Shown: positions 1-64,000 of the stretch, piece after piece | Layout of the letters: every line of letters starts with the position of its first letter | How positions within the stretch are numbered: position 1 is the first letter of the stretch | DNA from: an uncultured bacterium | Lineage (GTDB): Bacteria; Krumholzibacteriota; Krumholzibacteriia; JACNKJ01 | NCBI GenBank assembly: GCA_964410395.1 | Contig: CAYPGS010000009.1 | Coordinates: 6,038-70,037, forward strand | Reading direction: 5' to 3' | DNA length: 64,000 nt | The notes under the pieces: generated by a model | Database searches by the model: none | What the model was told of the DNA's origin: nothing | The model's input: the letters and a program-made list of their open reading frames with translations, nothing else | Made by a program: the position numbers and the translations under genes

Positions 1-1182
1 GCAGTCGATGCAGCTCGCCGCCTCGCCATCACCATTTTCACGGCTTCGTCCATGCTTCGAACTGCGCCAGGCCGCGTACTCCTCTTCATGGCACTTGCCG
101 CAGTCCAGATGCGTCCAGTGCGGCGTGGCCTCGCCGCCATTCTCCACCTTCCAGTGATACTGATGGCACTCGGTGCAGTTGACCTCGCGACCCGTGACCT
201 CGGGATCCATGATATTGCCGTGGGCCAGGTCGTCGCCTTCGTGCTGGCTCTTCTCGTGACAGGAATTGCACCGGTTGAAGATACCGTCCTCTTTGAAGAT
301 CCGGTCGGCGATGGAGGTCATGTCGGTCTGGTGGCCGGTGTGGCAGTAGATGCAGCTCACCTCGGACTGCACCTCGTCGGCCTCCTTGTGAAGGCTGCGC
401 CGGTGCCCGGTGTGACAGGCGTCGCAGGTCTCGGAGATGTTGGTCGGATGCACCCGTGACCGTGAATCGGTGGGCTTGTAGATGGCGTGGCTGTCGTGGC
501 AGTCGGTGCAGGCCGGCGCCGCGTCGTCGCCGTCCTCCTCCAGCCGCCGGTAGTGAGTTGAGTGGACGTAGTTCTCGATGTCCTTCTGATGGCACTGGGA
601 ACAGGTGAGCACGATCTCCTGCTTGTAGGCCGTTGAGCCCACCAGTTCCTTCTTCCCTTTGAAGTGCGGATCGTGACAGGTGACGCAGGTGGGGTAGATG
701 CGCGTGTCGCCGGGGTGCCGCTGCGCATGCCAGCTCTCGTGATACTGATCACCCTGTTCTTCATGGCAGCGAAGGCAGAGCGCCTCGGCGTTGGACCTTT
801 CGGGATGAATCTGGTGCGCGCCGTGGCAGTCCACGCAACCGGGAATCTCGCCCTCGTAGTCCTTGCGCTGCAGGTGCGTGTAGAAGCGGTCCATCCAGAC
901 GTTCTGTGTCTCGTCGTGACAGCTACCGCAGTTGACGCTGGGGAAGCCCTGCCAGTGAGGCTCGTCCTCGAAGTCGCCGTCCTCGTGGCAGTCGATGCAG
1001 TCCAGGTCCTCATGAATGGATCCGACCAGCAGATCGGGGGCCGCGTGAATGACCTTGCCGGCGGCATTGGTCAGTTCCTCGTCGTCGTGGCAATCGAAGC
1101 AGTCCTCGTTGTTCATGGCCCAGGTGGAGCCGACGATCAGGAGGAGGAACAGTGCGGAGAGATTGACGAACTTCGAAGTCAT
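1..1182 (-). CDS. multiheme c-type cytochrome, 3'-truncated by window edge; signal peptide; >=13 CxxCH haem-binding motifs
   Basis: Minus-strand ORF from ATG (complement 1180-1182; MTSKFVNLSALFLLLIVGSTWA...) open in frame to position 1; my translation contains CFDCH, CIDCH, CGSCH, CVDCH, CLRCH, CVTCH, CSQCH, CTDCH, CDACH, CIYCH, CNSCH, CTECH, CGKCH and a partial 14th; absent from ORF track only because no stop codon lies in the window. Confidence 0.8.
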   Translation of the reverse strand, partial: MTSKFVNLSALFLLLIVGSTWAMNNEDCFDCHDDEELTNAAGKVIHAAPDLLVGSIHEDLDCIDCHEDGDFEDEPHWQGFPSVNCGSCHDETQNVWMDRFYTHLQRKDYEGEIPGCVDCHGAHQIHPERSNAEALCLRCHEEQGDQYHESWHAQRHPGDTRIYPTCVTCHDPHFKGKKELVGSTAYKQEIVLTCSQCHQKDIENYVHSTHYRRLEEDGDDAAPACTDCHDSHAIYKPTDSRSRVHPTNISETCDACHTGHRRSLHKEADEVQSEVSCIYCHTGHQTDMTSIADRIFKEDGIFNRCNSCHEKSQHEGDDLAHGNIMDPEVTGREVNCTECHQYHWKVENGGEATPHWTHLDCGKCHEEEYAAWRSSKHGRSRENGDGEAASCIDC

Positions 1183-1305
1183 GCGGTCCTCATAATTTCG
1201 TCTTTGTGAATTTTTTTCGGTCAGACGCGGTAACAAACTAGGTCGCCGAAGCTGATTGTCAACTCTGGACCCGGAAATCCTGTTCTGTCCATCCCAAAAT
1301 GCCTC

Positions 1306-1334
1306 TTGACTTTGGGCTTCTCCCCCATTATTAT
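1306..1334 (+). promoter_or_regulatory. putative sigma70-type promoter TTGACT-17nt-TATTAT in divergent cytochrome/TetR intergenic region, followed by TTAATTAA palindrome (candidate operator)
   Basis: TTGACT at 1306-1311, 17-nt spacer, TATTAT at 1329-1334; AT-rich ctagTTAATTAAaac at 1340-1355 just upstream of TetR start. Confidence 0.4.
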
Positions 1335-1382
1335 CCATCTAGTTAATTAAAACATTTGTTTAAGAGCAGGAGCAGGCCCCAA

Positions 1383-2087
1383 ATGGCCCCTATCGTCAAC
1401 ACCAGCAGCGAAGCGACCCGCGGCAAGCTCATTGAAGCCGGCCGCGAGCTCTTCGCGCGGGACGGTCTGGAGGGCACGAGGGTGGATCGTCTCGCCGACC
1501 TGGCGGGGGTCAACAAGGCCTTGATCAGCTATCACTTCCGCGGCAAGGAGGGGCTCTACCGGGCCGTCCTGGAGGAGATCTTCCGCGAGGTGGCGGTGGA
1601 GCTGGAGCATCGACTCGGCGGCGAGGTCGCCCCGAAGGAGCAATTGCGGGCATGGGCCTCGGCCCTGGGCGAAATCATGGAGGAGAAGCCCGACTTCGCC
1701 GCCATCTTCCTGCGCGAGATACTCGCGGGGGGAGAGCGTCTGGAGGGTGGCGCCGCCGAGAGCGCGCGGCGGAGCCTTTCCCTGCTGCGAAGCACCCTCG
1801 ACGCGGGACAGAGCCGCGGCGAGATCCGCGACACCGATCCATTCCTGCTGCATCTGCTCTTGCTGGGCGGCATCGTGCTCGCCCAGCTCTCCGCTCCCTA
1901 CCGGGAGCGCCTTGAGGGACCCGAATCCGACCGGGATCCCTCGGCCCATCTGCCGCCATCCACGCGGGAGATGGTTCCCTTCCTCGAAGACCTCATTCAG
2001 CGCTGCTACCTGTCGCAGCCCGGGTCATCCAACGCGCCTGAAGACCCTGAGGGGGATGTCGATCGCCGGCCGCCGGAGGGTGAGTAG
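1383..2087 (+). CDS. TetR/AcrR-family transcriptional regulator
   Basis: ORF 1356..2087; N-terminal HTH region GKLIEAGRELFARDGLEGTRVDRLADLAGVNKALISYHFRGKEGLY typical of TetR family; start moved to ATG 1383 which has AGGAG about 10 nt upstream (ATG 1356 has no SD). Confidence 0.75.
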   Translation: MAPIVNTSSEATRGKLIEAGRELFARDGLEGTRVDRLADLAGVNKALISYHFRGKEGLYRAVLEEIFREVAVELEHRLGGEVAPKEQLRAWASALGEIMEEKPDFAAIFLREILAGGERLEGGAAESARRSLSLLRSTLDAGQSRGEIRDTDPFLLHLLLLGGIVLAQLSAPYRERLEGPESDRDPSAHLPPSTREMVPFLEDLIQRCYLSQPGSSNAPEDPEGDVDRRPPEGE

Positions 2088-2130
2088 AGAACCGCGGCCC
2101 GGGGATCCGGGAGGGGAGGCACAGGACGAG

Positions 2131-2156
2131 GACCGGCGCTGTATCGTGCGCCGGTC
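2131..2156 (+). terminator. GC-rich stem-loop (9-bp stem GACCGGCGC / GCGCCGGTC, 8-nt loop) downstream of TetR gene; no U-tract
   Basis: Perfect inverted repeat read directly in sequence; lacks a T-run so termination function is uncertain. Confidence 0.3.
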
Positions 2157-2254
2157 CCGTCCCGCCGCTTGAATCCACATTCCCTCGACTCCTATTGACG
2201 CTCTCCCCGCGCTAAGTATCTTAAGCGAACAAATTTCAGACACGGAGAGCATCT

Positions 2255-3565
2255 ATGAGCCTGCCCATCGGTATCCGCCTGGAAGACAAGAATCGCTGGG
2301 AGCGGCGCGTGCCGCTGGTTCCCGCCGACCTCGCGGATCTCGCCCGCAGCCAGGGCCTGTCTTTCATCGTCCAGCCCTCGGCCCTTCGCACCTTCCCCGA
2401 CGAAGACTACGTGGCCGCCGGCGCGCAGCTCACGGAAGACCTCTCCGAAGCCGGACTGATCCTCGCGGTGAAGGAGATCCCCATCGAGAAACTTCTCGAG
2501 AACCGGGCCTACCTCTTCTTCGCCCACGTGATCAAGGGCCAGGACTACAACATGCCGTTGCTCCAGGCGCTCATGGACAAGGGCATCACCATGATCGACT
2601 ACGAGCGCATCCTCGACGAGAAGGGCCGCCGCCTGGTCTTCTTCGGTCTTCAGGCCGGGCAGGCCGGCATGATCGAAACCTTCCACGCCCTGGGCCGGCG
2701 CCTGGAGTCCGAAGGTTTCGAGACGCCCTTCGCCGAGATCGAGCAGGCCTATCACTATGAGGATCTCGCCGACGCCAAGAAGAAGATCGCAGCCCTGGCC
2801 GACGCGGTGGCCGGAGGTCTCAACGAGGCCCTGGCGCCTCTGGTTATCGGCTTCGCGGGCTACGGCAACGTGAGCCAGGGCGCTCAGGAGATCTTCGACC
2901 TCCTGCCCCACGAGGAGATCGCGCCGGAGGACCTGGAGTCCTTCGTGGAGAAGGGCGAGGCCAGGAGCGATCGCCTCTACAAGGTCGTCTTCAAGGAAGA
3001 GCACCTGGTCGAGCCCGCCGAAGGGCAGGATTTCGAACTGCAGGACTACTACCAGAACCCGGCCCGCTATCGCGGCATCTTCGATCGCTACCTGCCCCAC
3101 ATGACGGCCTTCGTCAACTGCATCTACTGGACCGAAGACTACCCGCGCCTGATCACCAAGTCCGACGCCCTGCGCCTGCAGGAGTCCGGCGATTCTCGCC
3201 TGCGCGTGATCGGCGACGTGAGCTGCGACATCGACGGCTCGGTGGAGTTCACCTACAAGGCCACCGAACCCGACGAGCCCAGCTTCACCTACGATGCCAG
3301 GGAGAACAGCTTCGTGGACGGCGTCGAGGGCGAGGGCATCGCGGTCATGGCCGTGGACAATCTGCCCTGCGAATTGCCCCGCGACGCTTCGGCGGCTTTC
3401 AGCACGGCGCTGCGGGAGTACATCCAGATTCTGGCGAACACCGACTTCACGAAACCGCTCGACCAGCTGGGGCTTCCTCCCGAGCTGGCGGGCGCGATCA
3501 TCACGCATCGGGGCGAACTGGCGCCCGAGTATCGCTATCTCGAGGAATTCCTGGCGAAGGCCTGA
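2255..3565 (+). CDS. saccharopine dehydrogenase (NAD+, L-lysine-forming) / lysine-ketoglutarate reductase (LKR) domain protein, alanine-DH/PNT fold
   Basis: 436 aa; strong resemblance to the LKR half of eukaryotic AASS (e.g. ...AYLFFAHVIKGQDYNMPLL..., MIDYERILDEKGRRLVFFGLQAG..., VSCDIDGSVEF..., AVDNLPCELP...). Confidence 0.75.
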   Translation: MSLPIGIRLEDKNRWERRVPLVPADLADLARSQGLSFIVQPSALRTFPDEDYVAAGAQLTEDLSEAGLILAVKEIPIEKLLENRAYLFFAHVIKGQDYNMPLLQALMDKGITMIDYERILDEKGRRLVFFGLQAGQAGMIETFHALGRRLESEGFETPFAEIEQAYHYEDLADAKKKIAALADAVAGGLNEALAPLVIGFAGYGNVSQGAQEIFDLLPHEEIAPEDLESFVEKGEARSDRLYKVVFKEEHLVEPAEGQDFELQDYYQNPARYRGIFDRYLPHMTAFVNCIYWTEDYPRLITKSDALRLQESGDSRLRVIGDVSCDIDGSVEFTYKATEPDEPSFTYDARENSFVDGVEGEGIAVMAVDNLPCELPRDASAAFSTALREYIQILANTDFTKPLDQLGLPPELAGAIITHRGELAPEYRYLEEFLAKA

Positions 3566-3599
3566 GGCAGCGGGGGAATCACCACCTGGAGGTTATGCA

Positions 3600-4928
3600 A
3601 TGGAACGTGGCAATCGTGTGCTGGTTTTGGGCGCGGGACTGGTGACCAATCCTCTAATCCAATATCTGCTGAAAATCCCGGGCCTCGAGTTGACGGTGGC
3701 CACCCGCACGGTGAGCAAGGCCGAGAACATGATCGCGGGGCACCCGCAGGGCAAGGCCGTGACCCTCGACATCGAGAGCGAGTCGGCCACCCGCGAGCTC
3801 ATCGAGAACTGCGATCTGGTCATCAGCCTGGTGCCCTGGATCTATCACCTCAATGTGGCGAAGCTCGCCATCGAGCTGAAGAAGCAGATGGTGACCACCA
3901 GCTACGTGAGCCCCGAGATGGCCGGGCTGGACGGCGCCGCGCGCGAGGCGGGCATCATCATCCTCAATGAGATCGGCCTGGATCCCGGCATCGATCACAT
4001 GAGCGCCATGAAGATCATCCACCAGGTGCAGAAGGATGGGGGCACGGTGAAGGGCTTCCTGTCCAACTGCGGAGGGCTGCCGGCGCCCGAGGCCAACACC
4101 AATCCCTGGGGATACAAGTTCAGCTGGAGCCCCCGCGGCGTGGTGCTGGCGGCCCGCAACACGGCCAAGTACCTCTGGGACGGCAAGGAAGTGAGCGTGC
4201 CCGGACCCGAGCTCTTCGCCGACGTGTATCCCCTGTCGGTGGAAGGTCTCGGAGAGTTCGAGGTCTACCCGAACCGCGATTCCCTGGGCTACCAGGAGAT
4301 CTACGGGCTGGAAGGCGTCGAGACCCTCAAGCGCGGCACCATCCGCAACCTGGGCCATTGCGCCACCTGGAAGGCCCTGGCCGACTGCGGCTGGTTCGAG
4401 CTCACCGAGATCAACGTGGAGGGAAAGACCTACGAGGACGTCTTCGCCGGCCTCATCGGCGCCGAGGGGAACCTGCCCGAGGCCCTGGCCGAGTTCCTGA
4501 AGATGGACGTGGACGCCGATCCCATCGGCCGCATGCAGTGGCTGGGCCTGCTCAGCGCCGCCACCGTTCCCGGCCAGGCCGACACCACGGTGCTCGACGT
4601 GCTCGCGGATCTTCTGCTCGAGAAGCTGCCCTACGAGAAGGACGAGCGCGACATGATCGTGCTGCAGCATGACTTCGAGGCGGAGTATCCCGACGGTCGC
4701 AAGGAGAAGATCACTTCCGCACTCGTGGACATGGGTATCCCCGGCGGCGACTCGGCCATGGCGCGCACGGTGAGCCTGCCGGCGGCCATCGCCACCCGGA
4801 TGATCCTGGAGGGCAAGATCACGGAGACCGGCGTGCACATTCCCGTGGAGCCGGCGATCTACGAGCCGGTGCTGGAGGAACTGGAAACCTTGGGCATCGG
4901 ATTCAAGGAAACGGTTTCCGCCGGCTAG
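3600..4928 (+). CDS. saccharopine dehydrogenase (NADP+, L-glutamate-forming), SDH-domain protein
   Basis: In-frame ATG at 3600 (MERGNRVLVLGAGLVTNP..., Rossmann GxGxxG) with GGAGG 9 nt upstream; matches SDH half of AASS (ISLVPW..., GLDPGIDHM..., GGLPAPE..NPWGYKFSWSPRGV..., YPNRDSLGY...). ORF-track start 3294 is a spurious overlap extension. Confidence 0.8.
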   Translation: MERGNRVLVLGAGLVTNPLIQYLLKIPGLELTVATRTVSKAENMIAGHPQGKAVTLDIESESATRELIENCDLVISLVPWIYHLNVAKLAIELKKQMVTTSYVSPEMAGLDGAAREAGIIILNEIGLDPGIDHMSAMKIIHQVQKDGGTVKGFLSNCGGLPAPEANTNPWGYKFSWSPRGVVLAARNTAKYLWDGKEVSVPGPELFADVYPLSVEGLGEFEVYPNRDSLGYQEIYGLEGVETLKRGTIRNLGHCATWKALADCGWFELTEINVEGKTYEDVFAGLIGAEGNLPEALAEFLKMDVDADPIGRMQWLGLLSAATVPGQADTTVLDVLADLLLEKLPYEKDERDMIVLQHDFEAEYPDGRKEKITSALVDMGIPGGDSAMARTVSLPAAIATRMILEGKITETGVHIPVEPAIYEPVLEELETLGIGFKETVSAG

Positions 4929-4932
4929 AGAT

Positions 4933-4946
4933 TGTACACGTGTACA
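4933..4946. repeat. perfect 14-bp palindrome TGTACACGTGTACA (copy 1 of GTACACGTGTACA motif)
   Basis: Read in sequence 5 nt after SDH stop codon and 11 nt before terminator hairpin. Confidence 0.9.
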
Positions 4947-4957
4947 GATTCGAACAA

Positions 4958-4982
4958 CCCGCTCCCATGGGGCGGGTTTTTT
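4958..4982 (+). terminator. rho-independent terminator (CCCGCTCC-CATG-GGGCGGG + T6) ending the LKR/SDH operon
   Basis: 8-bp stem with one G-U, tetraloop CATG, TTTTTT at 4977-4982. Confidence 0.75.
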
Positions 4983-4997
4983 GATAGGATCTCGCTC

Positions 4998-6365
4998 ATG
5001 TCAAAGCGTCCCGGCATTCTCATCGTGGCCATGGGCCATGGTGGACTCGCGCCCCTGCTGGCCGAGTTGGACCGCGGTCTGCAAGCGCGAGGCCTGTCAT
5101 CGTTGTATTGGGCCATGGGGGGCGGCGACGGCGGCGTGGAACTGCTCCGCGGCGAGGGACTCGAAGCCTTCACGCCGCTGCGCGACTATCAGCTTCCCCA
5201 CTACCTGAATGAGCTCCCCGAGACCGGCTACCCGGCCGAACACGCGCGCATGGCCTTCTACCGGGCTTTCGAGCGCGGCGCTGCGCCAGAGGCGCGGGTG
5301 GGCGAGGAGGGCCTCGAGCTCATCGCGCGTTGGGGATCGTATATACGCGGGCAGGCCGCCGAGTTGCTCGATATGCTGCGGCCCTCGGCCATGCTCGTCC
5401 AGAGCGGCGTGCGCCTGGTGGAAGGGGCTTTGGCAGACCTGGCCCGCGAGCGCAACATTCCTCTGCTCTTCGTCGAGAAGGGTGCTTTCCCGAACACGCT
5501 GCTCGTGGACGAACTCGGCGTGGGCCCCCTCAGCCTCTACGGAGATCTCGCGCGATGGCAGAAGGCCCGCCGCGAACTCGATACCGAGGACCGGCAACTG
5601 CTCGAGACTTTCCGCAGTGGATTTCGCGAGTCCCGCGCCTCGGCCTGGGAGCAACCCGAGGGCGATGGCGACCTGCGCGCCCGGCTCGGGCTGAGTCGCG
5701 ACCAGCGCATCCTCTTCGTGCCGGGGCAGGTTCGCCACGACGCCAACACCGTGCTCTACTCGCCCTGTTATCCCGACAACGAGAGCTTCCTGCGCCATCT
5801 GCTCGCCGCCAGCGAGGGGCTCGACCTCTTCGTGGTGGCCAAGCCCCATCCCAAGGAGAGGCGCGACGAAAGCCACCTGGCCGGGCTTCTCCAGGGACGT
5901 GGAGCCTGGATGCCCGAGCTCAACGTGCACGACGCCCTGGAGGCCGCCGACCTGGTTGCCTGCCTCAACTCCACCGTGGGTCTGGAGGCCCTGCTCTACG
6001 GCAAGCCGGTGATCAGCGGCGCGCGGGCCTTCTGGGCGGGCAAGGGCTTCACCTTCGATCTGCTCGAGGACGGGGGTAACCCGGCGCTGCGCGCGTTCCT
6101 GTCCGAAACACCGTCGCCGGATCCGGACCTGCTCGACCCCTTCCTGCATCATCTGATCACGCGGGGCAGTTACGGAGGGCCGGCGGGCCCCAGGCCTTCC
6201 ATGGACGCACTCGCCGAACGGCTCGCCGCCATGGCTCGCGACTCAGGTGGTGACGCCGACGCCGCTCTCGCATGGATGGAAAGCGCCGAAGCCGAGGCAT
6301 CGCGTCGCGAACGCGAGATAGAGGTATCGCCCGCGCTCCATCGCCTCATGCCCTTCTTCGACTAG
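4998..6365 (+). CDS. putative GT-B fold capsule polysaccharide biosynthesis protein, KpsC/KpsS-like (Capsule_synth family)
   Basis: 456 aa from ATG 4998 (MSKRPGILIVAMGHGG...); internal motif RILFVPGQVRHDANT resembles the conserved F-P-L-Q-V-x-x-D-S/T motif of KpsC/KpsS beta-Kdo transferases; assignment from memory of family motifs, not a search. Confidence 0.4.
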   Translation: MSKRPGILIVAMGHGGLAPLLAELDRGLQARGLSSLYWAMGGGDGGVELLRGEGLEAFTPLRDYQLPHYLNELPETGYPAEHARMAFYRAFERGAAPEARVGEEGLELIARWGSYIRGQAAELLDMLRPSAMLVQSGVRLVEGALADLARERNIPLLFVEKGAFPNTLLVDELGVGPLSLYGDLARWQKARRELDTEDRQLLETFRSGFRESRASAWEQPEGDGDLRARLGLSRDQRILFVPGQVRHDANTVLYSPCYPDNESFLRHLLAASEGLDLFVVAKPHPKERRDESHLAGLLQGRGAWMPELNVHDALEAADLVACLNSTVGLEALLYGKPVISGARAFWAGKGFTFDLLEDGGNPALRAFLSETPSPDPDLLDPFLHHLITRGSYGGPAGPRPSMDALAERLAAMARDSGGDADAALAWMESAEAEASRREREIEVSPALHRLMPFFD

Positions 6366-6433
6366 TGGTTCGGAAAACCGTCTGGGAATCAAGCTGATAG
6401 CCCTGATATCCAGATAGACACGGACGAAGCTCC

Positions 6434-6446
6434 GTACACGTGTACA
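6434..6446. repeat. GTACACGTGTACA palindrome copy 2
   Basis: Identical 13-mer to 4934-4946; sits between convergent capsule-like gene and subtilase gene, abutting terminator hairpin. Confidence 0.9.
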
Positions 6447-6473
6447 AAATCCCGCGCGACGACCGGGCGGGAT
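6441..6473 (-). terminator. intrinsic terminator for subtilase gene (minus strand): ATCCCGC-11nt loop-GCGGGAT followed by UUUGU
   Basis: 7-bp stem at 6449-6455/6467-6473; on minus-strand RNA followed by TTTGTACA (RC of 6441-6448). Confidence 0.5.
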
Positions 6474-6493
6474 CAGTGTGTCGCGAGCAGCGA

Positions 6494-9382
6494 TCAGTGG
6501 ATCACCACCACTTTCCGGGACAGGGATTCCCCGTTCACCTCGAGGCGCAGGAAATAGACGCCGTTGGCGAGCAGTTCCCCCTCGGAATTCCGACCGTTCC
6601 ACCGAAGCGTGTTGCCGCCCGGCAGCGCCCATTCATGATCCAAGGTGTTCAGGCGCCGCCCGCGGGCGTCGAAGATCTCCGCCTTGATCCGATGGGTATC
6701 CCGCAGTTCGAGTGAGAACTCGATCAGTCCTTCGCCGGCGTGGAAGGGATTCGGAAATCCCTGGCTCAGTTCGACGAAGTTCGCGTCGATGGCGCTGCTG
6801 CCGGCTCCATTGTCCAAGGCGAAACGCAGAACGGACAGTCCGCTCGACCGACAGATCAGCTTTTGGCGCTCCTCATCGTAGAAGCTGAGCAGCTGCACCC
6901 GGGAGTCGCTGAAGACCTGAAGGTTTTCCGGACCCATGCCGTCGGGAAAGACGAGGTCGCCATAGTCCCACTCGATGATCGCATCCTGGGTCATCTCGAT
7001 GGCGGGCATGATCTGGTAGACGGCGAGGTCGGGTTCCGCGTCGAGTTGCACGAGCCCCAGCAAGGGGTATTCGTCCAGGCTCCCCGCCTCGAAGTCCAAT
7101 CCCAGAAGCCCGTCGACGCTGATCAGATAGGGGCTTTCCCCGATCCCGATGGGATGCAGGCCGATGTTGTCGAAGATGCAGGTCTGGTTCCCGGCGAGAT
7201 CGCTTCCGCAGGCCTGCACGGAGAAGTCCGCGGCCCCGTGCTCGTAGAGGTACTCCGACTCCCACTGCAGTCCGTCGCTCCCCGCGACTTCGTTCACTTC
7301 GAGAATGATTCCCCAGGCGTCGGCAAAGAGATTCATGTCGACCATTTCCGGATCGAGGATTTCGGAAGCTTCGAGAAGCAGGTGGACGCTCCTCTCCTCC
7401 ACACTCATGTCCAGGCTCAGTTCGGGCGGAATCACATCGGACTCGGTGAGCTGCCCGCTCACGATGAAGGCGAAGCCCTGGGGTCCCATGGGCACGTTCT
7501 CGCCAATGACGCGGAGGGTCCAGACGCCGGTATCGGGATCGGTCACCACCACGCGTTCCACCGAGTTGAGGGGATCGCGCTCGCCGCCGGGCACGCTATA
7601 GCCGTCCGAAAACCAATTGCCCCAGTACTCCTGCCCCGAGGGCGAGGTGAGATGCAGGTCGAGATCGTTGACCACCGCCGGGTTCGCGCTGACCTCGGCC
7701 GGATAGTCCGAGAAGGCCATGGTGACCTTCAGGTCCAGGGAATCGTCGCCCACGGCGAAGGTGTAGATGCGCTCCTGGCCCGTGTTCAGACCCTCGGTGT
7801 GGCGGAAGTCCTGCAGATACTGATCGATGGGCGAATCCTCGCCGAGCTTCATGCCGAGGTTCATCTGGATGCGTCCCCAGCCTTCGCGGTCGCTGGGATA
7901 ACCGCTTACGCCCAGGAGGTCGTGGGTGGAGTTGATCAGGGTGGCCCGCATGAGGGCACCGCTGGGCGTGAAGGCATCTTCTGCCATCGGCGCGCCGCTC
8001 GGATACCAACCCTCCATGAAGTACTCGCGCATGAGCGAGGCCACGCTCACGATGGACGGGCAGGCCATGCTCGTGCCGCCCGCGCCCCGTCCGCGACAGA
8101 AGTTGGGCCAGTCCTCGGGATTGCTCGTGTAGGACTGGGCCGCGGCCCAGACCGTGCGCCCGGGGGCGTAGATCTCGGGCTTGCGCCGCCCGTCGATGGT
8201 AGGTCCCGTACCGCCGTAGCCGTGTTCCTCGAAGAAATCGAGGTCCTCCTCGGTGGCGTTCATGGTGGCGCCCACGGCCAGCACGTTCTTCGCGTTCTCC
8301 GGGGAACGCAGGGTGCTGGTGTTGGTCACGGCGAAGGCGACCATGTCCTCTTCGTTCTCGTGGCTGAACTTGTCGATGTCGTGGCAGTGCTGCGTGTAGT
8401 GGGTGTACTGGTCCTGCCCCCAGGAGTTCGTGTGCAGCCGCGATCCGTGGGAATGATGGATGCCGAGCGTCTCGTAGAGGCTGAAGCCCGTCACGTTGTA
8501 GCGCGAGGTGGCGAAACGCGAACGGAAGGCCTGGCCGCGATTGGTGGTCCAGCCGTAGAGGGGCTCGATGTCCCCGGCCAGGATGCTGGCCGTGTGAAGA
8601 CCGTGGGAGCTGAAGACATTCTGTGGGTCGATGTAGACCACCTTGCGGTGATCGGGCCCCACGGGATAGGCGTCGGGATCGTGGAAGTGGCAGGTCTCCA
8701 GCTGGAACCCTGAATCGATGTGCCCGAGGATCTGCCCCTCGCCGTCAAGGCCCAGATCCCAAACGGGCGTCAGGTCGACTTCCGCCGACTGCACGATCCA
8801 GCGCACGAAATCCAGGCGATCCTGGGCCTCGCCCACCTCGCTCAGCCATCGCAGGCCGGGCAGGGTGGTCAGGTCGGCCACGCGGCTGGCCCCGGCGCGC
8901 AGGAAAACCCGCGGGCTTTCGGCCATTTCGACTACGCGCAGGATCTGCGCTCCCCGGGCCGTGGCCCGGTCGGCGAATCGCGACGCGCTCTCGCCGGGCA
9001 GAAGCATGGCGCTCATCTCCAGTACCCGTCCGCCGCGGCCATCCAGAGCCGGATCCCGGCGCCACTCGGGCCGATAGGGATGTGCGAACTCCACCCCGGG
9101 AAGGCCGCCCTCGCGGGCTCCTACATCGCCCCGAACCAGCAGGTTGTTCACGGGCAGGTAGCCCAGGATCGTGAGGCCCGCCGATTCGAGCATCCCGCGC
9201 TCGCTCTCGCCGATGCGCCCCTCGAAGTGCATCACCCAGAGCCCGTCGTCGACCTCAGGCGGCGCCAGGCGGTCCAGATCGGCCTCGGTGAAACTGCCCG
9301 TGACCAGGTGCAGGGCACCGGGATCCAGGGCCAGGGCCGGCAGGGCCAGGATGAGCAGGGCTAGGGTGAGAACAGCGCGCAT
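6494..9382 (-). CDS. secreted subtilisin-like serine protease (peptidase S8) with T9SS-type C-terminal sorting domain
   Basis: 962 aa; signal peptide MRAVLTLALLILALPALA; catalytic triad contexts GHIDSG (Asp), HGLHTASILAG (His), GGTSMACPSIVSVASL (Ser); C-terminus ...FPNPF...IFD..GRR...W.G....GE.L.NGVYFLRLEVNGESLSRKVVVIH matches Por-secretion-tail pattern. Confidence 0.85.
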   Translation of the reverse strand: MRAVLTLALLILALPALALDPGALHLVTGSFTEADLDRLAPPEVDDGLWVMHFEGRIGESERGMLESAGLTILGYLPVNNLLVRGDVGAREGGLPGVEFAHPYRPEWRRDPALDGRGGRVLEMSAMLLPGESASRFADRATARGAQILRVVEMAESPRVFLRAGASRVADLTTLPGLRWLSEVGEAQDRLDFVRWIVQSAEVDLTPVWDLGLDGEGQILGHIDSGFQLETCHFHDPDAYPVGPDHRKVVYIDPQNVFSSHGLHTASILAGDIEPLYGWTTNRGQAFRSRFATSRYNVTGFSLYETLGIHHSHGSRLHTNSWGQDQYTHYTQHCHDIDKFSHENEEDMVAFAVTNTSTLRSPENAKNVLAVGATMNATEEDLDFFEEHGYGGTGPTIDGRRKPEIYAPGRTVWAAAQSYTSNPEDWPNFCRGRGAGGTSMACPSIVSVASLMREYFMEGWYPSGAPMAEDAFTPSGALMRATLINSTHDLLGVSGYPSDREGWGRIQMNLGMKLGEDSPIDQYLQDFRHTEGLNTGQERIYTFAVGDDSLDLKVTMAFSDYPAEVSANPAVVNDLDLHLTSPSGQEYWGNWFSDGYSVPGGERDPLNSVERVVVTDPDTGVWTLRVIGENVPMGPQGFAFIVSGQLTESDVIPPELSLDMSVEERSVHLLLEASEILDPEMVDMNLFADAWGIILEVNEVAGSDGLQWESEYLYEHGAADFSVQACGSDLAGNQTCIFDNIGLHPIGIGESPYLISVDGLLGLDFEAGSLDEYPLLGLVQLDAEPDLAVYQIMPAIEMTQDAIIEWDYGDLVFPDGMGPENLQVFSDSRVQLLSFYDEERQKLICRSSGLSVLRFALDNGAGSSAIDANFVELSQGFPNPFHAGEGLIEFSLELRDTHRIKAEIFDARGRRLNTLDHEWALPGGNTLRWNGRNSEGELLANGVYFLRLEVNGESLSRKVVVIH

Positions 9383-9386
9383 GGAA

Positions 9387-9749
9387 TCATCCTCCGGGGC
9401 TGGGTTCCGTGCTCTTGAAGAAGCCGATCAGGTTGCCTTCCGGATCGGCCACGTTGATGAAGATGGCCTCGCGGGTCACCTCTTCGCGCAGGATCTCCAC
9501 CCCGCGCTCGGCCAGCAGGCTGCGCAGGGTGATGGGATCGTCGATCTCCACGTCCAGGTAGGTGCCCTGGCCGGTGGGAGCGTCCCAATCGCCGTTTCGG
9601 GTCTCCTGCAGCCCGATGAGGAGGGCTCCGGCATCGATATAGCAGTAGCCCTTTCCCTCGTCGGTCAGATCCCAGCCGAGGGTCTTGGTGTAGAATCGCT
9701 TCATCTTGGTGTAGTGCCGGCACCGGAAGGTGACGCTGACCGCTCGCAT
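9387..9749 (-). CDS. small VOC/glyoxalase-like superfamily protein (tentative)
   Basis: 120-aa ORF immediately upstream of and co-directional with subtilase (5-bp gap); weak resemblance to glyoxalase/bleomycin-resistance fold; no strong motif. Confidence 0.35.
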   Translation of the reverse strand: MRAVSVTFRCRHYTKMKRFYTKTLGWDLTDEGKGYCYIDAGALLIGLQETRNGDWDAPTGQGTYLDVEIDDPITLRSLLAERGVEILREEVTREAIFINVADPEGNLIGFFKSTEPSPGG

Positions 9750-9888
9750 GATTCTCCTCGTTGGCTCGTCGCCGGAAAGCGTTCCCGGATACTACGCCAA
9801 GGTCCCCCCGGCATCAAGCCGTCGAGCGCTCCAAGATCCCAGGAATATTGCCGTTAAAAGGACGTGAAAAAACTCGCCGGGGTTGTGG

Positions 9889-9924
9889 ATTTCCCGGTCG
9901 ATATGCATAGATTGAACGGGAAAT
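9889..9924. promoter_or_regulatory. inverted repeat ATTTCCCG-N20-CGGGAAAT (spacer contains TATGCATA palindrome) 22 nt upstream of PFOR start; candidate operator
   Basis: Arms 9889-9896 and 9917-9924 are exact reverse complements; SD CAGGAGGA at 9933-9940; ATG 9946. Confidence 0.4.
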
Positions 9925-9945
9925 CAGGCCTTCAGGAGGATCGCC

Positions 9946-13533
<3,588 letters not shown>

Positions 13534-13535
13534 GC

Positions 13536-13634
13536 CTCCAGCTACCAGCAGCCAGCTACCAGCCGGATCCTCGCATCTCATGTGCGAATGGGAGTATTCC
13601 GGCTGAAAGCTGGCAGCTGGGGGCTGGTAGCTCA
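13536..13634. repeat. CCAGCTN-heptamer inverted-repeat hairpin element, copy A (long form with nested central hairpins)
   Basis: Left arm CCAGCTA CCAGCAG CCAGCTA CCAGCCGG (13538-13566), right arm CCGGCTGAAAGCTGGCAGCTGGGGGCTGGTAGCTC (13599-13634); between PFOR stop and ACD start. Confidence 0.85.
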
Positions 13635-13647
13635 GAAAGGAGTGACC

Positions 13648-15756
13648 ATGTACGAGTCACTGCTTTCTCCCGGCTCCATCTGCGTCATCGGCGCTTCCCA
13701 GACGCCCGGCAAGGTGGGCTACGAGATCTTCGCCAATCTGGTCGACGGCGGCTTTCAGGGAAAACTATTCCCCGTGAATCCGAAAGCCGACTCCATCCTC
13801 GGCCATGCCTGTTTTCCCGACATCTCCTTCCTTCCAGAAAGCCCCGACCTCGCGGTGATCGCGGTGCCTACGCCCGCGGTGAAGCCCGCCGTGGAGGCCA
13901 GCCACCAGAAGGGCGCCGGCGCGATCATCGTGATCACCGCGGGATTCAAGGAGACCGGTCCCGAAGGCGCGAAGCTCGAAGAGGAGATATCTCGTCTCTG
14001 TCGCGGGAAGGACGTGCCCCTCATGGGGCCCAACTGCCTCGGACTCGTGAACACGCAGCACGCCATGAACGCGTCCTTCGCCAGCCACATGCCCGAGGAA
14101 GGCGAGATCTCCGTGCTCTCGCAATCGGGCGCGTTGTGCACGGCCATCCTGGACTGGGCCGCCGGACGTCACCTGGGCCTGGCCAAGCTGGTGAGCATGG
14201 GCAACAAGGCGGGTCTGGACGAGCGCCACTTCCTTTCCGCCTTCGCCGAGGACGATGACACCAAGGTCATCGTGGGCTACCTGGAAAGCATCAGCGAGGG
14301 CGATGAGTTCATCCGCCGGGCCGAGGCCGTGGCGACGAAGAAGCCCGTGGTACTGCTCAAGGTGGGCAGCACCGAGGCCGGCGGAAAGGCGGCGAGTTCA
14401 CACACGGGTTCGCTGGCCGGAGCCGATGTGGCCTACGGCGCGGCCTTCAAGCGGGCGGGCGTGATCCGGGCGGAGAACTTCGAGCATCTCTTCGACGTGG
14501 CCACCGCCCTGGCCATGCAGCCCCTGCCCCAGGGCGACCGCGTGGCCATCATCACCAACGCGGGCGGACCCGGCATCATGGCGGCCGACGCCGTGGAGAA
14601 CGCCGGCATGACCGTGTCGAAGCTCTCCGGCGAAAGCGCCGAGGCCCTGGCCGACAAGCTTCCCGCGGCCGCCAGCGTCGCCAATCCCATCGACGTGCTG
14701 GGCGACGCCGATCCCGAGCGCTACGCCATGGCCCTGGACGTGGCCCAGGACGACGACACGGTGGACGCCATCGTCGTCATCCTCACGCCCCAGGCGATGA
14801 CCCGCCCCGCGGAGACGGCCCGGGCCATCGCCGCGCGGGTGAGGAACGAGAAGCCGGTTCTGGCGGTCTTCATGGGTGGGCGGGACGTCATGCCCGGCCG
14901 CGAGGAGCTGGTGGAGGCCAAGCTGCCCGACTACACGTCCCCCGAGCGCGCGGTGGCCGCGTTGAAGGCCATGCGCAGCTACGCCGAGTGGAGGAAGCGT
15001 CCGCCGCGCATCGTGTCGCGATTCCCCGTGAACCGGCGCCGGGTGGAGCGCATCCTCTCTCGGCAGGTTCGATCGGGACGCGTACAGGTCGGCGAAGTTC
15101 AGGCCAAGGAAATTCTGCGCGCCTACGATTTCAACGTGCCCGCCGGACAGCTCGCGACCAACGGCGATGAGGCCGTGGACATAGCCGAGCGCCTTGGGTA
15201 TCCCCTGGCCATGAAAATCGTTTCGGCGGAAATCGTGCACAAGTCGGACTTCGGCGGCGTGAAGATCGGCCTGGGTTCGGCCGATGAAGTGCGCGACGCC
15301 TTCGACCTCATGACCCTTCGCATCGGGCGGCGCATGCCCGAGGCGAAGATCGACGGGATCTACATCGAACAGATGGCGGGGCGCGGCCGCGAGGTCATCC
15401 TGGGAATGACCAGGGATCCGCAGTTCGGCCCCATGCTCATGTTCGGACTCGGCGGCATCTTCGTAGAGGTCATGAAGGACGTCACCTTCCACCTGGCCCC
15501 CATCACTCGCGATGAGGCTCTGCAGATGCTCATGGGCACGCGCTCCTACGCGCTCCTCGAGGGCGCCCGCGGACAGGGCCGCGTGGATATCGGCGCCATC
15601 GCCAAGGGCATCCAGCGCATCAGTCAGCTGGTGACCGACTTCCCGCAGATCGCCGAACTGGACATCAATCCGCTCATCGTCGGACCCGTGGGCACCGAAC
15701 CCGCCGTGGCCGACGCGAGGATCACCCTTTCCAAGGAGGGGGATGGCGATGATTGA
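13648..15756 (+). CDS. acd: acetyl-CoA synthetase (ADP-forming), fused alpha/beta subunits (acetate--CoA ligase [ADP-forming])
   Basis: ATG 13648 (MYESLLSPGSICVIGASQTPGKVGYEIF..., CoA-binding) with AAAGGAG SD; succinyl-CoA-synthetase-like and ATP-grasp regions; ORF-track start 13582 reads through the repeat element and is rejected. Confidence 0.85.
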   Translation: MYESLLSPGSICVIGASQTPGKVGYEIFANLVDGGFQGKLFPVNPKADSILGHACFPDISFLPESPDLAVIAVPTPAVKPAVEASHQKGAGAIIVITAGFKETGPEGAKLEEEISRLCRGKDVPLMGPNCLGLVNTQHAMNASFASHMPEEGEISVLSQSGALCTAILDWAAGRHLGLAKLVSMGNKAGLDERHFLSAFAEDDDTKVIVGYLESISEGDEFIRRAEAVATKKPVVLLKVGSTEAGGKAASSHTGSLAGADVAYGAAFKRAGVIRAENFEHLFDVATALAMQPLPQGDRVAIITNAGGPGIMAADAVENAGMTVSKLSGESAEALADKLPAAASVANPIDVLGDADPERYAMALDVAQDDDTVDAIVVILTPQAMTRPAETARAIAARVRNEKPVLAVFMGGRDVMPGREELVEAKLPDYTSPERAVAALKAMRSYAEWRKRPPRIVSRFPVNRRRVERILSRQVRSGRVQVGEVQAKEILRAYDFNVPAGQLATNGDEAVDIAERLGYPLAMKIVSAEIVHKSDFGGVKIGLGSADEVRDAFDLMTLRIGRRMPEAKIDGIYIEQMAGRGREVILGMTRDPQFGPMLMFGLGGIFVEVMKDVTFHLAPITRDEALQMLMGTRSYALLEGARGQGRVDIGAIAKGIQRISQLVTDFPQIAELDINPLIVGPVGTEPAVADARITLSKEGDGDD

Positions 15757-17626
15757 GGAGAAGAGCAGCATCGATCCCGCCTGGCAGGAGAAGTACGCCG
15801 ACCTGATCCTGAGCCCGAAGGAGGCGCTGGAGGGCATTCGTCCCGGACAGCGCGTCTTCGTCGGCACGGGATGCGCCCAGCCGCAGACCCTGGTCCAGGC
15901 CCTCGCGGACCGGGCCGGCGAACTGGCCGATACCGAGATCGTGCATCTGCTGACCTTCGGCGACGCGCCCTACGCGAAGAAGGAACTGGCATCGCAGTTC
16001 CGCGTGAACAGCTTCTTCATCGCCGACAACGTGCGCAGCATCATCCAGGAAGGCATGGGCGACTACACGCCCATCTTCCTGTCCGACATCCCCCGCCTCT
16101 TCAGCTCGGGACAGCTCCCTCTCGACGTGGCTCTCGTGCAGGTGACGCCGCCTGACGATCGCGGGCGCTGCAGCCTGGGCGTATCGGTGGACATCGTGAA
16201 AAGCGCCATGGCCAACGCCTCGCTGGTCATTGCCGAGGTGAATCCGCAGATGCCCCGCGTCCTGGGCAACAGCTTCGTGGACGTCTGGGATCTCGACGTC
16301 CTGGTTCCGATGGACGAGCCCGTTCTCGAACGACCTCCACGGGAGCCTGACGACCTCACCCGCAAGATCGGCGAGTACGTGGCCTCGCTGGTGGACGACG
16401 GCAGCACCCTGGAGCTCGGCATCGGGCGAATTCCCCACGCGGTGCTGGAGTTTCTCGGCGAGAAGAAGGACCTGGGCATCCACACCGAGATGCTCACCGA
16501 TGGGATCATCCCGATGATCGAATCAGGGGTGATCAATGGCAGCCGGAAGAGCCTGGACCGCGGGAAGATCGTGGCCAGCTTCTGCCTGGGCACGAAGAAG
16601 CTCTACGACTACATCGACGAGAATCCGAACATCGCCTTCCACCCCACCGAATACGTGAACGACCCCTTCGTGATCAGCCAGCAGAACAGGATGGTGGCCA
16701 TCAACGTGGCCCTCGAGGTGGATCTCACCGGACAGGTCTGCGCCGACTCCATCGGCTCGAAATTCTTCTCGGGCATCGGCGGGCAGGTCGACTTCAACCG
16801 CGGCGCCGCGCGCTCGGAGGGCGGCAAGGCCATCATCGCCATGCCCGCCACGGCACTGGCCGGCAAGAAGAGCCGCATCGTCTCGCAGCTCGCGCCGGGC
16901 GCCGGCGTGGTGACCACCCGTGGCGACGTGCACTACGTGGTAACCGAGTACGGTGTGGCCTACCTGCACGGAAAGAGCGTGCAGGACCGCGCACTGGCGC
17001 TGATCAGCATCGCCCATCCGGAGTTCCGGGCCGAGCTGCTGCGCGAGGCCATCGAGGCCAAGTACGTGAGCCCCGACAAGACGGGCGTGGAGGGACGTCT
17101 GGTGGTGGGGCCCCAGGAGCTTCGCAGCACCTACATCCTGGACGACGGAACGCCCATCGCCTTCCGGCCCATCCACCCCACCGACGAGCACAATCTGAAG
17201 GATCTCTACTACGCGCTGAGCCAGGAGACGATCTACTACCGCTTCATGCAAAATCTGAAACGGATTCCCCAGAAGCAGGTGCAGGACTTCGTCTTCATCG
17301 ACCACCGCAGCGACGTGGCCATCGTGGGCACACTGCCCGAGGCCCATGGCGAGCAGTTCGTGGCCATCGGCCGCTACTTCCTCGATCCGACTTCGAACCG
17401 GGCGGAGGTGGCCTTCGTGGTGAGGGACGAGTGGCAGAACCGGGGCATCGGCTCCTACCTGCTCAAGTCGCTCACGACCATCGCGCGGCGAAACGGTATC
17501 GGTGGTTTCACTGCGGAAGTGCTCAAGCAGAATCGCGCCATGCAGTCGGTCTTCAACAACAGCGGACTCAAGGTGAAGAGCCACCTCAAGGGCGAGGTCT
17601 GGCACTTCGATCTGGAGTTCAATTAA
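15743..17626 (+). CDS. acetyl-CoA hydrolase/transferase-family (4-hydroxybutyrate CoA-transferase-like) domain fused to C-terminal GNAT acetyltransferase domain
   Basis: 627 aa; overlaps acd stop by 14 nt; CoA-transferase signatures ...LELGIGRIPHAVL..., ...FFSGIGGQVDFNRGAARSEGGKAIIAMPAT...; C-terminal ~180 aa has GNAT motif A (WQNRGIGSYLLKSL). Confidence 0.7.
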   Translation: MAMIEEKSSIDPAWQEKYADLILSPKEALEGIRPGQRVFVGTGCAQPQTLVQALADRAGELADTEIVHLLTFGDAPYAKKELASQFRVNSFFIADNVRSIIQEGMGDYTPIFLSDIPRLFSSGQLPLDVALVQVTPPDDRGRCSLGVSVDIVKSAMANASLVIAEVNPQMPRVLGNSFVDVWDLDVLVPMDEPVLERPPREPDDLTRKIGEYVASLVDDGSTLELGIGRIPHAVLEFLGEKKDLGIHTEMLTDGIIPMIESGVINGSRKSLDRGKIVASFCLGTKKLYDYIDENPNIAFHPTEYVNDPFVISQQNRMVAINVALEVDLTGQVCADSIGSKFFSGIGGQVDFNRGAARSEGGKAIIAMPATALAGKKSRIVSQLAPGAGVVTTRGDVHYVVTEYGVAYLHGKSVQDRALALISIAHPEFRAELLREAIEAKYVSPDKTGVEGRLVVGPQELRSTYILDDGTPIAFRPIHPTDEHNLKDLYYALSQETIYYRFMQNLKRIPQKQVQDFVFIDHRSDVAIVGTLPEAHGEQFVAIGRYFLDPTSNRAEVAFVVRDEWQNRGIGSYLLKSLTTIARRNGIGGFTAEVLKQNRAMQSVFNNSGLKVKSHLKGEVWHFDLEFN

Positions 17627-17710
17627 CTTCAACTTGAACTCGAAATGAACTCCCCACCCCCATCCAACCGGTGGGGGTTCCTTCTTGTTCAAGTTCACGT
17701 TCAAGTTCAC
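17627..17710. promoter_or_regulatory. repeat-rich intergenic region: inverted GTTCAAGTT copy (17627-17639), hairpin CCCCCA-9nt-TGGGGG + T-rich tail (17657-17690, possible terminator of upstream operon), tandem GTTCAAGTTCAC x2 (17687-17710)
   Basis: All repeats read directly; lies upstream of first Cys-rich paralogue. Confidence 0.45.
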
Positions 17711-17777
17711 GTTTCTCATGATTCCGGTTCGCTTCTTGCAATTCCTCCAGCGGCACGCAATCACTGGAGGAGAATCA

Positions 17778-18356
17778 ATGCGCAAAGTACTGCTAACACT
17801 GGCACTTATGAGTATCGCCACCGTCGGCCTGGCCGATCCGGTGATCGGAATCTTTGCAGACGAGAACATGGTTTCTTGCGATACTGCCCTGATTCCTTAC
17901 GCCCCCACCATGCTCTACGTGATCGCCTACTGGACCACCGGTCCTCTGGATGACGGCATCACCGCCGCCGAGTTCAGGCTCGACGGGTTGCCCCAGAACG
18001 ACGGGTATCCCCTGGGTCAGGTCACGGTCAACCATACGACGGATCTGGTCATCGGTAACATCTGGCATGACTACTCCGCCGCCTGGTCGAATCCTCAGGG
18101 CGCGGGCGTGAGTCAGTTCACCATCTGCAGCATCGAGATTCTCATGTTCGACGCCGGCTGGGTCGGCCCGGACACCGAAGTCACCGTCTCCGCAGGATTT
18201 GACTGTGACTGCCTGGTTCTCGTGGACTCCTTCTTCGACGTGCACACCGCCGCCGGAGGGCTGTTCACCCTGAACTGTTCCGAGCCTCCCTGCGATTGCT
18301 TCCCGCCGGTCGCTACCGAGAGCACCAGCTGGAGCAATGTGAAGTCGCTTTTCTAG
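17778..18356 (+). CDS. secreted Cys-rich hypothetical protein, paralogue 1 (unknown family)
   Basis: ATG 17778 with GGAGG SD 7 nt upstream; signal peptide MRKVLLTLALMSIATVGLA; conserved blocks shared with paralogue 2: DGYPxGxVTVNHTTDLVIGxIWxDYSAAW, FTICSIE, CxCLxLVD, NCSxPPCDCFPP, TSWSxVKxLF. Confidence 0.6.
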   Translation: MRKVLLTLALMSIATVGLADPVIGIFADENMVSCDTALIPYAPTMLYVIAYWTTGPLDDGITAAEFRLDGLPQNDGYPLGQVTVNHTTDLVIGNIWHDYSAAWSNPQGAGVSQFTICSIEILMFDAGWVGPDTEVTVSAGFDCDCLVLVDSFFDVHTAAGGLFTLNCSEPPCDCFPPVATESTSWSNVKSLF

Positions 18357-18501
18357 AACGTTGCGTTTTCATTGGTTGTTTGAGGCCCCCGGCTCTTCGC
18401 CGGGGGTTTTCTAGTAATAATACTTGTCGCATTTCGTCGGCAACACTAGCCTGACACCAAACCCCTCACTGCCGCCCGGAAACTCAAACGGGAGGCAAGT
18501 G

Positions 18502-19077
18502 ATGCAAAAGACCAGTGCGATCATTGCGATTCTGTTGTTTGCGGTAAGCGCTCATGCAATGCCTGTCATCGGAGTCTTCGCCGATGAGGTGCCTTACATT
18601 TGCTACGCGGATGTGACTCCCTACGTACCTCTTACGCTCTACGTCGTCTCCTATTGGGAACCCGGAGAAATGGGCGCCGGAGTGACGGCCGCGGAGTTCA
18701 AAATCGCGAATTTCCCGACGAATGACGGCTACCCAAGCGGAACAGTGACCGTGAATCACACGACCGACTTGGTCATAGGCGATATCTGGACTGACTACTC
18801 AGCAGCATGGAACATCCCGCAAGATGAGGGAAACAAGTTCACGATCTGCAGTATCGAAGTTCTCCCATTCGATGCAGCCTGGATTCCAGGACAGCTGACC
18901 GTACTCGTCACCGAAGGTGACGATTGCTCGTGCCTGCTTTTGGTGGATGACATCTTCGAAATCGTCCCCGCTCGCGGAGGGCAGTTCACTTTCAACTGCT
19001 CGAATCCGCCCTGTGATTGTTTCCCGCCCACATCCACTCGCGATACCAGCTGGAGCAGCGTGAAGGCGCTGTTCTAG
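18502..19077 (+). CDS. secreted Cys-rich hypothetical protein, paralogue 2 (about 60% identical to paralogue 1 by eye), lower G+C
   Basis: ATG 18502 with GGGAGG SD; signal peptide MQKTSAIIAILLFAVSAHA; same six conserved Cys; ORF-track starts 17685/18424 are upstream extensions. Confidence 0.6.
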   Translation: MQKTSAIIAILLFAVSAHAMPVIGVFADEVPYICYADVTPYVPLTLYVVSYWEPGEMGAGVTAAEFKIANFPTNDGYPSGTVTVNHTTDLVIGDIWTDYSAAWNIPQDEGNKFTICSIEVLPFDAAWIPGQLTVLVTEGDDCSCLLLVDDIFEIVPARGGQFTFNCSNPPCDCFPPTSTRDTSWSSVKALF

Positions 19078-19089
19078 GGGCAGAATGAA

Positions 19090-19131
19090 CCCGTCTGGAC
19101 ATCAAGCATATCGACTTGATTTCCAGACGGG
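19090..19131. terminator. bidirectional terminator hairpin between convergent genes (10-bp stem CCCGTCTGGA / TCCAGACGGG with inner ATCAAG/CTTGAT stem)
   Basis: Inverted repeats read in sequence; T-rich tail on minus-strand side (ttcattctg). Confidence 0.55.
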
Positions 19132-19147
19132 TTCCAATAGTGGATCC

Positions 19148-21328
19148 CTACTTCAGAAGTAGCAGCTTCCGCTGCTGGCTCATTTCACCCGCAGCCAAGC
19201 GCGCGAAGTACAGCCCCGAGGGCAACTCGCGCCCGGTCGCGTCGCGACCGTCCCATGTATACACGTGTACACCCGCCTCGAGGTCTGTACCCGGGTGCAG
19301 TTCCCGCACCTGGCGTCCCATCGAATCGAAGATCGCGAGCCGGACCGGCCCGCGCTCAGGCAGCGCGAAACGAATCTGCGTGCTCGGATTGAAGGGGTTC
19401 GGCCAGTTGCTCAGGCGAAGCGCTGTGGCGGCATCGGCCACATCCGAGGCCGGATCGAAGAAGACCCAGATGGGATTGGTATAGGCCCTATGCCCGGCAT
19501 GGCCGTCCTGGGTGAGCAGTTCGGCGCGGAGCATGCGCCAGCCGTCCAGGCCCAGGCCGCCCACATCGAACTCGGCCGTGCCCTCGTAGGGCTGGCCGCC
19601 TTGGGCGGGGTTGAAGCTGTGCAGCACGGCGGTCCCGTTCGCGTCGCCGATAATGAGCTTCACCGACACGGCGTGTCCGAACTCGGGCAGGGTCTTCCAG
19701 CGGAAACGAAGGGGGCGGTAGCCGCTGGCAGGCGCGGATCCGTCATCGCCGATGACGAGGTCGCCGGCACCGTACCAGGAGCCGTCGGCGTCCACATCGA
19801 GGCCGATCTCCAGGAAGGGACCATCAGTGATCACGCTGCGACCCGCGCGATAGGCTTCGAGCAGCAGCTCCATGGGCGGCAGATTTCCCGGCCCCCACTC
19901 GCCGGGCACGTGCACCACGGTCTGCACCTTCCCCATGGCGTTGTCGGTGGCGTAGTTGTCCAGGCTGATGTACGTGGCGAAGTTGAAGTCGCCGTGGGCA
20001 TCGCTGCCGCCGGCGAGGAAGCACTTCCTCTGAAATCCCGCGGCGAGGTCGGCGGCCAGCAGCTCGTCCCAGAGATCGATGCCCGCCAGCAGCTCGCTCG
20101 GATAGGGATCATCCGCCGGCACGCCCGCGTCGAAGTCGCTCCAGGGATCGTACTGGTCGGCGGAGTACAGGGTCTCGCGGGTGTTGAAGGCCTGCAGGCC
20201 ACGGAAGGCCGAGTAGCCCAGGGCGGCTGAAATGTCTGCATCGCCCCAGCGCGCGCCGTTCACGCCCCAGTCCAGCCCGCCCCACTCGGCCCCGAGATCG
20301 CTCAGGGGATGGGCCGCGTAGGCGAAACCTTCCGGCGACAGCGCCGCCAGGCCCTCGGTGACGCTCAGGTCCACCGGCCGTTCGCCGATGGCGCCGCTAT
20401 TGGGCGAGTGGATGTAGTCGTCATTGTAGAAAAGCCCGTGCAGGGTCTTCTGCCAGGAATCCGAATCCACGGAAGCCAGGTTGATCTCGACCCCGCGATA
20501 CAATCTGAAATCCGGCGAGTCCAGCTCGGCCACGTCGGCTCCGAGCCCGCCCCAGGATGAACCGTGGGCGAAGACGTCGCGATAGTGCGGCGTGATGCCC
20601 GAGGGCGTCTGCATGGTCCACTCCCACCAGTGGGTGGCGTAGCTGAAGGGGCCGTCGCCGGTCTCGTCCAGGTCGCAGCTGTGGTCGGTGGCGGTGAGCC
20701 AGTGCAGGCCCATGGCCTTGGCGGCCTCGGCCACGGCGGGAAGCGGCATGCCGAATTCGGCGATGTTGTTGGTGTACATGGTGTGATAGTGAACGTCGCC
20801 GCCGAACCAGTCCTCCGGCCAGGGAAAGGGTCCGCTGCCCACGTGGATGCGAAGCGCCCGCTCCTCGGTGTAGTTGAACCAGTCGTCCTTGTAGTAGATC
20901 TCCACGAACCAATTGATTTTGTCGCCCTCGCTGTAGCCAAGGTTCGCGGGCGTCAGCAGCGTGCCGTTCGGGAGCCAGCTGTGGTTCTCGGTGACGGTGG
21001 TGATCCAGGTCCAGTAGTTGTCCTCGCTGGCGTCGTCGCCGATCTCCTCGTCGCCGAAGTCGTGGCGCCAGACCTGGGCGCCGGTGTTCGTGTCGGTGCA
21101 GCGGATCCAGTGCAGCTCGCGGATGTCGTCCTCGTCGCAGTCCTTCAGCAGGATGGCGAGCGGGATGACCGTATTGGCGTCGATGACCCGCCAGGGCGCA
21201 TCCATGATGAAGTCCTTGGCCAGGGTGTTGTCGTAGCGGTCGGCGTTCTCCCAGGGCCAGGGGCTGGGTGGCTCAATGTGGGCGAAGGCCACGGAGGTAA
21301 AGAGAAGTAGAGCAAAGGCAAGGCGCAT
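19148..21328 (-). CDS. secreted protein with putative PHP-like metal-dependent phosphoesterase region and T9SS-type C-terminal sorting domain
   Basis: 726 aa; signal peptide MRLAFALLLFTSVAFA; GGDVHYHTMYTNN ... WLTATDHSCDLD resemble PHP-domain metal-binding motifs (tentative); C-terminus SNWPNPFNPSTQIRFALPERGPVRLAIFDSMGRQV...GVHVYTWDGRDATGRELPSGLYFARLAAGEMSQQRKLLLLK matches Por-secretion-tail pattern. Confidence 0.6.
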   Translation of the reverse strand: MRLAFALLLFTSVAFAHIEPPSPWPWENADRYDNTLAKDFIMDAPWRVIDANTVIPLAILLKDCDEDDIRELHWIRCTDTNTGAQVWRHDFGDEEIGDDASEDNYWTWITTVTENHSWLPNGTLLTPANLGYSEGDKINWFVEIYYKDDWFNYTEERALRIHVGSGPFPWPEDWFGGDVHYHTMYTNNIAEFGMPLPAVAEAAKAMGLHWLTATDHSCDLDETGDGPFSYATHWWEWTMQTPSGITPHYRDVFAHGSSWGGLGADVAELDSPDFRLYRGVEINLASVDSDSWQKTLHGLFYNDDYIHSPNSGAIGERPVDLSVTEGLAALSPEGFAYAAHPLSDLGAEWGGLDWGVNGARWGDADISAALGYSAFRGLQAFNTRETLYSADQYDPWSDFDAGVPADDPYPSELLAGIDLWDELLAADLAAGFQRKCFLAGGSDAHGDFNFATYISLDNYATDNAMGKVQTVVHVPGEWGPGNLPPMELLLEAYRAGRSVITDGPFLEIGLDVDADGSWYGAGDLVIGDDGSAPASGYRPLRFRWKTLPEFGHAVSVKLIIGDANGTAVLHSFNPAQGGQPYEGTAEFDVGGLGLDGWRMLRAELLTQDGHAGHRAYTNPIWVFFDPASDVADAATALRLSNWPNPFNPSTQIRFALPERGPVRLAIFDSMGRQVRELHPGTDLEAGVHVYTWDGRDATGRELPSGLYFARLAAGEMSQQRKLLLLK

Positions 21329-21400
21329 GGAAGCTCCCGGAAAAGGCTTGCGGAAAGAGAATTCCTGCAGATTTTATCATGTTAGCCCGCCAGGAGACAA

Positions 21401-22588
21401 ATGCCCGCCTTACCCGAAGACAGCATGGCCGACCGCCCCTTCCGCAAGGGACGCGTATTCTCCGTGTCCTTCGGGCACTTCATCCACGACACCTTCTCGG
21501 TCTTCCTGGCGCCCCTGCTGCCCCTGATCATCGACAAACTCGGCATCTCGCTGACCCTCAGCGCCTCGCTCACCGTCTACCAGCGGGCGCCGGCGGCGGC
21601 CAGCCCCTGGATCGGCCTGGTGGCCGACCGGCGGGACCTGCGCTGGGCCATCATCCTGGCGCCGGGCCTGACCACCGTGGCCATGTGCCTCTTGGGCATC
21701 GTGCCGGGCTACTGGACGCTCGCCGCCCTGCTATTCGTGGCGGGGCTCTCCAGCGCCGTCTTCCACGTGCCCTCGGCCGTGGTGGTGGCCGCCGAATCGG
21801 GCACGGCCAAGGGGCGGGGCGTGAGCATATACCAGCTCGGCGGCGAGCTGGCCCGCACCGTGGGCCCCCTGCTGGCCGTGGCGGCGGTGAGCTGGTGGGG
21901 ACTGCCGGGCATCTGGCGCCTGGCGCCGGTGGGACTGGCCACGAGCTTGCTGCTCGGGTGGCAGATCCGGAAGATTCCGGCTCGGGTGGAGGCCAAGGGG
22001 CCGCGCCCCAAGTTCGCCGAGAGCTGGCGGGCCATGCGGCCCACCCTCCTGCCCGTGCTCAGCGTGGTCGTGGTCCGCAGCTTTCTGGTGGGCTCGCTGG
22101 CCACCTTCCTGCCGGTGTTCATGACCGGCGAGGGCTTCAGCGTGACGGCGGCCGGCGGGGCCTATGCCCTCTATCAGGGCGCGGGAGCGGCCGGGGCGCT
22201 GATCCTGGGCAGCCTGAGCGACCGCTGGGGCCGGCGCCGGACCATCCTGCTGGCCACGATCGTGTCGCCTATCCTGTTGCTGCTCTTCATCTTCGGGGAC
22301 GGGCCCTTCCGCCTGCCCCTGCTCTTCGCCCTGGGCTTCTTCGCCCTGTCCACCACCTCGGTGATGATCGCCCTCATCCAGGAGAACGCCCACGGGCACC
22401 CGGCCACGGCCCATGGCATGTTCACGGCCACGGGATTCGCCCTGCGCTCGGTGGTGGTGCTCATCGTGGGCGCCCTGGCCGACTGGCTGGGCCTGCAGAA
22501 CGCCCTGCTCATCAGCGCGGGCATGGGATTTCTGGCCCTTCCACTGGCCTTCGCCCTGCCCAGGGACGGCTCCAGCAAAGCGGAGTAG
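21401..22588 (+). CDS. MFS transporter
   Basis: 395 aa, ~12 predicted hydrophobic helices, MFS-like loop motifs (GLVADRRDLR...). Confidence 0.7.
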   Translation: MPALPEDSMADRPFRKGRVFSVSFGHFIHDTFSVFLAPLLPLIIDKLGISLTLSASLTVYQRAPAAASPWIGLVADRRDLRWAIILAPGLTTVAMCLLGIVPGYWTLAALLFVAGLSSAVFHVPSAVVVAAESGTAKGRGVSIYQLGGELARTVGPLLAVAAVSWWGLPGIWRLAPVGLATSLLLGWQIRKIPARVEAKGPRPKFAESWRAMRPTLLPVLSVVVVRSFLVGSLATFLPVFMTGEGFSVTAAGGAYALYQGAGAAGALILGSLSDRWGRRRTILLATIVSPILLLLFIFGDGPFRLPLLFALGFFALSTTSVMIALIQENAHGHPATAHGMFTATGFALRSVVVLIVGALADWLGLQNALLISAGMGFLALPLAFALPRDGSSKAE

Positions 22589-22738
22589 GCGCTCCGGATT
22601 CCCTATTTGCCGTATTTTCATCATCTTCCCCCCTTGCCGAAGTCCGCAATTACCATACTTTGTGGCGCTTGAAGGCCTTCTTGCCTTCCCGCCGGGCCAT
22701 CCGGCCCGCCCACACTCCCAGACATTCAGGAGAGCGGC

Positions 22739-24829
22739 ATGAGTACCGACCTGAGCAAGGTCCGCAACATCGGCATCAGTGCGCATATCGACTCGGGGAA
22801 GACCACCCTGACCGAGCGGGTCCTTTTCTATACCGACCGCATCCACGCCATCCACGAGGTGCGCGGCAAGGACGGCGTCGGCGCCACCATGGACAGCATG
22901 GAGCTGGAGCGCGAGCGGGGCATCACCATCGCCTCGGCCGCCACCCACGTGGAGTGGGACGGCCACCACGTCAACATCATCGACACCCCCGGCCACGTGG
23001 ACTTCACCATCGAGGTGGAGCGCAGCCTGCGCGTGCTGGACGGCGCGGTGCTCATCCTCTGCGCCGTGGCCGGCGTGCAGAGCCAGTCCATCACCGTGGA
23101 CCGCCAGATGAAGCGTTACAAGGTCCCCCGCATCGCCTTCGTGAACAAATGCGATCGCTCGGGCGCCAACCCCTTCCGCGTGACCGACGGGCTCATCGAG
23201 AAGCTCGGTCACAACGCCGTGATGATGCAGATCCCCATCGGGCTCGAGGCTGATCACGAGGGCGTGGTCGACCTGATCAAGATGAAGGCCATCTACTTCG
23301 ACGGCGAGAGCGGCGAGACCATGCGCGAGGAGGACATCCCCGCGAACCTGCTGCCCGAGGCGGAACACCGCCGCGAGATGATGCTCGACGCCGTGTCCAT
23401 GTTCAGCGACGAGCTCATGGAGGCCATGCTCGAGGAGGCGGTCACCGAGGAGATGATCCACGAGGCCGTGCGCACGGGCACCCTGAGCCGCGAGCTGACC
23501 CCCGTCTTCATGGGATCGGCCTACAAGAACAAGGGCGTGCAGCCCCTGCTGAACGCCGTGCTCCGCTACCTGCCCGAGCCCCGCGAGATCGAGAACGAGG
23601 CCATCAGGCTCAACGGCGGCGACGAGGACGAGACCTTCGTGGTGAGCAACGATCCCGAGGATCCGGCCATCGCCCTGGCCTTCAAGCTGGAGGACGGGCA
23701 GTACGGGCAGCTCACCTACATCCGCATCTATCAGGGTTCGCTCAGCAAGGGCGACACGGTGAAGAACAACCGCACCGGCCAGAAGGTGAAGGTCGGCAGG
23801 CTCGTGCGCATGCACTCCAACAAAATGGAGGACATCGAGCGCGCCGAGGCCGGCGACATCGTCGCTCTCTTCGGCGTGGACTGCGCCTCGGGCGACACCT
23901 TCACCGCGCCGGACATCTCGGCCTCCATGGCCAGCATGCACGTACCCGATCCGGTGATCAGCCTTTCGGTGAAGCCCGTGGACAAGAAGGCCCAGGACAA
24001 CATGTCCAAGGCCCTCGGCCGCTTCACCCGCGAGGATCCCACCTTCCGCGTGGGCGCCGACGAGGAGACCGGTGACACGGTCATCCAGGGCATGGGCGAG
24101 CTTCACCTCGACGTCTACATCGAGCGCATGAAGCGCGAGTACAACGCCGAGGTCGAGGTCAGCCCGCCCCAGGTGAGCTACCGCGAGGCGCTCGGCAAGT
24201 CGGTGGCCTTCGACTACACCCACAAGAAGCAGACCGGCGGATCGGGACAGTACGCGAAGGTGCAGGGCGTTCTCGAGCCCCTCGCCGAGGGCGAGTTCGA
24301 GTTCGTGAACGAGGTGAAGGGCGGCAACATCCCCACCGAGTACATCGGCGCCGTTGAGAAGGGCTTCAAGGGTGCGCTGGACAAGGGCCCGGTGATCGGC
24401 GCCCACGTGGTCGGCGTGAAGGTCATCCTGCAGGACGGGAACAGCCACGCCGTGGACAGCTCCGACACCGCCTTCATGACCTGCGCCCGCGACGCCTTCC
24501 GCCAGTTCTATCCCAAGGGTGGACCCAAGGTACTCGAGCCGCTTATGCTCGTGTCGGTGGAGACCCCGCGGGAATTCCAGGGCGAGGCCATGGGCACGCT
24601 GATGCAGCGCCGGGCCATCGTGCTGGGTACCACGGAGGACGCGGGCTTCGTGCGCATCGACGCCGAGGTGCCGCTGTCGGAGATGTTCGGATACGCCACC
24701 GTGCTGCGTTCGGTGACCCAGGGCAAGGCGGGCTTCACCATGGAGTTCAAGCGTTACGCGCCGGCTCCTGCGGACGTGGCCGACGAGCTGAAGAAGCAGT
24801 ACCAGGAAAAACTCAAGGAAGGCAAATAG
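22739..24829 (+). CDS. elongation factor G paralogue (EF-G2-like translational GTPase)
   Basis: 696 aa; G1 [10 protein letters not shown]3 DTPGHVDF, G4 NKCD; distinct from the str-operon fusA at 48661-50733. Confidence 0.85.
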
Positions 24830-24845
24830 CCGGGGGTAAGGGCTC

Positions 24846-25556
24846 ATGGTTTTCAGCAAGGAACTGAACAAGCGCAGTCCCCTGCGCATCTTCGAGCGCT
24901 CCATCCATGGAGGCCTCGGCAAGGGCAACATAGGCCTGGTGACCAGCCGCAAGGGCGTGGGCAAGACGGCCATGCTCATCGGCGTGTCCCTGGACGACCT
25001 GCTCCAGGACCGCAAGGTCCTGCACGTGAGCGTGGGCGGTTCGGTGGACAATCTCGCCCGCTTCTACGACGAGATCTTCCAGGAACTGGTTACCTCCAGC
25101 AAGGTCGAGGACGTGCCCGAGTGCCGCCTCACCATGGAGCGCAACCGCCACCTTCTCGCCTACCGCGACGGCGAGTTCAGCGTGGATCGCATCCGCGAGA
25201 GCATGAACTTCCTCTCCGAGCACGCGGCCTTCGATCCCTACGCGCTCATCCTGGACGGCTGGCCCGACTTCGAGACCGTCACCGGCGAGGAGCTGGCTGC
25301 GCTCAAGCAGCTGGCCGAGGACATGCAGGTGGAGATCTGGATCACGGCCCTGCGCCATCGCGAGGGTCAGGAGCGCGACGAGCGCGACGTGCCCATGGAA
25401 GTGGCGCGCCACGACGAGCACCTGGCGGTGATCGTGCGCCTGGAGCCCAAGGCCGATCACGTGAAGCTGCGCATCGTCAAGGACCACGAGAATAAGGACA
25501 TGGCCGACCTGCATCTGGAGCTCGATCCCAAGACTCTTCTGCTCAAGTGGGGATGA
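24846..25556 (+). CDS. small RecA-superfamily (KaiC/DnaB-like) P-loop ATPase, co-operonic with EF-G2
   Basis: 236 aa; Walker A-like TSRKGVGKTAML, Walker B-like YALILDGW; 16-nt gap after EF-G2; shared terminator downstream. Confidence 0.45.
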   Translation: MVFSKELNKRSPLRIFERSIHGGLGKGNIGLVTSRKGVGKTAMLIGVSLDDLLQDRKVLHVSVGGSVDNLARFYDEIFQELVTSSKVEDVPECRLTMERNRHLLAYRDGEFSVDRIRESMNFLSEHAAFDPYALILDGWPDFETVTGEELAALKQLAEDMQVEIWITALRHREGQERDERDVPMEVARHDEHLAVIVRLEPKADHVKLRIVKDHENKDMADLHLELDPKTLLLKWG

Positions 25557-25584
25557 TTCCGGCCAGAACCCCCGCTTGAAAAAA

Positions 25585-25613
25585 CCCGGGTCCTGAGGGC
25601 CCGGGTTTTTTTT
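25585..25613 (+). terminator. rho-independent terminator (CCCGGG...CCCGGG + T8)
   Basis: aaaaaaCCCGGGtcctgagggCCCGGGtttttttt; marks left edge of lower-GC island. Confidence 0.8.
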
Positions 25614-25645
25614 GCTTGGATCGTCGCACCCTTTCCCGTGTAGGA

Positions 25646-25663
25646 TAAGAGATGTATCTCTTA
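25646..25663. promoter_or_regulatory. inverted repeat TAAGAGAT-GT-ATCTCTTA upstream of VWA gene (candidate regulator binding site)
   Basis: 8-bp arms exact reverse complements, 2-bp spacer; AT-rich region 25620-25758. Confidence 0.35.
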
Positions 25664-25758
25664 CAATCTTCTTACATGGATCTGACCATCATTTTCTTAG
25701 TAAGACGTAGACTCATGACGATGAATCCTGTGGATTTTCTAGAAGGAGGGCCAACGTC

Positions 25759-27084
25759 ATGAGTGGAAGAATCAAACGAATGAACCTATCCATCCTCGTT
25801 TTCGCATTACTGTTCTGGCAGAGTCCGGAAACGGCAAAGGCCAGGATGATCGACTTGAGTGTGGCGGTCGACAAGCCCATCGTTCTTCGGAATGAGAGTC
25901 AGGTCGCATACTTAAGGGTCGGGCTGACCGGATTCCCGATGCACGACCTACAGAATCGCAGCCCCTTGAATGTGGCAATCGTGCTCGACAAGTCGGGTTC
26001 GATGCAGGGAGAGAAGATCGAACGGGCAAAAGAAGCTGCGATCATGGCGATCCATCGTCTTGACTCAAGGGACATCGTGTCGATCATCGCCTACGACGAA
26101 ACCGTCGAAGTCGTTGTTCCGGCCACGAAAGCTTCAGACATCGAAGCCATCAGCGCTGCGATTCGCGCAATCCAGGCGCGCGGCAACACAGCCCTTTTTG
26201 CCGGAGTCAGTAAGGGCGCGGCTGAAGTGCGGAAGTTCCTCAGCAAGAATCATGTGAACCGTATTGTGCTCCTTTCAGATGGAGTAGCGAATGTGGGTTT
26301 GAGCTCGCCTTCTGACCTCGGCGCTCTGGGGTCAATTCTTGCGGACGAGGGCATGTCTGTTACGACCATCGGCCTCGGACTGGGATACAACGAAGACCTG
26401 CTAAGCGAACTCGCGACAAGAAGTGACGGGTATCACTATTTCGCTGAGGGATTGGAGGATCTCTCCCAGATGTTCGACCAGGAGTTCGGCAAGGCACTGT
26501 CCTTAGTCGCACAGGGAATTGAAATCCGCATTCGATGCGCCCCCGGTGTCATCCCGCGCCGCATCCTAGGCAAGTCAGCCACGATCGATGGCTCTGATGT
26601 GAGGATTTCCCTCAACAACCTATTCAGCGAGAGCGAGCGGCGGATCGTTTTGGAGGTAGAGTTGTCTCCCGAAATGCTTCGGGATCCGGATGTCGAGATT
26701 GCCGCCATTGACGTAGACTATGACAACCTTCTTACTCGCTCGCGAGATCATCTAGATCGTAAGCTGAGCATCGAAACAACTCTATCGAGAGCTGATGTCG
26801 ATGCGAACATCAATTCGCGTGTAATGGTCGACGTAGTCAAGATCCTTGCGGTGGAGCAGAACATGCAGGCTTCGCTACTTAGAGACCAGGGACGCATTGC
26901 CGAAGCGCTTGAGCTTCTTCTTAGGAACGCAGACTTCCTCGCCGAGAACGCCCTTCGTTTCAATTCCCAGGATCTCCAGGCATACTCACTGCAGCAGGAG
27001 ATCGACGCCCAGAACTTGGACGACACAAACTGGGATCGCCAACGCAAGGAAATGGAGTTCAACGCTGTGAAAGCCCTTTACTAG
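25759..27084 (+). CDS. secreted von Willebrand factor type A (VWA) domain protein
   Basis: 441 aa; SD AGGAGGG; signal peptide ...LVFALLFWQSPETAKA; MIDAS DxSxS in VAIVLDKSGSM; lower G+C than flanks. Confidence 0.75.
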   Translation: MSGRIKRMNLSILVFALLFWQSPETAKARMIDLSVAVDKPIVLRNESQVAYLRVGLTGFPMHDLQNRSPLNVAIVLDKSGSMQGEKIERAKEAAIMAIHRLDSRDIVSIIAYDETVEVVVPATKASDIEAISAAIRAIQARGNTALFAGVSKGAAEVRKFLSKNHVNRIVLLSDGVANVGLSSPSDLGALGSILADEGMSVTTIGLGLGYNEDLLSELATRSDGYHYFAEGLEDLSQMFDQEFGKALSLVAQGIEIRIRCAPGVIPRRILGKSATIDGSDVRISLNNLFSESERRIVLEVELSPEMLRDPDVEIAAIDVDYDNLLTRSRDHLDRKLSIETTLSRADVDANINSRVMVDVVKILAVEQNMQASLLRDQGRIAEALELLLRNADFLAENALRFNSQDLQAYSLQQEIDAQNLDDTNWDRQRKEMEFNAVKALY

Positions 27085-27116
27085 GCTGAACGACACGATT
27101 CTCGATCGGAATCTGA

Positions 27117-28685
27117 ATGAAACCGAAGCTCTCTATTCTGCTTGCTCTACTGATTCTCCTTCCCGCGATTCTCGTCACGATCCTGGGAATCAGGCTCGCC
27201 TATCATGAGCAAGAGCAGACGAGGTTGCGATTCGAGCATCTACACCTCGAACACCTGGGCGATGTTGACAATGGCATCGTCCAGGTTACTTCTCGATGGG
27301 AAACTGAGCTTCTCCAGGCATTATCTGTTTCCGATGTCAACGCTATGACCCTGAAGAACCTGTCCCGCAATCATGCTCGTATCAGACAGGCATTTCTGCT
27401 TGATCCTCAGGGCAAGCTCATCTACCCCCTTCCCAGCGAACATGCAAGTTCCTCGGAGCTGGACTTTCTAGATGGGGCAAGCGAACTGATCCTTAGGAAA
27501 GAGTTGGTTGCCCTTCCTGGAACAGAAGCATCCGCCGTCCCTCAGGGGTGGTACTCCTGGTATTGGGGCAGGGATATCCGGACACTTTTTTGGCTACATA
27601 CAAGTGAAGGACAAATCCTCGGAGCCGAGATCGAGACTGTATTGCTTGTCTCTGACATCATCAATGCATTGCCCGTCACGCAAACAAGTTCGGAGTCAGA
27701 TTTATCGACCGGGCTCTTAGATCGTACCCGCCTGCTGAACTCTAGAGGTGAGATCATTTATCAATGGGGGCGACTGGAGGTACCCGAGGATACTTCGCCG
27801 GCCTCACGAATCCAGCTCTCCCGACCACTTTCGGCTTGGAGCCTGGAGCTCTATCGTAGCGACGGTGCCGGATCGATCGCTGGCCGAGGCGTCCTGATGA
27901 CCATCATTGCGAGTTCCTTGGCCCTTGCGCTGGTCTTTGTCGGCTTCGGCATCTTCCTTTACCGGGAAAACTCCCGCGAGCTACGTGAGTCCGCCCGGCG
28001 AGTCAGCTTCGTCAATCAGGTCTCCCATGAGCTGAAGACCCCACTCACGAATATCCGCCTCTACGCCGAACTCCTAGACCGCCGGATCGACGAGGACGAT
28101 TCCCAGGCCCGTGGATATGCTGGTATTATCGTTTCGGAAAGTCGCAGGCTTAGCCGACTCATTGGCAATGTCCTCAGTCTTGGCCGACAGCGGGAAAAGA
28201 GGCTTACTCTCCATCGAAGGGCGGGGTGCATTGACAGTGTGATCGAAGGGGTACTCGAACAATTCCGACCTGCCCTGAGGACCTCAGGAATCGCGGTTCT
28301 TACTGATCTTCAGGCTATCGGAAATGTCTCCCTGGATGCCGATTTACTCGAGCAGGTCCTGGGAAATCTGATCAGCAATGTAGAAAAGTACGCCGCTTCA
28401 GGTGAGCAGCTGGCGATTGCAAGTCGTCAGCGTGATGGAGTCACGACCCTTACGGTTGAGGATCGCGGCCCAGGCATTCCAGACAGTGAGAAAGCTCGAG
28501 TGTTCGAGCCCTTCTACCGAATCAACACGAGCCTTGTCGAGGGAGTGTCCGGGACTGGTATCGGACTTTCCATCGCTCGTGATTTGGCCCGTCTGCACGG
28601 AGGAGATCTGAAGCTGATGCCAAGCGAGATGGGGGCGAAGTTCGAGCTGACTCTGTTCACTCCTGATATGAATCTGGGAGAATGA
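27117..28685 (+). CDS. sensor histidine kinase (two TM segments flanking a periplasmic domain; HisKA + HATPase_c)
   Basis: 522 aa; H-box SHELKTPLTNIRLYAELL; G-boxes GTGIGLSIARDLARLHGGDL. Confidence 0.85.
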   Translation: MKPKLSILLALLILLPAILVTILGIRLAYHEQEQTRLRFEHLHLEHLGDVDNGIVQVTSRWETELLQALSVSDVNAMTLKNLSRNHARIRQAFLLDPQGKLIYPLPSEHASSSELDFLDGASELILRKELVALPGTEASAVPQGWYSWYWGRDIRTLFWLHTSEGQILGAEIETVLLVSDIINALPVTQTSSESDLSTGLLDRTRLLNSRGEIIYQWGRLEVPEDTSPASRIQLSRPLSAWSLELYRSDGAGSIAGRGVLMTIIASSLALALVFVGFGIFLYRENSRELRESARRVSFVNQVSHELKTPLTNIRLYAELLDRRIDEDDSQARGYAGIIVSESRRLSRLIGNVLSLGRQREKRLTLHRRAGCIDSVIEGVLEQFRPALRTSGIAVLTDLQAIGNVSLDADLLEQVLGNLISNVEKYAASGEQLAIASRQRDGVTTLTVEDRGPGIPDSEKARVFEPFYRINTSLVEGVSGTGIGLSIARDLARLHGGDLKLMPSEMGAKFELTLFTPDMNLGE

Positions 28686-29374
28686 CCATGAGAATACTCA
28701 TCGCCGAGGACGACATGAACATCCGCAACGCCCTGGCGAAAATCTTTCGGGAGGAAGGCTACGAAACTCTGCTCGCGTCAACCGGGTCTGAAGCATTGCT
28801 GCTTTTCGAGACGGAAAAGCCGGATCTGGTCTGCCTGGACATCATGATGCCGAGTGTGAATGGCTATGATGTTTGCCGCGAAATTCGAAGGAAGGGTTCA
28901 AATGTTCCGGTCATCTTCATCAGCGCAAAGTCCGAGGAAATCGACAAGGTGCTTGGCCTGGAGTTGGGTGCCGATGATTTCATCGTGAAGCCATTCGGAC
29001 TTCGGGAAGTGATCGCCCGCGTTCGGGCCGTAAGTCGACGCTATCGCCTGGGCCCCTCTCTCGGCAAGGACCCTGCGCCTTTCCACATGGGCTCCCTTGA
29101 GGTCGCTCCCGCCGAGCTGAGAGCCTACCGAGATGGCCAGAGTATCGAACTCAGCCAGCGTGACATGGATATCCTCAAGATCCTTCATGATCAGCAAGGA
29201 CGGGTCGTCGATCGAGTAACATTGTTCCGGATAGCCTGGGGCCTGGACCACATTCCCACTAGCCGTACTTTGGACCAGCACATTTCCCAGTTAAGGAAGC
29301 GAATCGAGTTGGATCCGAAGAACCCGACTCTAATCAAGACGGTGCATGGAGTAGGCTATCGCTTTGAAGGCTGA
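28682..29374 (+). CDS. OmpR/PhoB-family response regulator (receiver + winged-helix)
   Basis: 230 aa; overlaps HK stop by 4 nt; receiver ILIAEDD...LDIMMP...; C-terminal ...TVHGVGYRFEG. Confidence 0.85.
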   Translation: MTMRILIAEDDMNIRNALAKIFREEGYETLLASTGSEALLLFETEKPDLVCLDIMMPSVNGYDVCREIRRKGSNVPVIFISAKSEEIDKVLGLELGADDFIVKPFGLREVIARVRAVSRRYRLGPSLGKDPAPFHMGSLEVAPAELRAYRDGQSIELSQRDMDILKILHDQQGRVVDRVTLFRIAWGLDHIPTSRTLDQHISQLRKRIELDPKNPTLIKTVHGVGYRFEG

Positions 29375-29381
29375 GAGCAGT

Positions 29382-30509
29382 TCAAAGGTGCTGGCTGCTC
29401 ATGACGCGAATCGTCATACCTGATTTGCGCAAGTCGTAGGGTTTCCTCACGTTGGGGCAGACTAGCAGGTTCTCACCCTCGGGATATGCCTCCCGGAAAA
29501 CGGAGAGCGCTCTCGCATCGAATGCATCGGGATTGACCTTCACCTCAATCGCGTCGACGGCCTTTCCCTTGGCCTTGACCACGAAGTCGATCTCTCGCTG
29601 ACTCTTGTCCCTCCAATAGTGGATGGCTTGACCAGGACGCGATACGCGCAGCTCGTCCAGCACCAGATGCTCCCAGAGCTGCCCCCTGTCCCCATCCCGC
29701 AGAGACTCCCATCCCCGGACATGAGCGACCAAACCCGTATCGAAGGCATAGACCTTGGGTTGACGGATTATCTCGCGATGCCCGCCGCCATGGAATGGCG
29801 GCACGCGGGTCAGCGCGTGCGCGATTTCCATCGCCTCCAGATGAGCCATCACAGTTTGACGACTCAAGCCGCTTTCCTTGGCGAGATCGCTGATCTCGAG
29901 CTGCCCCCCACTGCGGTGACAGACCAGGCGCAGGAGCTTTAGAAAACCACTTCGGTTACGCACACTGAACAGCTCCTGGATGTCTCTCGCAAAGAAACTG
30001 TCCATCCATTCTTCGAAGAAGCTTGGGTCGGGAGCGTCCGCGAGCAGCAATTCAGGAAAACCGCCGTGGAGGAGCCGCTTGTCGAAATCAGGCGGTCCGA
30101 ACTCGCCCTGGCACTCTCTCCAAAGCACCGGGGTCAACTGAACCGTATGCTTGCGGCCGCTGAGGCTGTCGCGGAATTTACTCGTCGCCTGCAAGGTCGA
30201 CGAGCCCGTGGCCAGTACCTTCAAGTGCGGGAACTCATCGGCAGCGATTTTCAGAACCGAGCTCGGATCCGCGATCCGATGAACCTCATCGAGGATCACG
30301 GGCCTGCCACCCGGCTGGCTCGAGAGGAAGAACTCGGGATCCTCCAATCGCCTCTGAGTTGAGGGGAGATCGCAGTTGAAGTAGATCGCCTCGGAAATCT
30401 GCTTGCACAGTGTGGTCTTTCCCACCCGGCGAGCGCCGGAGAGCCAGACGATGCTTCGCTTCTCCCAAAGGGCGTGGATTCGTTCGACCCATTGACTGCG
30501 TCTTTTCAT
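29382..30509 (-). CDS. AAA+ superfamily ATPase (COG1373-like, DUF4143-type)
   Basis: 375 aa; Walker A GARRVGKTT; Walker B VILDEVH; convergent with RR gene (7-bp gap). Confidence 0.65.
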   Translation of the reverse strand: MKRRSQWVERIHALWEKRSIVWLSGARRVGKTTLCKQISEAIYFNCDLPSTQRRLEDPEFFLSSQPGGRPVILDEVHRIADPSSVLKIAADEFPHLKVLATGSSTLQATSKFRDSLSGRKHTVQLTPVLWRECQGEFGPPDFDKRLLHGGFPELLLADAPDPSFFEEWMDSFFARDIQELFSVRNRSGFLKLLRLVCHRSGGQLEISDLAKESGLSRQTVMAHLEAMEIAHALTRVPPFHGGGHREIIRQPKVYAFDTGLVAHVRGWESLRDGDRGQLWEHLVLDELRVSRPGQAIHYWRDKSQREIDFVVKAKGKAVDAIEVKVNPDAFDARALSVFREAYPEGENLLVCPNVRKPYDLRKSGMTIRVMSSQHL

Positions 30510-30573
30510 ACACTGTACTTAGCAATGAGCCGGCCAAATGTAAAGTAGAAATGCATTTGGCGGCAAAGCAAAA

Positions 30574-30600
30574 GGGCCAAAAGCGCCTGGCTTTTGGCCC
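30574..30600 (-). terminator. terminator hairpin for ferritin gene (GGGCCAAAAG-7nt-CTTTTGGCCC, U-rich tail on minus strand)
   Basis: 10-bp perfect stem; minus-strand RNA continues TTTGCTTTG. Confidence 0.5.
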
Positions 30601-30627
30601 AATTGCTTGCTATTCAGCGAGTTAGCT

Positions 30628-31149
30628 TTACTCTTCCGCCATGACGGCGTTGATGTCGATGGCCGCCCGCGCGCCCAGCTCCTTGTCGATCATGTAGAGA
30701 CCGCTGCCGGAGTCGCCCACCATCTTGAGCTTCTGGATGATGCTCTTGGCCGTGGCTTCCTCCTCCACCTGCTCGCTCACGAACCACTGCAGGAAGACCT
30801 TCGCCGCGCGGTCGTTCTCGGCGTCGGCCAGGTCGGCAAGGGAATTGATGAGTGCGGTGACTTCCTGCTCGTGCTTGAGAGTCTCCTCGAAGACCTCGAG
30901 CACGCTGCTCCACTCGCTAGGCGGGGCGGGCAGTTCGTCGAGCACCACGCGGCCGTCGCGGTCGTTGATGAAGTTGAAGAACTTCATGGTGTGGGCCATC
31001 TCTTCCTGGGACTGCACGTACATCCAGTGGGCCAGGCCGTCCACATCCGCGGAGTAGAGATAGGCCGACATGGCCAGGTAGAGATAGGACGAGTACATCT
31101 CCGCGTTGAGCTGCTTGTTCAGTGCTTCTTCGAGCTTGGGACTCAGCAT
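30628..31149 (-). CDS. ftn: ferritin (non-haem, ferritin-like diiron)
   Basis: 173 aa; EEALNKQLNAEMYSSYLYLAMSAY...QEEMAHTMKF...EQVEEE typical ferritin ferroxidase-centre residues. Confidence 0.8.
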   Translation of the reverse strand: MLSPKLEEALNKQLNAEMYSSYLYLAMSAYLYSADVDGLAHWMYVQSQEEMAHTMKFFNFINDRDGRVVLDELPAPPSEWSSVLEVFEETLKHEQEVTALINSLADLADAENDRAAKVFLQWFVSEQVEEEATAKSIIQKLKMVGDSGSGLYMIDKELGARAAIDINAVMAEE

Positions 31150-31207
31150 CGGATCCTCCTCACGGTCGGTTTTCGCCCACGAATCTAGTCAGTCGAGGGA
31201 CGAATGT

Positions 31208-32467
31208 CTAGTCGCCCACCGTGTATCCCAGGGCCTCGATGGCGCCTCGGATCTGAGCCAGGTCGTAGCCATCGCCGCGGAAACGCGCCTCGCCTCCCTG
31301 CAGGTCGATCTCGACTTCCTTCACGCCCTGGCTCTCGCTCACTGCGCGCTTCACGCTACCCGCGCAGTGTTCGCAGGTCATTCCGTCGACCTTGAGGGTA
31401 ACGGCGTTTTCCATGATCGTCTCCTTCATGTCGGATTTCGTGATCCTCGGCCAGAGCAGGGCCAGCATCATCATGAAGACCAGGGCCCAGGCGCCGCCGG
31501 TCTTGAACCAGCCGGGCACGGTCTCGTGGTGATGGCCCATGGCGGGCATCCACTCGGCCTGCACCCAGTTCTGAGTGAAGAGGAAATCCAGAAGCAGTCC
31601 CGAGAGAATTGCGAACACCGCCACCACCAGCAGATAGACGATGGCCGAGCGCTTGCCGAGGATCTTCCAGACCGTGGCTAGGGTGGCCGTGTTGGTGGCC
31701 GGCCCGGTGATCAGGAAGACCAGTGCCGCGCCGGGCGAGATGCCCATGTGGATCATGGCCAGGGCCAGGGGCACCGAGCCCGTGGCGCAGACGTAGATGG
31801 GAATGCCCACCAGCATCATGACGATGAGCCCCAGGAAGCCCGAGCCCAGGGAATCGGCGAAGTAGTTGGCCGGGATGGCGGCGCTGATCACGGCGGCCAC
31901 CACCATGCCCACGATGAGGGCCTTGGCGATGTCCCGGGGCAGGGTGATGAAGCCGTAGACCAGAGCGTTCAGCCACCGATTGCCTTCCGTGGGCATCTCG
32001 CCGCAGCCGTCGTCGCAATCGGCCTCGGCCTTTACTGTCTCTCCGTTGGGATCGGTCTCCAGGGCCGAGACGGTGGTCCCTCCCAGCACGCCGGTGACAA
32101 GGGCGGCCAGGGGTCGGAAGATGGCGAAGATGGGGCCCAGGAGTCCCCAGGTGACCATGATGCTGTCCACGCCGGTCTGGGGCGTCGAGAGCAGGAAGCT
32201 CGTGGTCGAACCCCGGCTGGCGCCGTGCTGGCGCAGGGAGGCCGCCACGGGAATCACCCCGCAGGAGCACAGCGGCAGGGGAATGCCGAAGAGCGTGGCC
32301 TTCCAGATGGGCCCCTGGCCGCGTCCGCCCAGGTGCCGCTCGATGATCTGCGGGGAAATGAAGGCCGAAAGGGCTCCAGCCACGGCGAAGCCAAGGATCA
32401 GATAGATGGCCATCTCTTCCATGAGGTACCAGAACTCGCGGGGCACTTCGAGGAGGAAGTCGAGCAA
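31208..32467 (-). CDS. predicted permease (COG0701/DUF318-like, metal efflux-type) fused to C-terminal heavy-metal-associated (HMA) domain
   Basis: 419 aa multi-TM; C-terminal LKVDGMTCEHCAGSVKRAV...GYTVGD is a canonical MxCxxC HMA fold. Confidence 0.65.
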   Translation of the reverse strand: MLDFLLEVPREFWYLMEEMAIYLILGFAVAGALSAFISPQIIERHLGGRGQGPIWKATLFGIPLPLCSCGVIPVAASLRQHGASRGSTTSFLLSTPQTGVDSIMVTWGLLGPIFAIFRPLAALVTGVLGGTTVSALETDPNGETVKAEADCDDGCGEMPTEGNRWLNALVYGFITLPRDIAKALIVGMVVAAVISAAIPANYFADSLGSGFLGLIVMMLVGIPIYVCATGSVPLALAMIHMGISPGAALVFLITGPATNTATLATVWKILGKRSAIVYLLVVAVFAILSGLLLDFLFTQNWVQAEWMPAMGHHHETVPGWFKTGGAWALVFMMMLALLWPRITKSDMKETIMENAVTLKVDGMTCEHCAGSVKRAVSESQGVKEVEIDLQGGEARFRGDGYDLAQIRGAIEALGYTVGD

Positions 32468-32531
32468 GTGGGCTCCCTTCGCGGGGTGAACGTCACTCCC
32501 TCAATCTATGTAATTCCACCCGAGATGACAC

Positions 32532-32556
32532 AAAAAAACCGCCCCGGAGGACGGTT
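32532..32556 (-). terminator. intrinsic terminator after rplQ (end of alpha operon): hairpin CCGUCC-UCCG-GGGCGG + U7
   Basis: A7 run on plus strand at 32532-32538 preceded by GC dyad 32539-32555. Confidence 0.6.
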
Positions 32557-32579
32557 TCAAAACGGTTAAGGGGGTCCGT

Positions 32580-33110
32580 TTATTCGGTCTTCTCTTCTTC
32601 CTCGGCGGCTTCGGGAGCATCCGCTTCGGCCTCGACGGCTTCGTCTTCAGCTTCCGGCGCTTCGGCTTCCGGTTCGGTGGCAGCCATCTTGGGGGCGCCG
32701 CCGATGCGGGCCTCCAGGGGCTTCTTCTCGCGGCTGGGCTTGGGCGTGAAGTCCGCCTCCACCAGCTCGAGAATGGCCTGAGGCGCGTCGTCGCCCTTGC
32801 GGCGGGTGCCCAGCTTCATGATCCGCGTGTAGCCGCCGTTGCGCTCGGCGTAACGGGGACCGATCTCGGCGAAGAGCTTCTGCAGCACCTTCGGATCGTT
32901 GATGAAGCGCGCGGCCTGACGGCGCGAACCCAGATCGCCCTTCTTGGCGAAGGTGATCATCCGGTCGGTGAAACGACGGGCTTCCTTGGCGCGGGTCTCC
33001 GTGGTGGTGATGCGCTCGCCCGCGAGCAGGCTCGTCACCATGTTCCGGAGCATTGCGCGCCGGGCGGCCTTGCCGCGATTCAAACGATTTCCGCTGACTC
33101 GATGTCGCAT
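32580..33110 (-). CDS. rplQ: 50S ribosomal protein L17 with acidic C-terminal extension
   Basis: [29 protein letters not shown]... L17 signature; tail ...[33 protein letters not shown]. Confidence 0.9.
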
Positions 33111-33136
33111 GATTGCACTCTCTTCGTCGTCGGCGT

Positions 33137-34156
33137 CTAGCTGGTGACGCCCTCGATCTCCATGGGTTTCTCAGTCTCTTCCGAGCCCGAAAGGACGGCG
33201 CTGAGGTCCATGCCCCAGTGCAGGCCCATCCCTTCGAGGATCTCGGTGATTTCCTTGAGGCTCTTGCGACCGAAGTTCCGGTACTGGAGCATCTCGTTCT
33301 CGCTCTTGATCACCAGCTCGCCGATGCTGCGGATGTTCGCGGCCTTCAGGCAGTTGGCGCTGCGCACGCTGAGCTCCAGCTCGTCCACGCTGCGGTCCAG
33401 GGTGTCGCGCAGGCGCTCGATCTCCTCGTCCACTTCCTCGTCGGCCTCGTCGAGGGGTTCCTCGTCGAAGTTGATGAAGAGGTAGAGGTGATCCTTCACG
33501 ATCTTCGACGCGAAGCCCAGGGCCTCTTCCGGCGTGATGGCGCCGTTGGTCTCGATCTCGAGGATGAGGCGATCGTAGTCCGTGCGCTGGCCGACTCGGG
33601 TGTCCTCCACGCGGAAGTTCACCTTGGTCACCGGGCAGAAGATGCTGTCCACCGGCACCACGCCGATGCTGCTGTCGGGCAGCTCGTGGTTCTCGGCGAG
33701 CACGAAACCGCGGCCGTCGCCGATGAGGACCTCGGCCTTGATGGTCGCGCCCTCGTTGAGGTGGCAGATCACCTGGTCCTTGTTGACGATCTCCACCGCG
33801 GGATCCTGGGTGATGTCCGCGGCCGTGACCGGTCCGGGACCCTTGGCCTCGAGGTAGAGCTTGTGCCAGTGGTCGGCGTGCAGCCGGACCACCAGAGCCT
33901 TGAGATTCAGCACCACGTCGGTGACGTCCTCGAGCACACCCGGGATATTGGTGAACTCGTGCAGGGCGTCCTCGAACTTCACAGCCGTGACGGCAGCTCC
34001 CTGCAGGCTGCTGAGCAGGGTGCGACGCAGGGACGTGCCCAGCGTCTGACCGAAACCGCGCTCCAGAGGCTCGACGACGAAGCGAGTGAAGTACTGGCTC
34101 TCGTCTTCCTTCTGGACCTCTACGGTCTTCGGCATCAGAACGTTCTTCCACTTCAT
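33137..34156 (-). CDS. rpoA: DNA-directed RNA polymerase subunit alpha
   Basis: 339 aa; N- and C-terminal domain sequences ([16 protein letters not shown]...) typical of RpoA. Confidence 0.93.
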
Positions 34157-34194
34157 ATGCGGAATTCCTCCCTCTCAGTCTAGTCCTGTCAGGC

Positions 34195-34824
34195 TTACTT
34201 CGAGTAGAGCTCGACGATCAGCTGCTCCTGAACCATGGTCGGGATCTCGGCCCGCTCGGGAACGCTGATGTAGGAGCCCTCGAACTTCGCGTCGTCGGTG
34301 CTGATGTAGCTGACGCGGCCGCGGCCGGTCGCGCTCTTCAGCGAGTCGACGATGAAGGGATTCTTACGACTCTTGTCCCGCAGGGTCACCACGTCGCCGG
34401 GCTTCACCTGGAAGCTGGGCACGTTGACGATGCGGCCGTTCACTTCGAAGTGGCGATGGGCAACAAGCTGGCGCGCCGCGTTGCGGCTGGGCGCGAAGCC
34501 CATGCGGTAGACCATGTTGTCCAGGCGGCCCTCGAGGAGCTGCAGCAGGTTGGTGCCGGTCACGCCCGTGCGGCGAGCGGCCTCCGCGAAGTAGTTGCGG
34601 AAGGGCTTCTCGAGCACGCCGTAGATGCGGCGGAGCTTCTGCTTCTCACGGAGCTGGAGTCCGAACTCGGAGGCCTTGCGGCGGCGTCCGCGTCCGTGCT
34701 GTCCGGGAGGATAGGGTCGCTTCTCGATGGCGCAGCGATCGCTGAAGCAGCGCTCGCCCTTCAGGAAGAGCTTGTCCCCCTCGCGCCGGCAGAGCTTGCA
34801 TTTCGCGTCGGTGTATCGGGCCAT
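34195..34824 (-). CDS. rpsD: 30S ribosomal protein S4
   Basis: MARYTDAKCKLCRREG...; start set at ATG complement 34822-34824 with AGGAGG SD (ORF-track start 34878 is an extension). Confidence 0.9.
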   Translation of the reverse strand: MARYTDAKCKLCRREGDKLFLKGERCFSDRCAIEKRPYPPGQHGRGRRRKASEFGLQLREKQKLRRIYGVLEKPFRNYFAEAARRTGVTGTNLLQLLEGRLDNMVYRMGFAPSRNAARQLVAHRHFEVNGRIVNVPSFQVKPGDVVTLRDKSRKNPFIVDSLKSATGRGRVSYISTDDAKFEGSYISVPERAEIPTMVQEQLIVELYSK

Positions 34825-34847
34825 TTGGCCTAAACCTCCTGATATAC

Positions 34848-35237
34848 CTAGTTGCGGCGCCGCTTGGTGGGACGGCATCCGTTATGGGGAACGCTGGTCT
34901 TGTCCTTGATGCCGGACACTTCGATGCCCGTGGCATGGATGGACCGAATCGCGGCTTCGCGGCCCGGGCCGGGACCCTTCAGGTGGATCTCGCAGCGGCG
35001 CAGGCCCGCGTTCATTGCGTCGCGAACGACCTTCTCGGCGGCGATCTGCGCGGCGAAGGGCGTGCTCTTACGGCTGCCCTTGTATCCCGCCGTGCCGGCG
35101 CTGCCCCAGGCGAAGACCTCGCCCTGGGTGTTCGTGACCGTGATGATCGTGTTATTAAAGCTGGACTTGATGTGCACCACGCCCACCGAGTCCATCTTCT
35201 TCGACTTTTTTCTCGTCGTCCTTCTTGGACCAGCCAT
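34848..35237 (-). CDS. rpsK: 30S ribosomal protein S11
   Basis: ...GVVHIKSSFNNTIITVTNTQGE... S11 signature. Confidence 0.93.
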   Translation of the reverse strand: MAGPRRTTRKKSKKMDSVGVVHIKSSFNNTIITVTNTQGEVFAWGSAGTAGYKGSRKSTPFAAQIAAEKVVRDAMNAGLRRCEIHLKGPGPGREAAIRSIHATGIEVSGIKDKTSVPHNGCRPTKRRRN

Positions 35238-35291
35238 GTTCCTCCTCAGAATTTCAAGCAGGCCGAAGCCCTAAACCCTGAAATCGGGGTT

Positions 35292-35663
35292 CTACTTCTT
35301 CTTTCCGCCGGGACGGGCCTTGGGGCCCTTCCGCGTGCGGGCGTTCGTCTTGGTTCGCTGTCCCCTGCAGGGCAGCCCTTTGCGGTGGCGGAGGCCGCGA
35401 TAGCAGCCGATGTCCATGAGACGCTTGATGTTCATGGACGTTTCGGTGCGAAGTGTACCTTCCGTCTTGTACTCCGCCTTGTTGAGCTCATCGCGAAGCA
35501 GAGCGTTCTGCTCCTCGGTGAGATCCTTCACGCGGATGCTCTCATCGATGCCGGTGGCCCCCAGGATCTTCTCGCTGGTGGTCCGGCCGACGCCGAAGAT
35601 GTAGGTCAACGCCACGACGATGCGCTTGTTGGCCGGAAGGTCTACGCCTTGAATTCGAGCCAA
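35292..35663 (-). CDS. rpsM: 30S ribosomal protein S13
   Basis: [26 protein letters not shown]... S13 signature. Confidence 0.93.
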
Positions 35664-35685
35664 AACCTATCCTCCTAGAGGTCCA

Positions 35686-35805
35686 TCAACCCTGGCGCTG
35701 CTTGTGCCGGGGATTCTTTTTGCAAATGACCCGCACAACTCCGTTGCGCCGGATCACCTTGCAGTGATCACACATCGGTTTGACCGAGGCTCGGACTTTC
35801 ATCAT
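35686..35805 (-). CDS. rpmJ: 50S ribosomal protein L36
   Basis: Unlisted small ORF translated by hand: [39 protein letters not shown] (zinc-ribbon CxxC...CxxxxH). Confidence 0.85.
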
Positions 35806-35841
35806 TACCTCTCATTAGCGGTCCGGGCGGACCCGGTTACT

Positions 35842-36060
35842 CTACTTGTAGCGGTAGACGATTCTGCCCCGGGTCAGGTCATAGGGTGATAGTTCCACCG
35901 TGACCTTGTCTCCGGGCAGGATGCGAATCAGGTGCATCCTCATCTTGCCGGCCACGTGGGCCAGCACCGTGTGGTTGTTCTCCAGCTCAACGCGAAACAT
36001 GGCGTTGGACAGGGCCTCAACCACGGTTCCCTCTACCGATATGGCTCCTTGCTTTGCCAT
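35842..36060 (-). CDS. infA: translation initiation factor IF-1
   Basis: [41 protein letters not shown]... S1-like fold. Confidence 0.93.
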
Positions 36061-36074
36061 TCTCCTCCCGACCG

Positions 36075-36824
36075 TCAGTCCAGGAGCGTCAGGATTCTAG
36101 GTCCCTGCTCCGTTACCGCGACCGTGTGCTCGAAGTGGGCGGACAGCTTCCCGTCGGCTGTGACGACGGTCCACTCGTCTTCGAGAGTCTTCACCTTCTC
36201 GCCGCCGGCGTTCACCATCGGCTCGATGGCGAAGACCATTCCGGCCTTGAGCACGGGCCCCCGTCCGGGAGGTCCGAAGTTGGGGATCTGCGGCTCTTCG
36301 TGCAGCTTCGAGCCGATCCCGTGTCCAACCAGGTCCTTCACCACGGAGAAGCCGTGGGCTTCCACGTGCACCTGGATGGCGTTCGAAATGTCGCTCAGGT
36401 GCTTCCCGGGAACGCACTGCTCGATGCCCTTCTCCAGGCTTCGAAGCGTGACGTCCATGAGCCGGGCCGCCTCTTCGCTCACCGCCCCGACCTTGAAGGT
36501 CACGGCGGAGTCGGCCATCCAGCCATCTTTCTCGACACCCACGTCGATGCTCACCAGGTCGCCCTCATCCAGGACGCGCCCGTTGGGGATGCCGTGCACC
36601 ACCTCGTCATTCACGGAGATGCAGCTGTTGGCCGGGAAACCCATGTAGCCCTTGAAGGCGGGCCGGGCGCTCTCGCGCTCTATGGTTTCCCTGATGATCT
36701 CGTCCAAATCCTTCGTGGACGCTCCGGGCCGAACGGCTTCGCCGGCGGCGTCCAGGGCCCTGCGGAGAATCGTCCCCGCGGCGGCCATCTTGTCGATCTG
36801 TCCCTCGGTCTTGAGCGTGATCAC
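36075..36824 (-). CDS. map: type I methionine aminopeptidase
   Basis: Metal ligands in ...GHGIG..., ...FAIEPM..., ...HFEHT...; start assigned to GTG (complement 36822-36824, VITLKTEGQ...) overlapping adk stop; ORF-track extension to 37100 rejected. Confidence 0.85.
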
Positions 36825-37495
36825 GCCGACTGCTTCTCGCCGAACTGATCGCGCAGGATCGAGAAGATCGCGTCGGTCACCGTGTCGGGCGCCTGCGATC
36901 CGTCGATTTCCACCAGCTTGTCCCGATCGCGGAAGAAGCCGATGACCGGGGCCGTTTCCTTCTCGAAGACCTCCAGCCGACGCCGGATGGTCTCGGGGCG
37001 GTCGTCGTCCCGCAGGAAGTAGGCGCCGCCACACTTGGGGCACTCGCCTTCCTCGGAGATGTCCTCGCCCAGCTCGGCCGGGCTGAGGATGGCGCCGCAA
37101 TCCTTGCAGGTGCGACGCGAGCTGAGGCGCTTCACGACTTCCTCGGCGTCCACCTGGATGAGCACACCCAGATCCAGCTCACCCTCCATGCCTTCCAGAA
37201 GGCCTTCCAGGCCTTCGGCCTGCGCCACCGTGCGGGGGAATCCGTCGAGGATCCAACCCTTGGCGCAGTCGTCCTGGCGGAGGCGCTGATCCATCATCCC
37301 CAGGATGATTTCGTCGCTCACGAGTCCGCCGGACTCCATGATCTTGCTCGCGGCCTTGCCCAGGTCGCTTCCCGCGGCGATCTCGGCGCGGAGGATGTCC
37401 CCCGTGGAGATGTGCGCCAGCTGATAGCGATCCTTGATCTTGGCGGCCTGCGTTCCCTTGCCTGAACCGGGAGCACCCAGAAAGACCAGGTTCAC
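36821..37495 (-). CDS. adk: adenylate kinase (with zinc-finger LID: CKDCG...CPKCG)
   Basis: MNLVFLGAPGSGKGTQA... P-loop; Cys4 lid. Confidence 0.93.
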   Translation of the reverse strand: MNLVFLGAPGSGKGTQAAKIKDRYQLAHISTGDILRAEIAAGSDLGKAASKIMESGGLVSDEIILGMMDQRLRQDDCAKGWILDGFPRTVAQAEGLEGLLEGMEGELDLGVLIQVDAEEVVKRLSSRRTCKDCGAILSPAELGEDISEEGECPKCGGAYFLRDDDRPETIRRRLEVFEKETAPVIGFFRDRDKLVEIDGSQAPDTVTDAIFSILRDQFGEKQSA

Positions 37496-37497
37496 GG

Positions 37498-38796
37498 TTA
37501 CCTCCGCCCTCTCAGCTTGCCCTTTTTCATGAAGCCGTCGTAGTGGCGCATGAAGAGGTGGCTTTCGATCTGCTGCAGAGTGTCCAGTACCACGCCCACC
37601 ACGATGAGCAGTCCCGTGCCGCCGAAGTAGAAGGGCACGCGGAACTTCGCGATGAGGATGTCCGGCAGCACGGCGATGAAGGCCAGGAAGATCGCGCCCG
37701 GTAAGGTAATGCGGCTCAAGGACTTATCGATGTAGTTCGCCGTGTTCTTGCCGGGGCGGATGCCGGGAATGAATCCGCCGAATTTCTTCATGTTCTCCGC
37801 CATGTCCACCGGGTTGAGCACGATGGCCGTGTAGAAGTAGGCGAAGAAGATGATGATGAGCGAATAGACGACCACGTAGACCGTCTGCCCGGGCGATAGG
37901 AGCCGTGTAATGGCGTCCATGAACGCGTTGCCCTGGAAGAAGGCCGAGATCGTCGCCGGGAACATCACGAATGCCTGGGCGAAGATGATGGGAATCACGC
38001 CCGCCGTGTTCACCTTCAACGGAATGTGCGTGTTCTGTCCGCCGTAGACCTTTCGCCCCACGACCCGCTTGGGATACTGCACCGGAATGCGGCGCTGCCC
38101 CTGGGTCATGAAGATGATGCCCGCGATCACCAGGATCATCATGGCCAGCATCACCAGGCCGCCCATGTAGCTCATCTGCTTGGTCTGCAGGGCCTTGATC
38201 GTGTTGAACAGGTCGGTCGGATAGCGGGCGATGATGCCGATGGTGATGATCAGGCTGATCCCGTTTCCGATTCCCCGCTCGGTGATCTGCTCACCCAACC
38301 ACATGACGAAGATGGTTCCCGTGGTCAGGGTGAGGATCGTGAGCAGCTTGAAGGGCAGTCCGGGGCTCGCCACGACCTCGGGTCCCATGGACTCGAGGAA
38401 GAAGCTCACGCCGATACCCTGCATGGCCGCCAGCAGCACCGTGCCGTAGCGGGTGAACTGGGTTATCTTCTTTCGACCCTCGTCGCCTTCCTTCGACAGC
38501 TTCTCGAAATACGGAATCACAGCCTGGAGAAGCTGCATGATAATCGAGGCGCTGATGTAGGGCATGATGCCCAGGGCGAAGATGGTCGCCTTACTGAGGT
38601 TTCCTCCGGCGAACAGGTCGTAGAGCTGCAGCACTCCGCCGCCCTGGTTCTGGAAGAACTCCAAAATGGCAAGCCGATTCACGCCGGGCAGCGTCACGTG
38701 GCCGCCCAAGCGATACACGATCAGCATCAACGCCGTGAAACCGAGGCGCCGACGCAGGTCGGGAATCTTGAACATGCTCTGGAAACTGCTGATCAC
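37498..38796 (-). CDS. secY: preprotein translocase subunit SecY
   Basis: 432 aa, 10 TM, typical SecY N-terminus and plug region. Confidence 0.93.
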   Translation of the reverse strand: MISSFQSMFKIPDLRRRLGFTALMLIVYRLGGHVTLPGVNRLAILEFFQNQGGGVLQLYDLFAGGNLSKATIFALGIMPYISASIIMQLLQAVIPYFEKLSKEGDEGRKKITQFTRYGTVLLAAMQGIGVSFFLESMGPEVVASPGLPFKLLTILTLTTGTIFVMWLGEQITERGIGNGISLIITIGIIARYPTDLFNTIKALQTKQMSYMGGLVMLAMMILVIAGIIFMTQGQRRIPVQYPKRVVGRKVYGGQNTHIPLKVNTAGVIPIIFAQAFVMFPATISAFFQGNAFMDAITRLLSPGQTVYVVVYSLIIIFFAYFYTAIVLNPVDMAENMKKFGGFIPGIRPGKNTANYIDKSLSRITLPGAIFLAFIAVLPDILIAKFRVPFYFGGTGLLIVVGVVLDTLQQIESHLFMRHYDGFMKKGKLRGRR

Positions 38797-38838
38797 CCTA
38801 TTTCTCCACTTTCCGCGGCCTCAGCCGCAAGAGATTCC

Positions 38839-39285
38839 CTAGGCGACGGACTCCACCGAGCCGCCGGCGGCCTCGACGAGCTCGCGGGCCTTCCCGCTGC
38901 ACTTCTCGACCTGGATTTTGAAGGCGCGGCTGACCGTGCCCTCGCCCAGCAGTTTCACCGGCCGGTTGCGCTTGCCCACGAGACCGTTCTCGAAGAGCAC
39001 GTCGGGAGTGATCTCCTCGACGCCCTCGGGCAGCTTGTCCAACTGGCCGACGTTGACGATCTGGAACTCGACCTTGAAGATGTTCGTGAACCCGCGCTTG
39101 GGCACACGGCGCTGGATGGGCATCTGACCGCCCTCGAACCAGGCGCGCTTCTTCGAGCCGGAGCGGGATCCGTATCCCTTGTGGCCGCGACCCGAGGTCT
39201 TTCCGAGGCCGCTGCCGGGCCCACGTCCGAGGCGCTTCCTCTTCTGCGTCGCGCCGGGGGCGGGCTTGAGTTCGTTAAGCTTCAT
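38839..39285 (-). CDS. rplO: 50S ribosomal protein L15
   Basis: MKLNELKPAPGATQKRKRLGRGPGSGLGKTSGRGHKG... Confidence 0.92.
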   Translation of the reverse strand: MKLNELKPAPGATQKRKRLGRGPGSGLGKTSGRGHKGYGSRSGSKKRAWFEGGQMPIQRRVPKRGFTNIFKVEFQIVNVGQLDKLPEGVEEITPDVLFENGLVGKRNRPVKLLGEGTVSRAFKIQVEKCSGKARELVEAAGGSVESVA

Positions 39286-39289
39286 GGAG

Positions 39290-39478
39290 CTACTCCTCCA
39301 CTTCCTCGACCCGAACCATGTGCTTTACCACGAAAGCCATGCCCCGGATCTGGGGGGTATCCTCGTGAACCACGGTGTGGTGCATACGCTTGAGGCCGAG
39401 GGCCTCGATGGTCCTCTTGGCCTTGACCTTGTTCCCGATCAGGGACCGGGTCTGTGTGATCTTGAGCTTCTTGGCCAT
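39290..39478 (-). CDS. rpmD: 50S ribosomal protein L30
   Basis: [29 protein letters not shown]... Confidence 0.9.
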
Positions 39479-39481
39479 GGC

Positions 39482-40108
39482 CTAAGCCTCCTCGTTCAGG
39501 CCGTACATCTTGCGGACCGACAGGCCGCGGCGCTTGGCCACCTGGCTCGAGGTCTTGATCCGCGTCAGTCCCTCCATGGTCGCGCGGACCATGTTGTGCG
39601 GGTTGTTGGTCCCCAGGGACTTGGTCAGGATGTCCGAGATGCCCGCCGCCTCGAGGACCGCACGCACCGGCCCGCCGGCGATAACGCCGGTACCGGGCGC
39701 TGCGGGCTTCAGCAGCACGCGACCCGCACCCCAGCGACCGGTGACCTGGTAGGGAATGGTCCGGTTCTGGAAGCGGTTGACGTCCACCATGTTCCGCCGG
39801 GCGGCTTCGGTGCCCTTGCGGATGGCATCGGCGATTTCCCGCGCCTTGCCCAGGCCCGTGCCCACCTTGCCGTTCCCGTCGCCCACGGCGACCAGAGCGG
39901 TGAAGCTGAAGTTCTTGCCGCCCTTCACGGTCTTCGACACGCGGTTGATGGCGACGACATTTTCGATCAGGTTCGAGCGTTCCTCTTCCTGCTCGCGGCG
40001 GCGGTCGCGACGATCGCGGCGATCACGGTCGCGGCCTCCTCCCGGCCCGCGCTGGCCTCCGGGTCCTGCTGGTCCGCGCTGCCCGCCCCTGTCATTGTCT
40101 CTGAACAC
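39482..40108 (-). CDS. rpsE: 30S ribosomal protein S5 with Arg/Gly-rich N-terminal extension
   Basis: ...[35 protein letters not shown]... S5 core preceded by ~45-aa RG/RD-rich low-complexity stretch. Confidence 0.9.
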
Positions 40109-40128
40109 GTTCGGTCCCCCTTAGGTAC

Positions 40129-40500
40129 CTAGAATTCCAGTCCCGCTTCGCGGGCGGCCTCGGCCAGGGCCTTCACCCGGCCGTGATAGAGGAAGCCGCC
40201 CCGGTCGAACGCCACTTCCTTGATTCCCTTGGCGAGCGCAGCCTCGGCGATGGCCCTGCCCACCGCGCGGGCCTGAGCAACCTTGCGGGTCTCGCCCTCG
40301 CCGGGCTCCACCGTCAGCTTCAGGCTGTTGGCGCTGGCCATGGTCACGCGGGATCGATCGTCGATCACCTGCGCGTAGATATTGGTCAGGCTGCGATACA
40401 CGGCGAGGCGCGGACGCTCGGCGCTTCCGCCGATGTGCTTGCGGATCCTGCGATGGCGCTTGATGCGCTGTCCTTTGCGATCGAAGGGCTTGATCGACAT
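40129..40500 (-). CDS. rplR: 50S ribosomal protein L18
   Basis: ...[20 protein letters not shown]... L18 signature. Confidence 0.92.
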
Positions 40501-40503
40501 GGT

Positions 40504-41055
40504 TTACGCTCCCTCCTTCGCAGAGGCCTTACCGGCCTTGCGGATGATGTGCTCGCCCTTGTAGCGAATGCCCTTGCCCTTGTAAGGCTCCGGCGGACGC
40601 CAACCGCGGATGTTCGCGGCCATCTGTCCCACCTTCTCCTTGTCGAAACCGAGAATCTTGATCTCGGTGGGAGAAGGCACCTCGAAGGTGACGCCCTCGA
40701 AGGGCTCCACCACCACGGGGTGCGAGAAGCCGAGGGCCATCTCGAGGTTCTTGCCCTTGAGCTCGGCGCGGTAGCCCACGCCCTCGATCACCAGCTCCTT
40801 CATGAAGCCCTCCGACACGCCAAGCACCATGTTGGCGATGAGCGTGCGGGTCAGGCCATGCTGAGCCTTGTGATACTTGCTCTCGGTGGGCCGGGCCACG
40901 TTGAGTTCACCGTCTTCGAGCTTGAGCGCCATCTCGGTGTTCACCTTGCGGCTCAGCTCTCCCTTGGGACCCTTCACCGAGACCAGGGAATCGTCGCCGA
41001 TATCCACGGTCACGCCGGAGGGGATGGGGATCGGTTTCAGTCCGATTCTAGACAT
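40504..41055 (-). CDS. rplF: 50S ribosomal protein L6
   Basis: MSRIGLKPIPIPSGVTVDIGDDSLVSVKGPKGEL... Confidence 0.92.
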   Translation of the reverse strand: MSRIGLKPIPIPSGVTVDIGDDSLVSVKGPKGELSRKVNTEMALKLEDGELNVARPTESKYHKAQHGLTRTLIANMVLGVSEGFMKELVIEGVGYRAELKGKNLEMALGFSHPVVVEPFEGVTFEVPSPTEIKILGFDKEKVGQMAANIRGWRPPEPYKGKGIRYKGEHIIRKAGKASAKEGA

Positions 41056-41069
41056 CTCTCTCCTCCCCC

Positions 41070-41468
41070 CTACCAGATCTGGCAGAGGAACTCTCCGCCA
41101 ACGCCCTCTTTGCGGGCATCCGTTCCGGTGAGGATTCCCCTGCTCGTCGAGAGGACGGCAATACCGTAGCCGCCCATGACGCGGGGAATCTCCTCGCGCT
41201 TCACGTAGACTCGCCGGCCAGGCTTGCTGACTCGCTTCAAGCCCTCGATGGCGGGGGTGTTTTCCTTGTCATACTTCAGGTACACCCGAAGCAGTCCCTG
41301 CTTCGAGTCGTCCACGAGCTTGACGTCCTTGACGTAGCCCTGGTGCAGGAGGATCTTCGCGATCTCGCCCTTCACCCGGGAAGCCGGGATTTCGACCCGG
41401 CTGTGCTTGGCACGGGTCGCGTTCCTTATTCTCGTCAAGAAGTCCGCAATGGGATCGGTCATCGACAT
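41070..41468 (-). CDS. rpsH: 30S ribosomal protein S8
   Basis: MSMTDPIADFLTRIRNA... S8 signature. Confidence 0.92.
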   Translation of the reverse strand: MSMTDPIADFLTRIRNATRAKHSRVEIPASRVKGEIAKILLHQGYVKDVKLVDDSKQGLLRVYLKYDKENTPAIEGLKRVSKPGRRVYVKREEIPRVMGGYGIAVLSTSRGILTGTDARKEGVGGEFLCQIW

Positions 41469-41505
41469 GTGTTCCTACCCCTTGTGTCGATCCAAAGTCT
41501 TGAAT

Positions 41506-41691
41506 CTACCAGCTGGCCTTCACCACGCCGGGTATCTCGCCTTTAAGTGCCAACTCACGGAAGCAAATCCTGCAAATACCAAACTGGCGCATGTAAGCCC
41601 GGGGACGTCCGCAACGGCGGCACCGGGAGTACTCACGCACACCGAACTTCGGCTTGCGCTTCTGCTTGGCGATGAGACATTTCTTGGCCAC
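41506..41691 (-). CDS. rpsZ: 30S ribosomal protein S14 type Z (zinc-binding)
   Basis: 61 aa, CRRCGRP...CRICFRE Cys4. Confidence 0.9.
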
Positions 41692-41707
41692 GATTACCTC
41701 TCGCTGG

Positions 41708-42253
41708 TCAGTTGCTGCGCCGGAAAGGCATGTTGAGAAGGCGGAGCATTTCGGCGGCCTCCTCGTCCGTTTCGGCTGTGGTTACGATGCTGATATCCAT
41801 ACCCATGATCCGGGCGATCTTGTCGTAATCGATCTCCGGAAAGATGATCTGCTCTTTGACGCCCAGGTTGTAGTTACCCCGGCCGTCGAAGCCCTTCTCG
41901 GACACGCCGCGGAAGTCACGGATACGCGGCAGGGCCACGTTCACCAAGCGATCCATGAACTCCCACATCATCTCGCCGCGCAGGGTCACCTTGCTGCCCA
42001 CGTCCATGCCCTCGCGAAGCTTGAAATTCGCGACGGATTTGCGGGCCTTGGTGATCTTCGGCGCCTGGCCGGTGATGGCGGCCATGTCCTTACGCGCGGC
42101 CTCGATGAGGTTGCCGTCGCGCGATCCTTCTCCGACGCCCATGTTCACCACAATCTTCACCATCTTCGGGATCTGATTGGGATTGGCGTACTTGAACTTC
42201 TCGTTCATCGCCGGCGCCACGTTTTCCTTGTAGTACTCTTTCAGCCTGGCCAT
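41708..42253 (-). CDS. rplE: 50S ribosomal protein L5
   Basis: [42 protein letters not shown]... Confidence 0.93.
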
Positions 42254-42314
42254 GGATTTCCTTTCCTCGAGCCGTCCTGTCCGGGCCCCTCTGGCGGGGG
42301 ACCGGGTCGGCTAC

Positions 42315-42548
42315 CTAGCCTCTGCTGCCCTGTTCAATCAACTTCACGTTGGAGGCGTGGATGGGACCTTCCTTCTCGATGATCCCGCCCGGATCCTGCT
42401 GACTGCGCGGCTTGGTGTGCCGCTTCTGCAGGTTCACGCCTTCGATGACCACGCGGTTCACTTCGGGCAGTACCTTAAGCACCTTGCCCTTGCGGCCCTT
42501 GTGGGCTCCGCTGATCACCTCGACTGTGTCGTTCTTCGCGATCTTCAA
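42315..42548 (-). CDS. rplX: 50S ribosomal protein L24 (short form, 77 aa)
   Basis: KOW motif ...GAHKGRKGKVLKV...VVIEGVNLQKRHTKP... Confidence 0.85.
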   Translation of the reverse strand: MKIAKNDTVEVISGAHKGRKGKVLKVLPEVNRVVIEGVNLQKRHTKPRSQQDPGGIIEKEGPIHASNVKLIEQGSRG

Positions 42549-42559
42549 AGCTCTTCCCC

Positions 42560-42928
42560 CTAGAGGACTTCCGGGGCGAGCGACACGATCTTCATGAATC
42601 TCTTCTCACGAAGCTCGCGCGCCACGGGTCCGAAAATACGGGTGCCCACCGGCTCGTTGGTCTGGTTGATGATCACCGCGGCGTTCTGGTCGAAGCGGAT
42701 GTAGCTTCCGTCGCGACGACGGACCTCTTTCCGCGTTCTCACCACGACCGCCCTGGCGACCTGGCCCTTCTTCACGGTGCCATTGGGGAGGGCCTGTTTC
42801 ACGGCGACGGTGATGACGTCGCCCACGGACGCGTACTTCCTGCGGGAGCCGCCGAGTACCTTGATGCACTGGGCCTTCTTGGCTCCGGAGTTGTCCGCGA
42901 TGACGACCATGCTTTCCTGCTGAATCAT
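42560..42928 (-). CDS. rplN: 50S ribosomal protein L14
   Basis: [33 protein letters not shown]... Confidence 0.93.
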
Positions 42929-42940
42929 CGGTCTCTCCCC

Positions 42941-43204
42941 CTATTCGGCTCGCTTGACGATCTCGGAAACGCGCCAACGCTTGGTCTTGCTCAAGGGGCG
43001 CGTGGACATGACGCGAACCTGGTCGCCCGTTCTGCAGCTGTTCTCCGCATCGTGGGCCACCACGCGGGTCGTCCGCTTGTAGTAGCGCTTGTAGCGAGGA
43101 TGGGGAACGCGGCGCTCGACGGCCACCACGACGCTCTTGTCCATCTTGTCGCTGACGACGGTACCCAGGAGGGATTTCCTCAGGTTCCGGCTCTTCTCTT
43201 CCAT
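42941..43204 (-). CDS. rpsQ: 30S ribosomal protein S17
   Basis: ...[30 protein letters not shown]... Confidence 0.92.
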
Positions 43205-43228
43205 GATCTTCTCCTGTCCTCGCCCGGC

Positions 43229-43426
43229 CTAGCTCAGCTTGGCCTGGTTTTCTTCGATCAGGGTCTTAACCCTGGCCAAATCGCGGCGAAGGTTCCGGAT
43301 CTGGATGGGATTATCGAGCTGGTTGAGCGAATGGCGCATCTTCAGGTTGAAGAGCTCCTCCTTCAGCTCGTTTTCCTTCTCCCGGAGTTCCTGGAGATTG
43401 AGATCCCTCAGCTCATTGACCTTCAT
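43229..43426 (-). CDS. rpmC: 50S ribosomal protein L29
   Basis: MKVNELRDLNLQELREKENELKEELFNLKMRH... Confidence 0.9.
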   Translation of the reverse strand: MKVNELRDLNLQELREKENELKEELFNLKMRHSLNQLDNPIQIRNLRRDLARVKTLIEENQAKLS

Positions 43427-43435
43427 GACTTCCCC

Positions 43436-43840
43436 CTAGCGGGTAACGAACTTGACTTTGGCCGGAAGTTTGGCGGCGCCCCTGCGCATGGCCTCGCGGG
43501 CGGTATGTTCATCCACCCCTTCCAGCTCGAACATGATCCGGCCCGGCTTCACCACGGCGACCCAGTACTCGGGGTTGCCCTTACCCTTACCCATGCGGGT
43601 CTCGGCGGGCTTGATGGTGATGGGCTTGTCCGGAAAGATGCGGATCCACAGCTTTCCGCCACGCTTCACGTGACGCGTGATGGCCACACGCGCGGCCTCG
43701 ATCTGACGGCTGGTCACCCAGCAGACTTCCTGGGCCTGGAGGCCATACTGTCCGAAGGAGATCGTGGAGCCACGATAGGCGAAGCCGCGCCTCTTACCCT
43801 TCTGGACCTTGCGGTGCTTGACTCGCTTGGGCATCAACAT
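43436..43840 (-). CDS. rplP: 50S ribosomal protein L16
   Basis: [36 protein letters not shown]... Confidence 0.93.
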
Positions 43841-43843
43841 GAC

Positions 43844-44515
43844 TTAGATGGCCTCCTGAACCTGGCTCCGGAGCTCCTTCTTGAACTCCTTGGGGAAGAT
43901 CTCCCCGTGATTGATCCACACCTTCACGCCCACCGTGCCGAAAGTGGTGATGGCCGTGGCGGTGTTGTAATCGATGTCGGCGCGCAGGGTGTGGAGGGGA
44001 ACCTCGCCCTCGCGGTAGAGCTCGGTGCGGGCGATCTCGGCGCCGTTCAGGCGGCCGGAGCACTGCACCTTGATGCCCTTGGCGCCCATGCGCATGGCGG
44101 AGGTCAGGGCCTTCTTCATGGCGCGCTTGAAGCTGACGCGTCCCACGAGCTGGTCGGCGATGTGCTCGGCCACCAGCTTGGCGTTCAGTTCGGGGCGCTT
44201 CACTTCCTTGATGTTCAGGAAGACCTGCTTGCCCGTCAGATGCTTGAGCTGATCGCGGAGCAGATCCACCTCGGCGCCCTTGCGGCCGATGACGATGCCC
44301 GGCCGGGCCGTGTGGATGTTCACCGTGACCTTGCCCTTCTGGCGCTCGATGGCCACGCGGGCGATGCCGGCCCTGGAAAGACGGCGGTTGATGAAGCGAC
44401 GGATGGTGATGTCCTCGTTCAGCCAGTCCGCGTACTTCTTCCCGCCGAACCAGCGGGAGTTCCACGTCTTGATGATTCCGAGCCTAAAGCCTGTGGGATG
44501 AGTCTTCTGACCCAA
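43844..44515 (-). CDS. rpsC: 30S ribosomal protein S3
   Basis: [23 protein letters not shown]... KH domain. Confidence 0.93.
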
Positions 44516-44526
44516 AACGGTCCTCC

Positions 44527-44868
44527 TTATTCGGCGACTACCACGTGGATGTGGGTCGTCCGCTTACGGATGCGAAAAGCGCGTCCCTGGGCGCGAGGGC
44601 GGATCCGCTTCATGGTCGGACCCTCGTTCGCGTAGATTTCCTTGACCACCAGGCTGTCCACGTCGACGGGATTCTCCTCGTCGGACAGGTGCAGGGCGTT
44701 GGCGGCAGCCGACTGCAGCAGTTTGTAAACCGGCTGCGCGGCCTTCTTGTTCATGTGCTTCAGCATCTCCATGGACTCGCTCACGTTCCGTCCACGAACC
44801 AGGTTGATGACCTGGCGCGCCTTGCTCGGCGAGATGCGAATGAATGTGGCGCTGGCCTTTCCAGCCAT
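44527..44868 (-). CDS. rplV: 50S ribosomal protein L22
   Basis: [37 protein letters not shown]... Confidence 0.92.
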
Positions 44869-44917
44869 GACAAACCTCCAAGAGCCGGCGAGCGATTACG
44901 CGCGCCCGGCCCGCTCT

Positions 44918-45181
44918 TTAGTCCTTTTTCCTGTGACCCCGGAAGGTCCGGGTCGGCGCGAACTCACCCAGCTTGTGACCCACCATGTTCTCGGTCACGT
45001 AGACGGGGATGAACTTGTTGCCGTTGTGGATCGCGACGGTGTGTCCCACGAACTCCGGAGAGATCGCGCTCCGACGCGCCCAGGTCTTGATGACGGTCTT
45101 GTCTCCCGACTCGTTCATCTTCTCGAGCTTGCCCAGAAGGCGCTCGTCAATGAAGGGGCCCTTCTTGAGGGAACGTGCCAA
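44918..45181 (-). CDS. rpsS: 30S ribosomal protein S19
   Basis: [23 protein letters not shown]...[32 protein letters not shown]. Confidence 0.93.
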
Positions 45182-45198
45182 AGTCCCTTCCTCCTCGT

Positions 45199-46029
45199 TT
45201 ACTTGCCGTAGCGGCGGCGGACGATGAACTTGTCCGTGGCCTTGTTTCTGCGAGTCCTGAAGCCCTTGGACGGCTGTCCCCAGGGAGAGACGGGATGCCC
45301 GCCGCCCGAGGTCTTGCCTTCTCCGCCGCCCATGGGGTGGTCCACCGGGTTCATGGCGACGCCGCGCACCTTGGGACGCTTGCCCAGCCAGCGCGAGCGG
45401 CCGGCCTTGCCGGACACCACGTTTTCGTGATCCAGATTGCCCACCTGTCCCAGAGTCGCGTAGCAGTTCTGGTGCACCAGGCGCACCTCGCCGCTGGGCA
45501 GGCGCATGTGGGCGTATTCGCCGTCCTTCGCCATGAGCTGGGCGTAGGCGCCGGCGCCGCGGGCCATCTGTCCGCCCTTGCCGATGCGAAGCTCGATGTT
45601 GTGCACCAGGCTACCCGTGGGGATGCTCCGAAGGGGCAGCGCGTTGCCGGTGCGGATCTCGGCCTCGGGTCCGGCCAGCAGGCTGTCGCCCACCTTCAGG
45701 CCGTTGGGCGCGATGATGTAGCGCTTCTCGCCGTCGGCATAGAGCAGCAGGGCGATGCGCGCCGAGCGGTTCGGATCGTACTCGATGGTCTTGACCGTCG
45801 AGGGGATCCCCGCCTTGTCGTGGCGCTTGAAATCGATGCGACGGTACTGGCGCTTGTGGCCACCGCCGCGACGACGCATGGTGATCCGTCCCTTGTTGTT
45901 GCGGCCGCCGCTCTTCTTGAGGGGCTCCATGAGGGACTTCTCGGGCTTGTTCGTCGTGATCTCAGCGAAGTCCGAAACCGTGCGGTAACGCAGGGTCGGT
46001 GTCTTCGGCTTGAACTTCTTGATACCCAT
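45199..46029 (-). CDS. rplB: 50S ribosomal protein L2
   Basis: 276 aa; ...[21 protein letters not shown]... Confidence 0.95.
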
Positions 46030-46040
46030 GACGGTTCTCC

Positions 46041-46328
46041 CTAGAGCTCACCGACGATGTCGATGCTGTTGCCTTCGGCCAGCGTGACGACGGCTTTCTT
46101 CCAGTCGGGGCGCTTACCGCTGAAGCGGCCCATGGTCTTGATCTTGCCCCGGACGTTCATGGTCCGGACGTCTTCCACGGTGACCTTGAACATGGTCTCG
46201 ACGGCGCGCTTGATCTGCGGCTTGTCGGCCTTGCGGTCCACCTCGAAGACGTACTTGTTCTCCGCCATGAGCGCGCTCGTGCGCTCGGTCTGCAGAATGC
46301 GGCGGATGGTCTGGTGCAGGTCGCTCAC
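46041..46328 (-). CDS. rplW: 50S ribosomal protein L23
   Basis: ...[37 protein letters not shown]... Confidence 0.9.
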
Positions 46329-46954
46329 GATCCGAACACCTCCTTGACCTGCTCCAGCGCGGAGGAGGTCATCACGATCTTGTCGGCCCAGAGCACCTGG
46401 TAGGCGTTCAGTTCGCGGCCGACGATGAAGTCGAGGTCGCGCACGTTGCGGGCGGACTTGCTGATGTTGATGTCGTAGTCGTCCATGACCAGCAGGACCT
46501 TGCTGCCGGACACGCCCATCTCGCCGAGAACGCCGGTGAAGGCCTTGGTCTTGGGCTCGTCCATGCTGAGGTCTTCGATGACCAGGACATTGCCCTCCGA
46601 GGCGCGATCGCTCAACGCGGCGAAGAGGGCCTTCCTGCGGGCCTTCCGGGGCATCTTGTAGGAATGATCCCGGGTCTTGGGCCCGAAGGCGGTACCGCCG
46701 CCGACGCGCGTGGGCGACTTGGCGGAACCGGCGCGGGCGCGGCCCGTGCCCTTCTGGCGGTAGAGCTTCGCGGTGGAGCCCGTCACCTCGGAACGATCCT
46801 TGGTGTGGGCAGTGCCGGAGCGCTGGTTGGCCAGGTAATTCCTGACGGCCTCATAGAGCAGGTGCCCGTTGACTTCCTGGCCGAAGATCTCGGCCGGAAG
46901 ATCGGTGCTTCCCTTGCTCTTGCCGTTCGCGTCGTAAAGCGTTGCGTTCGCCAT
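46325..46954 (-). CDS. rplD: 50S ribosomal protein L4
   Basis: ...[48 protein letters not shown]... matches L4 (not L3). Confidence 0.92.
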
Positions 46955-46989
46955 TTCGACTCCCGTCTATCCTTGTCCGGGCTCTGGCC

Positions 46990-47301
46990 TCAGACCTTGA
47001 TCTCGATGTCCACGCCCGCCGGCAGGTCCAGCTTCGTCAGCGCGTCCAGGGTCTGGGGGGATGATTTCGTGATCTCGATGAGGCGCTTGTGGATGCGCAT
47101 CTCGAACTGCTCGCGGCTCTTCTTGTCCACGTGGGGCGAGCGCAGCACGGTATAGAGGCTGCGCTGCGTGGGCAGCGGGATGGGTCCGGAGATCTCGGCG
47201 CCGGTCCGCTTGGCGGTGCGCACGATCTCGAAGGCGGACCTGTCCAGCGTCGCGCTCTCGTAGGCCTTGAGCCTGATCTTGATCTTCTGGCCAGTGTACA
47301 T
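46990..47301 (-). CDS. rpsJ: 30S ribosomal protein S10
   Basis: [45 protein letters not shown]... Confidence 0.93.
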
Positions 47302-47370
47302 TCTTGCTCCTCTTTCGGTCGGCTACTCCAGCATTTCCGTCGTTCGCGGAATCTGCTCGCCTGTCGATTT

Positions 47371-47437
47371 AGCTACCAGCTTCCAGCTACCAGCGACCAG
47401 CTTCTTGCTGGCGGCTGGCAGCTGGCTGCAGGCGGCC
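47371..47437. repeat. CCAGCTN-heptamer inverted-repeat hairpin element, copy B (immediately 3' of tuf stop)
   Basis: AGCTACC AGCTTCC AGCTACC AGCGACC AGC - TTCTT - GCTGGCG GCTGGCA GCTGGCT GCAGGCGGCC; near-identical to copy D1 at 63642-63705. Confidence 0.85.
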
Positions 47438-47439
47438 TT

Positions 47440-48630
47440 TTACTCGTTGATCTTCGTCACCACGCCGGCGCCCACCGTGCGGCCGCCTTCACGGATCGCG
47501 AACCGAAGGTTCTCCTCCATCGCGATCGGCGTGATCAGCTCAACGTCCAGCTTAACATTGTCACCGGGCATCACCATCTCCGTGCCCTCAGGCAGCGTCG
47601 CAACACCCGTCACGTCCGTCGTACGGAAGTAGAACTGGGGACGGTAGCCCTGGAAGAAGGGAGTATGACGGCCGCCCTCTTCCTTCGTCAGGATGTAGAC
47701 CTCGCCCTCGAACTTCGTGTGAGGCGTCACGCTGCCAGGCTTCGCCAGCACCATGCCGCGCTCCAGGTCGCTCTTCTCCACGCCGCGAAGCAGAAGGCCC
47801 ACGTTGTCGCCAGCCTGGGCATCGTCCAGAAGCTTGCGGAACATCTCAACACCGGTCACCGTCGTCTCGAGCGTGTCACGGATGCCGATCCGCTGGACCT
47901 TGTCGCCCACCTTCACCACGCCGCGCTCGATACGGCCCGTGCCCACCGTGCCGCGACCCGTGATCGAGAAGACGTCCTCGACCGGCATCAGGAAGGGCTT
48001 GTCCGTGTCCCGCTCAGGCTCCGGAATGTAGCTGTCGATCGCTTCCAGAAGCTCGTCGATGCTCTTGTTTGCCGCATCGTCCTCAGGGTTGTTCAGGGCC
48101 TGAAGCGCGCTGCCCCGGATGACCGGAATGTCGTCGCCCGGGAACTCGTACTCGCTCAGAAGCTCGCGAACCTCGAGCTCCACCAGGTCCAACAGCTCTT
48201 CGTCGTCAACCTGGTCCACCTTGTTCATGTAGACCACCATGTAGGGAACGTTCACCTGACGACCCAGCAGAACGTGCTCGCGGGTCTGGGGCATCGGGCC
48301 GTCGGCCGCGCTCACCACCAGAACCGCGCCATCCATCTGAGCCGCACCCGTGATCATGTTCTTCACGTAGTCGGCGTGACCCGGGCAGTCAACGTGAGCG
48401 TAGTGACGGTTCTCCGTCTGGTACTCCACGTGAGCCGTCGCGATGGTGATGCCGCGCTCGCGCTCCTCAGGAGCCTTGTCGATCTCGTCGAAGGGCGTGA
48501 ACTCGGCAAGGCCCTTGGCGCCCTGACGCTGAGTGATCGCCGCCGTCAGCGTCGTCTTCCCGTGGTCAACGTGACCGATCGTACCCACGTTTACGTGCGG
48601 CTTTGTCCTCTCAAACTTCTCTTTCGCCAT
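47440..48630 (-). CDS. tuf: elongation factor Tu (str-operon copy)
   Basis: 396 aa; [32 protein letters not shown]... Confidence 0.97.
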
Positions 48631-48660
48631 GGCGAATCGACCTCCTGTAGGGTCTCGGTT

Positions 48661-50733
48661 TTACTGGGCCGTCACAAAGCGGCTTGCGATACTCGATGGC
48701 ACTTGCTCGAAATGCGAGAACTGCATCGAAAAGGTGGCCCGCCCCTGCGTGAGCGAGCGCAATTTCGTCATGTACCCGAACATCTCCGAAAGAGGGACCG
48801 TCGCATCGACGATCTGGGCATCCGCCCTGGGGGCCATTCCCGCCACTTTCCCGCGGCGGGCGTTCAGGTCCCCGATGACCTCCCCGGTAAAATCTCCGGG
48901 CGTTACGACCTCCACGCTCATGACCGGCTCGAGAATCATCGGCTCGGCGCCCCTGGCGGCTTCGCGGAAGGCCAGGGCCCCCGCGGCGTGAAAGGCCTGT
49001 TCAGAGGAGTCGACCTCGTGGTGGATGCCTGCCAGGAGCTCCACCTTCAGGTCAGTCATCTCGTATCCGGCGATGACTCCGGAGGCCGTGGCCTCCCTGA
49101 CCCCTCTCTCCACGGCGGCGACGAAATCCTTGGGGAGATCGTCACCGTCCAGCCGGTTCTCGAACTGGATCCCGTCGCCGGTGGCGGCGGGTTCCACGGC
49201 CAGGGTCACTTGGGCGAACATTCCCTGGCTTCCGGCTGTGCGCTCGAAGCGCAATTCCTTCTCCGCACGTTTGGTCACCGACTCGCGGTAGACCACCTGC
49301 GGCTTTCCGACGTTCGCCCCCACGTTGAACTCCCGGAGCATTCGGTCCAGGAGGATCTCCAGGTGCAGTTCGCCCATCCCGGAGATCAGGGTCTGGCCCG
49401 TGTCCTTGTCGACGCGGACCTTGAAAGTCGGGTCTTCCTCGGCGAGGCGTCTGAGCGAGTCGTCGAGCTTCTCCTGATCGGCCTTGGTCTTAGGCTCGAT
49501 GGCGATGTCGATGACCGGCTCCGGAAACTCCATCCGCTCCAGCAGCATGGGCTTCTTGGGATCCGTGAGCGTGTCGCCCGTCCGGACTTCCTTGAGCCCC
49601 ACCACCGCGGCGATGTCTCCCGCCAGAACCTGCTCCACTTCCTCACGCTTGTTGGCGTGCATCCGGAGCAGCCGGCCCATCCTCTCCTTGCGTTCCGTGG
49701 CGACGTTCAGAACCTGCGCCCCGGATTTCAGCTGACCGCTGTAGACCCTGATGTAGGCCAGTTTCCCGGCGAACGGATCGTTGGCGATCTTGAAGAGGAG
49801 AGCCGCGAAAGGCTCGTCCACCGAGGCCTTCCGGCTCACCGTCTCCTCCCGGCCGGGCTTGATGCCCTCCACCGCCGGAAGGTCCAGAGGGCTGGGCAGG
49901 AACTTCACGATCCCGTCCAGCAGGGGCTGGATCCCCTTGTTTCCCAGAGCCGATCCGCAGAACACGGGGATGATCTCCACCGTCAGCGTTCCCTTTCGGA
50001 TGGCCCCCCGAAGCAGCTCGCCGTCGAGCTCGCCGCCCTCGAGGTAGGCCTCGGCCACTTCGTCGTCGAAGTCCGCCAGGGCCTCGATGAGCCGGGTGCG
50101 GGCCTCTTCGGCCTCGGCCTCCGACTCGGCGGGGATGTCGGCGATGCGATACTTGGCGCCGAGAACATCCTCGTCATAAAAGAGCGCTTTCATTTCCACG
50201 AGGTCGATGACCCCCCGGAAAGCGTCCTCGCTTCCGATGGGAAGCTGGACCGCGACGCCGTTGGCCCCAAGACGCTCCCGGATCGCTGTGAGCACGGCGT
50301 CGAAGTCGGCGCCTATCCGGTCCATCTTGTTGACGAAGGCCAGACGCGGGACCCGGTAGCGGTCGGCCTGCCTCCAGACCGTCTCGCTTTGAGGCTCCAC
50401 GCCGCCCACGGCGCAGAAGACGGCCACCATGCCGTCCAGGACCCGCAGGCTTCTCTCCACTTCCATCGTGAAATCGACGTGCCCGGGGGTGTCGATAATG
50501 TTCACACGATGGTCGAGCCAGTCGCAGCTCGTGGCGGCGGAGGTGATGGTGATCCCCCGCTCCTTCTCCTGCTCCATCCAGTCCATGGTCGCGGCCCCGT
50601 CGTGGACCTCTCCCATGCGATGGATGATTCCGGCGTAGTAAAGAATCCTCTCGGTGGTCGTCGTCTTACCGGCATCGATATGTGCAGCGATGCCGATGTT
50701 GCGTATTCGATCGATGGACTCTTTCTTCGCCAT
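48661..50733 (-). CDS. fusA: elongation factor G
   Basis: Start set at ATG complement 50731-50733 ([33 protein letters not shown]...); ORF-track start 50880 reads through the upstream hairpin and is rejected. Confidence 0.93.
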
Positions 50734-50739
50734 GGCCCT

Positions 50740-50804
50740 AAAAAAACCCCTCCTGAGACCCTTCGACTTGTACATAGTCCTGCAGTCAAGGGTCTCAGGA
50801 GGGG
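50740..50804 (-). promoter_or_regulatory. terminator-like RNA hairpin in rpsG-fusA spacer: perfect 15-bp stem (CCCCUCCUGAGACCC ... GGGUCUCAGGAGGGG), 28-nt loop, then U7, ending 6 nt before fusA AUG; the 3' arm contains AGGAGG
   Basis: Plus-strand arms 50747-50761 and 50790-50804 are exact reverse complements; A7 at 50740-50746 (U7 on the minus-strand transcript). Confidence 0.6.
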
Positions 50805-50920
50805 TTTCCCTTTCGGGACCTTTTCCTGCAGGTATCGTCCTCCGGCGGTTCGGCCCGTCGATACTTGGGGCCTCGTTCACCGCTGCCGGCGGCTATGTAA
50901 GGGTCTTCCTTTCCTAGAGA

Positions 50921-51391
<471 letters not shown>

Positions 51392-51409
51392 CGTTTTCCT
51401 CTGCTAGCC

Positions 51410-51794
51410 CTATTTCTTGGGCTTCTTGGTTCCGTACTTGGAGCGACGCTGTCCGCGTCCGTCCACTCCGCTGGTATCCAGGGCGCCGCGCACGATGTGG
51501 TACCGCACGCCGGGGAGGTCCTTCACTCGGCCTCCGCGCACCAGGACGATGGAGTGCTCCTGGAGATTGTGTCCCTCACCGGGAATGTAGGCCGTCACCT
51601 CGATGCCGTTGGTCAAGCGCACGCGCGCGACCTTTCGCAGCGCGGAATTGGGCTTCTTGGGCGTCGTCGTGTAGACCCGGGTGCAGACGCCCCGACGCTG
51701 CGGATTGCTCTGCAGGGCCGGCGACTTGCTCTTCTTCTTGATGACCTTGCGGCCATTCCGGATCAACTGATTCAGGGTCGGCAATCCAACTCTC
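51410..51794 (-). CDS. rpsL: 30S ribosomal protein S12 (likely TTG start)
   Basis: Conserved S12 begins ...[24 protein letters not shown]...; TTG at complement 51792-51794 with AAGGAG 6 nt upstream; ORF-track ATG 51877 adds a non-conserved 27-aa extension. Confidence 0.85.
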
Positions 51795-51897
51795 CTTGAG
51801 ACCGCGCACCCCGCCTTAGGGCTTTTTGCCCAGACGTAATGCCTTGCCGTGTAAGTAGTTAACGCAAGGTGGGCCAAGCAGGGCGCACAAAGAACCG

Positions 51898-51926
51898 AAA
51901 CTACTCGATAGGCCCTTGTTTGTCAA
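51898..51926 (-). promoter_or_regulatory. putative str-operon promoter TTGACA-17nt-TAGTTT on minus strand
   Basis: RC of 51921-51926 = TTGACA; RC of 51898-51903 = TAGTTT; located between rpoC terminator element and rpsL. Confidence 0.4.
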
Positions 51927-51942
51927 CCCGTTAGGGAATAAA

Positions 51943-52011
51943 AGCTACCAGCTTCCAGCTGCCAGCTACCGGCCAGAATCCGGCTGGGAGCTGGTTGCTG
52001 GCGGCTGGCCG
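51943..52011. repeat. CCAGCTN-heptamer inverted-repeat hairpin element, copy C (immediately 3' of rpoC stop)
   Basis: AGCTACC AGCTTCC AGCTGCC AGCTACC GGCC - AGAAT - CCGGCTGGGAGCTGGTTGCTGGCGGCTGGCCG. Confidence 0.85.
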
Positions 52012-56226
<4,215 letters not shown>

Positions 56227-56240
56227 GCTTTCCTCCTCGA

Positions 56241-60041
<3,801 letters not shown>

Positions 60042-60079
60042 AATGACCTCCGGCGGTCGCTTACGGTGAAGGCACGGAA

Positions 60080-60111
60080 CCCGTCCGGGCGGCAATGCCC
60101 CCCGGACGGGG
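60080..60111 (-). promoter_or_regulatory. GC-rich hairpin (10-bp stem CCCGUCCGGG/CCCGGACGGG) in rplL-rpoB spacer, candidate attenuator
   Basis: Inverted repeat read directly; weak U-tract; position analogous to the known rplL-rpoB attenuator of E. coli. Confidence 0.4.
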
Positions 60112-60144
60112 TCCTATCGACAAAAAAGAGGAATCGAGAGCTTC

Positions 60145-60525
60145 TTACTTGATTTCGACAAGCGCTCCCACTTCCTCGAGCTGGGTCTTGATACCCTCGG
60201 CCTCGTCCTTGGAGGCACCCTCCTTGACGGCCTTGGGCAGTCCATCGACCAGCTCTTTGGCTTCCTTCAGGCCCAAGCCGGTGATGGCGCGCACCACTTT
60301 GATGACCTGGATCTTCTTGTCGCCGGCGCCGTTGAGCATGACGTCGAACTCGGTCTTCTCTTCGGCGGCCGCTTCGCCACCGCCCGCGGGCATGGCGGCA
60401 ACGGCCATGGCGGGAGCGGCAGCGCTCACGCCGAACTTGTCTTCGATGGCCTTGACGAGCTCGGAGAGCTCCATGACGGTCAGTTCCTCAACCTGGGAAA
60501 CCAACTGTTCGATCTTCTCAGACAT
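60145..60525 (-). CDS. rplL: 50S ribosomal protein L7/L12
   Basis: [33 protein letters not shown]... Confidence 0.93.
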
Positions 60526-60591
60526 GGTTTCTTGCTCCTCTATTCACCTGCGGTTTGAACCGCTCTGTTACCTGTTGAGCTGGCGGGCGGC

Positions 60592-61113
60592 CTAAGCGGC
60601 TTCGCCCTTCTGCTTCGCCAGCTGGTCGATGACGTTCGCGAATCCCTGGATGTTGGCGTTGAGCACGCGCGCAAAGCCGCTGATGGGAGCCTGCAGGGTC
60701 CCGGCGACCATTCCGAGCAGCTCTTCGCGACTGGGCATGTCGGCGAGGGCCTTGACGCCGTCCTCGTCGATGACCTGCCCATCCACGTAGCCCGCCTTCA
60801 TGGTGAGCTTCTGGAATTCCTTCTGGAAATCCTTCAGCACCTTGGCAGGCGTGGAATAGTCCTCGCTGTAGGCCAGCGCGGTGGGACCGACGAAGTGATC
60901 GTCGAGACCCTCCATGCCGACTTTCTCGGCGGCGCGCAGGAGCAGGGTGTTCTTGATGACCCGGAAGGTCACACCCGACTCGCGGCAGCGCTTGCGCAGC
61001 TCGGAGATCTCCTCGACGTTGATCCCCTTGAAGTCGCAAAGGACGACGCTGTTGGCGCTTTCCAGTTTTCCGGCGATTTCTTCGACCAGCGCGATCTTTT
61101 CAGGCTTTGGCAT
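60592..61113 (-). CDS. rplJ: 50S ribosomal protein L10
   Basis: ...KIALVEEIAGKLESANSVVLCDFKGINVEEISELRKRCRESGVTFRVIKNTL... Confidence 0.92.
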   Translation of the reverse strand: MPKPEKIALVEEIAGKLESANSVVLCDFKGINVEEISELRKRCRESGVTFRVIKNTLLLRAAEKVGMEGLDDHFVGPTALAYSEDYSTPAKVLKDFQKEFQKLTMKAGYVDGQVIDEDGVKALADMPSREELLGMVAGTLQAPISGFARVLNANIQGFANVIDQLAKQKGEAA

Positions 61114-61145
61114 GGTCTATCGCCCCTCTCTCTTGAAAACGGACT

Positions 61146-61844
61146 CTACTTGGCCGCGGTCAGTTCGGACTCTGCGATGCGAATGGAAGGACCCATGGTC
61201 GAGCTAAGGAAAGCCGACTTGAAGTACTTGCCTTTCGCGGAGGCCGGTTTGACGCGCAGCAGCTCCTGGATCAATGTTCGGATGTTGTCTTCCAGCTTCG
61301 ACGCTTCGAAGGATGCCTTGCCCACGGACACGTGGACGTTGGATCCCTTGTCAACGCGGTATTCAACCTTACCCGCCTTGACTTCCTGAACCGCCTTGCC
61401 GACGTCCTGAGTAACGGTTCCGCTCTTGGGGTTCGGCATCAGGCCCTTGGGGCCAAGCACCTTACCCAGGCGTCCGAGGTCCTTCATCATGTCGGGCGTC
61501 GTGATGATGACGTCCGTGTCGGCCCAACCGCCCTGGATCTTTTCGATGTACTCGTCGGCGCCGACCATGTCGGCTCCGGCTTCCTGGGCGGCCGTGGCGT
61601 TGTCGCCACGAACCAGGGCCAGCACCCGGACTGAGCGTCCGGTGCCATGAGGAAGGACCACCGTACCGCGCACCATCTGGTCCGCGTGACGGGGATCCAC
61701 GCCAAGCTTTGCGGAGACCTCTACCGTTTCGTCGAATTTCGCCTTGGACATGCTCCGAACAAGCTCCACCGCCTCACTGAGGGTGTAGGCGGACGTCCTG
61801 TCCCGGAGAGTGGCGCTTTCGCGGTAATTCTTCCCACGCTTCAT
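61146..61844 (-). CDS. rplA: 50S ribosomal protein L1
   Basis: [43 protein letters not shown]... Confidence 0.93.
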
Positions 61845-61968
61845 CGTGATTCCTAACGATCAGCTTGGTCCGATACTCTTAGTTAACAGAGGGACAAAAC
61901 CGGTGGCTGAGAAGCGTGCTTCCCGCCCTCCAGCCGGGAAACCGTACCATCCGATTTTATATTGAAGG

Positions 61969-62403
61969 CTAGCCTTCAACCTCGATGCCCATGCTGCGAG
62001 CGGTGCCCGCGATCATGAGCATGGCGTTCTCTACGTTCGCCGCGTTGAGGTCCGGCGCCTTCAATTCCGCTATCTCGCGGAGCTGCGCGCTGGTCACCTT
62101 GCCAACCTTGTCGCGGTTGGGTTCACCCGAGCCCTTCTCGATGCCGGCGGCCTTGCGAAGCAGCACGGCGGCGGGAGGAGTCTTGGTGATGAAGGTGAAG
62201 CTGCGGTCCGCATACACGGTGATGACCACGGGCGTGATCATCCCCTGGGCGTTCTGCGTCTGGGCGTTGAAGGCCTTGCAGAACTCCATGATATTCACCT
62301 GATGCTGTCCCAGGGCGGGGCCCACGGGCGGGGCGGGATTAGCCTGTCCGCCGGGAATCTGCACCTTGATCTGAGCGATCACTTTCTTCTTGGGCTTGGC
62401 CAT
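61969..62403 (-). CDS. rplK: 50S ribosomal protein L11
   Basis: [41 protein letters not shown]... Confidence 0.93.
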
Positions 62404-62433
62404 TCTAAATGCTCCCGTTCTTTCGTCCTGGGC

Positions 62434-63240
62434 CTAGAGGGGTTCAACCTGGAGGAAGTCCAGTTCCACAGGCGTCTCCCTGCCGAAGATGGTCACCATG
62501 ACTTTCAGAGTTCCTCGCTCCTGGTTGACCTCGTCGACGATGCCGTTGAAATCGCTGAAGGGCCCGTCCATGACCTTCACGTGGTCGCCCACGTGATAGG
62601 GAATCTCGGTGGGCTTGTGCTCCGCGGGCCTCTCGATGCGCCCCAGAACCCGATCCACTTCGGCCGGACGCAGGGGCACCGGACGGCGGGACGGTTCGCG
62701 CGGGTCCAGACCCACGAAGCTCGTCACGCCGCTGATTCCATTGACGAGGTGATAGGCCTCGTCGCACATCTCCATCTCGACCAGGATGTAGCTCGGGAAG
62801 TACTTCCGCGTGGCGGTCGTCTTCTTCCCCTTCTTCATCTCCGTCACCTCTTCGGTGGGGATGAGAACCTGGCCGACCTTGTCCTCCATGCCCTCCAGGG
62901 CCACCCGGCGAAGCAGGTTTGTGCGCACCTTGTTCTCGTGTCCCGAGTAGGTGTGCACGGCGTACCACTTCAGCTTCGGGTTGCGAGGCGCTTCGGGCTG
63001 CTCGGGCACGGCCGCGGGCAGTTCCTCTTCGACCTCGTCGGAATCCTCTTCCTCGTCAGCCTCCGCTTCGACCTCCGCCGCCTCGAGAGTCTCCTCCTCG
63101 GCGGTTTCGGTTTCGTCCTTCTCGGGCTCGACGACCTCTTCGACCTCGCCCCCTCCCGCGAAAGGATTCTCAACGGGAGCGGAAGCCTCGGGCGCGACGC
63201 CTTCGGCTTCGGAAGCTATGTCCTTCTCCCGCTCTTCCAT
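62434..63240 (-). CDS. nusG: transcription termination/antitermination factor NusG with ~85-aa acidic N-terminal extension
   Basis: NGN + KOW core (...KLKWYAVHTYSGHENKV... ...HVGDHVKVMDGPFSDFNGIVDEV...) preceded by E/D-rich low-complexity region. Confidence 0.92.
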   Translation of the reverse strand: MEEREKDIASEAEGVAPEASAPVENPFAGGGEVEEVVEPEKDETETAEEETLEAAEVEAEADEEEDSDEVEEELPAAVPEQPEAPRNPKLKWYAVHTYSGHENKVRTNLLRRVALEGMEDKVGQVLIPTEEVTEMKKGKKTTATRKYFPSYILVEMEMCDEAYHLVNGISGVTSFVGLDPREPSRRPVPLRPAEVDRVLGRIERPAEHKPTEIPYHVGDHVKVMDGPFSDFNGIVDEVNQERGTLKVMVTIFGRETPVELDFLQVEPL

Positions 63241-63276
63241 GATTCCTCCAGGAGGGTCAGTGGTGAGTGTTGAGGT

Positions 63277-63474
63277 TTAGGAACCCAGCAGACGGGTGAT
63301 ACCGTCGATGCCGAAGCCCATGACGCGGTCGATGAGAAAAATGAACACGGTCAAAAGAATGGAGCCGATGATGACCACACGCGTGGATTCCTTCAGCTCG
63401 TCCCGGGTCGGCCAGGTGACCTTGCCCATTTCGAGCCAGACCTCGCGAACGTAGTTCTGGAGTCTCGTGAACAT
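63277..63474 (-). CDS. secE: preprotein translocase subunit SecE
   Basis: MFTRLQNYVREVWLEMGKVTWPTRDELKESTRVVIIGSILLTVFIFLIDRVMGF...; ORF-track start 63621 reads through tRNA-Trp and is rejected. Confidence 0.88.
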   Translation of the reverse strand: MFTRLQNYVREVWLEMGKVTWPTRDELKESTRVVIIGSILLTVFIFLIDRVMGFGIDGITRLLGS

Positions 63475-63486
63475 CTCGGATCCTTT

Positions 63487-63554
63487 CCAGCTTCCAGCTC
63501 CCAGCTCCCAGCTTCCAGCTTTCTGGCTGGCCGCTGGCTGCTGGCTGCTGGTGG
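63487..63554. repeat. CCAGCTN-heptamer inverted-repeat hairpin element, copy D2 (five perfect tandem heptamers; between tRNA-Trp and secE)
   Basis: CCAGCTT CCAGCTC CCAGCTC CCAGCTT CCAGC - TTTCT - GGCTGGC CGCTGGC TGCTGGC TGCTGGT GG. Confidence 0.85.
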
Positions 63555-63563
63555 CTTCTTCGG

Positions 63564-63637
63564 CAGGCCAGGAGGGATTCGAACCCCCAACATCCGGTTT
63601 TGGAGACCGGCGCTCTACCAATTAGAGCTACTGGCCT
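63564..63637 (-). tRNA. trnW: tRNA-Trp (anticodon CCA)
   Basis: RC reads AGGCCAGTAGCTCTAATTGGTAGAGCGCCGGTCTCCAAAACCGGATGTTGGGGGTTCGAATCCCTCCTGGCCTG: 7-bp acceptor stem, anticodon loop CUCCAAA, T-arm GGTTCGAATCC. Confidence 0.85.
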
Positions 63638-63641
63638 ACTG

Positions 63642-63705
63642 AGCTACCAGCTTCCAGCTACCAGCAGCCAGCTTCTTGCTGGAGGCTGGCAGCTGGCCGC
63701 TGGCC
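63642..63705. repeat. CCAGCTN-heptamer inverted-repeat hairpin element, copy D1 (3' of rpmG; near-identical to copy B)
   Basis: AGCTACC AGCTTCC AGCTACC AGCAGCC AGC - TTCTT - GCTGGAGGCTGGCAGCTGGCCGCTGGCC. Confidence 0.85.
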
Positions 63706-63710
63706 ACTCT

Positions 63711-63860
63711 TTACCTTGCTTCCTTGAAAATCGTGTGCTGCCGGTCCCGGGGGCAGTACTTCTTCTGCTCGATCCGGTCCGGATGAAGCCGCTTGTTCTT
63801 CATAGTGGTGTACCAGTGCTTCTCGCACTTGGTGCAACGCAGCTTGACGATCTCGCGCAT
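63711..63860 (-). CDS. rpmG: 50S ribosomal protein L33
   Basis: Unlisted ORF translated by hand: MREIVKLRCTKCEKHWYTTMKNKRLHPDRIEQKKYCPRDRQHTIFKEAR (zinc ribbon CxxC...CxxxxH); AAGGAG SD. Confidence 0.85.
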   Translation of the reverse strand: MREIVKLRCTKCEKHWYTTMKNKRLHPDRIEQKKYCPRDRQHTIFKEAR

Positions 63861-63871
63861 GATGCGGCTCC

Positions 63872-64000
63872 TTATTCGTTGATCTTCGTCACCACGCCGG
63901 CGCCCACCGTGCGGCCGCCTTCACGGATCGCGAACCGAAGGTTCTCCTCCATCGCGATCGGCGTGATCAGCTCAACGTCCAGCTTAACATTGTCACCGGG
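63872..64000 (-). CDS. tuf: elongation factor Tu, second copy (C-terminal end only; continues past window)
   Basis: 63877-64000 is nucleotide-identical to 47445-47568 (3' end of the str-operon tuf); stop codon TAA at complement 63872-63874. Confidence 0.9.

Follow-up and report, generated by a model that had tools for sequence, protein, structure and literature searches.

Introduction

REP, BIME and REPIN elements are multi-copy, extragenic, imperfect palindromes that often lie between cistrons or in 3' UTRs. REPs are 20 to 40 bp long, with a fixed consensus, a GTAG/CGTC tag and a link to RAYT transposases (PMC3733652, PMC2817692), and their consensus is specific to each genome. As reported in PMC12306157, which cites Liang et al. 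2015 and Higgins et al., mRNA half-life falls when REPs are deleted from 3' UTRs, and ribosomes stall at REPs no more than 15 nt from a stop codon. REP families also show a concerted pattern for which gene conversion has been proposed (Higgins 1988, listed in PMC12306157). Heptameric simple sequence repeats (SSRs), among them the cyanobacterial STRR, GGGAATC in Xanthomonas, GGGGAYT in Nostoc and TAACTGA in Beggiatoaceae, make up a second group. These are mainly direct arrays, either prone to form G-quadruplexes or placed just upstream of start codons, although some form inverted pairs capable of stem-loops (PMC4692102) and some lie in ribosomal-protein operons (PMC4679880). The excess of heptamer tandem repeats in bacterial intergenic DNA is well known, while its function and origin are not agreed upon (PMC4692102, PMC4679880).

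Two further kinds of structure invite comparison. Intrinsic terminators, including bidirectional ones, are GC-rich stem-loops downstream of stop codons. RNase III processing stems, such as those of the rplL-rpoB spacer and phage T7 R1.1, are long imperfect double-stranded stems of more than 20 bp with internal loops, situated between the cistrons of highly expressed operons.

The element described here lies between the genes for PFOR and ADP-forming acetyl-CoA synthetase (acd) in a 64-kb stretch of DNA from an uncultured bacterium of the Krumholzibacteriota, the whole of which we call the window. Like REPs, it belongs to a multi-copy set of extragenic imperfect palindromes, and its heptamer units are genome specific. 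Unlike REPs, its relatives measure 70 to 100 nt, have arms of tandem 7-nt or 6-nt units and change their unit between sister genomes; in place of a short palindrome with a consensus, the constant part is the 5-nt CCAGC/GCTGG, and there is no conserved GTAG/CGTC tag. With heptameric SSRs it shares the period of 7, confinement to intergenic DNA, recurrence at the same gene pairs in relatives, and variability in length and sequence, but here mirrored arrays make one long hairpin directly past stop codons. In the literature covered by our search, the unit CCAGCNN does not occur. Its position downstream of a stop codon and its GC-rich stem recall intrinsic terminators, and hexamer-armed members of the set even have a terminator core, whereas the hairpin between PFOR and acd lacks a T-tract, is followed at once by a Shine-Dalgarno sequence (SD) and a start codon, and has a far longer stem. 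Its dimensions and place between cistrons also resemble those of RNase III stems, but with a 2x2 internal loop recurring every 5 bp it may be a poor substrate for RNase III. The definition of a MITE does not fit, as there is no flanking duplication and the site in relatives is not empty but occupied by another hairpin.

A long repeat-armed hairpin fills the PFOR-acd spacer

A long hairpin between PFOR and acd had been proposed from the sequence, and folding and inverted-repeat analysis confirm it (Table 1). Pfam assigns the flanking genes as proposed, with a PFOR of 1195 aa upstream and an ADP-forming acetyl-CoA synthetase of 702 aa downstream, and the outer arms, the 32-nt core and both inner dyads described in the original prediction are all present. 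The hairpin, which we call Copy A, takes up nearly the whole of the 114-nt spacer. It starts 1 nt past the PFOR stop codon and ends 2 nt before the acd SD, hence 14 nt before the ATG, and not 8 nt before the start codon as first described. GTG at 13582 was considered as the acd start and rejected, since the sequence is conserved in relatives only from the SD and the ATG of Table 1 onward.

The arms follow the formulae (CCAGCNN)4 on the 5' side and (NNGCTGG)4 on the 3' side of the unique core, and an inverted-repeat search reports them as 24 nt long and 88% complementary. Together they form an imperfect palindrome in which 5-bp CCAGC/GCTGG helices are split by variable dinucleotides that are often unpaired. 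TRF finds a period of 7 with 3.7 copies at 13538-13563 and similar arrays in every other copy, so that Copy A has the three or more tandem 7-nt units by which heptameric SSRs are recognized. The predicted fold contains about 35 to 37 pairs, interrupted by internal loops, at -64 to -66 kcal/mol. For positions 13530-13650 the minimum free energy is -66.0 kcal/mol on the plus strand and -66.7 on the minus strand, compared to a mean of about -41 to -42 kcal/mol (standard deviation about 4) for shuffled sequence; z is -6.3 on both strands, and none of 200 shuffles reached the energy of the native sequence.

Copy A is base-for-base the same in nine independent assemblies of one strain from three sequencing projects, which argues against an assembly artifact. 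We also considered the core as a small mobile insert and rejected this idea because it has no further copies: a blastn-short search with the cores of the window and of one relative (L221) against all DNA compared returned only self and same-strain matches.

Table 1. Window coordinates of Copy A, its parts and the other features discussed
Feature	Position	Strand	Description
Glyoxalase-PFOR spacer	9750-9945		Divergent promoter spacer, 197 nt; used as control
PFOR stop codon	13531-13533	+	TAA; hairpin base begins 1 nt on
Copy A	13534-13633	+	100-base hairpin between PFOR and acd, long form
5' arm	13538-13566	+	CCAGCTACCAGCAGCCAGCTACCAGCCGG; four heptamer units, CCAGC-TA, CCAGC-AG, CCAGC-TA, CCAGC-CGG
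Inner dyad	13563-13567 with 13598-13602	+	CCGGA with TCCGG
Core	13567-13598	+	ATCCTCGCATCTCATGTGCGAATGGGAGTATT; 32 nt, single-copy in all DNA compared
Apical mini-hairpin	13571-13587	+	TCGCA-tctcatg-TGCGA (TCGCA 13571-13575, TGCGA 13583-13587)
3' arm	13599-13633	+	CCGGCTGAAAGCTGGCAGCTGGGGGCTGGTAGCTC; units CCGGCTGA-AA, GCTGG-CA, GCTGG-GG, GCTGG-TA, GCTC
SD-masking hairpin	13626-13647	+	Small alternative hairpin; last arm unit (GGTAGCTC) pairs with acd SD region (GGAGTGACC)
acd SD	13636-13642	+	AAAGGAG
acd start codon	13648-13650	+	ATG
Hexamer hairpin	17623-17715	+	TGAACN/NGTTCA arms; directly past stop of third operon gene
Terminator-like site	17656-17678		First downstream of Copy A, beyond third gene
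Putative S10-operon leader	47302-47368	-	From Copy B to rpsJ start; ATCGACAGGCGAGCAG...GAAAGAGGAGCAAGAATG
Copy B	47369-47438	-	Short-form CCAGCNN hairpin, tuf-rpsJ; 3 nt past tuf stop, then conserved S10 leader
tuf, first copy	47440-48630	-	Before rpsJ
rpsG-fusA stem	50740-50811	-	In spacer 50740-50920
Copy C	51941-52013	-	Short form, rpoC-rpsL; directly past rpoC stop, upstream of rpsL promoter-like TTGACA
Copy D	63485-63558	-	tRNA-Trp 3' end to secE SD
Copy E	63640-63707	-	rpmG stop to tRNA-Trp
tuf, second copy	63870-64000	-	Before rpmG

Transcription context

A scan of positions 9700-18000 found neither a sigma-70-like promoter nor a stem-plus-T-tract terminator in the PFOR-acd spacer. The stem of Copy A is followed by AGAAAGGAG, which contains no T/U tract, and canonical T-tract terminators are present elsewhere in this lineage. 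Because the spacer is almost all hairpin, has no promoter or terminator consensus, and is followed by a terminator-like site only beyond the third gene of the operon, Copy A probably sits inside a PFOR-acd co-transcript. This upholds the original prediction of a co-transcript as probable. The hexamer-armed hairpin past the third gene has as its core a terminator-like GC stem, CCCCACCCCC...GGTGGGGG, with a T-rich tail, and probably marks where the PFOR-acd-ach operon ends. After this last gene (ach-GNAT), the sister genome has, in contrast to the window, a plain terminator-like hairpin without tandem repeats, and at the matching site of another relative (L215) hexamers are present on the 5' side only.

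Comparison with Rfam 15 at the gathering threshold across the whole window returned tRNA alone. At a permissive E-value, positions 13480-13700 matched miRNA-precursor models alone, with 13 to 30 bits against thresholds of 45 to 196.

Copy A is one member of a fast-evolving family

The pattern CCAGCNNCCAGCNNCCAGC, allowing up to two mismatches, has 32 matches in the window compared to 0.46 expected. The matches group into five hairpins, Copies A to E, or about one per 13 kb, and a sixth element is armed with hexamers (TGAACN/NGTTCA). All six are non-coding, lying between called genes or tRNAs, and all six begin 0 to 7 nt past a stop codon or tRNA 3' end and end where conservation with the sister genome picks up again. 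For the ribosomal clusters, gene calls were taken from orthologous loci, as the greedy ORF map chose antisense ORFs and was dropped. Many REPs likewise sit no more than 15 nt beyond a stop codon (PMC12306157). No direct duplications flanking these five copies are visible.

When each copy is read in the direction of its neighboring genes, every 5' arm consists of CCAGCNN units, position 7 of the unit is mostly a purine, and the 3' arm ends in GCTGGAAAGG in Copy D and in GCTGGTAGCT in the other four. As this pattern holds for Copy A on the plus strand and for the other four on the minus strand, polarity follows transcription. GTAG occurs in the terminal unit of four of the five copies and is absent from Copy D, from the sister copies and from L221. 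When 12 hairpins were folded in both senses, the sense strand was the more stable in 7, with a mean difference of -2.4 kcal/mol; since the sense strand has no consistent advantage, these energies do not set selection on the RNA apart from an origin at the DNA level or by mutation alone. Copy A is one member of a fast-evolving family, not a dedicated acd switch.

The window holds two tuf copies, and a heptamer hairpin follows only the first, on the rpsJ side; the second lies 11 nt from rpmG. The segment between Copy B and the rpsJ start is kept in distant relatives that have no repeat hairpin and is probably an S10-operon leader. Elsewhere in the ribosomal cluster, the rpsG-fusA spacer contains a stem of about 27 predicted pairs with perfect 20-nt arms, followed by seven T's. 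The stem has no Rfam family match; it lies in a spacer of about 140 nt that is near-identical in the sister genome (L224, 6387-6531), and the stem may serve as a conserved attenuator or leader upstream of fusA.

The hairpin is retained while its sequence is replaced

Collinear loci were found through the acd protein, and loci of about 20 kb were compared among relatives. The closest is a sister metagenome-assembled genome (MAG; contigs L010, L224 and L234), 88% identical to the window over 21 kb. Three others (L215, L218 and L221) share about 81% identity with the window, and the last two of these share 91% with one another. Further look-ups with the L12 and L11 proteins of the window returned the same strain only. 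The pairing of the two genes appears peculiar to this clade, since none of 79 other acd loci has PFOR within 10 kb.

A long hairpin is present in the PFOR-acd spacer of all five collinear genomes. In the window and L221 it is a CCAGCNN heptamer hairpin of the long form, and in the sister, L215 and L218 it is a TGAACN hexamer hairpin with a small GC core. The original prediction took absence from close relatives with the same gene pair as a sign of passive insertion; the specific element is indeed missing from the sister, but a long hairpin occupies the spacer in every relative. As a control, the divergent glyoxalase-PFOR promoter spacer is constant in length and largely conserved in sequence across the five genomes.

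The split between heptamer and hexamer hairpins does not follow the phylogeny of the flanking DNA, in which the window and L221 are not sisters. These two nevertheless have the last PFOR codons (GAATCATAAG) in common, as well as the heptamer, and their spacers align throughout, which suggests that the heptamer allele has been exchanged or is long-lived. The L221 core, at 42 nt, aligns loosely with that of the window through a shared GATCC and an apical stem, in which CCATGCA...TGCATGG occupies the place of the apical mini-hairpin of the window. In the L221 arms one CCAGT/ACTGG pair stands in place of CCAGC/GCTGG, and RNAalifold applied to the two sequences identifies 5 pairs altered on both sides. 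In L218, most of PFOR is missing (L218, 6603-9908), with a 233-aa C-terminal piece left and three unannotated minus-strand ORFs in its stead. This loss is either a real rearrangement or a misassembly; it affects neither the hexamer hairpin nor acd.

Unit variants are genome specific

Turnover extends beyond the PFOR-acd spacer. Between the window and its sister, the repeat unit is different or missing at four orthologous sites and variant at the two sites flanking a tRNA, and so the number and sequence of units vary among close relatives, as in heptameric SSRs. Between rpoC and rpsL, the CCAGCNN hairpin of the window is matched by a (TGNGAAC)n/(GTTCNCA)n hairpin in the sister; between tuf and rpsJ, by a one-sided (ACTGGAG)5 array; and on both flanks of tRNA-Trp, CCAGC and GCTGG units correspond to CCAGT-CG and ACTGG-AG. 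A more distant genome has a plain short hairpin alone after tuf. Other spacers of the relatives carry (TGAACN)n or (CTACCCG)n between a stop codon and a T-tract terminator, in some cases with no array on the 3' side. As the arrays sit beside ordinary terminators or plain hairpins and are sometimes one-sided, the cores seem to be the ancestral stem-loops, around which the repeat arms were added.

Within a genome the dispersed copies are alike. All 19 of the 3'-arm units at five loci in the window are GCTGG, followed by NA in 15, whereas all 13 at three loci in the sister are of the ACTGG type (10 ACTGG and 3 ACTCG), followed by AG in 10; among the sister's 5'-arm units, five of nine are changed to CCAGT. 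Units in L221 are mostly GCTGG-AG. The window and sister counts indicate that each genome has its own unit variant and that dispersed copies change together. A further heptamer unit is found in the sister after cysS (L234, 7444-7560), where GCCRARA and TTGGCNN arms accompany a GC stem with a T-tract, so that one genome holds many unit types.

A small SD-masking hairpin is conserved at acd

Separate from the long hairpin is a small alternative one in which, in the window, the last heptamer unit of Copy A serves as the anti-SD strand. Three relatives have CACTCCC-GAA-GGGAGTG at this place (L010, 9975-10000; L215 and L218, just before 10001), and L221 has GCCGCTCC-GAGA-GGAGCGGC, also just before 10001. 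Since these sequences differ yet pair, the SD-masking stem has been kept through compensatory changes. The acd SD, GGAG, is predicted to be mostly paired, with an unpaired probability of 0.25 in the window and 0.00 to 0.14 in the relatives. To judge from this comparison of sequences, the part conserved for acd is the separate hairpin of about 20 nt, not the 100-nt element.

Possible roles of Copy A and competing explanations

The reading that we favor, though tentatively, is that Copy A is a REP-like, SSR-type intercistronic stem-loop in the PFOR-acd-ach mRNA and acts as REPs do. The stability of the stem, its place at the stop codon, the persistence of the hairpin, the covariation of its arms and a polarity that follows the sense of transcription all point this way. 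In such a scheme, lineage-wide extragenic hairpins with tandem-repeat arms would fill the unconstrained spacer right past the stop codon, and Copy A, once transcribed in the PFOR-acd-ach mRNA, would form a very stable stem-loop working like E. coli REP elements in intercistronic and 3'-UTR positions. The stem could block 3'-to-5' decay or set processed ends, thereby uncoupling the amounts of PFOR and acd message, and may also hinder the terminating ribosome, as it begins 1 nt past the stop codon. Tandem-repeat arms would allow stem length and sequence to change fast by slippage, with arm pairing restored afterward. A role as processing site or stabilizer, raised in the original prediction, is plausible by analogy with what is reported for REPs (PMC12306157). 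The interpretation first offered is therefore supported in part, with the idea of an acd-specific leader falling away.

Some observations temper this REP-like reading and lend weight to a neutral one, in which slippage expands repeats in free spacer, template switching mirrors the arms, and the hairpin has no function of its own. The sister tuf-rpsJ copy has decayed to a one-sided array, which argues against strong maintenance of the hairpin at every site, and one-sided arrays occur elsewhere. Because the hairpins fill exactly the unconstrained, non-conserved interval, adjacency to stop codons could mark expansion halted by coding constraint. The unit differs, is missing or is variant at the window and sister sites described above, the variable dinucleotides are often mismatched, and sense and antisense stabilities do not differ significantly. 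In the literature, moreover, heptameric SSRs are described as over-represented in the intergenic DNA of many bacteria, with slippage as the proposed cause (PMC4692102 and PMC4679880, which both cite Mrazek 2007). Against this stand the presence of a long hairpin in all five genomes at PFOR-acd despite complete replacement of its sequence, a polarity that tracks the direction of transcription, and the invariance of Copy A in nine assemblies. Independent slippage also does not predict a unit variant common to dispersed loci (13 of 13 units in the sister and 19 of 19 in the window). On balance, we consider a purely neutral origin somewhat unlikely, though it is the strongest competitor of the REP-like reading.

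The sharing of genome-specific unit variants by dispersed loci speaks for a DNA-level repeat of the REP or REPIN kind, spread by RAYT-type mobilization or gene conversion and perhaps serving as a DNA-binding or cruciform site. The heptamer allele and GAATCATAAG in the non-sister genomes of the window and L221 suggest cassette exchange, and the GTAG in most window copies recalls the REP tag. That GTAG is, however, absent from the sister and L221 copies; target duplications are not visible, and the ancestral spacer has been replaced rather than inserted into; the elements, at 70 to 100 nt with tandem-repeat arms, contrast with REPs of 20 to 40 bp (PMC3733652); and polarity follows transcription, not the chromosome strand. 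An origin of this kind seems to us quite improbable.

We are more doubtful still that Copy A is a partial terminator or attenuator that lowers read-through from PFOR to acd. A very stable GC-rich stem directly past a highly expressed gene would suit such a role, related hexamer elements are built around terminator-like cores with T-tracts, and SSR arrays of relatives sit between stop codons and canonical terminators. But the stem of Copy A has no T/U tract after it, the scan shows no terminator there, the lineage uses ordinary T-tract terminators, and Copies D and E lie on either side of a tRNA within one transcription unit.

Least credible is a long acd-specific leader, whether riboswitch, thermosensor or SD-occlusion switch. 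A structured leader for acd was one of the options in the original prediction, and as far as the long hairpin is concerned it is by now mostly refuted. Pairing is possible between the last arm unit and the acd SD, which is mostly paired in all five genomes, and the SD-masking mini-hairpin shows compensatory changes, but the conserved piece is that 20-nt mini-hairpin and not the 100-nt element, the sister lacks the heptamer element and has an unrelated hairpin there, the long-hairpin type recurs after unrelated genes, and no Rfam family matches.

Returning to the REP-like reading, we infer that Copy A is transcribed and that any effect is exerted through the RNA; in the PFOR-acd operon it would then govern how much of one message there is relative to the other, rather than acting as a specific regulator of acetate or ATP formation. 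Its significance lies less in Copy A alone than in the evolutionary behavior of the family. The clade offers a comparative series, with the same spacers in genomes that are 81 to 91% identical, different repeat units, and a position always past stop codons. This series makes it testable whether such hairpins are selected RNA structures, as REPs are, or a self-propagating mutational pattern, and how dispersed copies stay alike inside one genome.

Related hairpins in metagenomes

A metagenome scan for four consecutive CCAGCNN units found at least 120 loci, and a mirrored arm accompanies 23 of 120, about one-fifth, among the matches listed. Placement relative to stop codons was judged in inspected cases only, as stop-to-stop ORFs are unreliable in GC-rich DNA; in these cases the hairpins begin at a stop codon, and some reach the SD or ATG of the next gene, as in the rpoN-hpf spacer of L189 and the spacer before gyrA in L096. 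The L189 contig belongs to the Acidobacteriota (Vicinamibacterales), as judged from a 93% identity between its sigma-54 and named proteins. A phage origin was considered and rejected, the hairpin-specific pattern having no matches in 2.9 million viral contigs.

A bolder proposal, for which we see only a slim chance, is that an activity encoded by the lineage rewrites the hairpins in concert across the genome, giving all copies within a genome one unit variant, and that the same system marks gene 3' ends in two unrelated phyla, Krumholzibacteriota-like bacteria and Acidobacteriota. Candidates would be copying or gene conversion, or an RNA- or DNA-binding protein that reads the heptad and coevolves with the unit. 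Were this so, the hairpins would represent a new kind of genome-wide, transcription-oriented punctuation element.

Soil metagenome contigs also provide CCAGCTN/NAGCTGG hairpins directly past stop codons (L189, L096, L133, L131 and L181), and in another contig, L091, CTACCCG and CTACCAG units are mixed within a single array.

Follow-up and report, generated by a model that had tools for sequence, protein, structure and literature searches.

Enterobacterial PatZ requires its own acetyl-CoA-binding partner domain for activity, and the acetyltransferase AcuA of Bacillus subtilis forms a complex with its target synthetase; AcuC belongs to the same class of class I deacetylases as HDAC8, HDAC2 and Rpd3. 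ASCT/SCS-type cycles pair a CoA-transferase with an NDP-forming acyl-CoA synthetase, resulting in substrate-level phosphorylation. The ASCT/SCS cycle is described in PMC12817287. TtCoAT (TT_C1083) of Thermus thermophilus is an active, broad-range short-chain acyl-CoA:acetate CoA-transferase and the main target of the GNAT KAT TT_C1711, whose modification is reversed by the Zn-dependent deacetylase TT_C0104 (bioRxiv 10.1101/2025.10.31.685773). The same preprint places the acetylation at Lys5, which its authors describe as limited to Thermus, and reports that acetylation alone left TtCoAT activity unchanged.

In the 64-kb stretch of DNA analysed here (the window), a CoA-transferase and a Pat-type GNAT domain are joined in one protein. 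The fusion gene lies at 15743..17626 on the + strand, as do all features below. It encodes 627 aa from ATG 15743, with the AcetylCoA_hydro-type region and C-terminal GNAT that the original prediction had described. The Pfam families named there all matched above the gathering threshold: AcetylCoA_hydro at aa 30-180 (6e-26), AcetylCoA_hyd_C at aa 283-436 (3.5e-66) and Acetyltransf_1 at aa 528-604 (5e-8). The fusion contains no cNMP, ACT or NADP domain. An interdomain linker of conserved sequence (~aa 437-460, 17051..17122) aligns with the segment before the GNAT in enterobacterial Pat. In the AlphaFold model of the fusion (pTM 0.65), linker pLDDT falls below 50 and is low at residues 446-458, and the interdomain geometry carries no confidence.

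This architecture is observed directly in at least 8000 homologous database proteins, often about 70% identical, and is carried by at least 600 species representatives, which span many bacterial phyla as well as several lineages of archaea; this answers the database search proposed earlier for the same fusion. Recurrence on such a scale goes well past what chance would give. A literature search found no paper on the CoA-transferase/GNAT architecture; the fusion is widespread yet unstudied. An assembly or frameshift artefact is ruled out with near certainty by the recurrence of this uninterrupted ~625-aa architecture in independent assemblies.

Read from ATG 15743, the ORF overlaps the stop codon of the upstream ADP-forming acyl-CoA synthetase (ACD) gene (15754..15756) by exactly the 14 nt originally claimed. 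The true start is probably a second in-frame ATG at 15749, giving 625 aa and an 8-nt overlap (ATGATTGA), because a Shine-Dalgarno-like AAGGAGG read from the sequence (15733..15739, within the 3' end of the ACD gene) stands 9 nt before it and only 3 nt before ATG 15743, because the 625-aa product is an exact database entry (P0287), and because close relatives of the fusion use the equivalent start. The identical 625-aa sequence is present on nine contigs.

Judging from its sequence, the region of residues ~18-440 is a class I short-chain acyl-CoA:acetate CoA-transferase of the TtCoAT/4-hydroxybutyrate-CoA-transferase subfamily and appears to be active. The module (aa 30-436, 15830..17050) consists of an AcetylCoA_hydro N-domain and AcetylCoA_hyd_C; the N-half is ~60% identical to the TtCoAT structure 9vag (1.6e-140), and a Foldseek comparison of the module with 2oas gave a TM score of 0.94 and an rmsd of 2.2 Å. 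Conservation of the catalytic residues is directly seen. Glu249 in GIHTEM (codon 16487..16489), the putative catalytic glutamate, aligns with HTEM/HTEL in 9vag, 3eh7 and 2oas and is conserved without exception in A1, in A2 and across 72 of 72 diverse fusions; we take it to be the nucleophile by homology, from established knowledge of class I CoA-transferases. The GxGGQxDF loop of this class (GIGGQVDF, G344-F351, 16772..16795) is invariant or nearly so, and the G(V/I)G loop (G226-I227-G228) is invariant in the fusion alignments. In NCBIfam, the fusion scores below the curated equivalog cut-off for butyryl-CoA:acetate CoA-transferase.

The original prediction, a variant acetyl-CoA-sensing protein acetyltransferase, can be read as making the CoA-transferase module a non-catalytic acetyl-CoA sensor that only regulates the GNAT, like the pseudo-ACD domain of Pat. 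PatZ offers a precedent for a Pat GNAT gated by a CoA-binding partner domain, and a non-catalytic scaffold clearly does exist in the wider family, where the catalytic Glu is missing from 11 of 30 cluster representatives. For the window's fusion we consider a dead sensor very unlikely: all catalytic signatures are invariant across phyla in its subfamily, and this invariance, together with ~60% identity to an active enzyme, is not expected of mere ligand binding. A 'sensor only' state was found in divergent lineages, not in the window's fusion; these relatives have lost CoA-transferase catalysis and kept the GNAT. Loss of the oxyanion loop affects more cluster representatives than loss of the Glu, and the GNAT motifs are retained.

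The C-terminal part, residues ~461-627 (17123..17623; Pfam Acetyltransf_1 and Acetyltransf_3), appears to be a GNAT-family protein lysine acetyltransferase of the Pat type. Among solved structures it is closest to SlPatA, MtPat, enterobacterial Pat/PatZ and MsPat (4nxy, 4ava, 9isq, 4orf). In the alignment to 4ava, AEVAF falls on AEIAF, which ends at residue 243, so that Glu555 (codon 17405..17407) is the equivalent of the Glu in M. tuberculosis Pat; this Glu does not vary in A1 or A2 and is found in 69 of 72 diverse fusions. Motif A, which binds acetyl-CoA (Q/R-x-x-G-x-G/A), is conserved as QNRGIG (Q565-G570, 17435..17452), and the predicted QNRGIGSYLL occupies aa 565-574. The GNAT claim is further borne out by the predicted model of this region, which has GNAT topology. 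NCBIfam NF058543, the model for mycobacterial Pat, hits the GNAT part (6e-26), its ~90 bits lying below the whole-protein cut-off of 460. The same GNAT subtype occurs elsewhere fused to ACD-like domains and to acetate kinase.

The upstream gene (13645..15756) encodes a 703-aa ACD of the fused alpha-beta type. Its probable start is ATG 13645, although the longest ORF begins at GTG 13582; alignments with homologues begin at residue 2 of the product read from 13645. Pfam identified a complete enzyme (CoA_binding_2, Succ_CoA_lig, Ligase_CoA_2, ATP-grasp_5), and the best solved relative is the ADP-forming 4-hydroxybutyrate-CoA ligase 8wzu (2e-157). His253 in the phosphohistidine motif AASSHTGSLAG aligns with His254alpha of 4xyl, at a position where Pat has a gap, and a second His lies in IVHKSD. 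From these histidines the window ACD is predicted to be catalytically live, and unlike in Pat, both are kept in 40 of 41 ACD partners of fusions. Over its full length, the window ACD matches Pat residues 7-701 (4e-107), and fusion residues 442-616, comprising linker and GNAT, align with Pat 690-866 in phmmer; ACD and GNAT therefore cover the whole of Pat, in line with the earlier idea of a split Pat.

Linkage of the two genes is directly observed. An ACD was found in 51 of 80 related loci, directly upstream of the fusion on the same strand in 47, across more than ten phyla, and it occupies this position in 39 of the 40 closest loci. Junctions overlap or are at most 30 nt apart in 25 of 34 measured cases. 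About a third of related loci have neither ACD nor HDAC nearby. The proposed ACD link persists even where CoA-transferase catalysis is lost: two of three degenerate lineages examined still adjoin an ACD predicted to be live, with the catalytically dead CoA-transferases P0126 (E to A plus a loop deletion) and P0125 lying 0-3 nt behind one. The conserved unit is thus ACD followed by the CoA-transferase/GNAT fusion, a two-gene module kept across phyla. We found no partner-specific conserved lysine in ACD; its conserved lysines also occur in unrelated ACDs.

Pyruvate:ferredoxin oxidoreductase (PFOR; 9946..13533, 1195 aa), identified by TIGR02176 (1843 bits; cut-off 911) and supporting Pfam domains, is probably the first gene of the local transcription unit, outside the conserved module. 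It ends ~111 nt before the ACD start on the same strand and is therefore co-directional and probably co-transcribed with ACD and the fusion, not translationally coupled; the coupling originally claimed holds for ACD alone. There is no terminator-like site between the three genes, and a terminator-like hairpin 30 nt past the fusion stop (17656..17688; a 9-bp stem with six G-C pairs and a T-rich tail, a consensus match only) probably marks the end of their transcript. The suggested tie to the pyruvate branch is local: PFOR occurs within 10 kb of the fusion in none of 80 related loci and is shared only with close relatives at ~92% identity, among them L081 (92%). The original prediction is thus supported in part: for the Pat-type GNAT, the split Pat and the ACD link, but not for a dead sensor or the PFOR tie.

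Neighbour enrichment, observed directly in related loci, points to protein acetylation. Of 78 loci, 24 have a class I HDAC/AcuC-like deacetylase at most four genes from the fusion, and six have a full-length AcuB homologue; in Desulfobulbaceae the gene order is acuC-acuB-acd-fusion. These recurring AcuC-type deacetylases and AcuB homologues support a role in protein acetylation. An AMP-forming Acs with the acceptor motif PKTRSGKIMRR adjoins the ACD-fusion pair in seven of 78 loci, most often together with an MFS transporter. The window itself contains no deacetylase, AcuB or Acs. The GNAT and HDAC families both include small-molecule enzymes, acetyltransferases and amidohydrolases, and on this basis the fusion might be purely metabolic, its GNAT acetylating an amine or amino acid and the HDAC-family neighbours acting as amidohydrolases for that metabolite. 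We regard this as highly improbable, given that every solved structure significantly related to the GNAT is a protein lysine acetyltransferase and that the deacetylase neighbours are closest to the class I protein deacetylases HDAC8, HDAC2 and Rpd3, with AcuB homologues alongside.

The adjoining Acs genes bear on the choice of target. If Acs were the substrate, an acetyltransferase co-translated with ACD would keep Acs acetylated and off when the ATP-yielding acetate route is expressed, and an ACD/Acs cycle burning ATP to AMP would be prevented. The Pat clade, to which the GNAT belongs, has AMP-forming acyl-CoA synthetases as its best-established substrates, and AcuC and AcuB are known Acs-regulating partners in Bacilli. 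However, Acs is adjacent in only those seven loci, against 51 for ACD, and is missing from the window; an Acs target would also leave unexplained why the CoA-transferase scaffold is retained and why ACD adjacency is strict even in degenerate lineages. We therefore consider Acs an unlikely main target.

The deacetylases could also belong to a self-regulating CoA-transferase, in which the GNAT acetylates its own or its dimer partner's CoA-transferase domain and ACD is merely a metabolic neighbour; the fusion would then be the Rosetta-stone counterpart of the Thermus pair TT_C1711 and TtCoAT. An enzyme fused to its own modifier is the classic Rosetta-stone pattern, HDAC genes are enriched near the fusion, and the N-half's nearest characterised homologue, TtCoAT, is the principal KAT substrate in T. 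thermophilus, subject to Zn-dependent deacetylation. Yet the Thermus acceptor Lys5 aligns with D20 of the fusion, acetylation by itself did not alter TtCoAT activity, and lineages with a dead CoA-transferase retain both GNAT and ACD neighbour, a pattern not easily reconciled with regulation of the CoA-transferase as the sole purpose. This alternative is, in our view, distinctly unlikely.

We favour, by slightly better than even chance, a bifunctional CoA-transferase and Pat-type acetyltransferase working with ACD at the acetyl-CoA/acetate/ATP node. ACD would catalyse acetyl-CoA + ADP + Pi <-> acetate + ATP + CoA and the CoA-transferase would move CoA between acetate and other short-chain acids, so that both enzymes would share one acetyl-CoA pool; the pairing would let several acyl-CoAs give ATP via acetyl-CoA. 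The GNAT would draw on the same acetyl-CoA to acetylate lysines of node enzymes and thereby tune flux, with the partner ACD as the most likely target and AMP-forming Acs or the CoA-transferase itself as alternatives. The CoA-transferase domain may also serve the GNAT as an acyl-CoA-binding scaffold, as the pseudo-ACD domain does in Pat, and removal of the acetyl mark would fall, in many other genomes, to an AcuC-type Zn deacetylase, at times accompanied by the energy sensor AcuB. Since the fusion gene is almost always placed directly behind an ACD gene, the node is probably under reversible protein acetylation by the fusion. In this proposal we infer the two catalytic activities, which protein is acetylated and which way regulation runs.

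Compared with the ASCT/SCS cycle, the locus likewise has a CoA-transferase and an ADP-forming synthetase with one acyl-CoA intermediate in common, although the enzymes are a 4-hydroxybutyrate-type CoA-transferase and ACD rather than ASCT and succinyl-CoA synthetase. ASCT/SCS includes no acetyltransferase domain, and metabolic coupling cannot account for dead-CoA-transferase lineages that retain ACD adjacency. The Thermus KAT is encoded separately from its CoA-transferase, regulation there goes through an NAD+-sensing alanine-dehydrogenase-like partner that is absent from the window, and no ACD linkage is described for that system. The B. subtilis acsA-acuABC locus (AcuA GNAT, AcuB Bateman-ACT sensor, AcuC class I deacetylase) follows the same logic as related fusion loci, an acetyl-CoA-metabolising synthetase beside acetyltransferase, deacetylase and sensor; however, its synthetase is AMP-forming and AcuA stands alone, whereas the fusion's partner is ADP-forming, its GNAT is Pat-type and CoA-transferase-fused, and the window has neither AcuB nor AcuC. 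S. lividans PatA (type II, 4nxy) and M. tuberculosis/M. smegmatis Pat (type III, 4ava, 4orf) are the closest solved GNATs (1e-18 and 4e-16), the fusion's AEVAF aligning with AEVAF and AEIAF and its QNRGIG with QGRGVA and QGRGIG. Their partner domains are different: a pseudo-ACD follows the GNAT, or a cAMP-binding domain precedes it. Enterobacterial Pat/PatZ (YfiQ; type I; 9isq, 9it0) differs in that the window ACD is a separate protein with catalytic histidines, a complete and apparently active CoA-transferase sits in between and bears the GNAT in cis, and the PX4GK motif recognised by Pat enzymes on Acs is absent from the window ACD and the fusion. Nevertheless, the GNAT and its preceding linker are homologous, with catalytic Glu and motif A conserved, and in both systems a Pat-type GNAT is tied to an acetyl-CoA-binding partner.

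An uninterrupted ORF at 15743-17626 (+) was confirmed to encode a class I CoA-transferase-like N-terminal half joined to a Pat-type GNAT C-terminal half (hereafter, the fusion). The three-domain architecture of the original prediction was recovered by Pfam, with every domain above its gathering score: AcetylCoA_hydro at aa 30-180 (6e-26, 92.1 bits against a cut-off of 24), AcetylCoA_hyd_C at aa 283-436 (3.5e-66, 222.3 bits against 23.7) and Acetyltransf_1 at aa 528-604 (5e-8), Acetyltransf_3 also exceeding its cut-off. Motif A, QNRGIGSYLL, occupies aa 565-574. The gene directly upstream (13645-15756, +, with 13645 the probable start) encodes a fused alpha-beta ADP-forming acyl-CoA synthetase (ACD) with a complete domain set. 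Because the ACD ORF ends at 15756, the 14-nt overlap described earlier is correct if ATG 15743 is used. However, a second in-frame ATG at 15749 lies 9 nt downstream of a Shine-Dalgarno sequence (AAGGAGG), the 625-aa product predicted from it matches a database entry exactly, and its close relatives use the same start, so that ACD and the fusion probably overlap by 8 nt. Beyond the fusion stop, at 17656-17678, lies a hairpin resembling a terminator; none is present between the PFOR (9946-13533), ACD and fusion genes, which are probably transcribed together in the window. Translational coupling had been proposed for this group; it holds for the overlapping ACD and fusion genes, but not for PFOR, which ends ~111 nt before ACD. 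Directly 3' of the fusion gene lie two tandem paralogous ORFs of ~200 aa (17685-18356 and 18424-19077, +; 55% identical), neither with a Pfam or NCBIfam match. Since the syntenic relative L081 has only one copy, of 192 aa and with 76% identity to the first ORF, the pair represents a local duplication in the window.

The N-terminal half (aa 18-442) is ~60% identical (1.6e-140) to the Thermus thermophilus CoA-transferase TtCoAT (PDB 9vag), which moves CoA from acetyl-CoA onto various short-chain fatty acids and is required for growth on butyrate (bioRxiv 10.1101/2025.10.31.685773). An AlphaFold2 model of the fusion (mean pLDDT 78) matched the Shewanella 4-hydroxybutyrate CoA-transferase 2oas by Foldseek with a TM(target) of 0.94 (rmsd 2.2 A, E 6e-49) and 3gk7 with a TM of 0.89. 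Two family alignments, of 15 and 65 members, showed invariance of Glu249 within HTEM, of the GxGGQxDF loop at 344-351 and of G226-I227-G228, which reads as the flexible G(V/I)G loop of the TtCoAT paper (bioRxiv 10.1101/2025.10.31.685773). By homology, Glu249 is assigned as the catalytic nucleophile, and it is kept in all 72 of a set of more diverse fusions (47-71% identity). We thus place this half in the 4-hydroxybutyrate-CoA-transferase/TtCoAT subfamily of class I CoA-transferases, with predicted activity, and reject the notion of a dead, acetyl-CoA-sensing CoA-transferase for the subfamily of the window protein; it does apply to divergent lineages. Butyryl-CoA:acetate CoA-transferase activity specifically was not assigned, as the equivalog model TIGR03948 scored 303.1 bits, below its curated cut-off of 674.8. 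A conserved segment, (Y)DPxWQEKY, in which D11 and W14 are invariant, sits at aa 11-18 (nt ~15773-15796), N-terminal to the region that aligns with TtCoAT.

The closest solved relatives of the C-terminal half (aa ~461-618) are the GNAT domains of protein acetyltransferases: SlPatA (4nxy, 1e-18), MtPat (4ava, 4e-16), enterobacterial Pat/PatZ (9isq/9it0, 5e-15), M. smegmatis Pat (4orf) and Sulfolobus Pat (3f8k). Small-molecule GNATs appeared among the PDB matches only at a marginal E of 0.003 or more. Glu555 lies in an AEVAF segment whose aligned counterparts are AEIAF in MtPat and AEVAF in SlPatA; in PatZ, E809 has been described as catalytic (PatZ preprint). Motif A (Q/R-x-x-G-x-G/A) reads QNRGIG at 565-570, and among the 72 diverse fusions Glu555 is conserved in 69, Gln565 in 71 and G570 in 70. 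The modelled domain follows the canonical beta-alpha-alpha-beta-beta-beta-alpha-beta-alpha-beta-beta order at a pLDDT of 82-88, and the GNAT fold foreseen for this region is borne out. These features identify a Pat-type GNAT, for which protein lysine acetylation is predicted. The equivalog model for mycobacterial Pat, which combines cNMP-binding and GNAT domains (NF058543), scored 87-91 bits against a cut-off of 460, with its GNAT positions 133-273 alone matching the fusion. The geometry between the two halves was modelled without confidence (pTM 0.65, disordered linker). Two segments fall below a pLDDT of 50, aa 335-346 (nt ~16745-16780), which run into the GxGGQxDF loop, and aa 502-520 (nt ~17246-17302), between GNAT alpha1 and alpha2, and both may be mobile elements. 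The segment between alpha1 and alpha2 contributes to substrate binding in other Pat enzymes.

A word-indexed database search returned at least 8000 homologues of the fusion, and at least 600 loci in species-representative genomes carry the same architecture, which rules out the assembly or frameshift artefact considered in the original prediction. The best 120 of the at least 8000 matches are all ~620-630 aa long and share the three domains in 119 cases, the sole exception, P0115, having no precomputed GNAT match. These 120 proteins are 69-92% identical to the window protein, mostly ~70%, with P0056 at 63%, and those with named organisms come from Planctomycetota, Verrucomicrobia, Deltaproteobacteria, Chloroflexi and Bradymonadales. 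From the species-representative loci we retained 80 as the sample for neighbour counts; they add Lentisphaerae, Kiritimatiellae, Myxococcota, Desulfobulbaceae, Hydrogenedentota, Acidobacteriota, Fibrobacterota, Deinococcota, Spirochaetota, Elusimicrobia and Gemmatimonadota, together with archaeal carriers from Thorarchaeota, Bathyarchaeia, Thermoplasmata and Crenarchaeota. Across phyla such as Planctomycetota, Verrucomicrobiota, Desulfobacterota and Deinococcota, identity is 60-70% for the fusion and likewise for its partner ACD. Identity this high is unusual and suggests that the two genes have spread horizontally together, that they are under very strong constraint, or both. In a Candidatus Thorarchaeota MAG (L066, 8648-12422), two tandem full-length fusion paralogues, 51% and 47% identical to the window protein, adjoin divergent MFS and AMP-forming Acs genes, and ACD is absent from their flanks. 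The window copy is an ordinary member of this large family, peculiar locally only in its PFOR neighbour and in having no deacetylase nearby.

By tblastn, ACD was found in 51 of the 80 retained loci (47 immediately upstream on the same strand, 2 downstream and 2 divergent); it precedes the fusion in 39 of the 40 closest loci, and in the one exception there is no DNA upstream. Thirteen of 34 measured ACD/fusion junctions overlap and another 12 are within 30 nt. A tie to PFOR, as originally suggested, does not extend beyond the immediate relatives: no PFOR gene occurs within 10 kb in any of the 80 loci, and it recurs only in ~92%-identical relatives that have the whole local synteny of the window. 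The conserved unit is thus ACD plus the fusion, and PFOR is ruled out as a component. The partner ACD is predicted to be a live enzyme. Its AASSHTGSLAG segment places His253 on the phosphohistidine His254alpha of the Korarchaeum ACD (4xyl) and on the corresponding residue of an active Nitrosopumilus ligase. Enterobacterial Pat, by contrast, is gapped at this position. A second histidine lies in IVHKSD of the ATP-grasp part, and both are kept in 40 of 41 partner ACDs. The window ACD scored just below the cut-off of TIGR02717 (564.2 against 567.15). Its full length aligns with residues 7-701 of Pat (4e-107), and the linker and GNAT of the fusion align with Pat 690-866, so that in alignment the two genes jointly cover the whole of Pat with a CoA-transferase interposed.

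Because the two genes form a near-obligate, overlapping pair, ACD ranks as the most likely target of the GNAT. Nine ACD lysines are conserved at 80% or more, but all also occur in unrelated ACDs or in Pat and are uninformative as to partnership. The PX4GK acceptor motif is absent from the window ACD and fusion and is not conserved in their relatives. A second alternative to ACD is that the GNAT acetylates its own CoA-transferase domain, for which Thermus offers a precedent in the acetylated Lys5 of TtCoAT; however, this lysine is not conserved in the fusion, where it aligns with D20. The acceptor site cannot be transferred from Thermus, since Lys357 of TtCoAT likewise falls on a variable loop (L372 in the fusion), and no conserved acceptor lysine can therefore be proposed in the fusion. 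Lys17, three residues upstream of the position matching Lys5, is only partly conserved.

We also clustered, without preselection, the four ORFs on either side of the fusion at 78 loci, using ORFs called by a simple longest-ORF heuristic. A Hist_deacetyl protein (3e-81) is near the fusion in 24 loci, directly downstream on the same strand in 10, and its closest solved relatives are the class I enzymes HDAC8, HDAC2 and Rpd3 (~7e-65), the class to which AcuC belongs (PMC11532494). CBS-pair proteins in 6 loci align over their full length with the AcuB structures 9s4w (3e-24), 9s4v and 9qs7; AcuB senses adenine nucleotides and inhibits AcuC (PMC13121692). Both assignments were made by sequence comparison with the PDB, the NCBIfam models for AcuC and AcuB giving no match on these proteins. 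MFS transporters and AMP-forming Acs each occur in 7 of the 78 loci. The recurrent neighbours point to reversible protein acetylation. Acs would be the canonical alternative target of the GNAT, and its acetylation would block a futile cycle between ACD and Acs. In 4 of the 7 Acs proteins, PKTRSGKIMRR, the canonical Acs acceptor motif, is among the first P-x4-GK matches; the gene itself is far rarer beside the fusion than ACD, which we continue to regard as the likeliest target.

With only the GNAT region as query, a search of 1.84 billion cluster representatives yielded 49 clusters at E <=1e-30 and 4044 at E <=1e-10. In a set of 30 representatives that share the CoA-transferase/GNAT layout, 11 carry C, Q, A, S, D or P in place of the catalytic Glu and more than 11 have a disrupted GxGG loop; the GNAT signature A(E/D)xAF persists, as does Q/RxxGxG/A in most. 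Two degenerate members still follow an ACD with both histidines, P0126 (Glu to Ala, loop deleted) by 3 nt and P0125 by 0 nt; a third, P0210, does not. Because a decayed CoA-transferase can accompany a retained GNAT and a seemingly live ACD, we infer that the CoA-transferase scaffold serves the GNAT in a non-catalytic capacity, like the pseudo-ACD of Pat, and that the link between ACD and GNAT would be independent of CoA-transferase chemistry. The same GNAT subtype is elsewhere fused to ACD-like domains in type II order. It also occurs N-terminally fused to acetate kinase (P0217, 598 aa), behind a 4Fe-4S ferredoxin and a degenerate CoA-transferase (P0173, 960 aa), ahead of an ArAE-type exporter domain (P0245, 546 aa), and followed by ~420 residues without an assigned domain (P0259, 965 aa); these four architectures appear not to have been described previously. 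The acetate kinase, ACD-like and ferredoxin-CoA-transferase partners are enzymes of the acetyl-CoA/acetate node. A family that spans active enzyme partners and decayed pseudo-enzyme partners makes the origin of Pat-type regulatory domains testable.

Other parts of the window have features of their own. A ~5-kb block at ~25608-30644, with a G+C of 0.54-0.56 against ~0.63, is missing from the otherwise collinear L081 and resembles a small insertion. Genes for a VWA-domain protein, a histidine kinase and an OmpR-type response regulator lie within it, as does one for an AAA_14/DUF4143 ATPase on the opposite strand. A 962-aa S8 subtilase (6494-9382, -) and a 726-aa CehA/McbA-like metallohydrolase (19148-21328, -) end in FlgD_ig / Por_Secre_tail-type domains, which suggests that both may be secreted by a type IX system in an organism of an FCB-like group.

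Homology and gene context, on which our functional statements about the fusion and ACD rest, are consistent with a single protein that would combine a CoA-transferase with an acetyl-CoA-dependent lysine acetyltransferase. Pat-type GNATs depend on an acyl-CoA-binding partner domain, PatZ losing its activity when that domain is missing (PatZ preprint), and the CoA-transferase domain of the fusion may take on this role as well. The GNAT would then acetylate enzymes of the acetyl-CoA/acetate node and match flux to the acetyl-CoA pool. A further possibility, which we consider rather unlikely, is that ACD and the fusion form one hetero-complex, a live, split Pat, and that the module represents the ancestral state of type I/II Pat. 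ACD would both make ATP and act in trans as the partner that Pat carries, dead, in cis; the GNAT would acetylate ACD directly and so gate substrate-level phosphorylation; and type I/II Pat would have arisen once the CoA-transferase and the ACD histidines were lost. If true, no earlier post-translational switch would have been described for the ADP-forming acetyl-CoA synthetases of bacteria and archaea, Asgard lineages included.

The family is very widespread (at least 600 species, from Planctomycetota to Thorarchaeota), unusually conserved and often accompanied by AcuC/AcuB homologues, and its only database names, 'GNAT family N-acetyltransferase' and 'acyl-CoA hydrolase/GNAT', mask a probable regulator. 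In many anaerobes and archaea, ATP is made from acetyl-CoA by ADP-forming synthetases, and we found no equivalent control of these enzymes in the open-access literature. As a regulator, the fusion would give fermentative and syntrophic carbon flow a further point at which acetate and ATP yield are controlled. Neither the fusion architecture nor acetylation of an ADP-forming ACD was found in that literature, although such absence is no proof, and the acetyltransferase reviews and Acu papers (including PMC8556138 and PMC11532494) make no mention of ADP-forming synthetases.

Bacterial acetyltransferases of types I and II carry an NDP-forming acyl-CoA-synthetase-like domain in cis, type III a cAMP, ACT or NADP+ domain, and types IV and V no partner domain; a CoA-transferase partner occurs in none of the five (PMC8556138, PatZ preprint). 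The fusion, by contrast, has a CoA-transferase as its partner in cis, and a separate gene encodes the ACD-like protein, which places the family outside the type I-V classification. Compared with an acuABC-like system, related loci include the AcuC-type deacetylase and the AcuB sensor, whereas the 64-kb window contains no homologue of AcuC-type deacetylases, AcuB or Acs. The Desulfobulbaceae order, acuC-acuB-acd-fusion, differs from the Bacillus acu system in that ACD occupies the place of AcsA. All components are of known kinds and their sequences are in databases; the system is not categorically new, but a variant of the Pat/Acu type.

Follow-up and report, generated by a model that had tools for sequence, protein, structure and literature searches.

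Two adjacent genes, called A and B here, encode small exported proteins that belong to an uncatalogued family with, by prediction, the fold of cohesins, the docking modules of cellulosomes. They lie in the 64 kb window, that is, the whole stretch of DNA that was analysed. The best explanation of the pair is that both proteins are docking modules of the cell envelope or surface, sorted by a new kind of C-terminal tail; we put the probability of this reading at about one half. The analysis itself establishes the export signal, the predicted fold, the extent of the family, a tail that is modular and specific to the lineage, the conservation of the gene cluster, and purifying selection. The mechanism is pieced together from sequence, predicted structure and gene neighborhoods: that the domain docks, what it would bind, where the proteins end up and which machine reads the tail are inferred.

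Gene A (17778..18356, forward strand, ATG at 17778) encodes a precursor of 192 aa, and gene B (18502..19077, forward strand, ATG at 18502) a paralogue of 191 aa with the same architecture. Each open reading frame follows a GGAGG-type ribosome-binding site, 6-7 nt before the start. BLASTP aligns the two proteins, each of about 18.6 kDa, over 107/192 identities (56%; E 5e-78) with one gap. The original prediction had described a tandem pair of Cys-rich, signal-peptide paralogues of about 190 codons, roughly 60% identical by eye; this description holds, and all the shared blocks it quoted are found in the alignment. The parts follow one another in a fixed order: signal peptide; beta-sandwich of ~150 residues; Cys-rich segment (N-C-x4-C-x-C); flexible, acidic linker rich in Thr and Ser; conserved C-terminal peptide. 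The signal peptide of A (MRKVLLTLALMSIATVGLA, residues 1-19, 17778..17834, forward strand) would be of type I and would be cut before D, that of B (MQKTSAIIAILLFAVSAHA) before M. Both N-termini have a basic n-region, a hydrophobic core and a small residue at -1/-3, with no lipobox, and AlphaFold predicts a helix at residues 2-12 of A, at low confidence. A simple heuristic finds a signal-peptide-like N-terminus in 95 of 98 family members and a lipobox-like string in just two of the 98, neither of them A or B. Taken with the cysteine pattern below, the sequences read as real genes for exported proteins, export being called by heuristic, with probable disulfide bonds.

The family is absent from the catalogues. 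Neither A nor B has a match in Pfam (at E<=1) or NCBIfam; across 98 family members Pfam gives only scattered single chance matches, none of them consistent, and its Cohesin model matches 0/98. A family profile run against PDB sequences meets no cohesin, and only laccases at insignificant scores (E 0.06 and above). The earlier view that the family is an unknown one thus stands at the level of sequence, while its fold turns out to be recognizable, by prediction, as that of a cohesin. Searching for further paralogues likewise gave a divided answer: tblastn found no third copy in the 64 kb window, and an exhaustive profile search found 648 representatives elsewhere at E<=1e-3 (197 at E<=1e-10). 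The latter corrects the impression of a tiny family that a word-indexed homologue search, with 12 proteins, would have left. The hosts are uncultured bacteria; the sole labelled member comes from a Candidatus Krumholzibacteriota genome. They appear to be diderm, to judge from type IX-type cargo and Omp85 genes on the same contigs. Literature searches on cohesins in Krumholzibacteriota, on cohesin-like proteins with type IX secretion and on the tail strings returned nothing relevant.

Evidence for the fold comes from two AlphaFold models (pLDDT 83, pTM 0.79; pLDDT 90.8, pTM 0.84). Both describe, with confidence, one soluble sandwich domain and no transmembrane beta-barrel: a nine-stranded, flattened jelly-roll, as in cohesins. 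In A the sandwich together with the Cys-rich segment spans residues 20-176 (17835..18305, forward strand). Cohesins make up 14 of the 15 top Foldseek matches, at 7-14% identity in the structural alignments; any homology to them is putative. Jelly-roll sandwiches also serve carbohydrate-binding modules, and in one family protein, P0089, the module is joined to a C-type lectin domain. A lectin-like role, with polysaccharide or glycans of the cell itself as the ligand of the sandwich, is nonetheless unlikely: cohesins score 3-4 Z units above every carbohydrate-binding structural match, and the conserved gene clusters described below contain no glycoside hydrolase.

The resemblance to cohesins (PF00963; for example PDB 2vo8, 1ohz and 2xdh, from cellulosomal and non-cellulosomal scaffoldins) extends from fold to architecture. 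As with cohesins, the domain either stands by itself as a small autonomous protein or is repeated three or four times within a large surface protein, and in relatives it is encoded beside a protein with a dockerin-like calcium loop. [quoted passage not shown] A and B are themselves single-module proteins. The original suggestion of an adhesin-like module is consistent with such a fold. Several features set the family apart from known cohesins: there is no detectable sequence relationship; a Cys-rich segment with two putative disulfides and a conserved C-terminal tail are added; the hosts are uncultured and apparently diderm, with T9SS-type anchoring in place of SLH domains or sortase; and the dockerin partner is only a candidate, the protein p216.

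Seven cysteines are common to A and B (A residues 34, 117, 143, 145, 167, 172 and 174), where six had been counted; only four of these (34, 167, 172 and 174) are conserved throughout the family. Covariation in the presence and absence of cysteines among family members suggests the pairs C34-C174 and C167-C172. The first of these bonds would tether the Cys-rich segment to the sandwich.

After the Cys-rich segment only 16 residues remain, and the conserved tail lies among them: ESTSWSNVKSLF in A (residues 181-192, 18318..18353) and RDTSWSSVKALF in B (residues 180-191, 19039..19074), both on the forward strand. On the standalone proteins of ~190 aa its consensus is [ST]W[SG]x[VI]K[AS]L[YF]-COOH, with W at -8 in 86, K at -4 in 96, L at -2 in 89 and Y or F at -1 in all of 98 members. 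The models give the tail a pLDDT of 59-68, versus 94-98 for the domain, with a short helix at 185-191; by this measure it is flexible. Among the best 150 of the 648 representatives, 118 end in the tail, with at most 1-2 residues beyond the motif, 18 end in a KLVLLR-type sequence, and none has both. The KLVLLR-type proteins that were scanned against Pfam all carry a FlgD_ig / Por_Secre_tail domain. The family domain therefore has two mutually exclusive endings: the short tail, on standalone proteins, and the type IX secretion C-terminal domain, on multi-domain ones. The tail also closes the lectin fusion P0089 and two proteins, P0129 and P0141, that add ~120 aa to the domain.

The tail is not confined to the cohesin-like family. 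An exported protein of 441 aa with a Pfam VWA domain, encoded in the same window (25759..27084, forward strand), ends in …EFNAVKALY; it is unrelated to A and B, and the family domain HMM does not match it. The six other homologues with >=54% identity end, as this protein does, in [VI]K[AS]L[YF]. No such ending occurs among some 38 more distant homologues whose C-termini were inspected, and a tally over all 120 VWA homologues yields no further motif-like ending; the named distant ones belong to Planctomycetota, Sumerlaeota and Verrucomicrobia, and their endings are basic and Gln-rich. A third family, of exported 226 aa proteins with no Pfam domain, ends in ATE[ED]x[ST][FM][SG]x[VI]K[ST]LY in 5/5 members. 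From a census that covered ~0.5 Mb of the lineage, the tail thus emerges as a lineage-specific module that recurs on three unrelated exported families. Because unrelated exported proteins of one lineage share it, the tail may serve as a signal, so far undescribed, for sorting or anchoring. Against this, all known secretion and sorting domains are, to our knowledge, far longer.

How would such a tail be read? One possibility is that it is bound by a periplasmic PDZ domain, belonging to a protease of the HtrA, Prc or Ctp type or to a secretion system, or that it imitates the aromatic signal at the C-terminus of outer-membrane proteins. Either way, its carriers would remain periplasmic or line the outer membrane on its inner side. 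The invariable terminal Tyr or Phe fits this, as does the likeness of [AS]-L-[YF]-COOH both to class I PDZ ligands and to the established outer-membrane signal; A and B also lack the type IX C-terminal domain. We think it rather improbable all the same. The predicted fold is a soluble sandwich and no barrel, with the terminal aromatic as the only feature in common with outer-membrane proteins; the spacing W-x-x-V-x-x-L-[YF] suits a two-turn amphipathic helix, which AlphaFold places there, better than an alternating membrane strand; and T9SS-sorted surface proteins display the same domain.

Another comparison is with type A cargo of the T9SS. A and B share with such cargo an N-terminal Sec signal (by heuristic), and their domain is found on proteins that end in FlgD_ig / Por_Secre_tail; in both cases the fate of the protein would be set by a C-terminal element, which for A and B is a proposal. 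The convergent neighbor of B, of 726 aa (19148..21328, reverse strand), is an exported metallohydrolase of the CehA/McbA (PHP) type that ends in a FlgD_ig / type IX secretion C-terminal domain and is syntenic in relatives; the organism therefore produces T9SS-type cargo. The difference is one of size: type A cargo has a sorting domain of 70-100 residues, present in this neighbor, whereas A and B have no such domain in Pfam or NCBIfam and offer only a peptide of 8-14 residues.

A further connection to type IX machinery lies in the gene order of relatives. Six of them (L005, L008, L015, L016, L019 and L044) have a complete cluster: the gene for p216, then three or four paralogues of the family, then a C25 peptidase of 1,334 aa with a FlgD_ig C-terminal domain. 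The order persists while peptidase identity falls to 40%, and five further short contigs have p216 followed by the array. The best NCBIfam match of the peptidase is the PorU T9SS sortase, at E 1e-33 and 116 bits, far below the curated cut-off of 420. As for p216, it contains one clear dockerin-like calcium loop (DLNGDGTVNTQD) and a degenerate second repeat, and has no Pfam Dockerin match even at E<=1. The peptidase has a single, partly conserved EF-hand-like loop (DxxxDGxLDAxD), which was not counted as a dockerin. Neither a p216 gene nor a PorU-like gene is present in the window.

Array and peptidase together invite comparison with sorting systems that recognize a short C-terminal motif: LPXTG with sortase, PEP-CTERM with exosortase, GlyGly-CTERM with rhombosortase. 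There, as here, exported proteins that are otherwise unrelated share a lineage-restricted motif at their very C-terminal end, and tandem arrays of carriers lie beside a candidate processing protease. The A/B-type motif differs in that no transmembrane helix or basic stop-transfer segment follows it, because the motif is itself the end of the protein; the candidate protease is of C25 type; and the present system is a prediction. One can go further and suppose that the tail is a lineage-specific sorting signal of unrelated exported proteins that is read by the PorU-like C25 peptidase/sortase beside the arrays. This would be a branch of type IX-style attachment to the surface that uses a 'mini-signal', or else a new mode of building cohesin-based surface scaffolds in diderms. 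This extension is tentative, with the odds against it.

A more specific proposal makes the proteins subunits of a fibre or surface layer. The PorU-like peptidase would cut at the tail Lys and couple the freed C-terminal end either to the following subunit or to an anchor of lipid or glycan, in a sortase-type reaction on a mini-signal. Arrays of three or four paralogues stand immediately upstream of the peptidase in distant genomes; the tail Lys is present at -4 in nearly all members and is the only Lys of the mature domain in 35/98; mature A has one Lys (K189) and one Arg (R67); and the VWA protein has the tail in common with A and B, VWA proteins being the tip adhesins of sortase-assembled pili. 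Against this, other exported proteins of the window are poor in Lys as well (0.9-1.7%), so depletion is partly a trait of exported proteins here; the VWA protein shows no depletion of Lys or Arg; no peptidase gene adjoins A and B; we know of no report that PorU is Lys-specific; and both cleavage and polymerization are purely hypothetical. We regard the proposal as doubtful. Type V pilins of Bacteroidota (FimA/Mfa1) offer a partial parallel, in that small, paralogous beta-sandwich subunits are encoded in clusters, a protease of family C25 is involved and a C-terminal segment matters for function. They differ from A and B in having a lipoprotein signal, for which A and B lack the Cys at +1; in having two transthyretin-like domains, versus the one modelled for A; and in an Arg/Lys processing site behind the N-terminal strand, for which the first 47 residues of mature A, devoid of Arg and Lys, leave no place.

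The preferred reading, of docking modules sorted by a tail, also has to accommodate the position of A and B in a window that has no such cluster. In relatives, the third gene of the PorU-linked array encodes a protein with 65% identity to B, and a neighbor-joining tree groups the two; on the tree and the identities, origin of B as a local tandem duplicate of A was rejected. A and B sit amid housekeeping genes, as do several other family members (L024, L025). A and B would then be dispersed copies, each with its own transcription. The region upstream of A (17625..17777, forward strand) holds GTTCAA/GTTCAC hexamers (GTTCAAGTTCACG) in direct copies at 17680-17711 and inverted copies at 17625-17644, bearing out the repeat-rich left boundary reported earlier. 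It also holds a hairpin followed by a T-rich tract at 17656-17678, at the end of the preceding gene, and a leader of ~70 nt that is conserved at orthologous loci (four upstream regions aligned). A scan of 17400-19400 found no sigma-70 promoter site. A sigma-54 promoter in the conserved leader was rejected by eye, as the order of TTGC and GGCAC is wrong.

Between the genes, at 18382..18416 on the forward strand, lies a structure that the first reading had overlooked and that has the canonical look of an intrinsic terminator: a G+C-rich stem of 12 bp, a loop of 5 nt and UUUUCU. Its folded centroid has an energy of -22.9 kcal/mol (z -2.7); a consensus terminator scan does not list it. With this element between them, A and B are probably transcribed separately. 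The supposed bidirectional terminator on the right fared less well. A hairpin with a 20-bp stem is indeed present between the convergent B and 726 aa genes (19087..19134; dG -32.1 and -34.2 kcal/mol, z -5.4 and -6.7), but it lacks a U-tract on both strands, is not called by the terminator scan, and is therefore no canonical intrinsic terminator.

The observations first made on this pair are confirmed, then, and their interpretation is partly supported; the part that fails is the recently acquired, low-GC islet with a pair of secreted effectors. The lower G+C, judged by eye at first, is real: computed values are 0.598 for A (GC3 0.78) and 0.545 for B (GC3 0.66), versus 0.64-0.71 (GC3 0.86-0.94) for four flanking genes, in a window of G+C 0.629. 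Fast evolution is borne out too, as identity to the counterparts in the closest genome is 82% for A and B, versus 92-99% for five flanking genes. Nevertheless, recent acquisition is already largely refuted, and we give it hardly any credence. Four related assemblies (L001, L012, L013 and L028) have A at the equivalent site, between an acetyl-CoA hydrolase/GNAT gene and that of the FlgD_ig-tailed PHP-type hydrolase. The closest relative, L013, already has the pair; its B copy, which adjoins the A orthologue, is 82-85% identical and frameshifted in that assembly. The site is core chromosome, with rpoBC, ribosomal-protein operons, EF-Tu and EF-G in the window, and no mobility genes adjoin the pair. 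Low GC3 is a trait of the family: its members fall below their neighbors in most genomes examined, clearly in L005, L001 and L019 and marginally in L008, and the B-like copy of L013 has a GC3 of 0.62. A dN/dS of 0.15-0.23 indicates purifying selection. Given the synteny of A, the pair in the closest genome and the family-wide GC3, the pair is not a recent acquisition. Codon bias of high expression was rejected as the source of the low GC3, since ribosomal-protein genes of the window have GC3 of 0.82-0.94. Another low-GC stretch, at 25-31 kb, is no rRNA operon, as the only Rfam match in the whole window is a tRNA-Trp.

On the preferred account, the sandwich would act as a protein-docking module in the manner of a cohesin, and the tail would be a modular signal for sorting, anchoring or partner recognition, standing in for the type IX C-terminal domain of the multi-domain relatives. 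Because they would combine a docking module with a sorting tail, A and B are proposed to be brought to, or kept at, the cell envelope or surface, as small subunits of a scaffold or as adaptors. The family's core copies would cooperate with the PorU-like C25 peptidase and with the small protein that bears the dockerin-like calcium loop.

Cohesin-dockerin systems are known mainly from Gram-positive producers of cellulosomes. The present family, of hundreds of clusters in uncultured and apparently diderm bacteria, would be a new setting for the cohesin fold. The domain is found in small proteins with a tail and, repeated, in very large proteins sorted by the T9SS, which points to a scaffold-type surface architecture in a lineage without a cultured model organism. 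New protein-sorting systems have previously been recognized from patterns of the kind seen here: a tail on at least three unrelated exported families, with arrays of carriers beside a PorU-like peptidase. If the reading is right, the tail would be a simple sequence rule by which a class of proteins of the envelope or surface could be predicted in these lineages, and it would give a handle on how type IX-like machinery has diversified beyond Bacteroidota.

Genes A (17778-18356, + strand, 192 aa) and B (18502-19077, + strand, 191 aa) each begin at a most plausible ATG start with a GGAGG-type ribosome-binding site upstream. The proteins are 56% identical over their full length, with one gap (BLASTP, E 5e-78), and every shared block quoted in the original prediction of a tandem paralogue pair is found in that alignment. 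Both N-termini are signal peptides, as proposed; they are of the typical type I kind and lack a lipobox, and a simple heuristic finds such an N-terminus in 95 of the 98 members of a broad family alignment. The cysteines had been undercounted: A and B have seven in common, not six. No third paralogue was found by tblastn in the 64 kb window.

The original prediction could assign the pair to no family, and scans against Pfam and NCBIfam gave no model for either protein. Only 12 relatives came from a word-indexed search; when 1.84 billion cluster representatives were searched exhaustively with a profile, 648 passed E<=1e-3 (197 at <=1e-10), a large and uncatalogued family. The majority are proteins of ~190 aa that match over their whole length. 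Of the best 150, some 20 are multi-domain proteins (737-4,491 aa), which combine between one and four copies of the domain with HYDIN/ASH-type Ig-like repeats and a C-terminal domain of the FlgD_ig or Por_Secre_tail type, associated with type IX secretion (T9SS). Adjacent tandem pairs are common among the very large proteins of 1,000-1,470 aa (loci L021 2-8130; L038 1-7144; L045 7039-14913); in these giants the cohesin-fold domain is present three or four times, and the ends are of T9SS type (KLVLLR).

The assignment of the fold comes from modelling. AlphaFold2 gave pLDDT 83 and pTM 0.79 from a 13-sequence alignment, and 90.8 and 0.84 from 98 sequences, with residues 21-170 at 94-98; cohesins are 14 of the top 15 Foldseek matches. 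Pfam Cohesin matches 0 of the 98 members, nor does any other family match consistently, and a search of PDB sequences with the family profile gave nothing significant. The A/B-type proteins are thus exported members of a large family whose domain is, as modelled, a cohesin fold with no detectable sequence kinship to catalogued cohesins. They probably carry two disulfides: covariation in cysteine presence and absence suggests C34-C174 and C167-C172 as the core pairs, the first of which would bind the C-terminal N-C-x4-C-x-C segment back onto the sandwich. An additional CxC pair at 143/145 is subfamily-specific. Asn166 of the F-N-C-[ST] motif, an N-x-S/T sequon (A residues 166-168, window 18273-18281), is nearly invariant (>=90%) and may be either a site of glycosylation or important for structure alone. 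The likeness to cohesins lies in the fold and in scaffoldin-like repetition within the family, although membership fails at the level of sequence profiles. Such a sandwich might dock a protein partner in cohesin fashion; a rival reading has it bind carbohydrate instead.

One way to account for the pair is to regard it as an acquired or fast-evolving effector islet, as the original prediction did from its apparently low G+C and its boundaries. The composition is indeed low when computed: G+C is 0.598 in A and 0.545 in B against 0.64-0.71 in four flanking genes (whole window 0.629), and GC3 is 0.78 and 0.66 against 0.86-0.94. Family members, however, have lower GC3 than their neighbors in most genomes examined (only marginally in L008), while ribosomal-protein genes have high GC3; low GC3 is therefore a family trait, evidence neither of recent transfer nor of expression-linked codon bias. 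Synteny largely excludes acquisition. The window is core chromosome, with PFOR, ADP-forming acetyl-CoA synthetase, an acetyl-CoA hydrolase/GNAT fusion, EF-G, EF-Tu, rpoBC and ribosomal-protein operons. A is flanked on one side by the hydrolase/GNAT gene and on the other by a convergent gene, which encodes a PHP-type hydrolase of 726 aa that ends in a FlgD_ig domain; this slot is occupied in four related assemblies: singly in three (L001, L012, L028), and by the A+B pair in the closest relative, L013, where the B copy is frameshifted. That orthologue (6725-7299) is split across two frames near codon 60-70, a pseudogene or a MAG assembly error. The GNAT fusion itself (15743-17626, +) is an acetyl-CoA hydrolase/transferase with a C-terminal GNAT acetyltransferase domain; the beginning of its gene and the end of the gene for ADP-forming acetyl-CoA synthetase overlap by 14 nt, an arrangement conserved in relatives.

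The fast-evolving half of the proposal survives. A and B are the quickest-changing proteins of the neighborhood (82% identity to L013, against 92-99% for five flanking genes), under purifying selection (dN/dS 0.15-0.23). In a neighbor-joining tree, A clusters with its syntenic orthologues, and B with the third paralogue of an array that relatives carry at another place in their genomes; this grouping rules out B as a local duplicate of A.

The boundaries largely follow the first description. The repeat-rich left flank contains GTTCAAGTTCACG as direct repeats and inverted copies, together with a hairpin that terminates the upstream gene; the final ~70 nt before A's ATG are strongly conserved across four orthologous loci. 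On the right, the supposed bidirectional terminator is a very stable hairpin with a 20-bp stem (z -5.4 and -6.7) separating convergent genes, but it lacks a U-tract. A canonical terminator-like hairpin followed by UUUUCU lies between A and B, which are therefore probably separate transcription units.

At the C-terminus, the Cys-rich segment is followed by a linker, typically A-T-E-[DE]-[ST]-S, which leads into a terminal W-[SG]-x-[VI]-K-[AS]-L-[YF]. Among the 98 members, W is present at position -8 in 86, K at -4 in 96, L at -2 in 89, and Y or F at -1 in all. This tail scores poorly in both AlphaFold2 models (pLDDT 52-68; residues 185-191 are predicted to form a helix of two turns), which fits a flexible appendage rather than a fold element. 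The tail is also modular. In one homologue (P0089) it comes after a C-type lectin together with the family domain, and in two others (P0129, P0141) after the family domain and ~120 extra residues; in P0119 and all of the large proteins a T9SS C-terminal domain takes its place. The best 150 representatives include 118 with the tail, 18 with a KLVLLR-type T9SS end and none with both.

Other exported proteins of the lineage share the ending. A VWA-domain protein in the window (25759-27084) ends in ...EFNAVKALY, and [VI]K[AS]L[YF] ends all six other homologues at >=54% identity. It is absent from the ~38 more distant homologues whose C-termini were examined, and a tally of endings over all 120 gave no further motif-like case; named distant homologues, from Planctomycetota, Sumerlaeota and Verrucomicrobia, have unrelated basic Gln-rich tails. 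A third family, exported proteins of 226 aa, ends in ATE[ED]x[ST][FM][SG]x[VI]K[ST]LY in 5/5 known members (P0293-P0297; for example L032 17905-18612, - strand, with linker and tail ATEEATFSSVKALY) and matches neither Pfam nor the cohesin-fold HMM. In ~0.5 Mb of lineage sequence, ORFs with the strict ending belong only to these tailed families. Occurrence of this lineage-specific element in at least three unrelated exported families is, at the level of sequence, the pattern that marks sorting or recognition signals. On a rival account the tail would be a ligand of PDZ domains, or would imitate the C-terminal signal of outer-membrane proteins, and the proteins would remain periplasmic. The family fails a tested defining feature of outer-membrane barrels, and likewise of sortase-type signals and of type V pilins.

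The VWA gene lies in a low-GC stretch (25700-30550; G+C 0.54-0.58, GC3 0.58-0.72) with genes for a histidine kinase, an OmpR-type response regulator and an AAA_14/DUF4143 ATPase, flanked by a 236 aa gene and a ferritin gene. At the syntenic L001 locus these flanking genes directly adjoin, and in L028 the VWA gene lies between them; the stretch looks like a variable insertion. A multihaem cytochrome c (1-1338, -; cytochrome c7/c3, paired CXXCH motifs) continues past the left window edge.

Two exported proteins of the window, a 962 aa subtilase (6494-9382, -) and the 726 aa PHP-type hydrolase (19148-21328, -), have FlgD_ig-type C-terminal domains, which suggests that the organism secretes proteins by a type IX-like route. 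A and B are not T9SS type A cargo: they lack the C-terminal domain. In relatives, core copies of the family are linked to a component resembling that system. The order is p216, three or four tandem paralogues, then a C25 peptidase, and it is found in five related assemblies, one Candidatus Krumholzibacteriota MAG and further metagenome contigs (complete in L005, L008, L015, L016, L019 and L044, with peptidase identity down to 40%; p216 then array in five additional short contigs). The peptidase (~1,330 aa, Peptidase_C25 and FlgD_ig C-terminal domains) has as its best NCBIfam match the PorU T9SS sortase, at E 1e-33, well under the curated cut-off. The exported p216 (208-216 aa) matches nothing in Pfam; its calcium loop, DLNGDGTVNTQD, is dockerin-like, a second repeat is degenerate, and the protein is a candidate partner of the cohesin-fold proteins. 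It ends in ...NLSDCP and always lies immediately upstream of the arrays (L005 5694-6344; L019 4440-5066; also L008, L015, L016, L031, L042, L043 and L046). Immediately upstream of the cluster are genes for a two-helix membrane protein of 66 aa and for a LarE-like sulfur transferase (L005 5126-5326; L008 4208-5325); two genomes share 98% identity in the membrane protein but 66% in the PorU-like protein. Neither p216 nor the PorU-like gene was found within the window; some further family members resemble A and B in lying dispersed, one at a time, among housekeeping genes.

On an attractive rival reading, these proteins would be fibre or surface-layer subunits that the PorU-like peptidase cuts at the lysine of the tail. 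In mature A (window 17835-18353) the only Lys is K189, within the tail, and there is a single Arg; in 35 of the 98 members, Lys is confined to the tail or absent. However, other exported proteins here are Lys-poor too. Basic residues are extremely depleted in the family domain (median 0.6% Lys, 1.2% Arg; other window proteins have 2-6% and 5-9%), and mature proteins of the 226 aa family have two to four Lys and only two Arg. The depletion might protect the proteins from a C25-type protease, or it might be tied to the specificity of such an enzyme.

The literature that was searched contains nothing on the family or the tail. That tail and PorU-like peptidase together form a truly new sorting system is a doubtful proposition. 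The overall reading preferred here, to which we give a probability of about 0.5, is that the sandwich would dock a protein partner, while the tail would steer the protein to the envelope or surface, hold it there, or insert it into a partner; A and B would then be small adaptor or scaffold subunits of a surface system that includes the giant multi-cohesin T9SS proteins. The novelty lies in the sequence family and the cellular setting, both new, in which this cohesin-fold module, as modelled, occurs.

Follow-up and report, generated by a model that had tools for sequence, protein, structure and literature searches.

A lower-GC islet in a Krumholzibacteriota-like chromosome carries a predicted VWA protein, histidine kinase and response regulator operon that recurs across bacterial phyla

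We analyzed a 64-kb stretch of a Krumholzibacteriota-like chromosome (the window) and found, between two housekeeping genes, a small islet of lower GC content that encodes a secreted VWA protein, a sensor histidine kinase and an OmpR/PhoB-family response regulator. Sequence comparison indicates that the three genes form a self-contained operon which recurs across bacterial phyla. The overall explanation that we favor, and consider reasonably probable, is that the islet carries one self-contained sensing operon, with proposed autoregulation and feedback by the VWA protein.

The islet stands out in its composition. GC is 0.540 (54.0%) at 25615-29380 versus 0.634 (63.4%) in the remaining window, a deviation of z = -6.7 against non-overlapping 3.8-kb windows (mean GC 0.636, sd 0.014, minimum 0.606), which bears out the lower-GC island described in the initial annotation, although its estimate of half versus two-thirds slightly overstated the size of the contrast. 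The lowest-GC stretch of the whole window begins at 25601. The deficit sits at third codon positions, with ordinary GC1 and GC2: GC3 is 0.64, 0.58 and 0.65 in the VWA, kinase and regulator genes, respectively, and 0.93 in EF-G, 0.90 in p236, 0.89 in ferritin, 0.88 in ArsP, 0.80 in L17 and 0.91 in rpoA. The left edge is sharp and coincides with a terminator; the right edge is gradual, with GC at 0.58-0.60 as far as about 30650, because the next gene, encoding an AAA_14/DUF4143 ATPase (Pfam AAA_14 and DUF4143; 29382-30509, minus strand; GC3 0.715), is atypical too. At 54 loci of other lineages, the GC of the trio equals that of its host (differences range from -0.034 to +0.063), and the contrast is therefore specific to this lineage; the cassette of lineage L008 is low in GC as well (0.486 vs. 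0.597 in its flanks).

The terminator at the left edge (25579-25613) is a bidirectional hairpin after p236, a gene with a 236-aa product that is located after an EF-G paralogue and is convergent with ferritin. Its 16-nt arms (25579-25594 and 25596-25611) are 94% complementary, an A-run and a T-run lie on its sides, and it occurs once in the window. This hairpin bounds the islet on the left and, at the insertion site, represents resident sequence. In the sister lineage L089 the site is empty: p236 and ferritin lie 125 bp apart with a single orthologous hairpin between them (gene order rpoA-L17-ArsP-ferritin, then convergent p236-EF-G; RpoA about 90% identical). An earlier suggestion that p236 and the ATPase gene were the original neighbors did not hold, since L089 shows p236 next to ferritin; the ATPase gene is found in the window and in lineage L006 but in neither L008 nor L089, and it represents a second insertion of later date, outside the signalling module. 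Its product matches the phage-defence candidate PDC-S01 of PADLOC at 3.4e-62, and a terminator hairpin downstream of ferritin (30574-30600, minus strand; an 11-pair stem, then a T-run) lies between the ferritin stop codon and this gene. In agreement with the initial annotation, no integrase or transposase domain was present among the Pfam-scanned proteins of 15.7-32.5 kb, and the window itself has no integrase, transposase, tRNA or flanking repeat. The only att-like signature consists of two identical 30-bp direct copies of the terminator that bracket the cassette, confined to L008.

Recombination between two such hairpin copies could delete the cassette precisely, leaving one copy as in L089, and with L089 as the single outgroup, gain and loss of the cassette are equally parsimonious. 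These points, together with a low GC common to lineages whose split is ancient, would fit a native cassette that was lost from L089 in this manner and that owes its low GC to local selection (e.g., low expression or AT-rich regulation). We consider such an origin quite unlikely, as GC3 is 0.75-0.94 in all other confidently called window genes, including weakly expressed types (MFS transporter, ArsP, FlgD_ig protein and p236), and the host-like GC of the trio elsewhere argues that nothing intrinsic demands low GC. The cassette is also missing beside L17 in the more distant relatives L090 and L091, whose gene context at that place differs, and the same gap acquired the defence-candidate gene in the manner of an insertion hotspot. 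Horizontal acquisition of a complete signalling cassette, as first proposed, is instead supported by the composition, the empty site in L089, an abrupt drop in nucleotide identity to relatives at the cassette edge and the presence of the same module in more than 10 phyla.

L006 and L008 carry the cassette at this site too, placing it at one locus in at least three species-level lineages. Presence at the same locus across the lineage had initially been named as a sign against acquisition; the site is common to the window, L006 and L008, and the insertion is therefore old and shared, not recent. Nucleotide identity to L008 drops from 79-94% to 49-72% at about 25700, and the proportion of differing synonymous sites (pS) is 0.77-0.86 for the cassette versus 0.35-0.49 for its flanks. 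Compared with L006, a mosaic patch at 28210-29209 (plus strand), spanning the C-terminal half of the kinase and most of the regulator, shows 64-79% identity versus 81-93% on both sides. The dN/dS values of the three genes are 0.10-0.17 (0.11 for the VWA gene vs. L006), and all three are therefore under purifying selection.

A single old acquisition followed by strictly vertical descent, without allelic replacement or re-acquisition, would have to attribute the extreme divergence and lasting low GC to a clock that runs faster or under less constraint at this locus. Such a history accords with the monophyly of the window, L006 and L008 cassettes in the gene trees of all three genes (sampled set), with their common insertion site and conserved leader core, and with the faster gain of synonymous changes in genes of weak codon bias than in genes with GC3 near 0.9. 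We regard it as doubtful nonetheless. The cassette-to-flank dS ratio is only about 1.3 against L006, and against L008 the cassette sites are saturated and the adjoining flanks are not, the change coming as a step at the boundary. Within the L006 comparison, the 1-kb mosaic patch has about three times the dS of other cassette parts (1.53, the value for the regulator gene, vs. 0.48-0.56, with the VWA gene at 0.48). Synonymous sites with more than two turnovers would moreover be expected nearer the host GC3, yet lie 0.25-0.35 below it in both lineages. Finally, the VWA protein of L094, whose cassette has a different gene context and host-like GC3, is 64% identical to that of the window, compared with 66% for the L008 protein, and L094 is thus as near to the window's protein as L008.

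The history that we favor is one in which a small islet without mobility genes would have been acquired horizontally and inserted at the terminator between the convergent resident genes p236 and ferritin, before the divergence of the window, L006 and L008 lineages. Its alleles would later have become partly uncoupled from their flanks, likely through allelic replacement or recombination, and the defence-candidate ATPase would have been added afterwards on its right side. With other small islets that lack mobility genes and lie at intergenic hotspots, this islet has in common a deviating composition, an empty counterpart in a relative, changing content in one gap between conserved genes and a defence-candidate gene in that gap; unlike typical hotspot islets, it has no tRNA, integrase or insertion sequence, is old and common to several lineages, and has not drifted in composition toward its host. 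An old insertion predicts a drift of GC3 toward the host value, which is absent in either lineage, and an extra assumption is therefore needed, namely allele replacement from lower-GC donors or selection.

The three genes encode what was initially described, namely a VWA/MIDAS protein with a signal peptide, a histidine kinase with periplasmic sensing and an OmpR-type regulator tightly coupled to it, all with Pfam matches. The VWA protein (25759-27084, plus strand; 441 aa; Pfam VWA 2.5e-18, residues 71-240) has an N-terminal hydrophobic helix with an AKA|R cleavage motif, and across 118 homologues its MIDAS residues D77, S79, S81, T144 and D174 do not vary. Its AlphaFold2 model (pLDDT 91.8), which Foldseek matches to ArnB 8s05 (TM 0.70-0.83), 4fx5 and 5a8j, can be assigned confidently to an ArnB-like three-part fold of VWA domain, beta-sandwich and four-helix bundle. 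ArnB itself comprises N-terminal strands completing the beta-sandwich, a VWA domain and a C-terminal four-helix bundle (PMC6509490). The same fold with an intact MIDAS is seen in ArnB/vWA2 of Sulfolobus acidocaldarius and Caci_2163 of Catenulispora (8s05, 5a8j, 4fx5), to which the model aligns with TM 0.65-0.83 and E-values of 1e-23 to 1e-26 at 16-19% sequence identity. ArnB is likewise a signalling adaptor, but it is a cytoplasmic partner of the FHA protein ArnA, and Ser/Thr phosphorylation of the helix bundle controls it, whereas the VWA protein has a signal peptide and is paired with a histidine kinase; no FHA, Ser/Thr-kinase or phosphatase gene was called as its neighbor. Many family members carry the JGI label K07114/YfbK, "Ca-activated chloride channel homolog", and share with K07114/YfbK and BatA/BatB a VWA domain with a MIDAS. 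The label reflects VWA-domain homology to CLCA only (TIGR00868, 34.8 bits vs. a cut-off of 900), with no indication of a channel, and YfbK and BatA/BatB are not known to have a two-component link.

The histidine kinase (27117-28685, plus strand; 522 aa; Pfam HisKA 296-359 and HATPase_c 407-513) has a first transmembrane helix at about 5-27, a periplasmic domain at about 28-258 and a second helix at about 259-281, followed by the DHp and catalytic domains without a HAMP domain. The catalytic motifs are intact, with H304 and all four boxes (N, G1, F and G2) conserved. Pfam and PDB sequence searches gave no match for the sensor domain, and the structure model of the kinase (pLDDT 51.7) was too poor for identification of its fold; the domain defines a family of 656 clusters at 50% identity, with invariant or near-invariant family-specific residues E114, F117, G144, W145, W148, W159, Y215, W217 and G218. 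The kinase stop codon overlaps the start codon of the regulator (ATGA), or precedes an alternative ATG by 2 nt. The regulator (28682/28688-29374, plus strand; Pfam Response_reg and Trans_reg_C; 230 aa from the ATG at 28682, 228 aa from 28688) has residues E9, D10, D11, D53, S81 and K103. Its nearest NCBIfam models are RpaB (best), YycF/WalR, MtrA and PhoB, all far under cut-off (e.g., RpaB at 198 bits vs. 330 required), and its associated kinase and regulon differ from those of the RpaB, WalR (YycF) and PhoP/PhoB systems.

In a comparison of 80 related loci, the VWA gene is immediately followed by the kinase gene in 63 and by both kinase and regulator genes in 59, in more than 10 phyla that include Planctomycetota, Verrucomicrobiota, Myxococcota, Gammaproteobacteria, Nitrospirota, Nitrospinota, Acidobacteriota, Spirochaetota, Sumerlaeota and Hydrogenedentes; the trio loci have homologous sensor domains. 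Even P0398, the weakest listed sensor homologue, lies within such a trio when approached from the sensor side; exceptions are five loci with the VWA gene alone and an orphan kinase of the sensor family (P0348). Two-component and VWA genes are both very common, and we weighed whether the two are functionally unrelated neighbors by chance. That reading is effectively refuted by the identical order and strand at 59 of the 80 loci over such a range of phyla, the homologous sensor domain, a shared operator, the correlated pairwise distances of the three genes (r 0.48-0.71) and the fact that nothing else is conserved around the trio, with no further conserved neighbor in 60 loci. Gene order, sensor homology and operator thus support functional coupling of the VWA protein with the two-component system. 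We found no curated family, name or paper describing the trio as a unit. A comparable known case is PilY1 of Pseudomonas aeruginosa, which together with minor pilins modulates FimS-AlgR; PilY1 is a large, pilus-tip-associated part of the type IV pilus machinery, whereas the trio has no accompanying pilus genes and the VWA proteins are not orthologous.

The AT-rich leader of the operon (25615-25758, plus strand; GC 0.48 in 25550-25849) had no match to Rfam families and contains a GGAGG ribosome-binding site about 10 nt ahead of the VWA start codon. The initially reported inverted repeat TAAGAGAT-GT-ATCTCTTA (25646-25663) is present but lineage-specific, with no conservation even in L008, which reads ...CCATTATAGTTTTCTTACAC... 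in its place, while the region is replaced in L006. What is conserved is an 11-bp-phased direct repeat, TyTTACA-N4-TyTTACA(-N4-TCTGACC), represented here by TCTTACA at 25659-25665, TCTTACA at 25670-25676 and TCTGACC at 25681-25687 (plus strand), the first of which overlaps the inverted repeat, in its right arm only. TYTTACA-N4-TYTTACA occurs in the window at this site only, as two overlapping matches (0.08 expected). When called at 12 or more of 14 specified bases matching, the pattern is found in 59 of 64 VWA upstream regions (92%) versus 0.36% of control windows (n = 5866). In every case it lies on the coding strand, at a median of 119 bp ahead of the start codon, with 3-4 phased half-sites per locus, the final one TCTGACCA. 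It is retained before VWA genes that have no adjacent kinase and regulator. In most loci the last half-site is similar to a -35 hexamer, and a possible promoter (25683-25711, plus strand) would consist of TGACCA (25683-25688), a 17-nt spacer and TAGACT (25706-25711), although a sigma-70 consensus scan did not call it.

The array at 25659-25687 looks like an OmpR/PhoB-type operator, implying autoregulation. Its 11-bp phasing is typical of pho boxes. The HLR1 motif bound by RpaB consists of (G/T)TTACA(T/A)(T/A) repeats (PMC6525291) and is similarly a direct repeat of a TTACA-type hexamer, in keeping with RpaB as the best NCBIfam match of the regulator, but with a 10-bp rather than an 11-bp period.

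The VWA protein may also act as a co-sensor, as initially suggested. The operator's sole conserved target is the VWA gene, including at VWA-only loci, and in a mirror-tree test the VWA protein and the sensor domain had a partial correlation of only 0.12, with no added signal of co-evolution. The sensor evolves much faster (mean distance 1.74 vs. 0.78), and the far stronger conservation of the VWA protein suggests a ligand common to many phyla rather than a species-specific kinase surface. All this would suit a purely output role, e.g., as a regulated binding protein of the periplasm or surface, an adhesin or a scavenger of metals or ligands, with the kinase sensing its cue alone, an alternative that we take seriously while leaning against it. 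Adjacency and gene order are near-obligate across phyla, and ordinary regulon members seldom stay beside their regulators over such distances; output and sensing roles are also mutually compatible.

There are well-known precedents for such a dual role, ZraP and CpxP, in which the adjacent periplasmic gene under strongest induction also encodes a modulator of the kinase. ZraP is a periplasmic accessory of ZraS/ZraR. In the CpxP-CpxA/CpxR system of E. coli, CpxP interacts with CpxA (PMC4160245). As in these systems, a secreted-protein gene here lies beside kinase and regulator genes and is apparently under its own regulator, with the operator directly upstream, making a periplasmic feedback loop possible. 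CpxP and ZraP differ in being small, all-helical and divergently transcribed from their systems, whereas the accessory here is a 441-aa three-part VWA/MIDAS protein whose gene comes first in the same operon; the sensor domain, which lacks a Pfam match, is unrelated, and the interaction between VWA protein and kinase is putative.

We propose that the VWA protein is exported to the periplasm, where the kinase presents its family-specific domain of about 230 residues, and that the kinase, once stimulated, would phosphorylate the regulator. The regulator would then bind the phased TCTTACA / TCTTACA / TCTGACC repeats and activate its own operon, making the VWA protein the main conserved output. We infer that the VWA protein is most likely also a feedback partner of the kinase, with its MIDAS binding a carboxylate ligand, the candidates being an invariant glutamate of the sensor domain (for example E114) and a ligand that is metal-dependent or belongs to the envelope. 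Such feedback would resemble that of CpxP or ZraP on their kinases.

The compositional island that the initial annotation had described by eye at 25615-29380 is real. G+C is 54.0% across this region vs. 63.4% in the remaining window, and compared with non-overlapping windows of the same length (mean GC 0.636, standard deviation 0.014, minimum 0.606) it lies 6.7 standard deviations lower (z = -6.7), with the lowest-GC window of the whole stretch beginning at 25601. The three genes also match their first description, all on the (+) strand: a signal-peptide VWA protein (25759-27084), a periplasmic-sensing histidine kinase (27117-28685) and a coupled OmpR-type response regulator (28682/28688-29374). 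The GC shortfall falls almost wholly at third codon positions (GC3), with values of 0.64, 0.58 and 0.65 in the VWA, kinase and regulator genes, compared with 0.93 for the EF-G paralogue, 0.90 for the gene of a 236-aa protein (p236) that follows it, 0.89 for ferritin, 0.88 for ArsP, 0.80 for L17, 0.91 for rpoA and 0.75-0.94 for the other credible genes in the window. A terminator inverted repeat (arms 25579-25594 and 25596-25611, then a T-run) marks the left edge of the low-GC region, while the right edge is blurred because the gene for an AAA_14/DUF4143 ATPase (29382-30509, - strand), which converges on the regulator gene with stop codons 7 bp apart, has an intermediate GC3 of 0.715.

Two explanations for the low GC were ruled out. 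Low expression does not account for it, as the other non-ribosomal genes of the window all have GC3 of at least 0.75, and neither does a property of the genes themselves, as the same trio matches the GC of its host at 54 loci belonging to other lineages (trio minus host GC, -0.034 to +0.063). The low GC therefore belongs to this lineage's copy of the trio and not to the genes. The window contains another lower-GC stretch (18001-19000, GC 0.56), which includes the second of two tandem paralogous genes for small secreted proteins (17685-18356 and 18424-19077, both +); the pair has no Pfam match and has in common the motifs PVIGxFADE, TAAEF, VTVNHTTDLVIG, FTICSIE, CDCFPP and TSWSxVKxLF, and at the corresponding position in L008, a related locus described below, there is a single 192-aa protein, also with no Pfam match.

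The cassette adjoins a large ribosomal-protein/rpoA cluster. RpoA of the window is 94-95% identical to proteins on metagenomic contigs, and its closest named relatives are Candidatus Krumholzibacteriota and Latescibacteria (77-81%). Gene order runs from the EF-G paralogue through p236, the terminator, and the VWA, kinase and regulator genes, followed on the opposite strand by the AAA_14/DUF4143 ATPase, ferritin, an ArsP-HMA permease, L17 and rpoA. We found the gap between p236 and ferritin in four states. In L089, a sister lineage whose RpoA is 90% identical to that of the window, the site is empty, and the convergent ferritin and p236 genes are separated by 125 bp that contain one terminator hairpin. 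In L008 (RpoA 95% identical), the VWA-kinase-regulator trio lies between p236 and ferritin with the ATPase absent, and both cassette and ATPase are present in the window and in L006, whose VWA protein is 90% identical to that of the window. The empty site in L089 supports the horizontal origin that the initial annotation had suggested for the cassette. That annotation had also raised the question of whether the cassette's neighbours are adjacent where the insert is missing; such a site does exist, but its junction joins p236 to ferritin, the ATPase being absent from L089. Among more distant relatives (RpoA 81%), other genes follow L17, and the ancestral state of the gap is thus not deducible from them.

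The flanking genes themselves are conserved in pairs. In the window (22739-25556, +), L008 and L089, p236 always begins 16 nt after the EF-G paralogue; this protein, called KaiC-like at first, has a weak AAA_25 match only (E 0.0095) and no PDB sequence relative. On the other side, ferritin and an ArsP_1 permease fused to a heavy-metal-associated (HMA) domain (30628-32467, -) lie directly downstream of L17 and rpoA. The window, L006, L008 and L089 all keep this pair, and the relatives with 81% RpoA identity do not.

The L008 cassette is flanked at both ends by identical 30-bp copies of the resident terminator, AAAAACCCAGGTCCTTCGGGACCTGGGTTT (about 9818-9847 and 13653-13682), while L089 has one copy of the hairpin with a different loop (13588-13615). 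Neither the 64-kb window nor the L008 and L089 loci contain this hairpin as a dispersed repeat, and the copies may represent a target duplication, an att-like scar or a substrate for precise deletion. No mobility genes, tRNA target or flanking direct repeats were found in the window, the 30-bp direct terminator copies being confined to L008. We found no relatives of the cassette on viral contigs, and plasmids gave only partial matches at the level of the VWA domain (30-41% identity, each covering less than 80% of the protein).

The ATPase gene, present in the window and L006 and absent from L008 and L089, is by this distribution a second, later insertion into the same gap, where it has displaced the right-hand copy of the terminator that L008 has. 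It matches the phage-defence candidate PDC-S01 (PADLOC, 3.4e-62), and the gap therefore behaves as an insertion hotspot. When the cassette proteins were compared with PADLOC defence models, the VWA protein had no match, and for the kinase and regulator only weak hits to generic domains came up. The inserts at this hotspot are nested.

Horizontal origin does not imply a recent event, since the cassette is common to the window, L006 and L008 lineages at the same site. Flanking genes of these lineages differ at a synonymous-site proportion (pS) of 0.35-0.49, so acquisition was neither recent nor strain-level. The L008 cassette also has low GC3 (0.57, 0.49 and 0.40, vs. 0.71-0.80 in its flanks). 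Between the window and L008, nucleotide identity falls from 79-94% to 49-72% near 25700, and synonymous sites in the cassette are saturated (pS 0.77-0.86). Between the window and L006, dS in the cassette exceeds that of ArsP and ferritin by a factor of only about 1.3; a mosaic patch at 28210-29209, with 64-79% identity against a surrounding background of 81-93%, spans the C-terminal half of the kinase (its DHp and catalytic portion) together with most of the regulator gene, and dS is 1.53 for the regulator vs. 0.48 for the VWA gene. The patch looks like a recombination tract that exchanged the kinase-regulator specificity pair together. Throughout, dN/dS is 0.10-0.17 across the three genes, and all three have thus been kept functional.

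Among the sampled loci, the window, L006 and L008 cassettes are mutual closest relatives for all three genes. A further trio, L094, has a VWA protein 64% identical to that of the window, about as near as that of L008, and sits in another gene context with host-like GC3. We propose that the cassette was gained at this terminator before the window, L006 and L008 lineages split, and that alleles from lower-GC relatives would later have been exchanged or replaced via the homologous flanks. Purely vertical descent with a fast clock is the main alternative to such exchange; the low GC in L008 as well, the step in divergence and the mosaic patch are unlike simple vertical descent. At this locus, a terminator between two convergent genes holds an islet that has no mobility genes and whose foreign composition and hyper-divergence persist over species-level time, a persistence that simple compositional drift towards the host does not predict.

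In the L006 lineage, the 3' end of another, unrelated gene, ...EEWETGKIYISMESEEA*, has taken over the region upstream of the VWA gene (L006 1-149 and, on a second contig, L007 1-51). Both contigs retrieved from this lineage stop 50-150 bp before the VWA gene, and a similar picture at the other reported places points to a repeat or mobile element there.

Beyond this locus, a scan of one genome per species returned at least 588 stretches encoding relatives, and we analyzed the best 80 loci. These span Planctomycetota, Verrucomicrobiota, Myxococcota, Gammaproteobacteria (including Neptuniibacter, Amphritea, Marinobacterium, Zooshikella and Motiliproteus), Burkholderiales, Nitrospirota, Nitrospinota, Acidobacteriota, Spirochaetota, Sumerlaeota and Hydrogenedentes. 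Of the 80 loci, 63 have a same-strand kinase following the VWA gene and 59 have the regulator after it as well, and by tblastn kinase similarity extends beyond the core over the periplasmic sensor region; regulators of other loci are 52-64% identical to that of the window. The 17 exceptional loci comprise 7 truncated by contig ends, 5 with the VWA gene alone and 5 with an opposite-strand regulator upstream (directly adjacent in 4, with a kinase also detected in 4). In a reverse check, the weakest sensor homologue among the matches listed (P0398) also lies in a trio.

The opposite-strand arrangement is seen in four Planctomycetota loci (L009, L014, L017 and L081) and less clearly in L013. Here the upstream OmpR-type regulator, divergent from the VWA gene, is a different one, just 35-37% identical to that of the window; in most cases a kinase lies beyond it, with no detected similarity to the window's sensor domain, and 4 of the 5 loci have TTTTACA repeats between the regulator and VWA genes. 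Separately, a 753-aa orphan kinase of the same sensor family, with a long insertion in its sensor domain (L093 5001-7262), has no VWA gene or regulator nearby.

None of the three cassette proteins reaches a curated NCBIfam cut-off, and a literature search for a VWA-plus-two-component module returned loose analogies only (PilY1/FimS-AlgR, CpxP, and Riemerella PhoPR with MoxR-VWA). We found no name or paper for this cargo, a conserved and widespread VWA-kinase-regulator module that is putatively autoregulated and probably belongs with the two-component systems known to use an accessory protein in the periplasm. Such systems are central to how bacteria perceive their envelope and surroundings, and to our knowledge only a handful of accessory types have been described.

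The VWA protein (441 aa) carries an N-terminal signal sequence, with a hydrophobic helix and AxA cleavage motif found likewise in its homologues, and a VWA domain containing DKSGS (Pfam VWA, 2.5e-18). Residues D77, S79, S81, T144 and D174 are invariant across 118 homologues, and this combination of a VWA fold with DxSxS and distal Thr and Asp constitutes a predicted MIDAS (metal-ion-dependent adhesion site). An AlphaFold2 model (pLDDT 91.8, pTM 0.85) comprises the signal helix, N-terminal strands (32-57), the VWA domain (70-247), a beta-sandwich (249-341) and four C-terminal helices (353-440). Foldseek searches of the PDB ranked archaeal ArnB in the ArnAB complex (8s05) first, followed by Catenulispora 4fx5 and vWA2 (5a8j), all matched over nearly full length with TM-scores of 0.65-0.83, with Sec23/24 and the inter-alpha-inhibitor heavy chain at lower ranks. 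As in ArnB, vWA2 and 4FX5, the model joins a VWA domain to a beta-sandwich completed by the N-terminal strands (8-stranded in that class) and a C-terminal four-helix bundle. This tripartite architecture has been described for vWA2/ArnB, where the MIDAS is proposed to bind a glutamate of the partner (PMC6509490). Unlike ArnB, which is cytoplasmic and works with an FHA partner, Ser/Thr kinases and a phosphatase, the protein described here has a signal peptide; no FHA, Ser/Thr-kinase or PP2C genes were called at the window locus, and across 60 loci no further gene family recurs within 6 kb of the trio. An ArnB/Sec23-24-like VWA architecture previously known from cytoplasmic Ser/Thr-phosphorylation signalling is here linked to periplasmic histidine-kinase signalling.

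In the kinase (522 aa), two membrane segments enclose a periplasmic region of ~230 residues (28-258), followed directly by HisKA (3.6e-16) and HATPase_c (7e-22). H304, N417/N421, G451/G453, F463/F466 and G479/G481/G483 are invariant in 34 homologues, with D449 nearly so, and the DHp domain with its phospho-accepting His and N, G1, F and G2 boxes predicts a classical histidine kinase. The regulator (228/230 aa), whose start overlaps or abuts the kinase stop, combines a receiver (Response_reg, 4.6e-31) with Trans_reg_C (7.8e-22); reading its sequence, E9, D10, D11, D53, S81 and K103 are present, so that acidic pocket, Asp, Ser/Thr and Lys together with the winged-helix output point to a classical response regulator. 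Neither protein reached the cut-offs of named equivalogs (PhoR/PhoB, WalK/WalR, RpaB, MtrAB, CreBC, CpxAR, BaeSR and others), the best NCBIfam matches being PnpS for the kinase (164 bits vs. 400 required) and RpaB for the regulator (198 vs. 330), and the kinase matches listed cover the kinase core only, with none in the sensor region. An exhaustive search placed the sensor domain in a family of its own, with 656 clusters at 50% identity (E <= 1e-3), almost all from 500-750-aa proteins, and with 435 homologous clusters at E <= 1e-10; a word-indexed search gave 3 proteins. A Pfam scan of 33 sensor domains (E <= 1) returned stray matches only (TarH in 3, dCache_1 in 1), and a sensor profile searched against PDB sequences found nothing below E 0.27. 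The kinase model, built from a 4-sequence alignment, was too poor for a fold search (pLDDT 51.7), and a PDC/Cache-like fold is hinted at by the modelled secondary structure of the sensor, in which alpha/beta units follow a long helix.

Upstream of the VWA gene, the inverted repeat at 25646-25663 that had been put forward as a regulator-binding site does exist, but it is not kept in L008 and is absent from L006, and the proposed site should shift to the adjacent direct repeats. These form the array TCTTACA-ATCT-TCTTACA-TGGA-TCTGACC at 25659-25687; no other place in the 64 kb matches TYTTACA-N4-TYTTACA, for which 0.08 chance matches are expected, and no second operator was found in the window. 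Among loci with a downstream kinase, 59 of 64 VWA upstream regions match at least 12 of the 14 specified bases, compared with 0.36% of 5866 control windows taken from these loci. Every such upstream match lies on the coding strand, and the median distance to the start codon is 119 bp. Most loci have three or four half-sites in 11-bp phase (TTTTACA, TTTTACA, yTTACg, TCTGACCA), the last of which, TCTGACCA, resembles a -35 element. The classical OmpR/PhoB operator takes the form of tandem direct repeats with an 11-bp period (~10-11 bp, close to the promoter under control), and the array upstream of the VWA gene makes a candidate operator of this form. RpaB, the regulator's best NCBIfam match, binds (G/T)TTACA repeats similar to the conserved hexamer (PMC6525291). 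From this arrangement we infer autoregulation, in which the regulator uses these repeats to activate the operon that encodes it. An Rfam scan of the window found no riboswitch or RNA family in the leader, and a sigma-70 consensus scan called no promoter there. Of the 17 loci where the VWA gene lacks an adjacent kinase and regulator, 11 keep the array with at least 12 of its 14 bases. Four such loci (L015, L044, L053 and L072), with the operator at 12-13 of 14 bases, imply trans regulation by a regulator encoded elsewhere. In the L006 lineage, the operator has been lost apart from one TTTTACA.

We propose that a presumed periplasmic cue would act on the kinase sensor domain, alone or with the VWA protein, and that the phosphorylated regulator would activate the operon by way of the repeats. 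The VWA protein would then build up in the periplasm and bind a carboxylate ligand via its MIDAS, one candidate ligand being E114, which is invariant in the sensor domain, and it would probably feed back on the kinase by putative contact, as CpxP does on CpxA (PMC4160245). Like accessory proteins of the CpxP/ZraP type, it is predicted to be exported from its hydrophobic helix and AxA motif and is encoded beside the system (63/80 loci), and the conserved OmpR-type candidate array upstream would make its gene a target of the regulator. Alternatively, the VWA protein may be output only, with no role in sensing. Its mirror-tree partial correlation with the sensor domain is just 0.12, it is far more conserved than that domain, and some VWA genes occur alone; the output-only reading therefore keeps about a third of the weight. 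Returning to co-sensing, the full picture would combine a three-component envelope sensor across many phyla, in which a MIDAS gates the kinase, with a Krumholzibacteriota hotspot that swaps low-GC alleles, and in this combined form we consider it rather doubtful.

Comparative genomics defines a compact module in at least ten phyla, matched in several hundred scanned species genomes, whose strongly conserved secreted VWA protein, sensor domain lacking any Pfam or PDB relative and clear operator consensus make it directly testable in cultured carriers such as Neptuniibacter, Marinobacterium, Zooshikella and Amphritea. If the combined picture were true, a periplasmic ArnB/Sec23-24-like VWA protein would gate a kinase by metal-dependent binding to an invariant acidic residue of a new sensor domain, e.g., E114, such that integrin-style ligand recognition would feed a two-component pathway in which the VWA protein would be co-receptor and autoregulated output at once, and a fixed locus would repeatedly take up divergent low-GC alleles of the module via flank homology.

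Follow-up and report, generated by a model that had tools for sequence, protein, structure and literature searches.

In the canonical E. coli-type S10 operon, the gene order is rpsJ-rplC-rplD-rplW-rplB-rpsS-rplV-rpsC-rplP-rpmC-rpsQ, followed by the spc and alpha operons. The string encoding L3, L4, L23 and L2 is among the most conserved gene orders in prokaryotes. L3, the product of rplC, is essential and is needed for early 50S assembly and for building the peptidyl-transferase centre. To our knowledge, it is present in all sequenced cellular genomes. In the cyanobacterial/plastid, chlamydial and archaeal arrangements, rpsJ stays with tuf and the rplC-rplD-rplW-rplB cluster is separate. Unlinked or duplicated genes are also known for small ribosomal proteins, for example the paralogues of S14, L31, L33 and L36. 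The 64 kb stretch of DNA analysed here (the window) holds a variant of this well-known operon from which rplC is missing, and the finding reaches from this one window to a whole clade. The junction consisted of three features:

46990-47301, minus strand: rpsJ, encoding S10 (103 aa; Pfam PF00338 Ribosomal_S10, E 8.8e-38)
46955-46989, minus strand: spacer between rpsJ and rplD, the usual slot of rplC (35 nt, read from the sequence)
46325-46954, minus strand: rplD, encoding L4 (209 aa), directly 3' of rpsJ (Pfam PF00573 Ribosomal_L4, E 5.5e-66)

The stop codon of rpsJ (TGA, 46990-46992, minus strand) and the start codon of rplD (ATG, 46952-46954, minus strand) enclosed 35 nt only, with the sequence GGCCAGAGCCCGGACAAGGATAGACGGGAGTCGAA, and no rplC. 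A Shine-Dalgarno-like GGGAG at 46960-46964 lay 5 nt before the rplD ATG. No promoter or terminator motifs were found when the spacer was searched for them, and its predicted RNA structure was unremarkable (z −1.6). The Ribosomal_L4 match spanned residues 18-205 of 209 and the whole profile, and the L4 of the window aligned with the outgroup L4 across residues 1-209. The ribosomal proteins neighbouring the junction were of ordinary length and conservation.

The junction lay within a long string of ribosomal protein genes:

51410-51877 (ORF limits), minus strand: rpsL (str operon, Pfam)
50921-51391, minus strand: rpsG (str operon, Pfam)
48661-50880, minus strand: fusA (str operon, Pfam)
47440-48630, minus strand: tuf (str operon, Pfam)
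47440-51877, minus strand: str operon rpsL-rpsG-fusA-tuf as a whole, 5' of rpsJ (Pfam)
47302-47439, minus strand: spacer between tuf and rpsJ (138 nt); contains a long hairpin of CCAGCNN/GCTGGNN heptads (RNA fold)
46041-46328, minus strand: rplW, encoding L23 (ORF map, Pfam)
45199-46029, minus strand: rplB, encoding L2 (ORF map, Pfam)
44918-45181, minus strand: rpsS (ORF map; Pfam on the identical gene of L001)
44527-44868, minus strand: rplV (ORF map; Pfam on the identical gene of L001)
43844-44515, minus strand: rpsC (ORF map; Pfam on the identical gene of L001)
43436-43840, minus strand: rplP (ORF map; Pfam on the identical gene of L001)
43229-43426, minus strand: rpmC (ORF map; Pfam on the identical gene of L001)
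42941-43204, minus strand: rpsQ (ORF map; Pfam on the identical gene of L001)
42941-46328, minus strand: S10 operon 3' of rplD, from rplW to rpsQ, in canonical order (ORFs and Pfam)
35686-42928, minus strand: spc operon in canonical order (ORFs and Pfam)
32580-35663, minus strand: alpha operon, with rpsM, rpsK, rpsD, rpoA and rplQ (Pfam)

The first gene of the S10 operon, rpsJ, was located downstream of the str operon and its tuf (order rpsL-rpsG-fusA-tuf-rpsJ). From rplD onwards, the genes rplD-rplW-rplB-rpsS-rplV-rpsC-rplP-rpmC-rpsQ were encoded on one strand in the expected order (ORF map and Pfam). The S10 operon ran straight on into the spc and alpha operons, as seen from the ORFs and Pfam and also on an identical Logan contig. 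The spc operon comprised rplN, rplX, rplE, rpsN (61 aa), rpsH, rplF, rplR, rpsE, rpmD, rplO, secY, adk, map, infA and rpmJ. The upstream string consisted of a second tuf, rpmG, tRNA-Trp, secE, nusG, rplK, rplA, rplJ, rplL, rpoB, rpoC, rpsL, rpsG, fusA and tuf. The only expected gene missing from the str, S10, spc and alpha string was rplC. An Rfam scan of the window at gathering thresholds returned tRNA-Trp only and no ribosomal protein leader. Most E. coli ribosomal protein regulatory RNAs are reported to be narrowly distributed to Gammaproteobacteria (PMC3616713); accordingly, the lack of an E. coli-type L4-responsive leader in the window is expected.

Two ORFs of the string had N-terminal extensions. 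In the S5 ORF rpsE (39482-40108, minus strand), a putative extension of approximately 45 residues had a high content of Arg, Gly and Asp; the ORF was called as a single 208-aa protein on L001 and as products of 61 aa and 152 aa on the relative L166. NusG (62434-63240, minus strand; 268 aa) had an acidic Glu/Asp/Ala-rich extension of approximately 90 residues ahead of the NusG domain, the length of which was kept in the relatives of the clade described below (268-279 aa; 318 aa in L184).

L3 was searched for in the window and in related loci. A tblastn search of the 64 kb window with E. coli L3, a query used as a lead only, gave a best E of 0.27. Its weak matches at 13437-13716 were rejected as chance, since they fell inside a locus encoding pyruvate:ferredoxin oxidoreductase and ADP-forming acetyl-CoA synthetase. 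The same query recovered L3 between S10 and L4 in 72/72 GTDB loci outside the clade, at 41-60% identity, which validated the query and made the negative result in the window meaningful. Next, 69 of these L3 sequences were made into a profile HMM, which was run with all filters off against every stop-to-stop frame in all six frames. In the window, nothing scored better than E 5.8, and in the closest GTDB relatives (L005-L008), nothing better than E 1.3; none of the clade loci among L162-L184 was matched. PF00297 (uL3) was absent from the Pfam annotation of the clade loci. The normal length of S10 and L4 excluded a fusion of L3 to either protein. A preliminary description of the window had placed the junction at exactly these coordinates with these gene calls. 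Its statements that rplC is missing between rpsJ and rplD, and that the gene 3' of rpsJ encodes L4 rather than L3, agree with the 35-nt gap, the lack of L3 in any frame and the Pfam assignment. Likewise, the six-frame HMM search upheld its claim that no L3-like ORF overlaps the junction, and the ORF maps and Pfam its claim that nothing else is missing or out of order in the S10, spc and alpha operons.

The same junction was found in other genomes. A scan of GTDB, with one genome per species and the L4 protein as the query, yielded 76 loci. In the four closest ones (L005-L008), S10 was followed directly by L4, without an L3 within 10 kb on either side. Their L4 was 98% (L005), 88% (L006 and L007) and 72% (L008) identical to that of the window. 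L008 was situated on a single contig of 3.6 Mb, CAVOFT010000001.1. The remaining 72/72 GTDB loci, with record titles including Krumholzibacteriia, Eisenbacteria, Nitrospirota, Acidobacteriota, Firmicutes and Patescibacteria, had L3 between S10 and L4. Additional junction-bearing contigs were reached with homologues of the EF-Tu of the window. These were L166 from ENA (L4 identity 88%) and, from JGI, L177 (77%, 27-nt spacer), L180 (68%, GC content 70%) and L183 (71%, 62-nt spacer). The exact L4 protein of the window was present on Logan contigs of four runs (SRR31802803, SRR31802805, SRR24302411 and SRR24302423), each with S10 located 35 nt upstream of L4. The junction was thus recovered beyond these runs in four GTDB MAGs from different studies, one ENA scaffold and three JGI metagenome contigs. 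There were nine sequence-distinct versions, with L4 identities of 68-98% and spacers of 27-62 nt. The spacer was identical or nearly identical to that of the window in L005, L006, L007 and L166, and 27-62 nt long in L177, L008, L180 and L183. It extended from stop codon to ATG in every clade member, and most had a GGAG-type motif. No remnant of L3 was detected in the spacers of the clade (≤62 nt), whose translations were unlike any part of L3.

Outside the clade, the canonical order was retained throughout. L182, from another lineage with an 85%-identical EF-Tu, had a canonical S10-L3-L4 operon. A scan of JGI metagenomes seeded with an L3 protein gave 80 loci from many lineages; L3 was followed by L4 in all of those with enough downstream sequence (78/78), and S10 was upstream wherever the contig reached that far. 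The L3 genes of L182, L185 and L186 were looked up individually, and all were in canonical operons. L3 was therefore apart from L4 in 0 of approximately 150 comparator loci from many phyla, yet in every member of the clade.

A neighbour-joining tree was constructed from S10, L4, L23, L2, S19, L22, S3 and L16 (42 taxa, 1189 columns, simple distance correction). It contained eight junction-bearing sequences (the window, L005, L007, L166, L177, L008, L180 and L183; L006 was left out). All eight were monophyletic, with a bootstrap support of 200/200. The record titles of their sister group were mostly Krumholzibacteriia, and all its members retained L3. The tufB contig of the lineage of L177 (GCA_030746695.1) carried the NCBI label 'Candidatus Krumholzibacteria bacterium'. 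The adjacency of rpsJ and rplD is common to the relatives, as seen in the GTDB, ENA and JGI loci and in the tree, which answers the question of its distribution raised in the preliminary description. The junction is a clade-wide synapomorphy, and the simplest reading of the tree is one excision in the ancestor of the clade. A literature search found no description of an S10 operon lacking rplC, nor of these MAGs. One locus, L074, was considered as a nearer outgroup and rejected: it proved to be a normal sister-group member whose sequence contains frameshift errors. It belonged to a MAG contig labelled 'Chloroflexia' (CAVPWY010000004.1), which bears an S10 operon of the Krumholzibacteriia type (L074 9302-9918). 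Several of its ribosomal protein genes were frameshifted, which indicates indel errors in long reads and casts doubt on the taxonomic label.

A search for an rplC gene away from the S10 operon gave the following results. L3 was absent from the 6 kb past the left end of the window, where only multihaem cytochromes were encoded, and from both 10-kb flanks of rplD in L005, L007 and L008. A move of the gene to the second tuf was rejected, as the 10 kb upstream of tufB in three relatives were without L3; the gene order there was ispF-gltX-...-ddl-btpA-cysS. The identities of eight neighbouring ribosomal proteins were used to predict L3 identity by regression (R2 0.94); for the L3 of the clade, the predicted identity to that of the sister group was only approximately 53-56%. 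A homology search with Krumholzibacteriia L3 returned, as its best 120 matches, sequences with an identity of 81% or more to the query, and the L3 of the clade was not among them; at the predicted identity, it would lie beyond their reach. Representative L3 sequences at 50% identity were ranked by a mirror-tree style comparison with the other ribosomal proteins of the window, by affinity to the sister group, a neighbour-joining tree and amino-acid composition. Four candidates were rejected: P0122 came from Coriobacteriia, P0250 had a JGI relative (L082) with the canonical S10-L3-L4 order, and P0257 (L185) and P0165 (L186) belonged to canonical operons. The viral contigs examined had no L3.

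During this search, long L3 proteins of 270-350 aa were observed in another lineage (P0257 at L185 927-1970; also P0229, P0192 and P0235). They owed their length to a partly acidic insertion of 60-130 residues that follows approximately residue 85. The operon of L185 was still canonical (S10-L3-L4), and its L22 was also long (204 aa).

We considered several explanations for the missing gene. rplC might have been collapsed or skipped in the assembly of the window, or lost through binning. In favour of this, breaks and mis-joins of contigs do occur nearby in this organism: L168 fuses fusA-tuf to rpmG-secE, and L180 fuses cysS-tuf to rpsJ. These chimeric public contigs cross between the two copies of tuf and are accounted for by its duplication. 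The same holds for the short-read contigs, which begin approximately 170 nt upstream of rpsJ, within tuf, since a second copy lies approximately 16 kb away. However, the tuf repeat stops 138 nt upstream of rpsJ and is unable to remove a gene between rpsJ and rplD. Furthermore, the junction was recovered independently in the four Logan runs, the four MAGs (one of them the 3.6 Mb single contig), the ENA scaffold and the three JGI metagenomes, with diverged L4 sequences and with spacers varying in both length and sequence. A collapse of the assembly at this point, a concern of the preliminary description, was excluded by the independent short-read and long-read assemblies. The artefact reading is effectively refuted, and we consider its probability negligible. 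The departure of rplC is a real, inherited and rare gene-order change. L3 might also be cryptic at the locus, in an overlapping frame, as a split or frameshifted gene, or fused to S10 or L4. This was a formal possibility raised in the preliminary description and nothing more. The HMM values given above for the window and for any clade locus, the normal S10 (103 aa) and L4 (209 aa) with their full-length Pfam matches, and spacers of 35 nt in the window and no more than 62 nt in relatives, whose translations do not resemble L3, all argue against it. At the sensitivity of the profile HMM, a cryptic L3 is refuted, with next to no likelihood left.

A true loss would imply that the clade has no recognisable L3, its role being dispensable or filled by an unrelated or unrecognisably divergent protein. 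It would agree with the lack of L3 in the clade sequence reached, which amounted to approximately 64 kb plus approximately 16 kb of flanks for the species of the window, and 20-40 kb in each of several relatives. However, this inspected share is only approximately 2-3% of a genome of approximately 3.6 Mb, the neighbouring ribosomal proteins are ordinary in length and conservation, and the universality of L3, as far as is known, and its role in early 50S assembly argue against a loss. We regard it as very improbable. From the same universality, L3 is almost certainly encoded elsewhere in the genomes of the clade. The reading that we favour, and consider highly likely, is a clean, single ancestral excision of rplC from the S10 operon, with L3 now produced from an unlinked gene. 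The unlinked gene could have been acquired horizontally and have displaced the operon copy (xenologous replacement), instead of being an intragenomic duplicate; in that case, the L3 of the clade would not be sister to the L3 of Krumholzibacteriia. The Krumholzibacteriia-like L3 representatives (P0122, P0250, P0257 and P0165) all proved not to be the gene of the clade, which would fit a foreign origin; the same outcome is equally expected if the L3 of the clade was absorbed by a larger 50% cluster. The searches, limited to the best 120 or 150 matches, cannot separate the two origins, and we consider a foreign one rather unlikely.

Under the favoured reading of a single excision, the following course of events is proposed. 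Because L3 is essential, a second copy of rplC must have been present elsewhere in the genome before the operon copy was lost. This copy may have arisen by intragenomic duplication or transposition, or by foreign acquisition. The whole of rplC would have been removed once, in the common ancestor of the clade, leaving rpsJ joined to rplD through a short spacer that retained a Shine-Dalgarno sequence for rplD. As the spacer has no simple terminator or promoter motif, a single transcript most likely still covers rpsJ, rplD and the genes after them, and rplD would be translated from its own Shine-Dalgarno sequence. L3 would be supplied in trans and uncoupled from the S10 operon, with the promoter and ribosome-binding site of its own gene determining how much is made.

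The second tuf (63864-64000, minus strand) was cut by the end of the window and had 97% DNA identity to the 3' end of the tuf of the str operon (47432-47568). It was followed by rpmG (63711-63860), tRNA-Trp (63562-63637), secE and nusG. The hairpin in the spacer between tuf and rpsJ had a predicted folding energy of −63.1 kcal/mol (z −4.2) and belonged to the repeat family D1/D3. A search of this spacer for the sigma-70 consensus gave no match. The hairpin may act as an operon boundary or processing element, and any rpsJ-proximal promoter probably lies in this spacer. Similar tandem-heptad hairpins, in which CCAGCNN pairs with GCTGGNN, were located at 13538-13627, 47371-47443, 51943-52015, 63487-63520 and 63642-63714, all intergenic, after the genes of pyruvate:ferredoxin oxidoreductase, tuf, rpoC, tRNA-Trp and rpmG. 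The window contained 17 heptad matches vs. 0.01 expected by chance. At the same position between tuf and rpsJ, relatives had different heptads (ACTGGAG five times in L005, GCGGTAA four times in L007), indicating that the repeat unit turns over fast while its position is kept. The hairpin was rejected as a clade-specific tag, as the heptads differ even among close relatives.

Outside the ribosomal gene string, a large multihaem cytochrome with many CxxCH motifs (1 to approximately 700, minus strand) continued beyond the left edge of the window, just outside which further multihaem cytochromes were encoded (L162 1-7200). Pyruvate:ferredoxin oxidoreductase (1195 aa; 9946-13533, plus strand) adjoined an ADP-forming acetyl-CoA synthetase (13582-15756, plus strand). 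Together, the predicted cytochromes, pyruvate:ferredoxin oxidoreductase and acetyl-CoA synthetase suggest that the bacterium lives anaerobically and possibly respires metals or electrodes.

As a rare genomic change, the excision of rplC can be used as a discrete marker for an uncultured lineage beside Krumholzibacteriia. The clade also represents a natural experiment on whether the dosage of L3 has to be coupled to the S10 operon in transcription and translation. These genomes will be mis-handled by marker-gene pipelines, and by annotation based on synteny, that expect rplC in its usual slot. Should the unlinked rplC prove to be foreign, a core 50S assembly protein would join the short list of horizontally replaced ribosomal proteins. 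A loss of canonical uL3, if true, would make these the first cellular organisms known with a large subunit built without canonical L3.

Compared with known systems, the paralogues of S14, L31, L33 and L36 are a precedent for ribosomal protein genes that are duplicated, displaced or replaced outside the main operons. However, those are small proteins, often in zinc-related pairs, whereas L3 is a large core 50S assembly protein, and we know of no case in which such a protein has left the S10 operon clade-wide. The closest sequenced relatives with a complete operon are those of the sister lineage (L009-L027, with titles mostly Candidatus Krumholzibacteriia), whose S10, L2 and L4 are 68-77%, 69-73% and 51-57% identical to those of the window. 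They share with the window the linkage of tuf and rpsJ, and their contigs break at tuf as a duplicated tuf would cause. In contrast to the window, they keep an rplC of 206 aa between rpsJ and rplD, with spacers of approximately 20-70 nt on each side. The window has in common with the canonical E. coli-type operon the first gene, the order of the other ten genes, the continuation into the spc and alpha operons and the str operon upstream. It differs in lacking the second gene, rplC, so that rpsJ is located 35 nt from rplD, and in that no Rfam ribosomal protein leader was detected. In the cyanobacterial and archaeal type, the S10 operon is likewise broken next to rplC. There, the break falls between rpsJ and rplC, and rplC is kept with rplD; in the window, rpsJ is not detached but adjoins both tuf and rplD, and rplC alone is gone. 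The link broken in the window is that between L3 and L4, which is far more conserved than the rpsJ-rplC link broken in the cyanobacterial and archaeal type.
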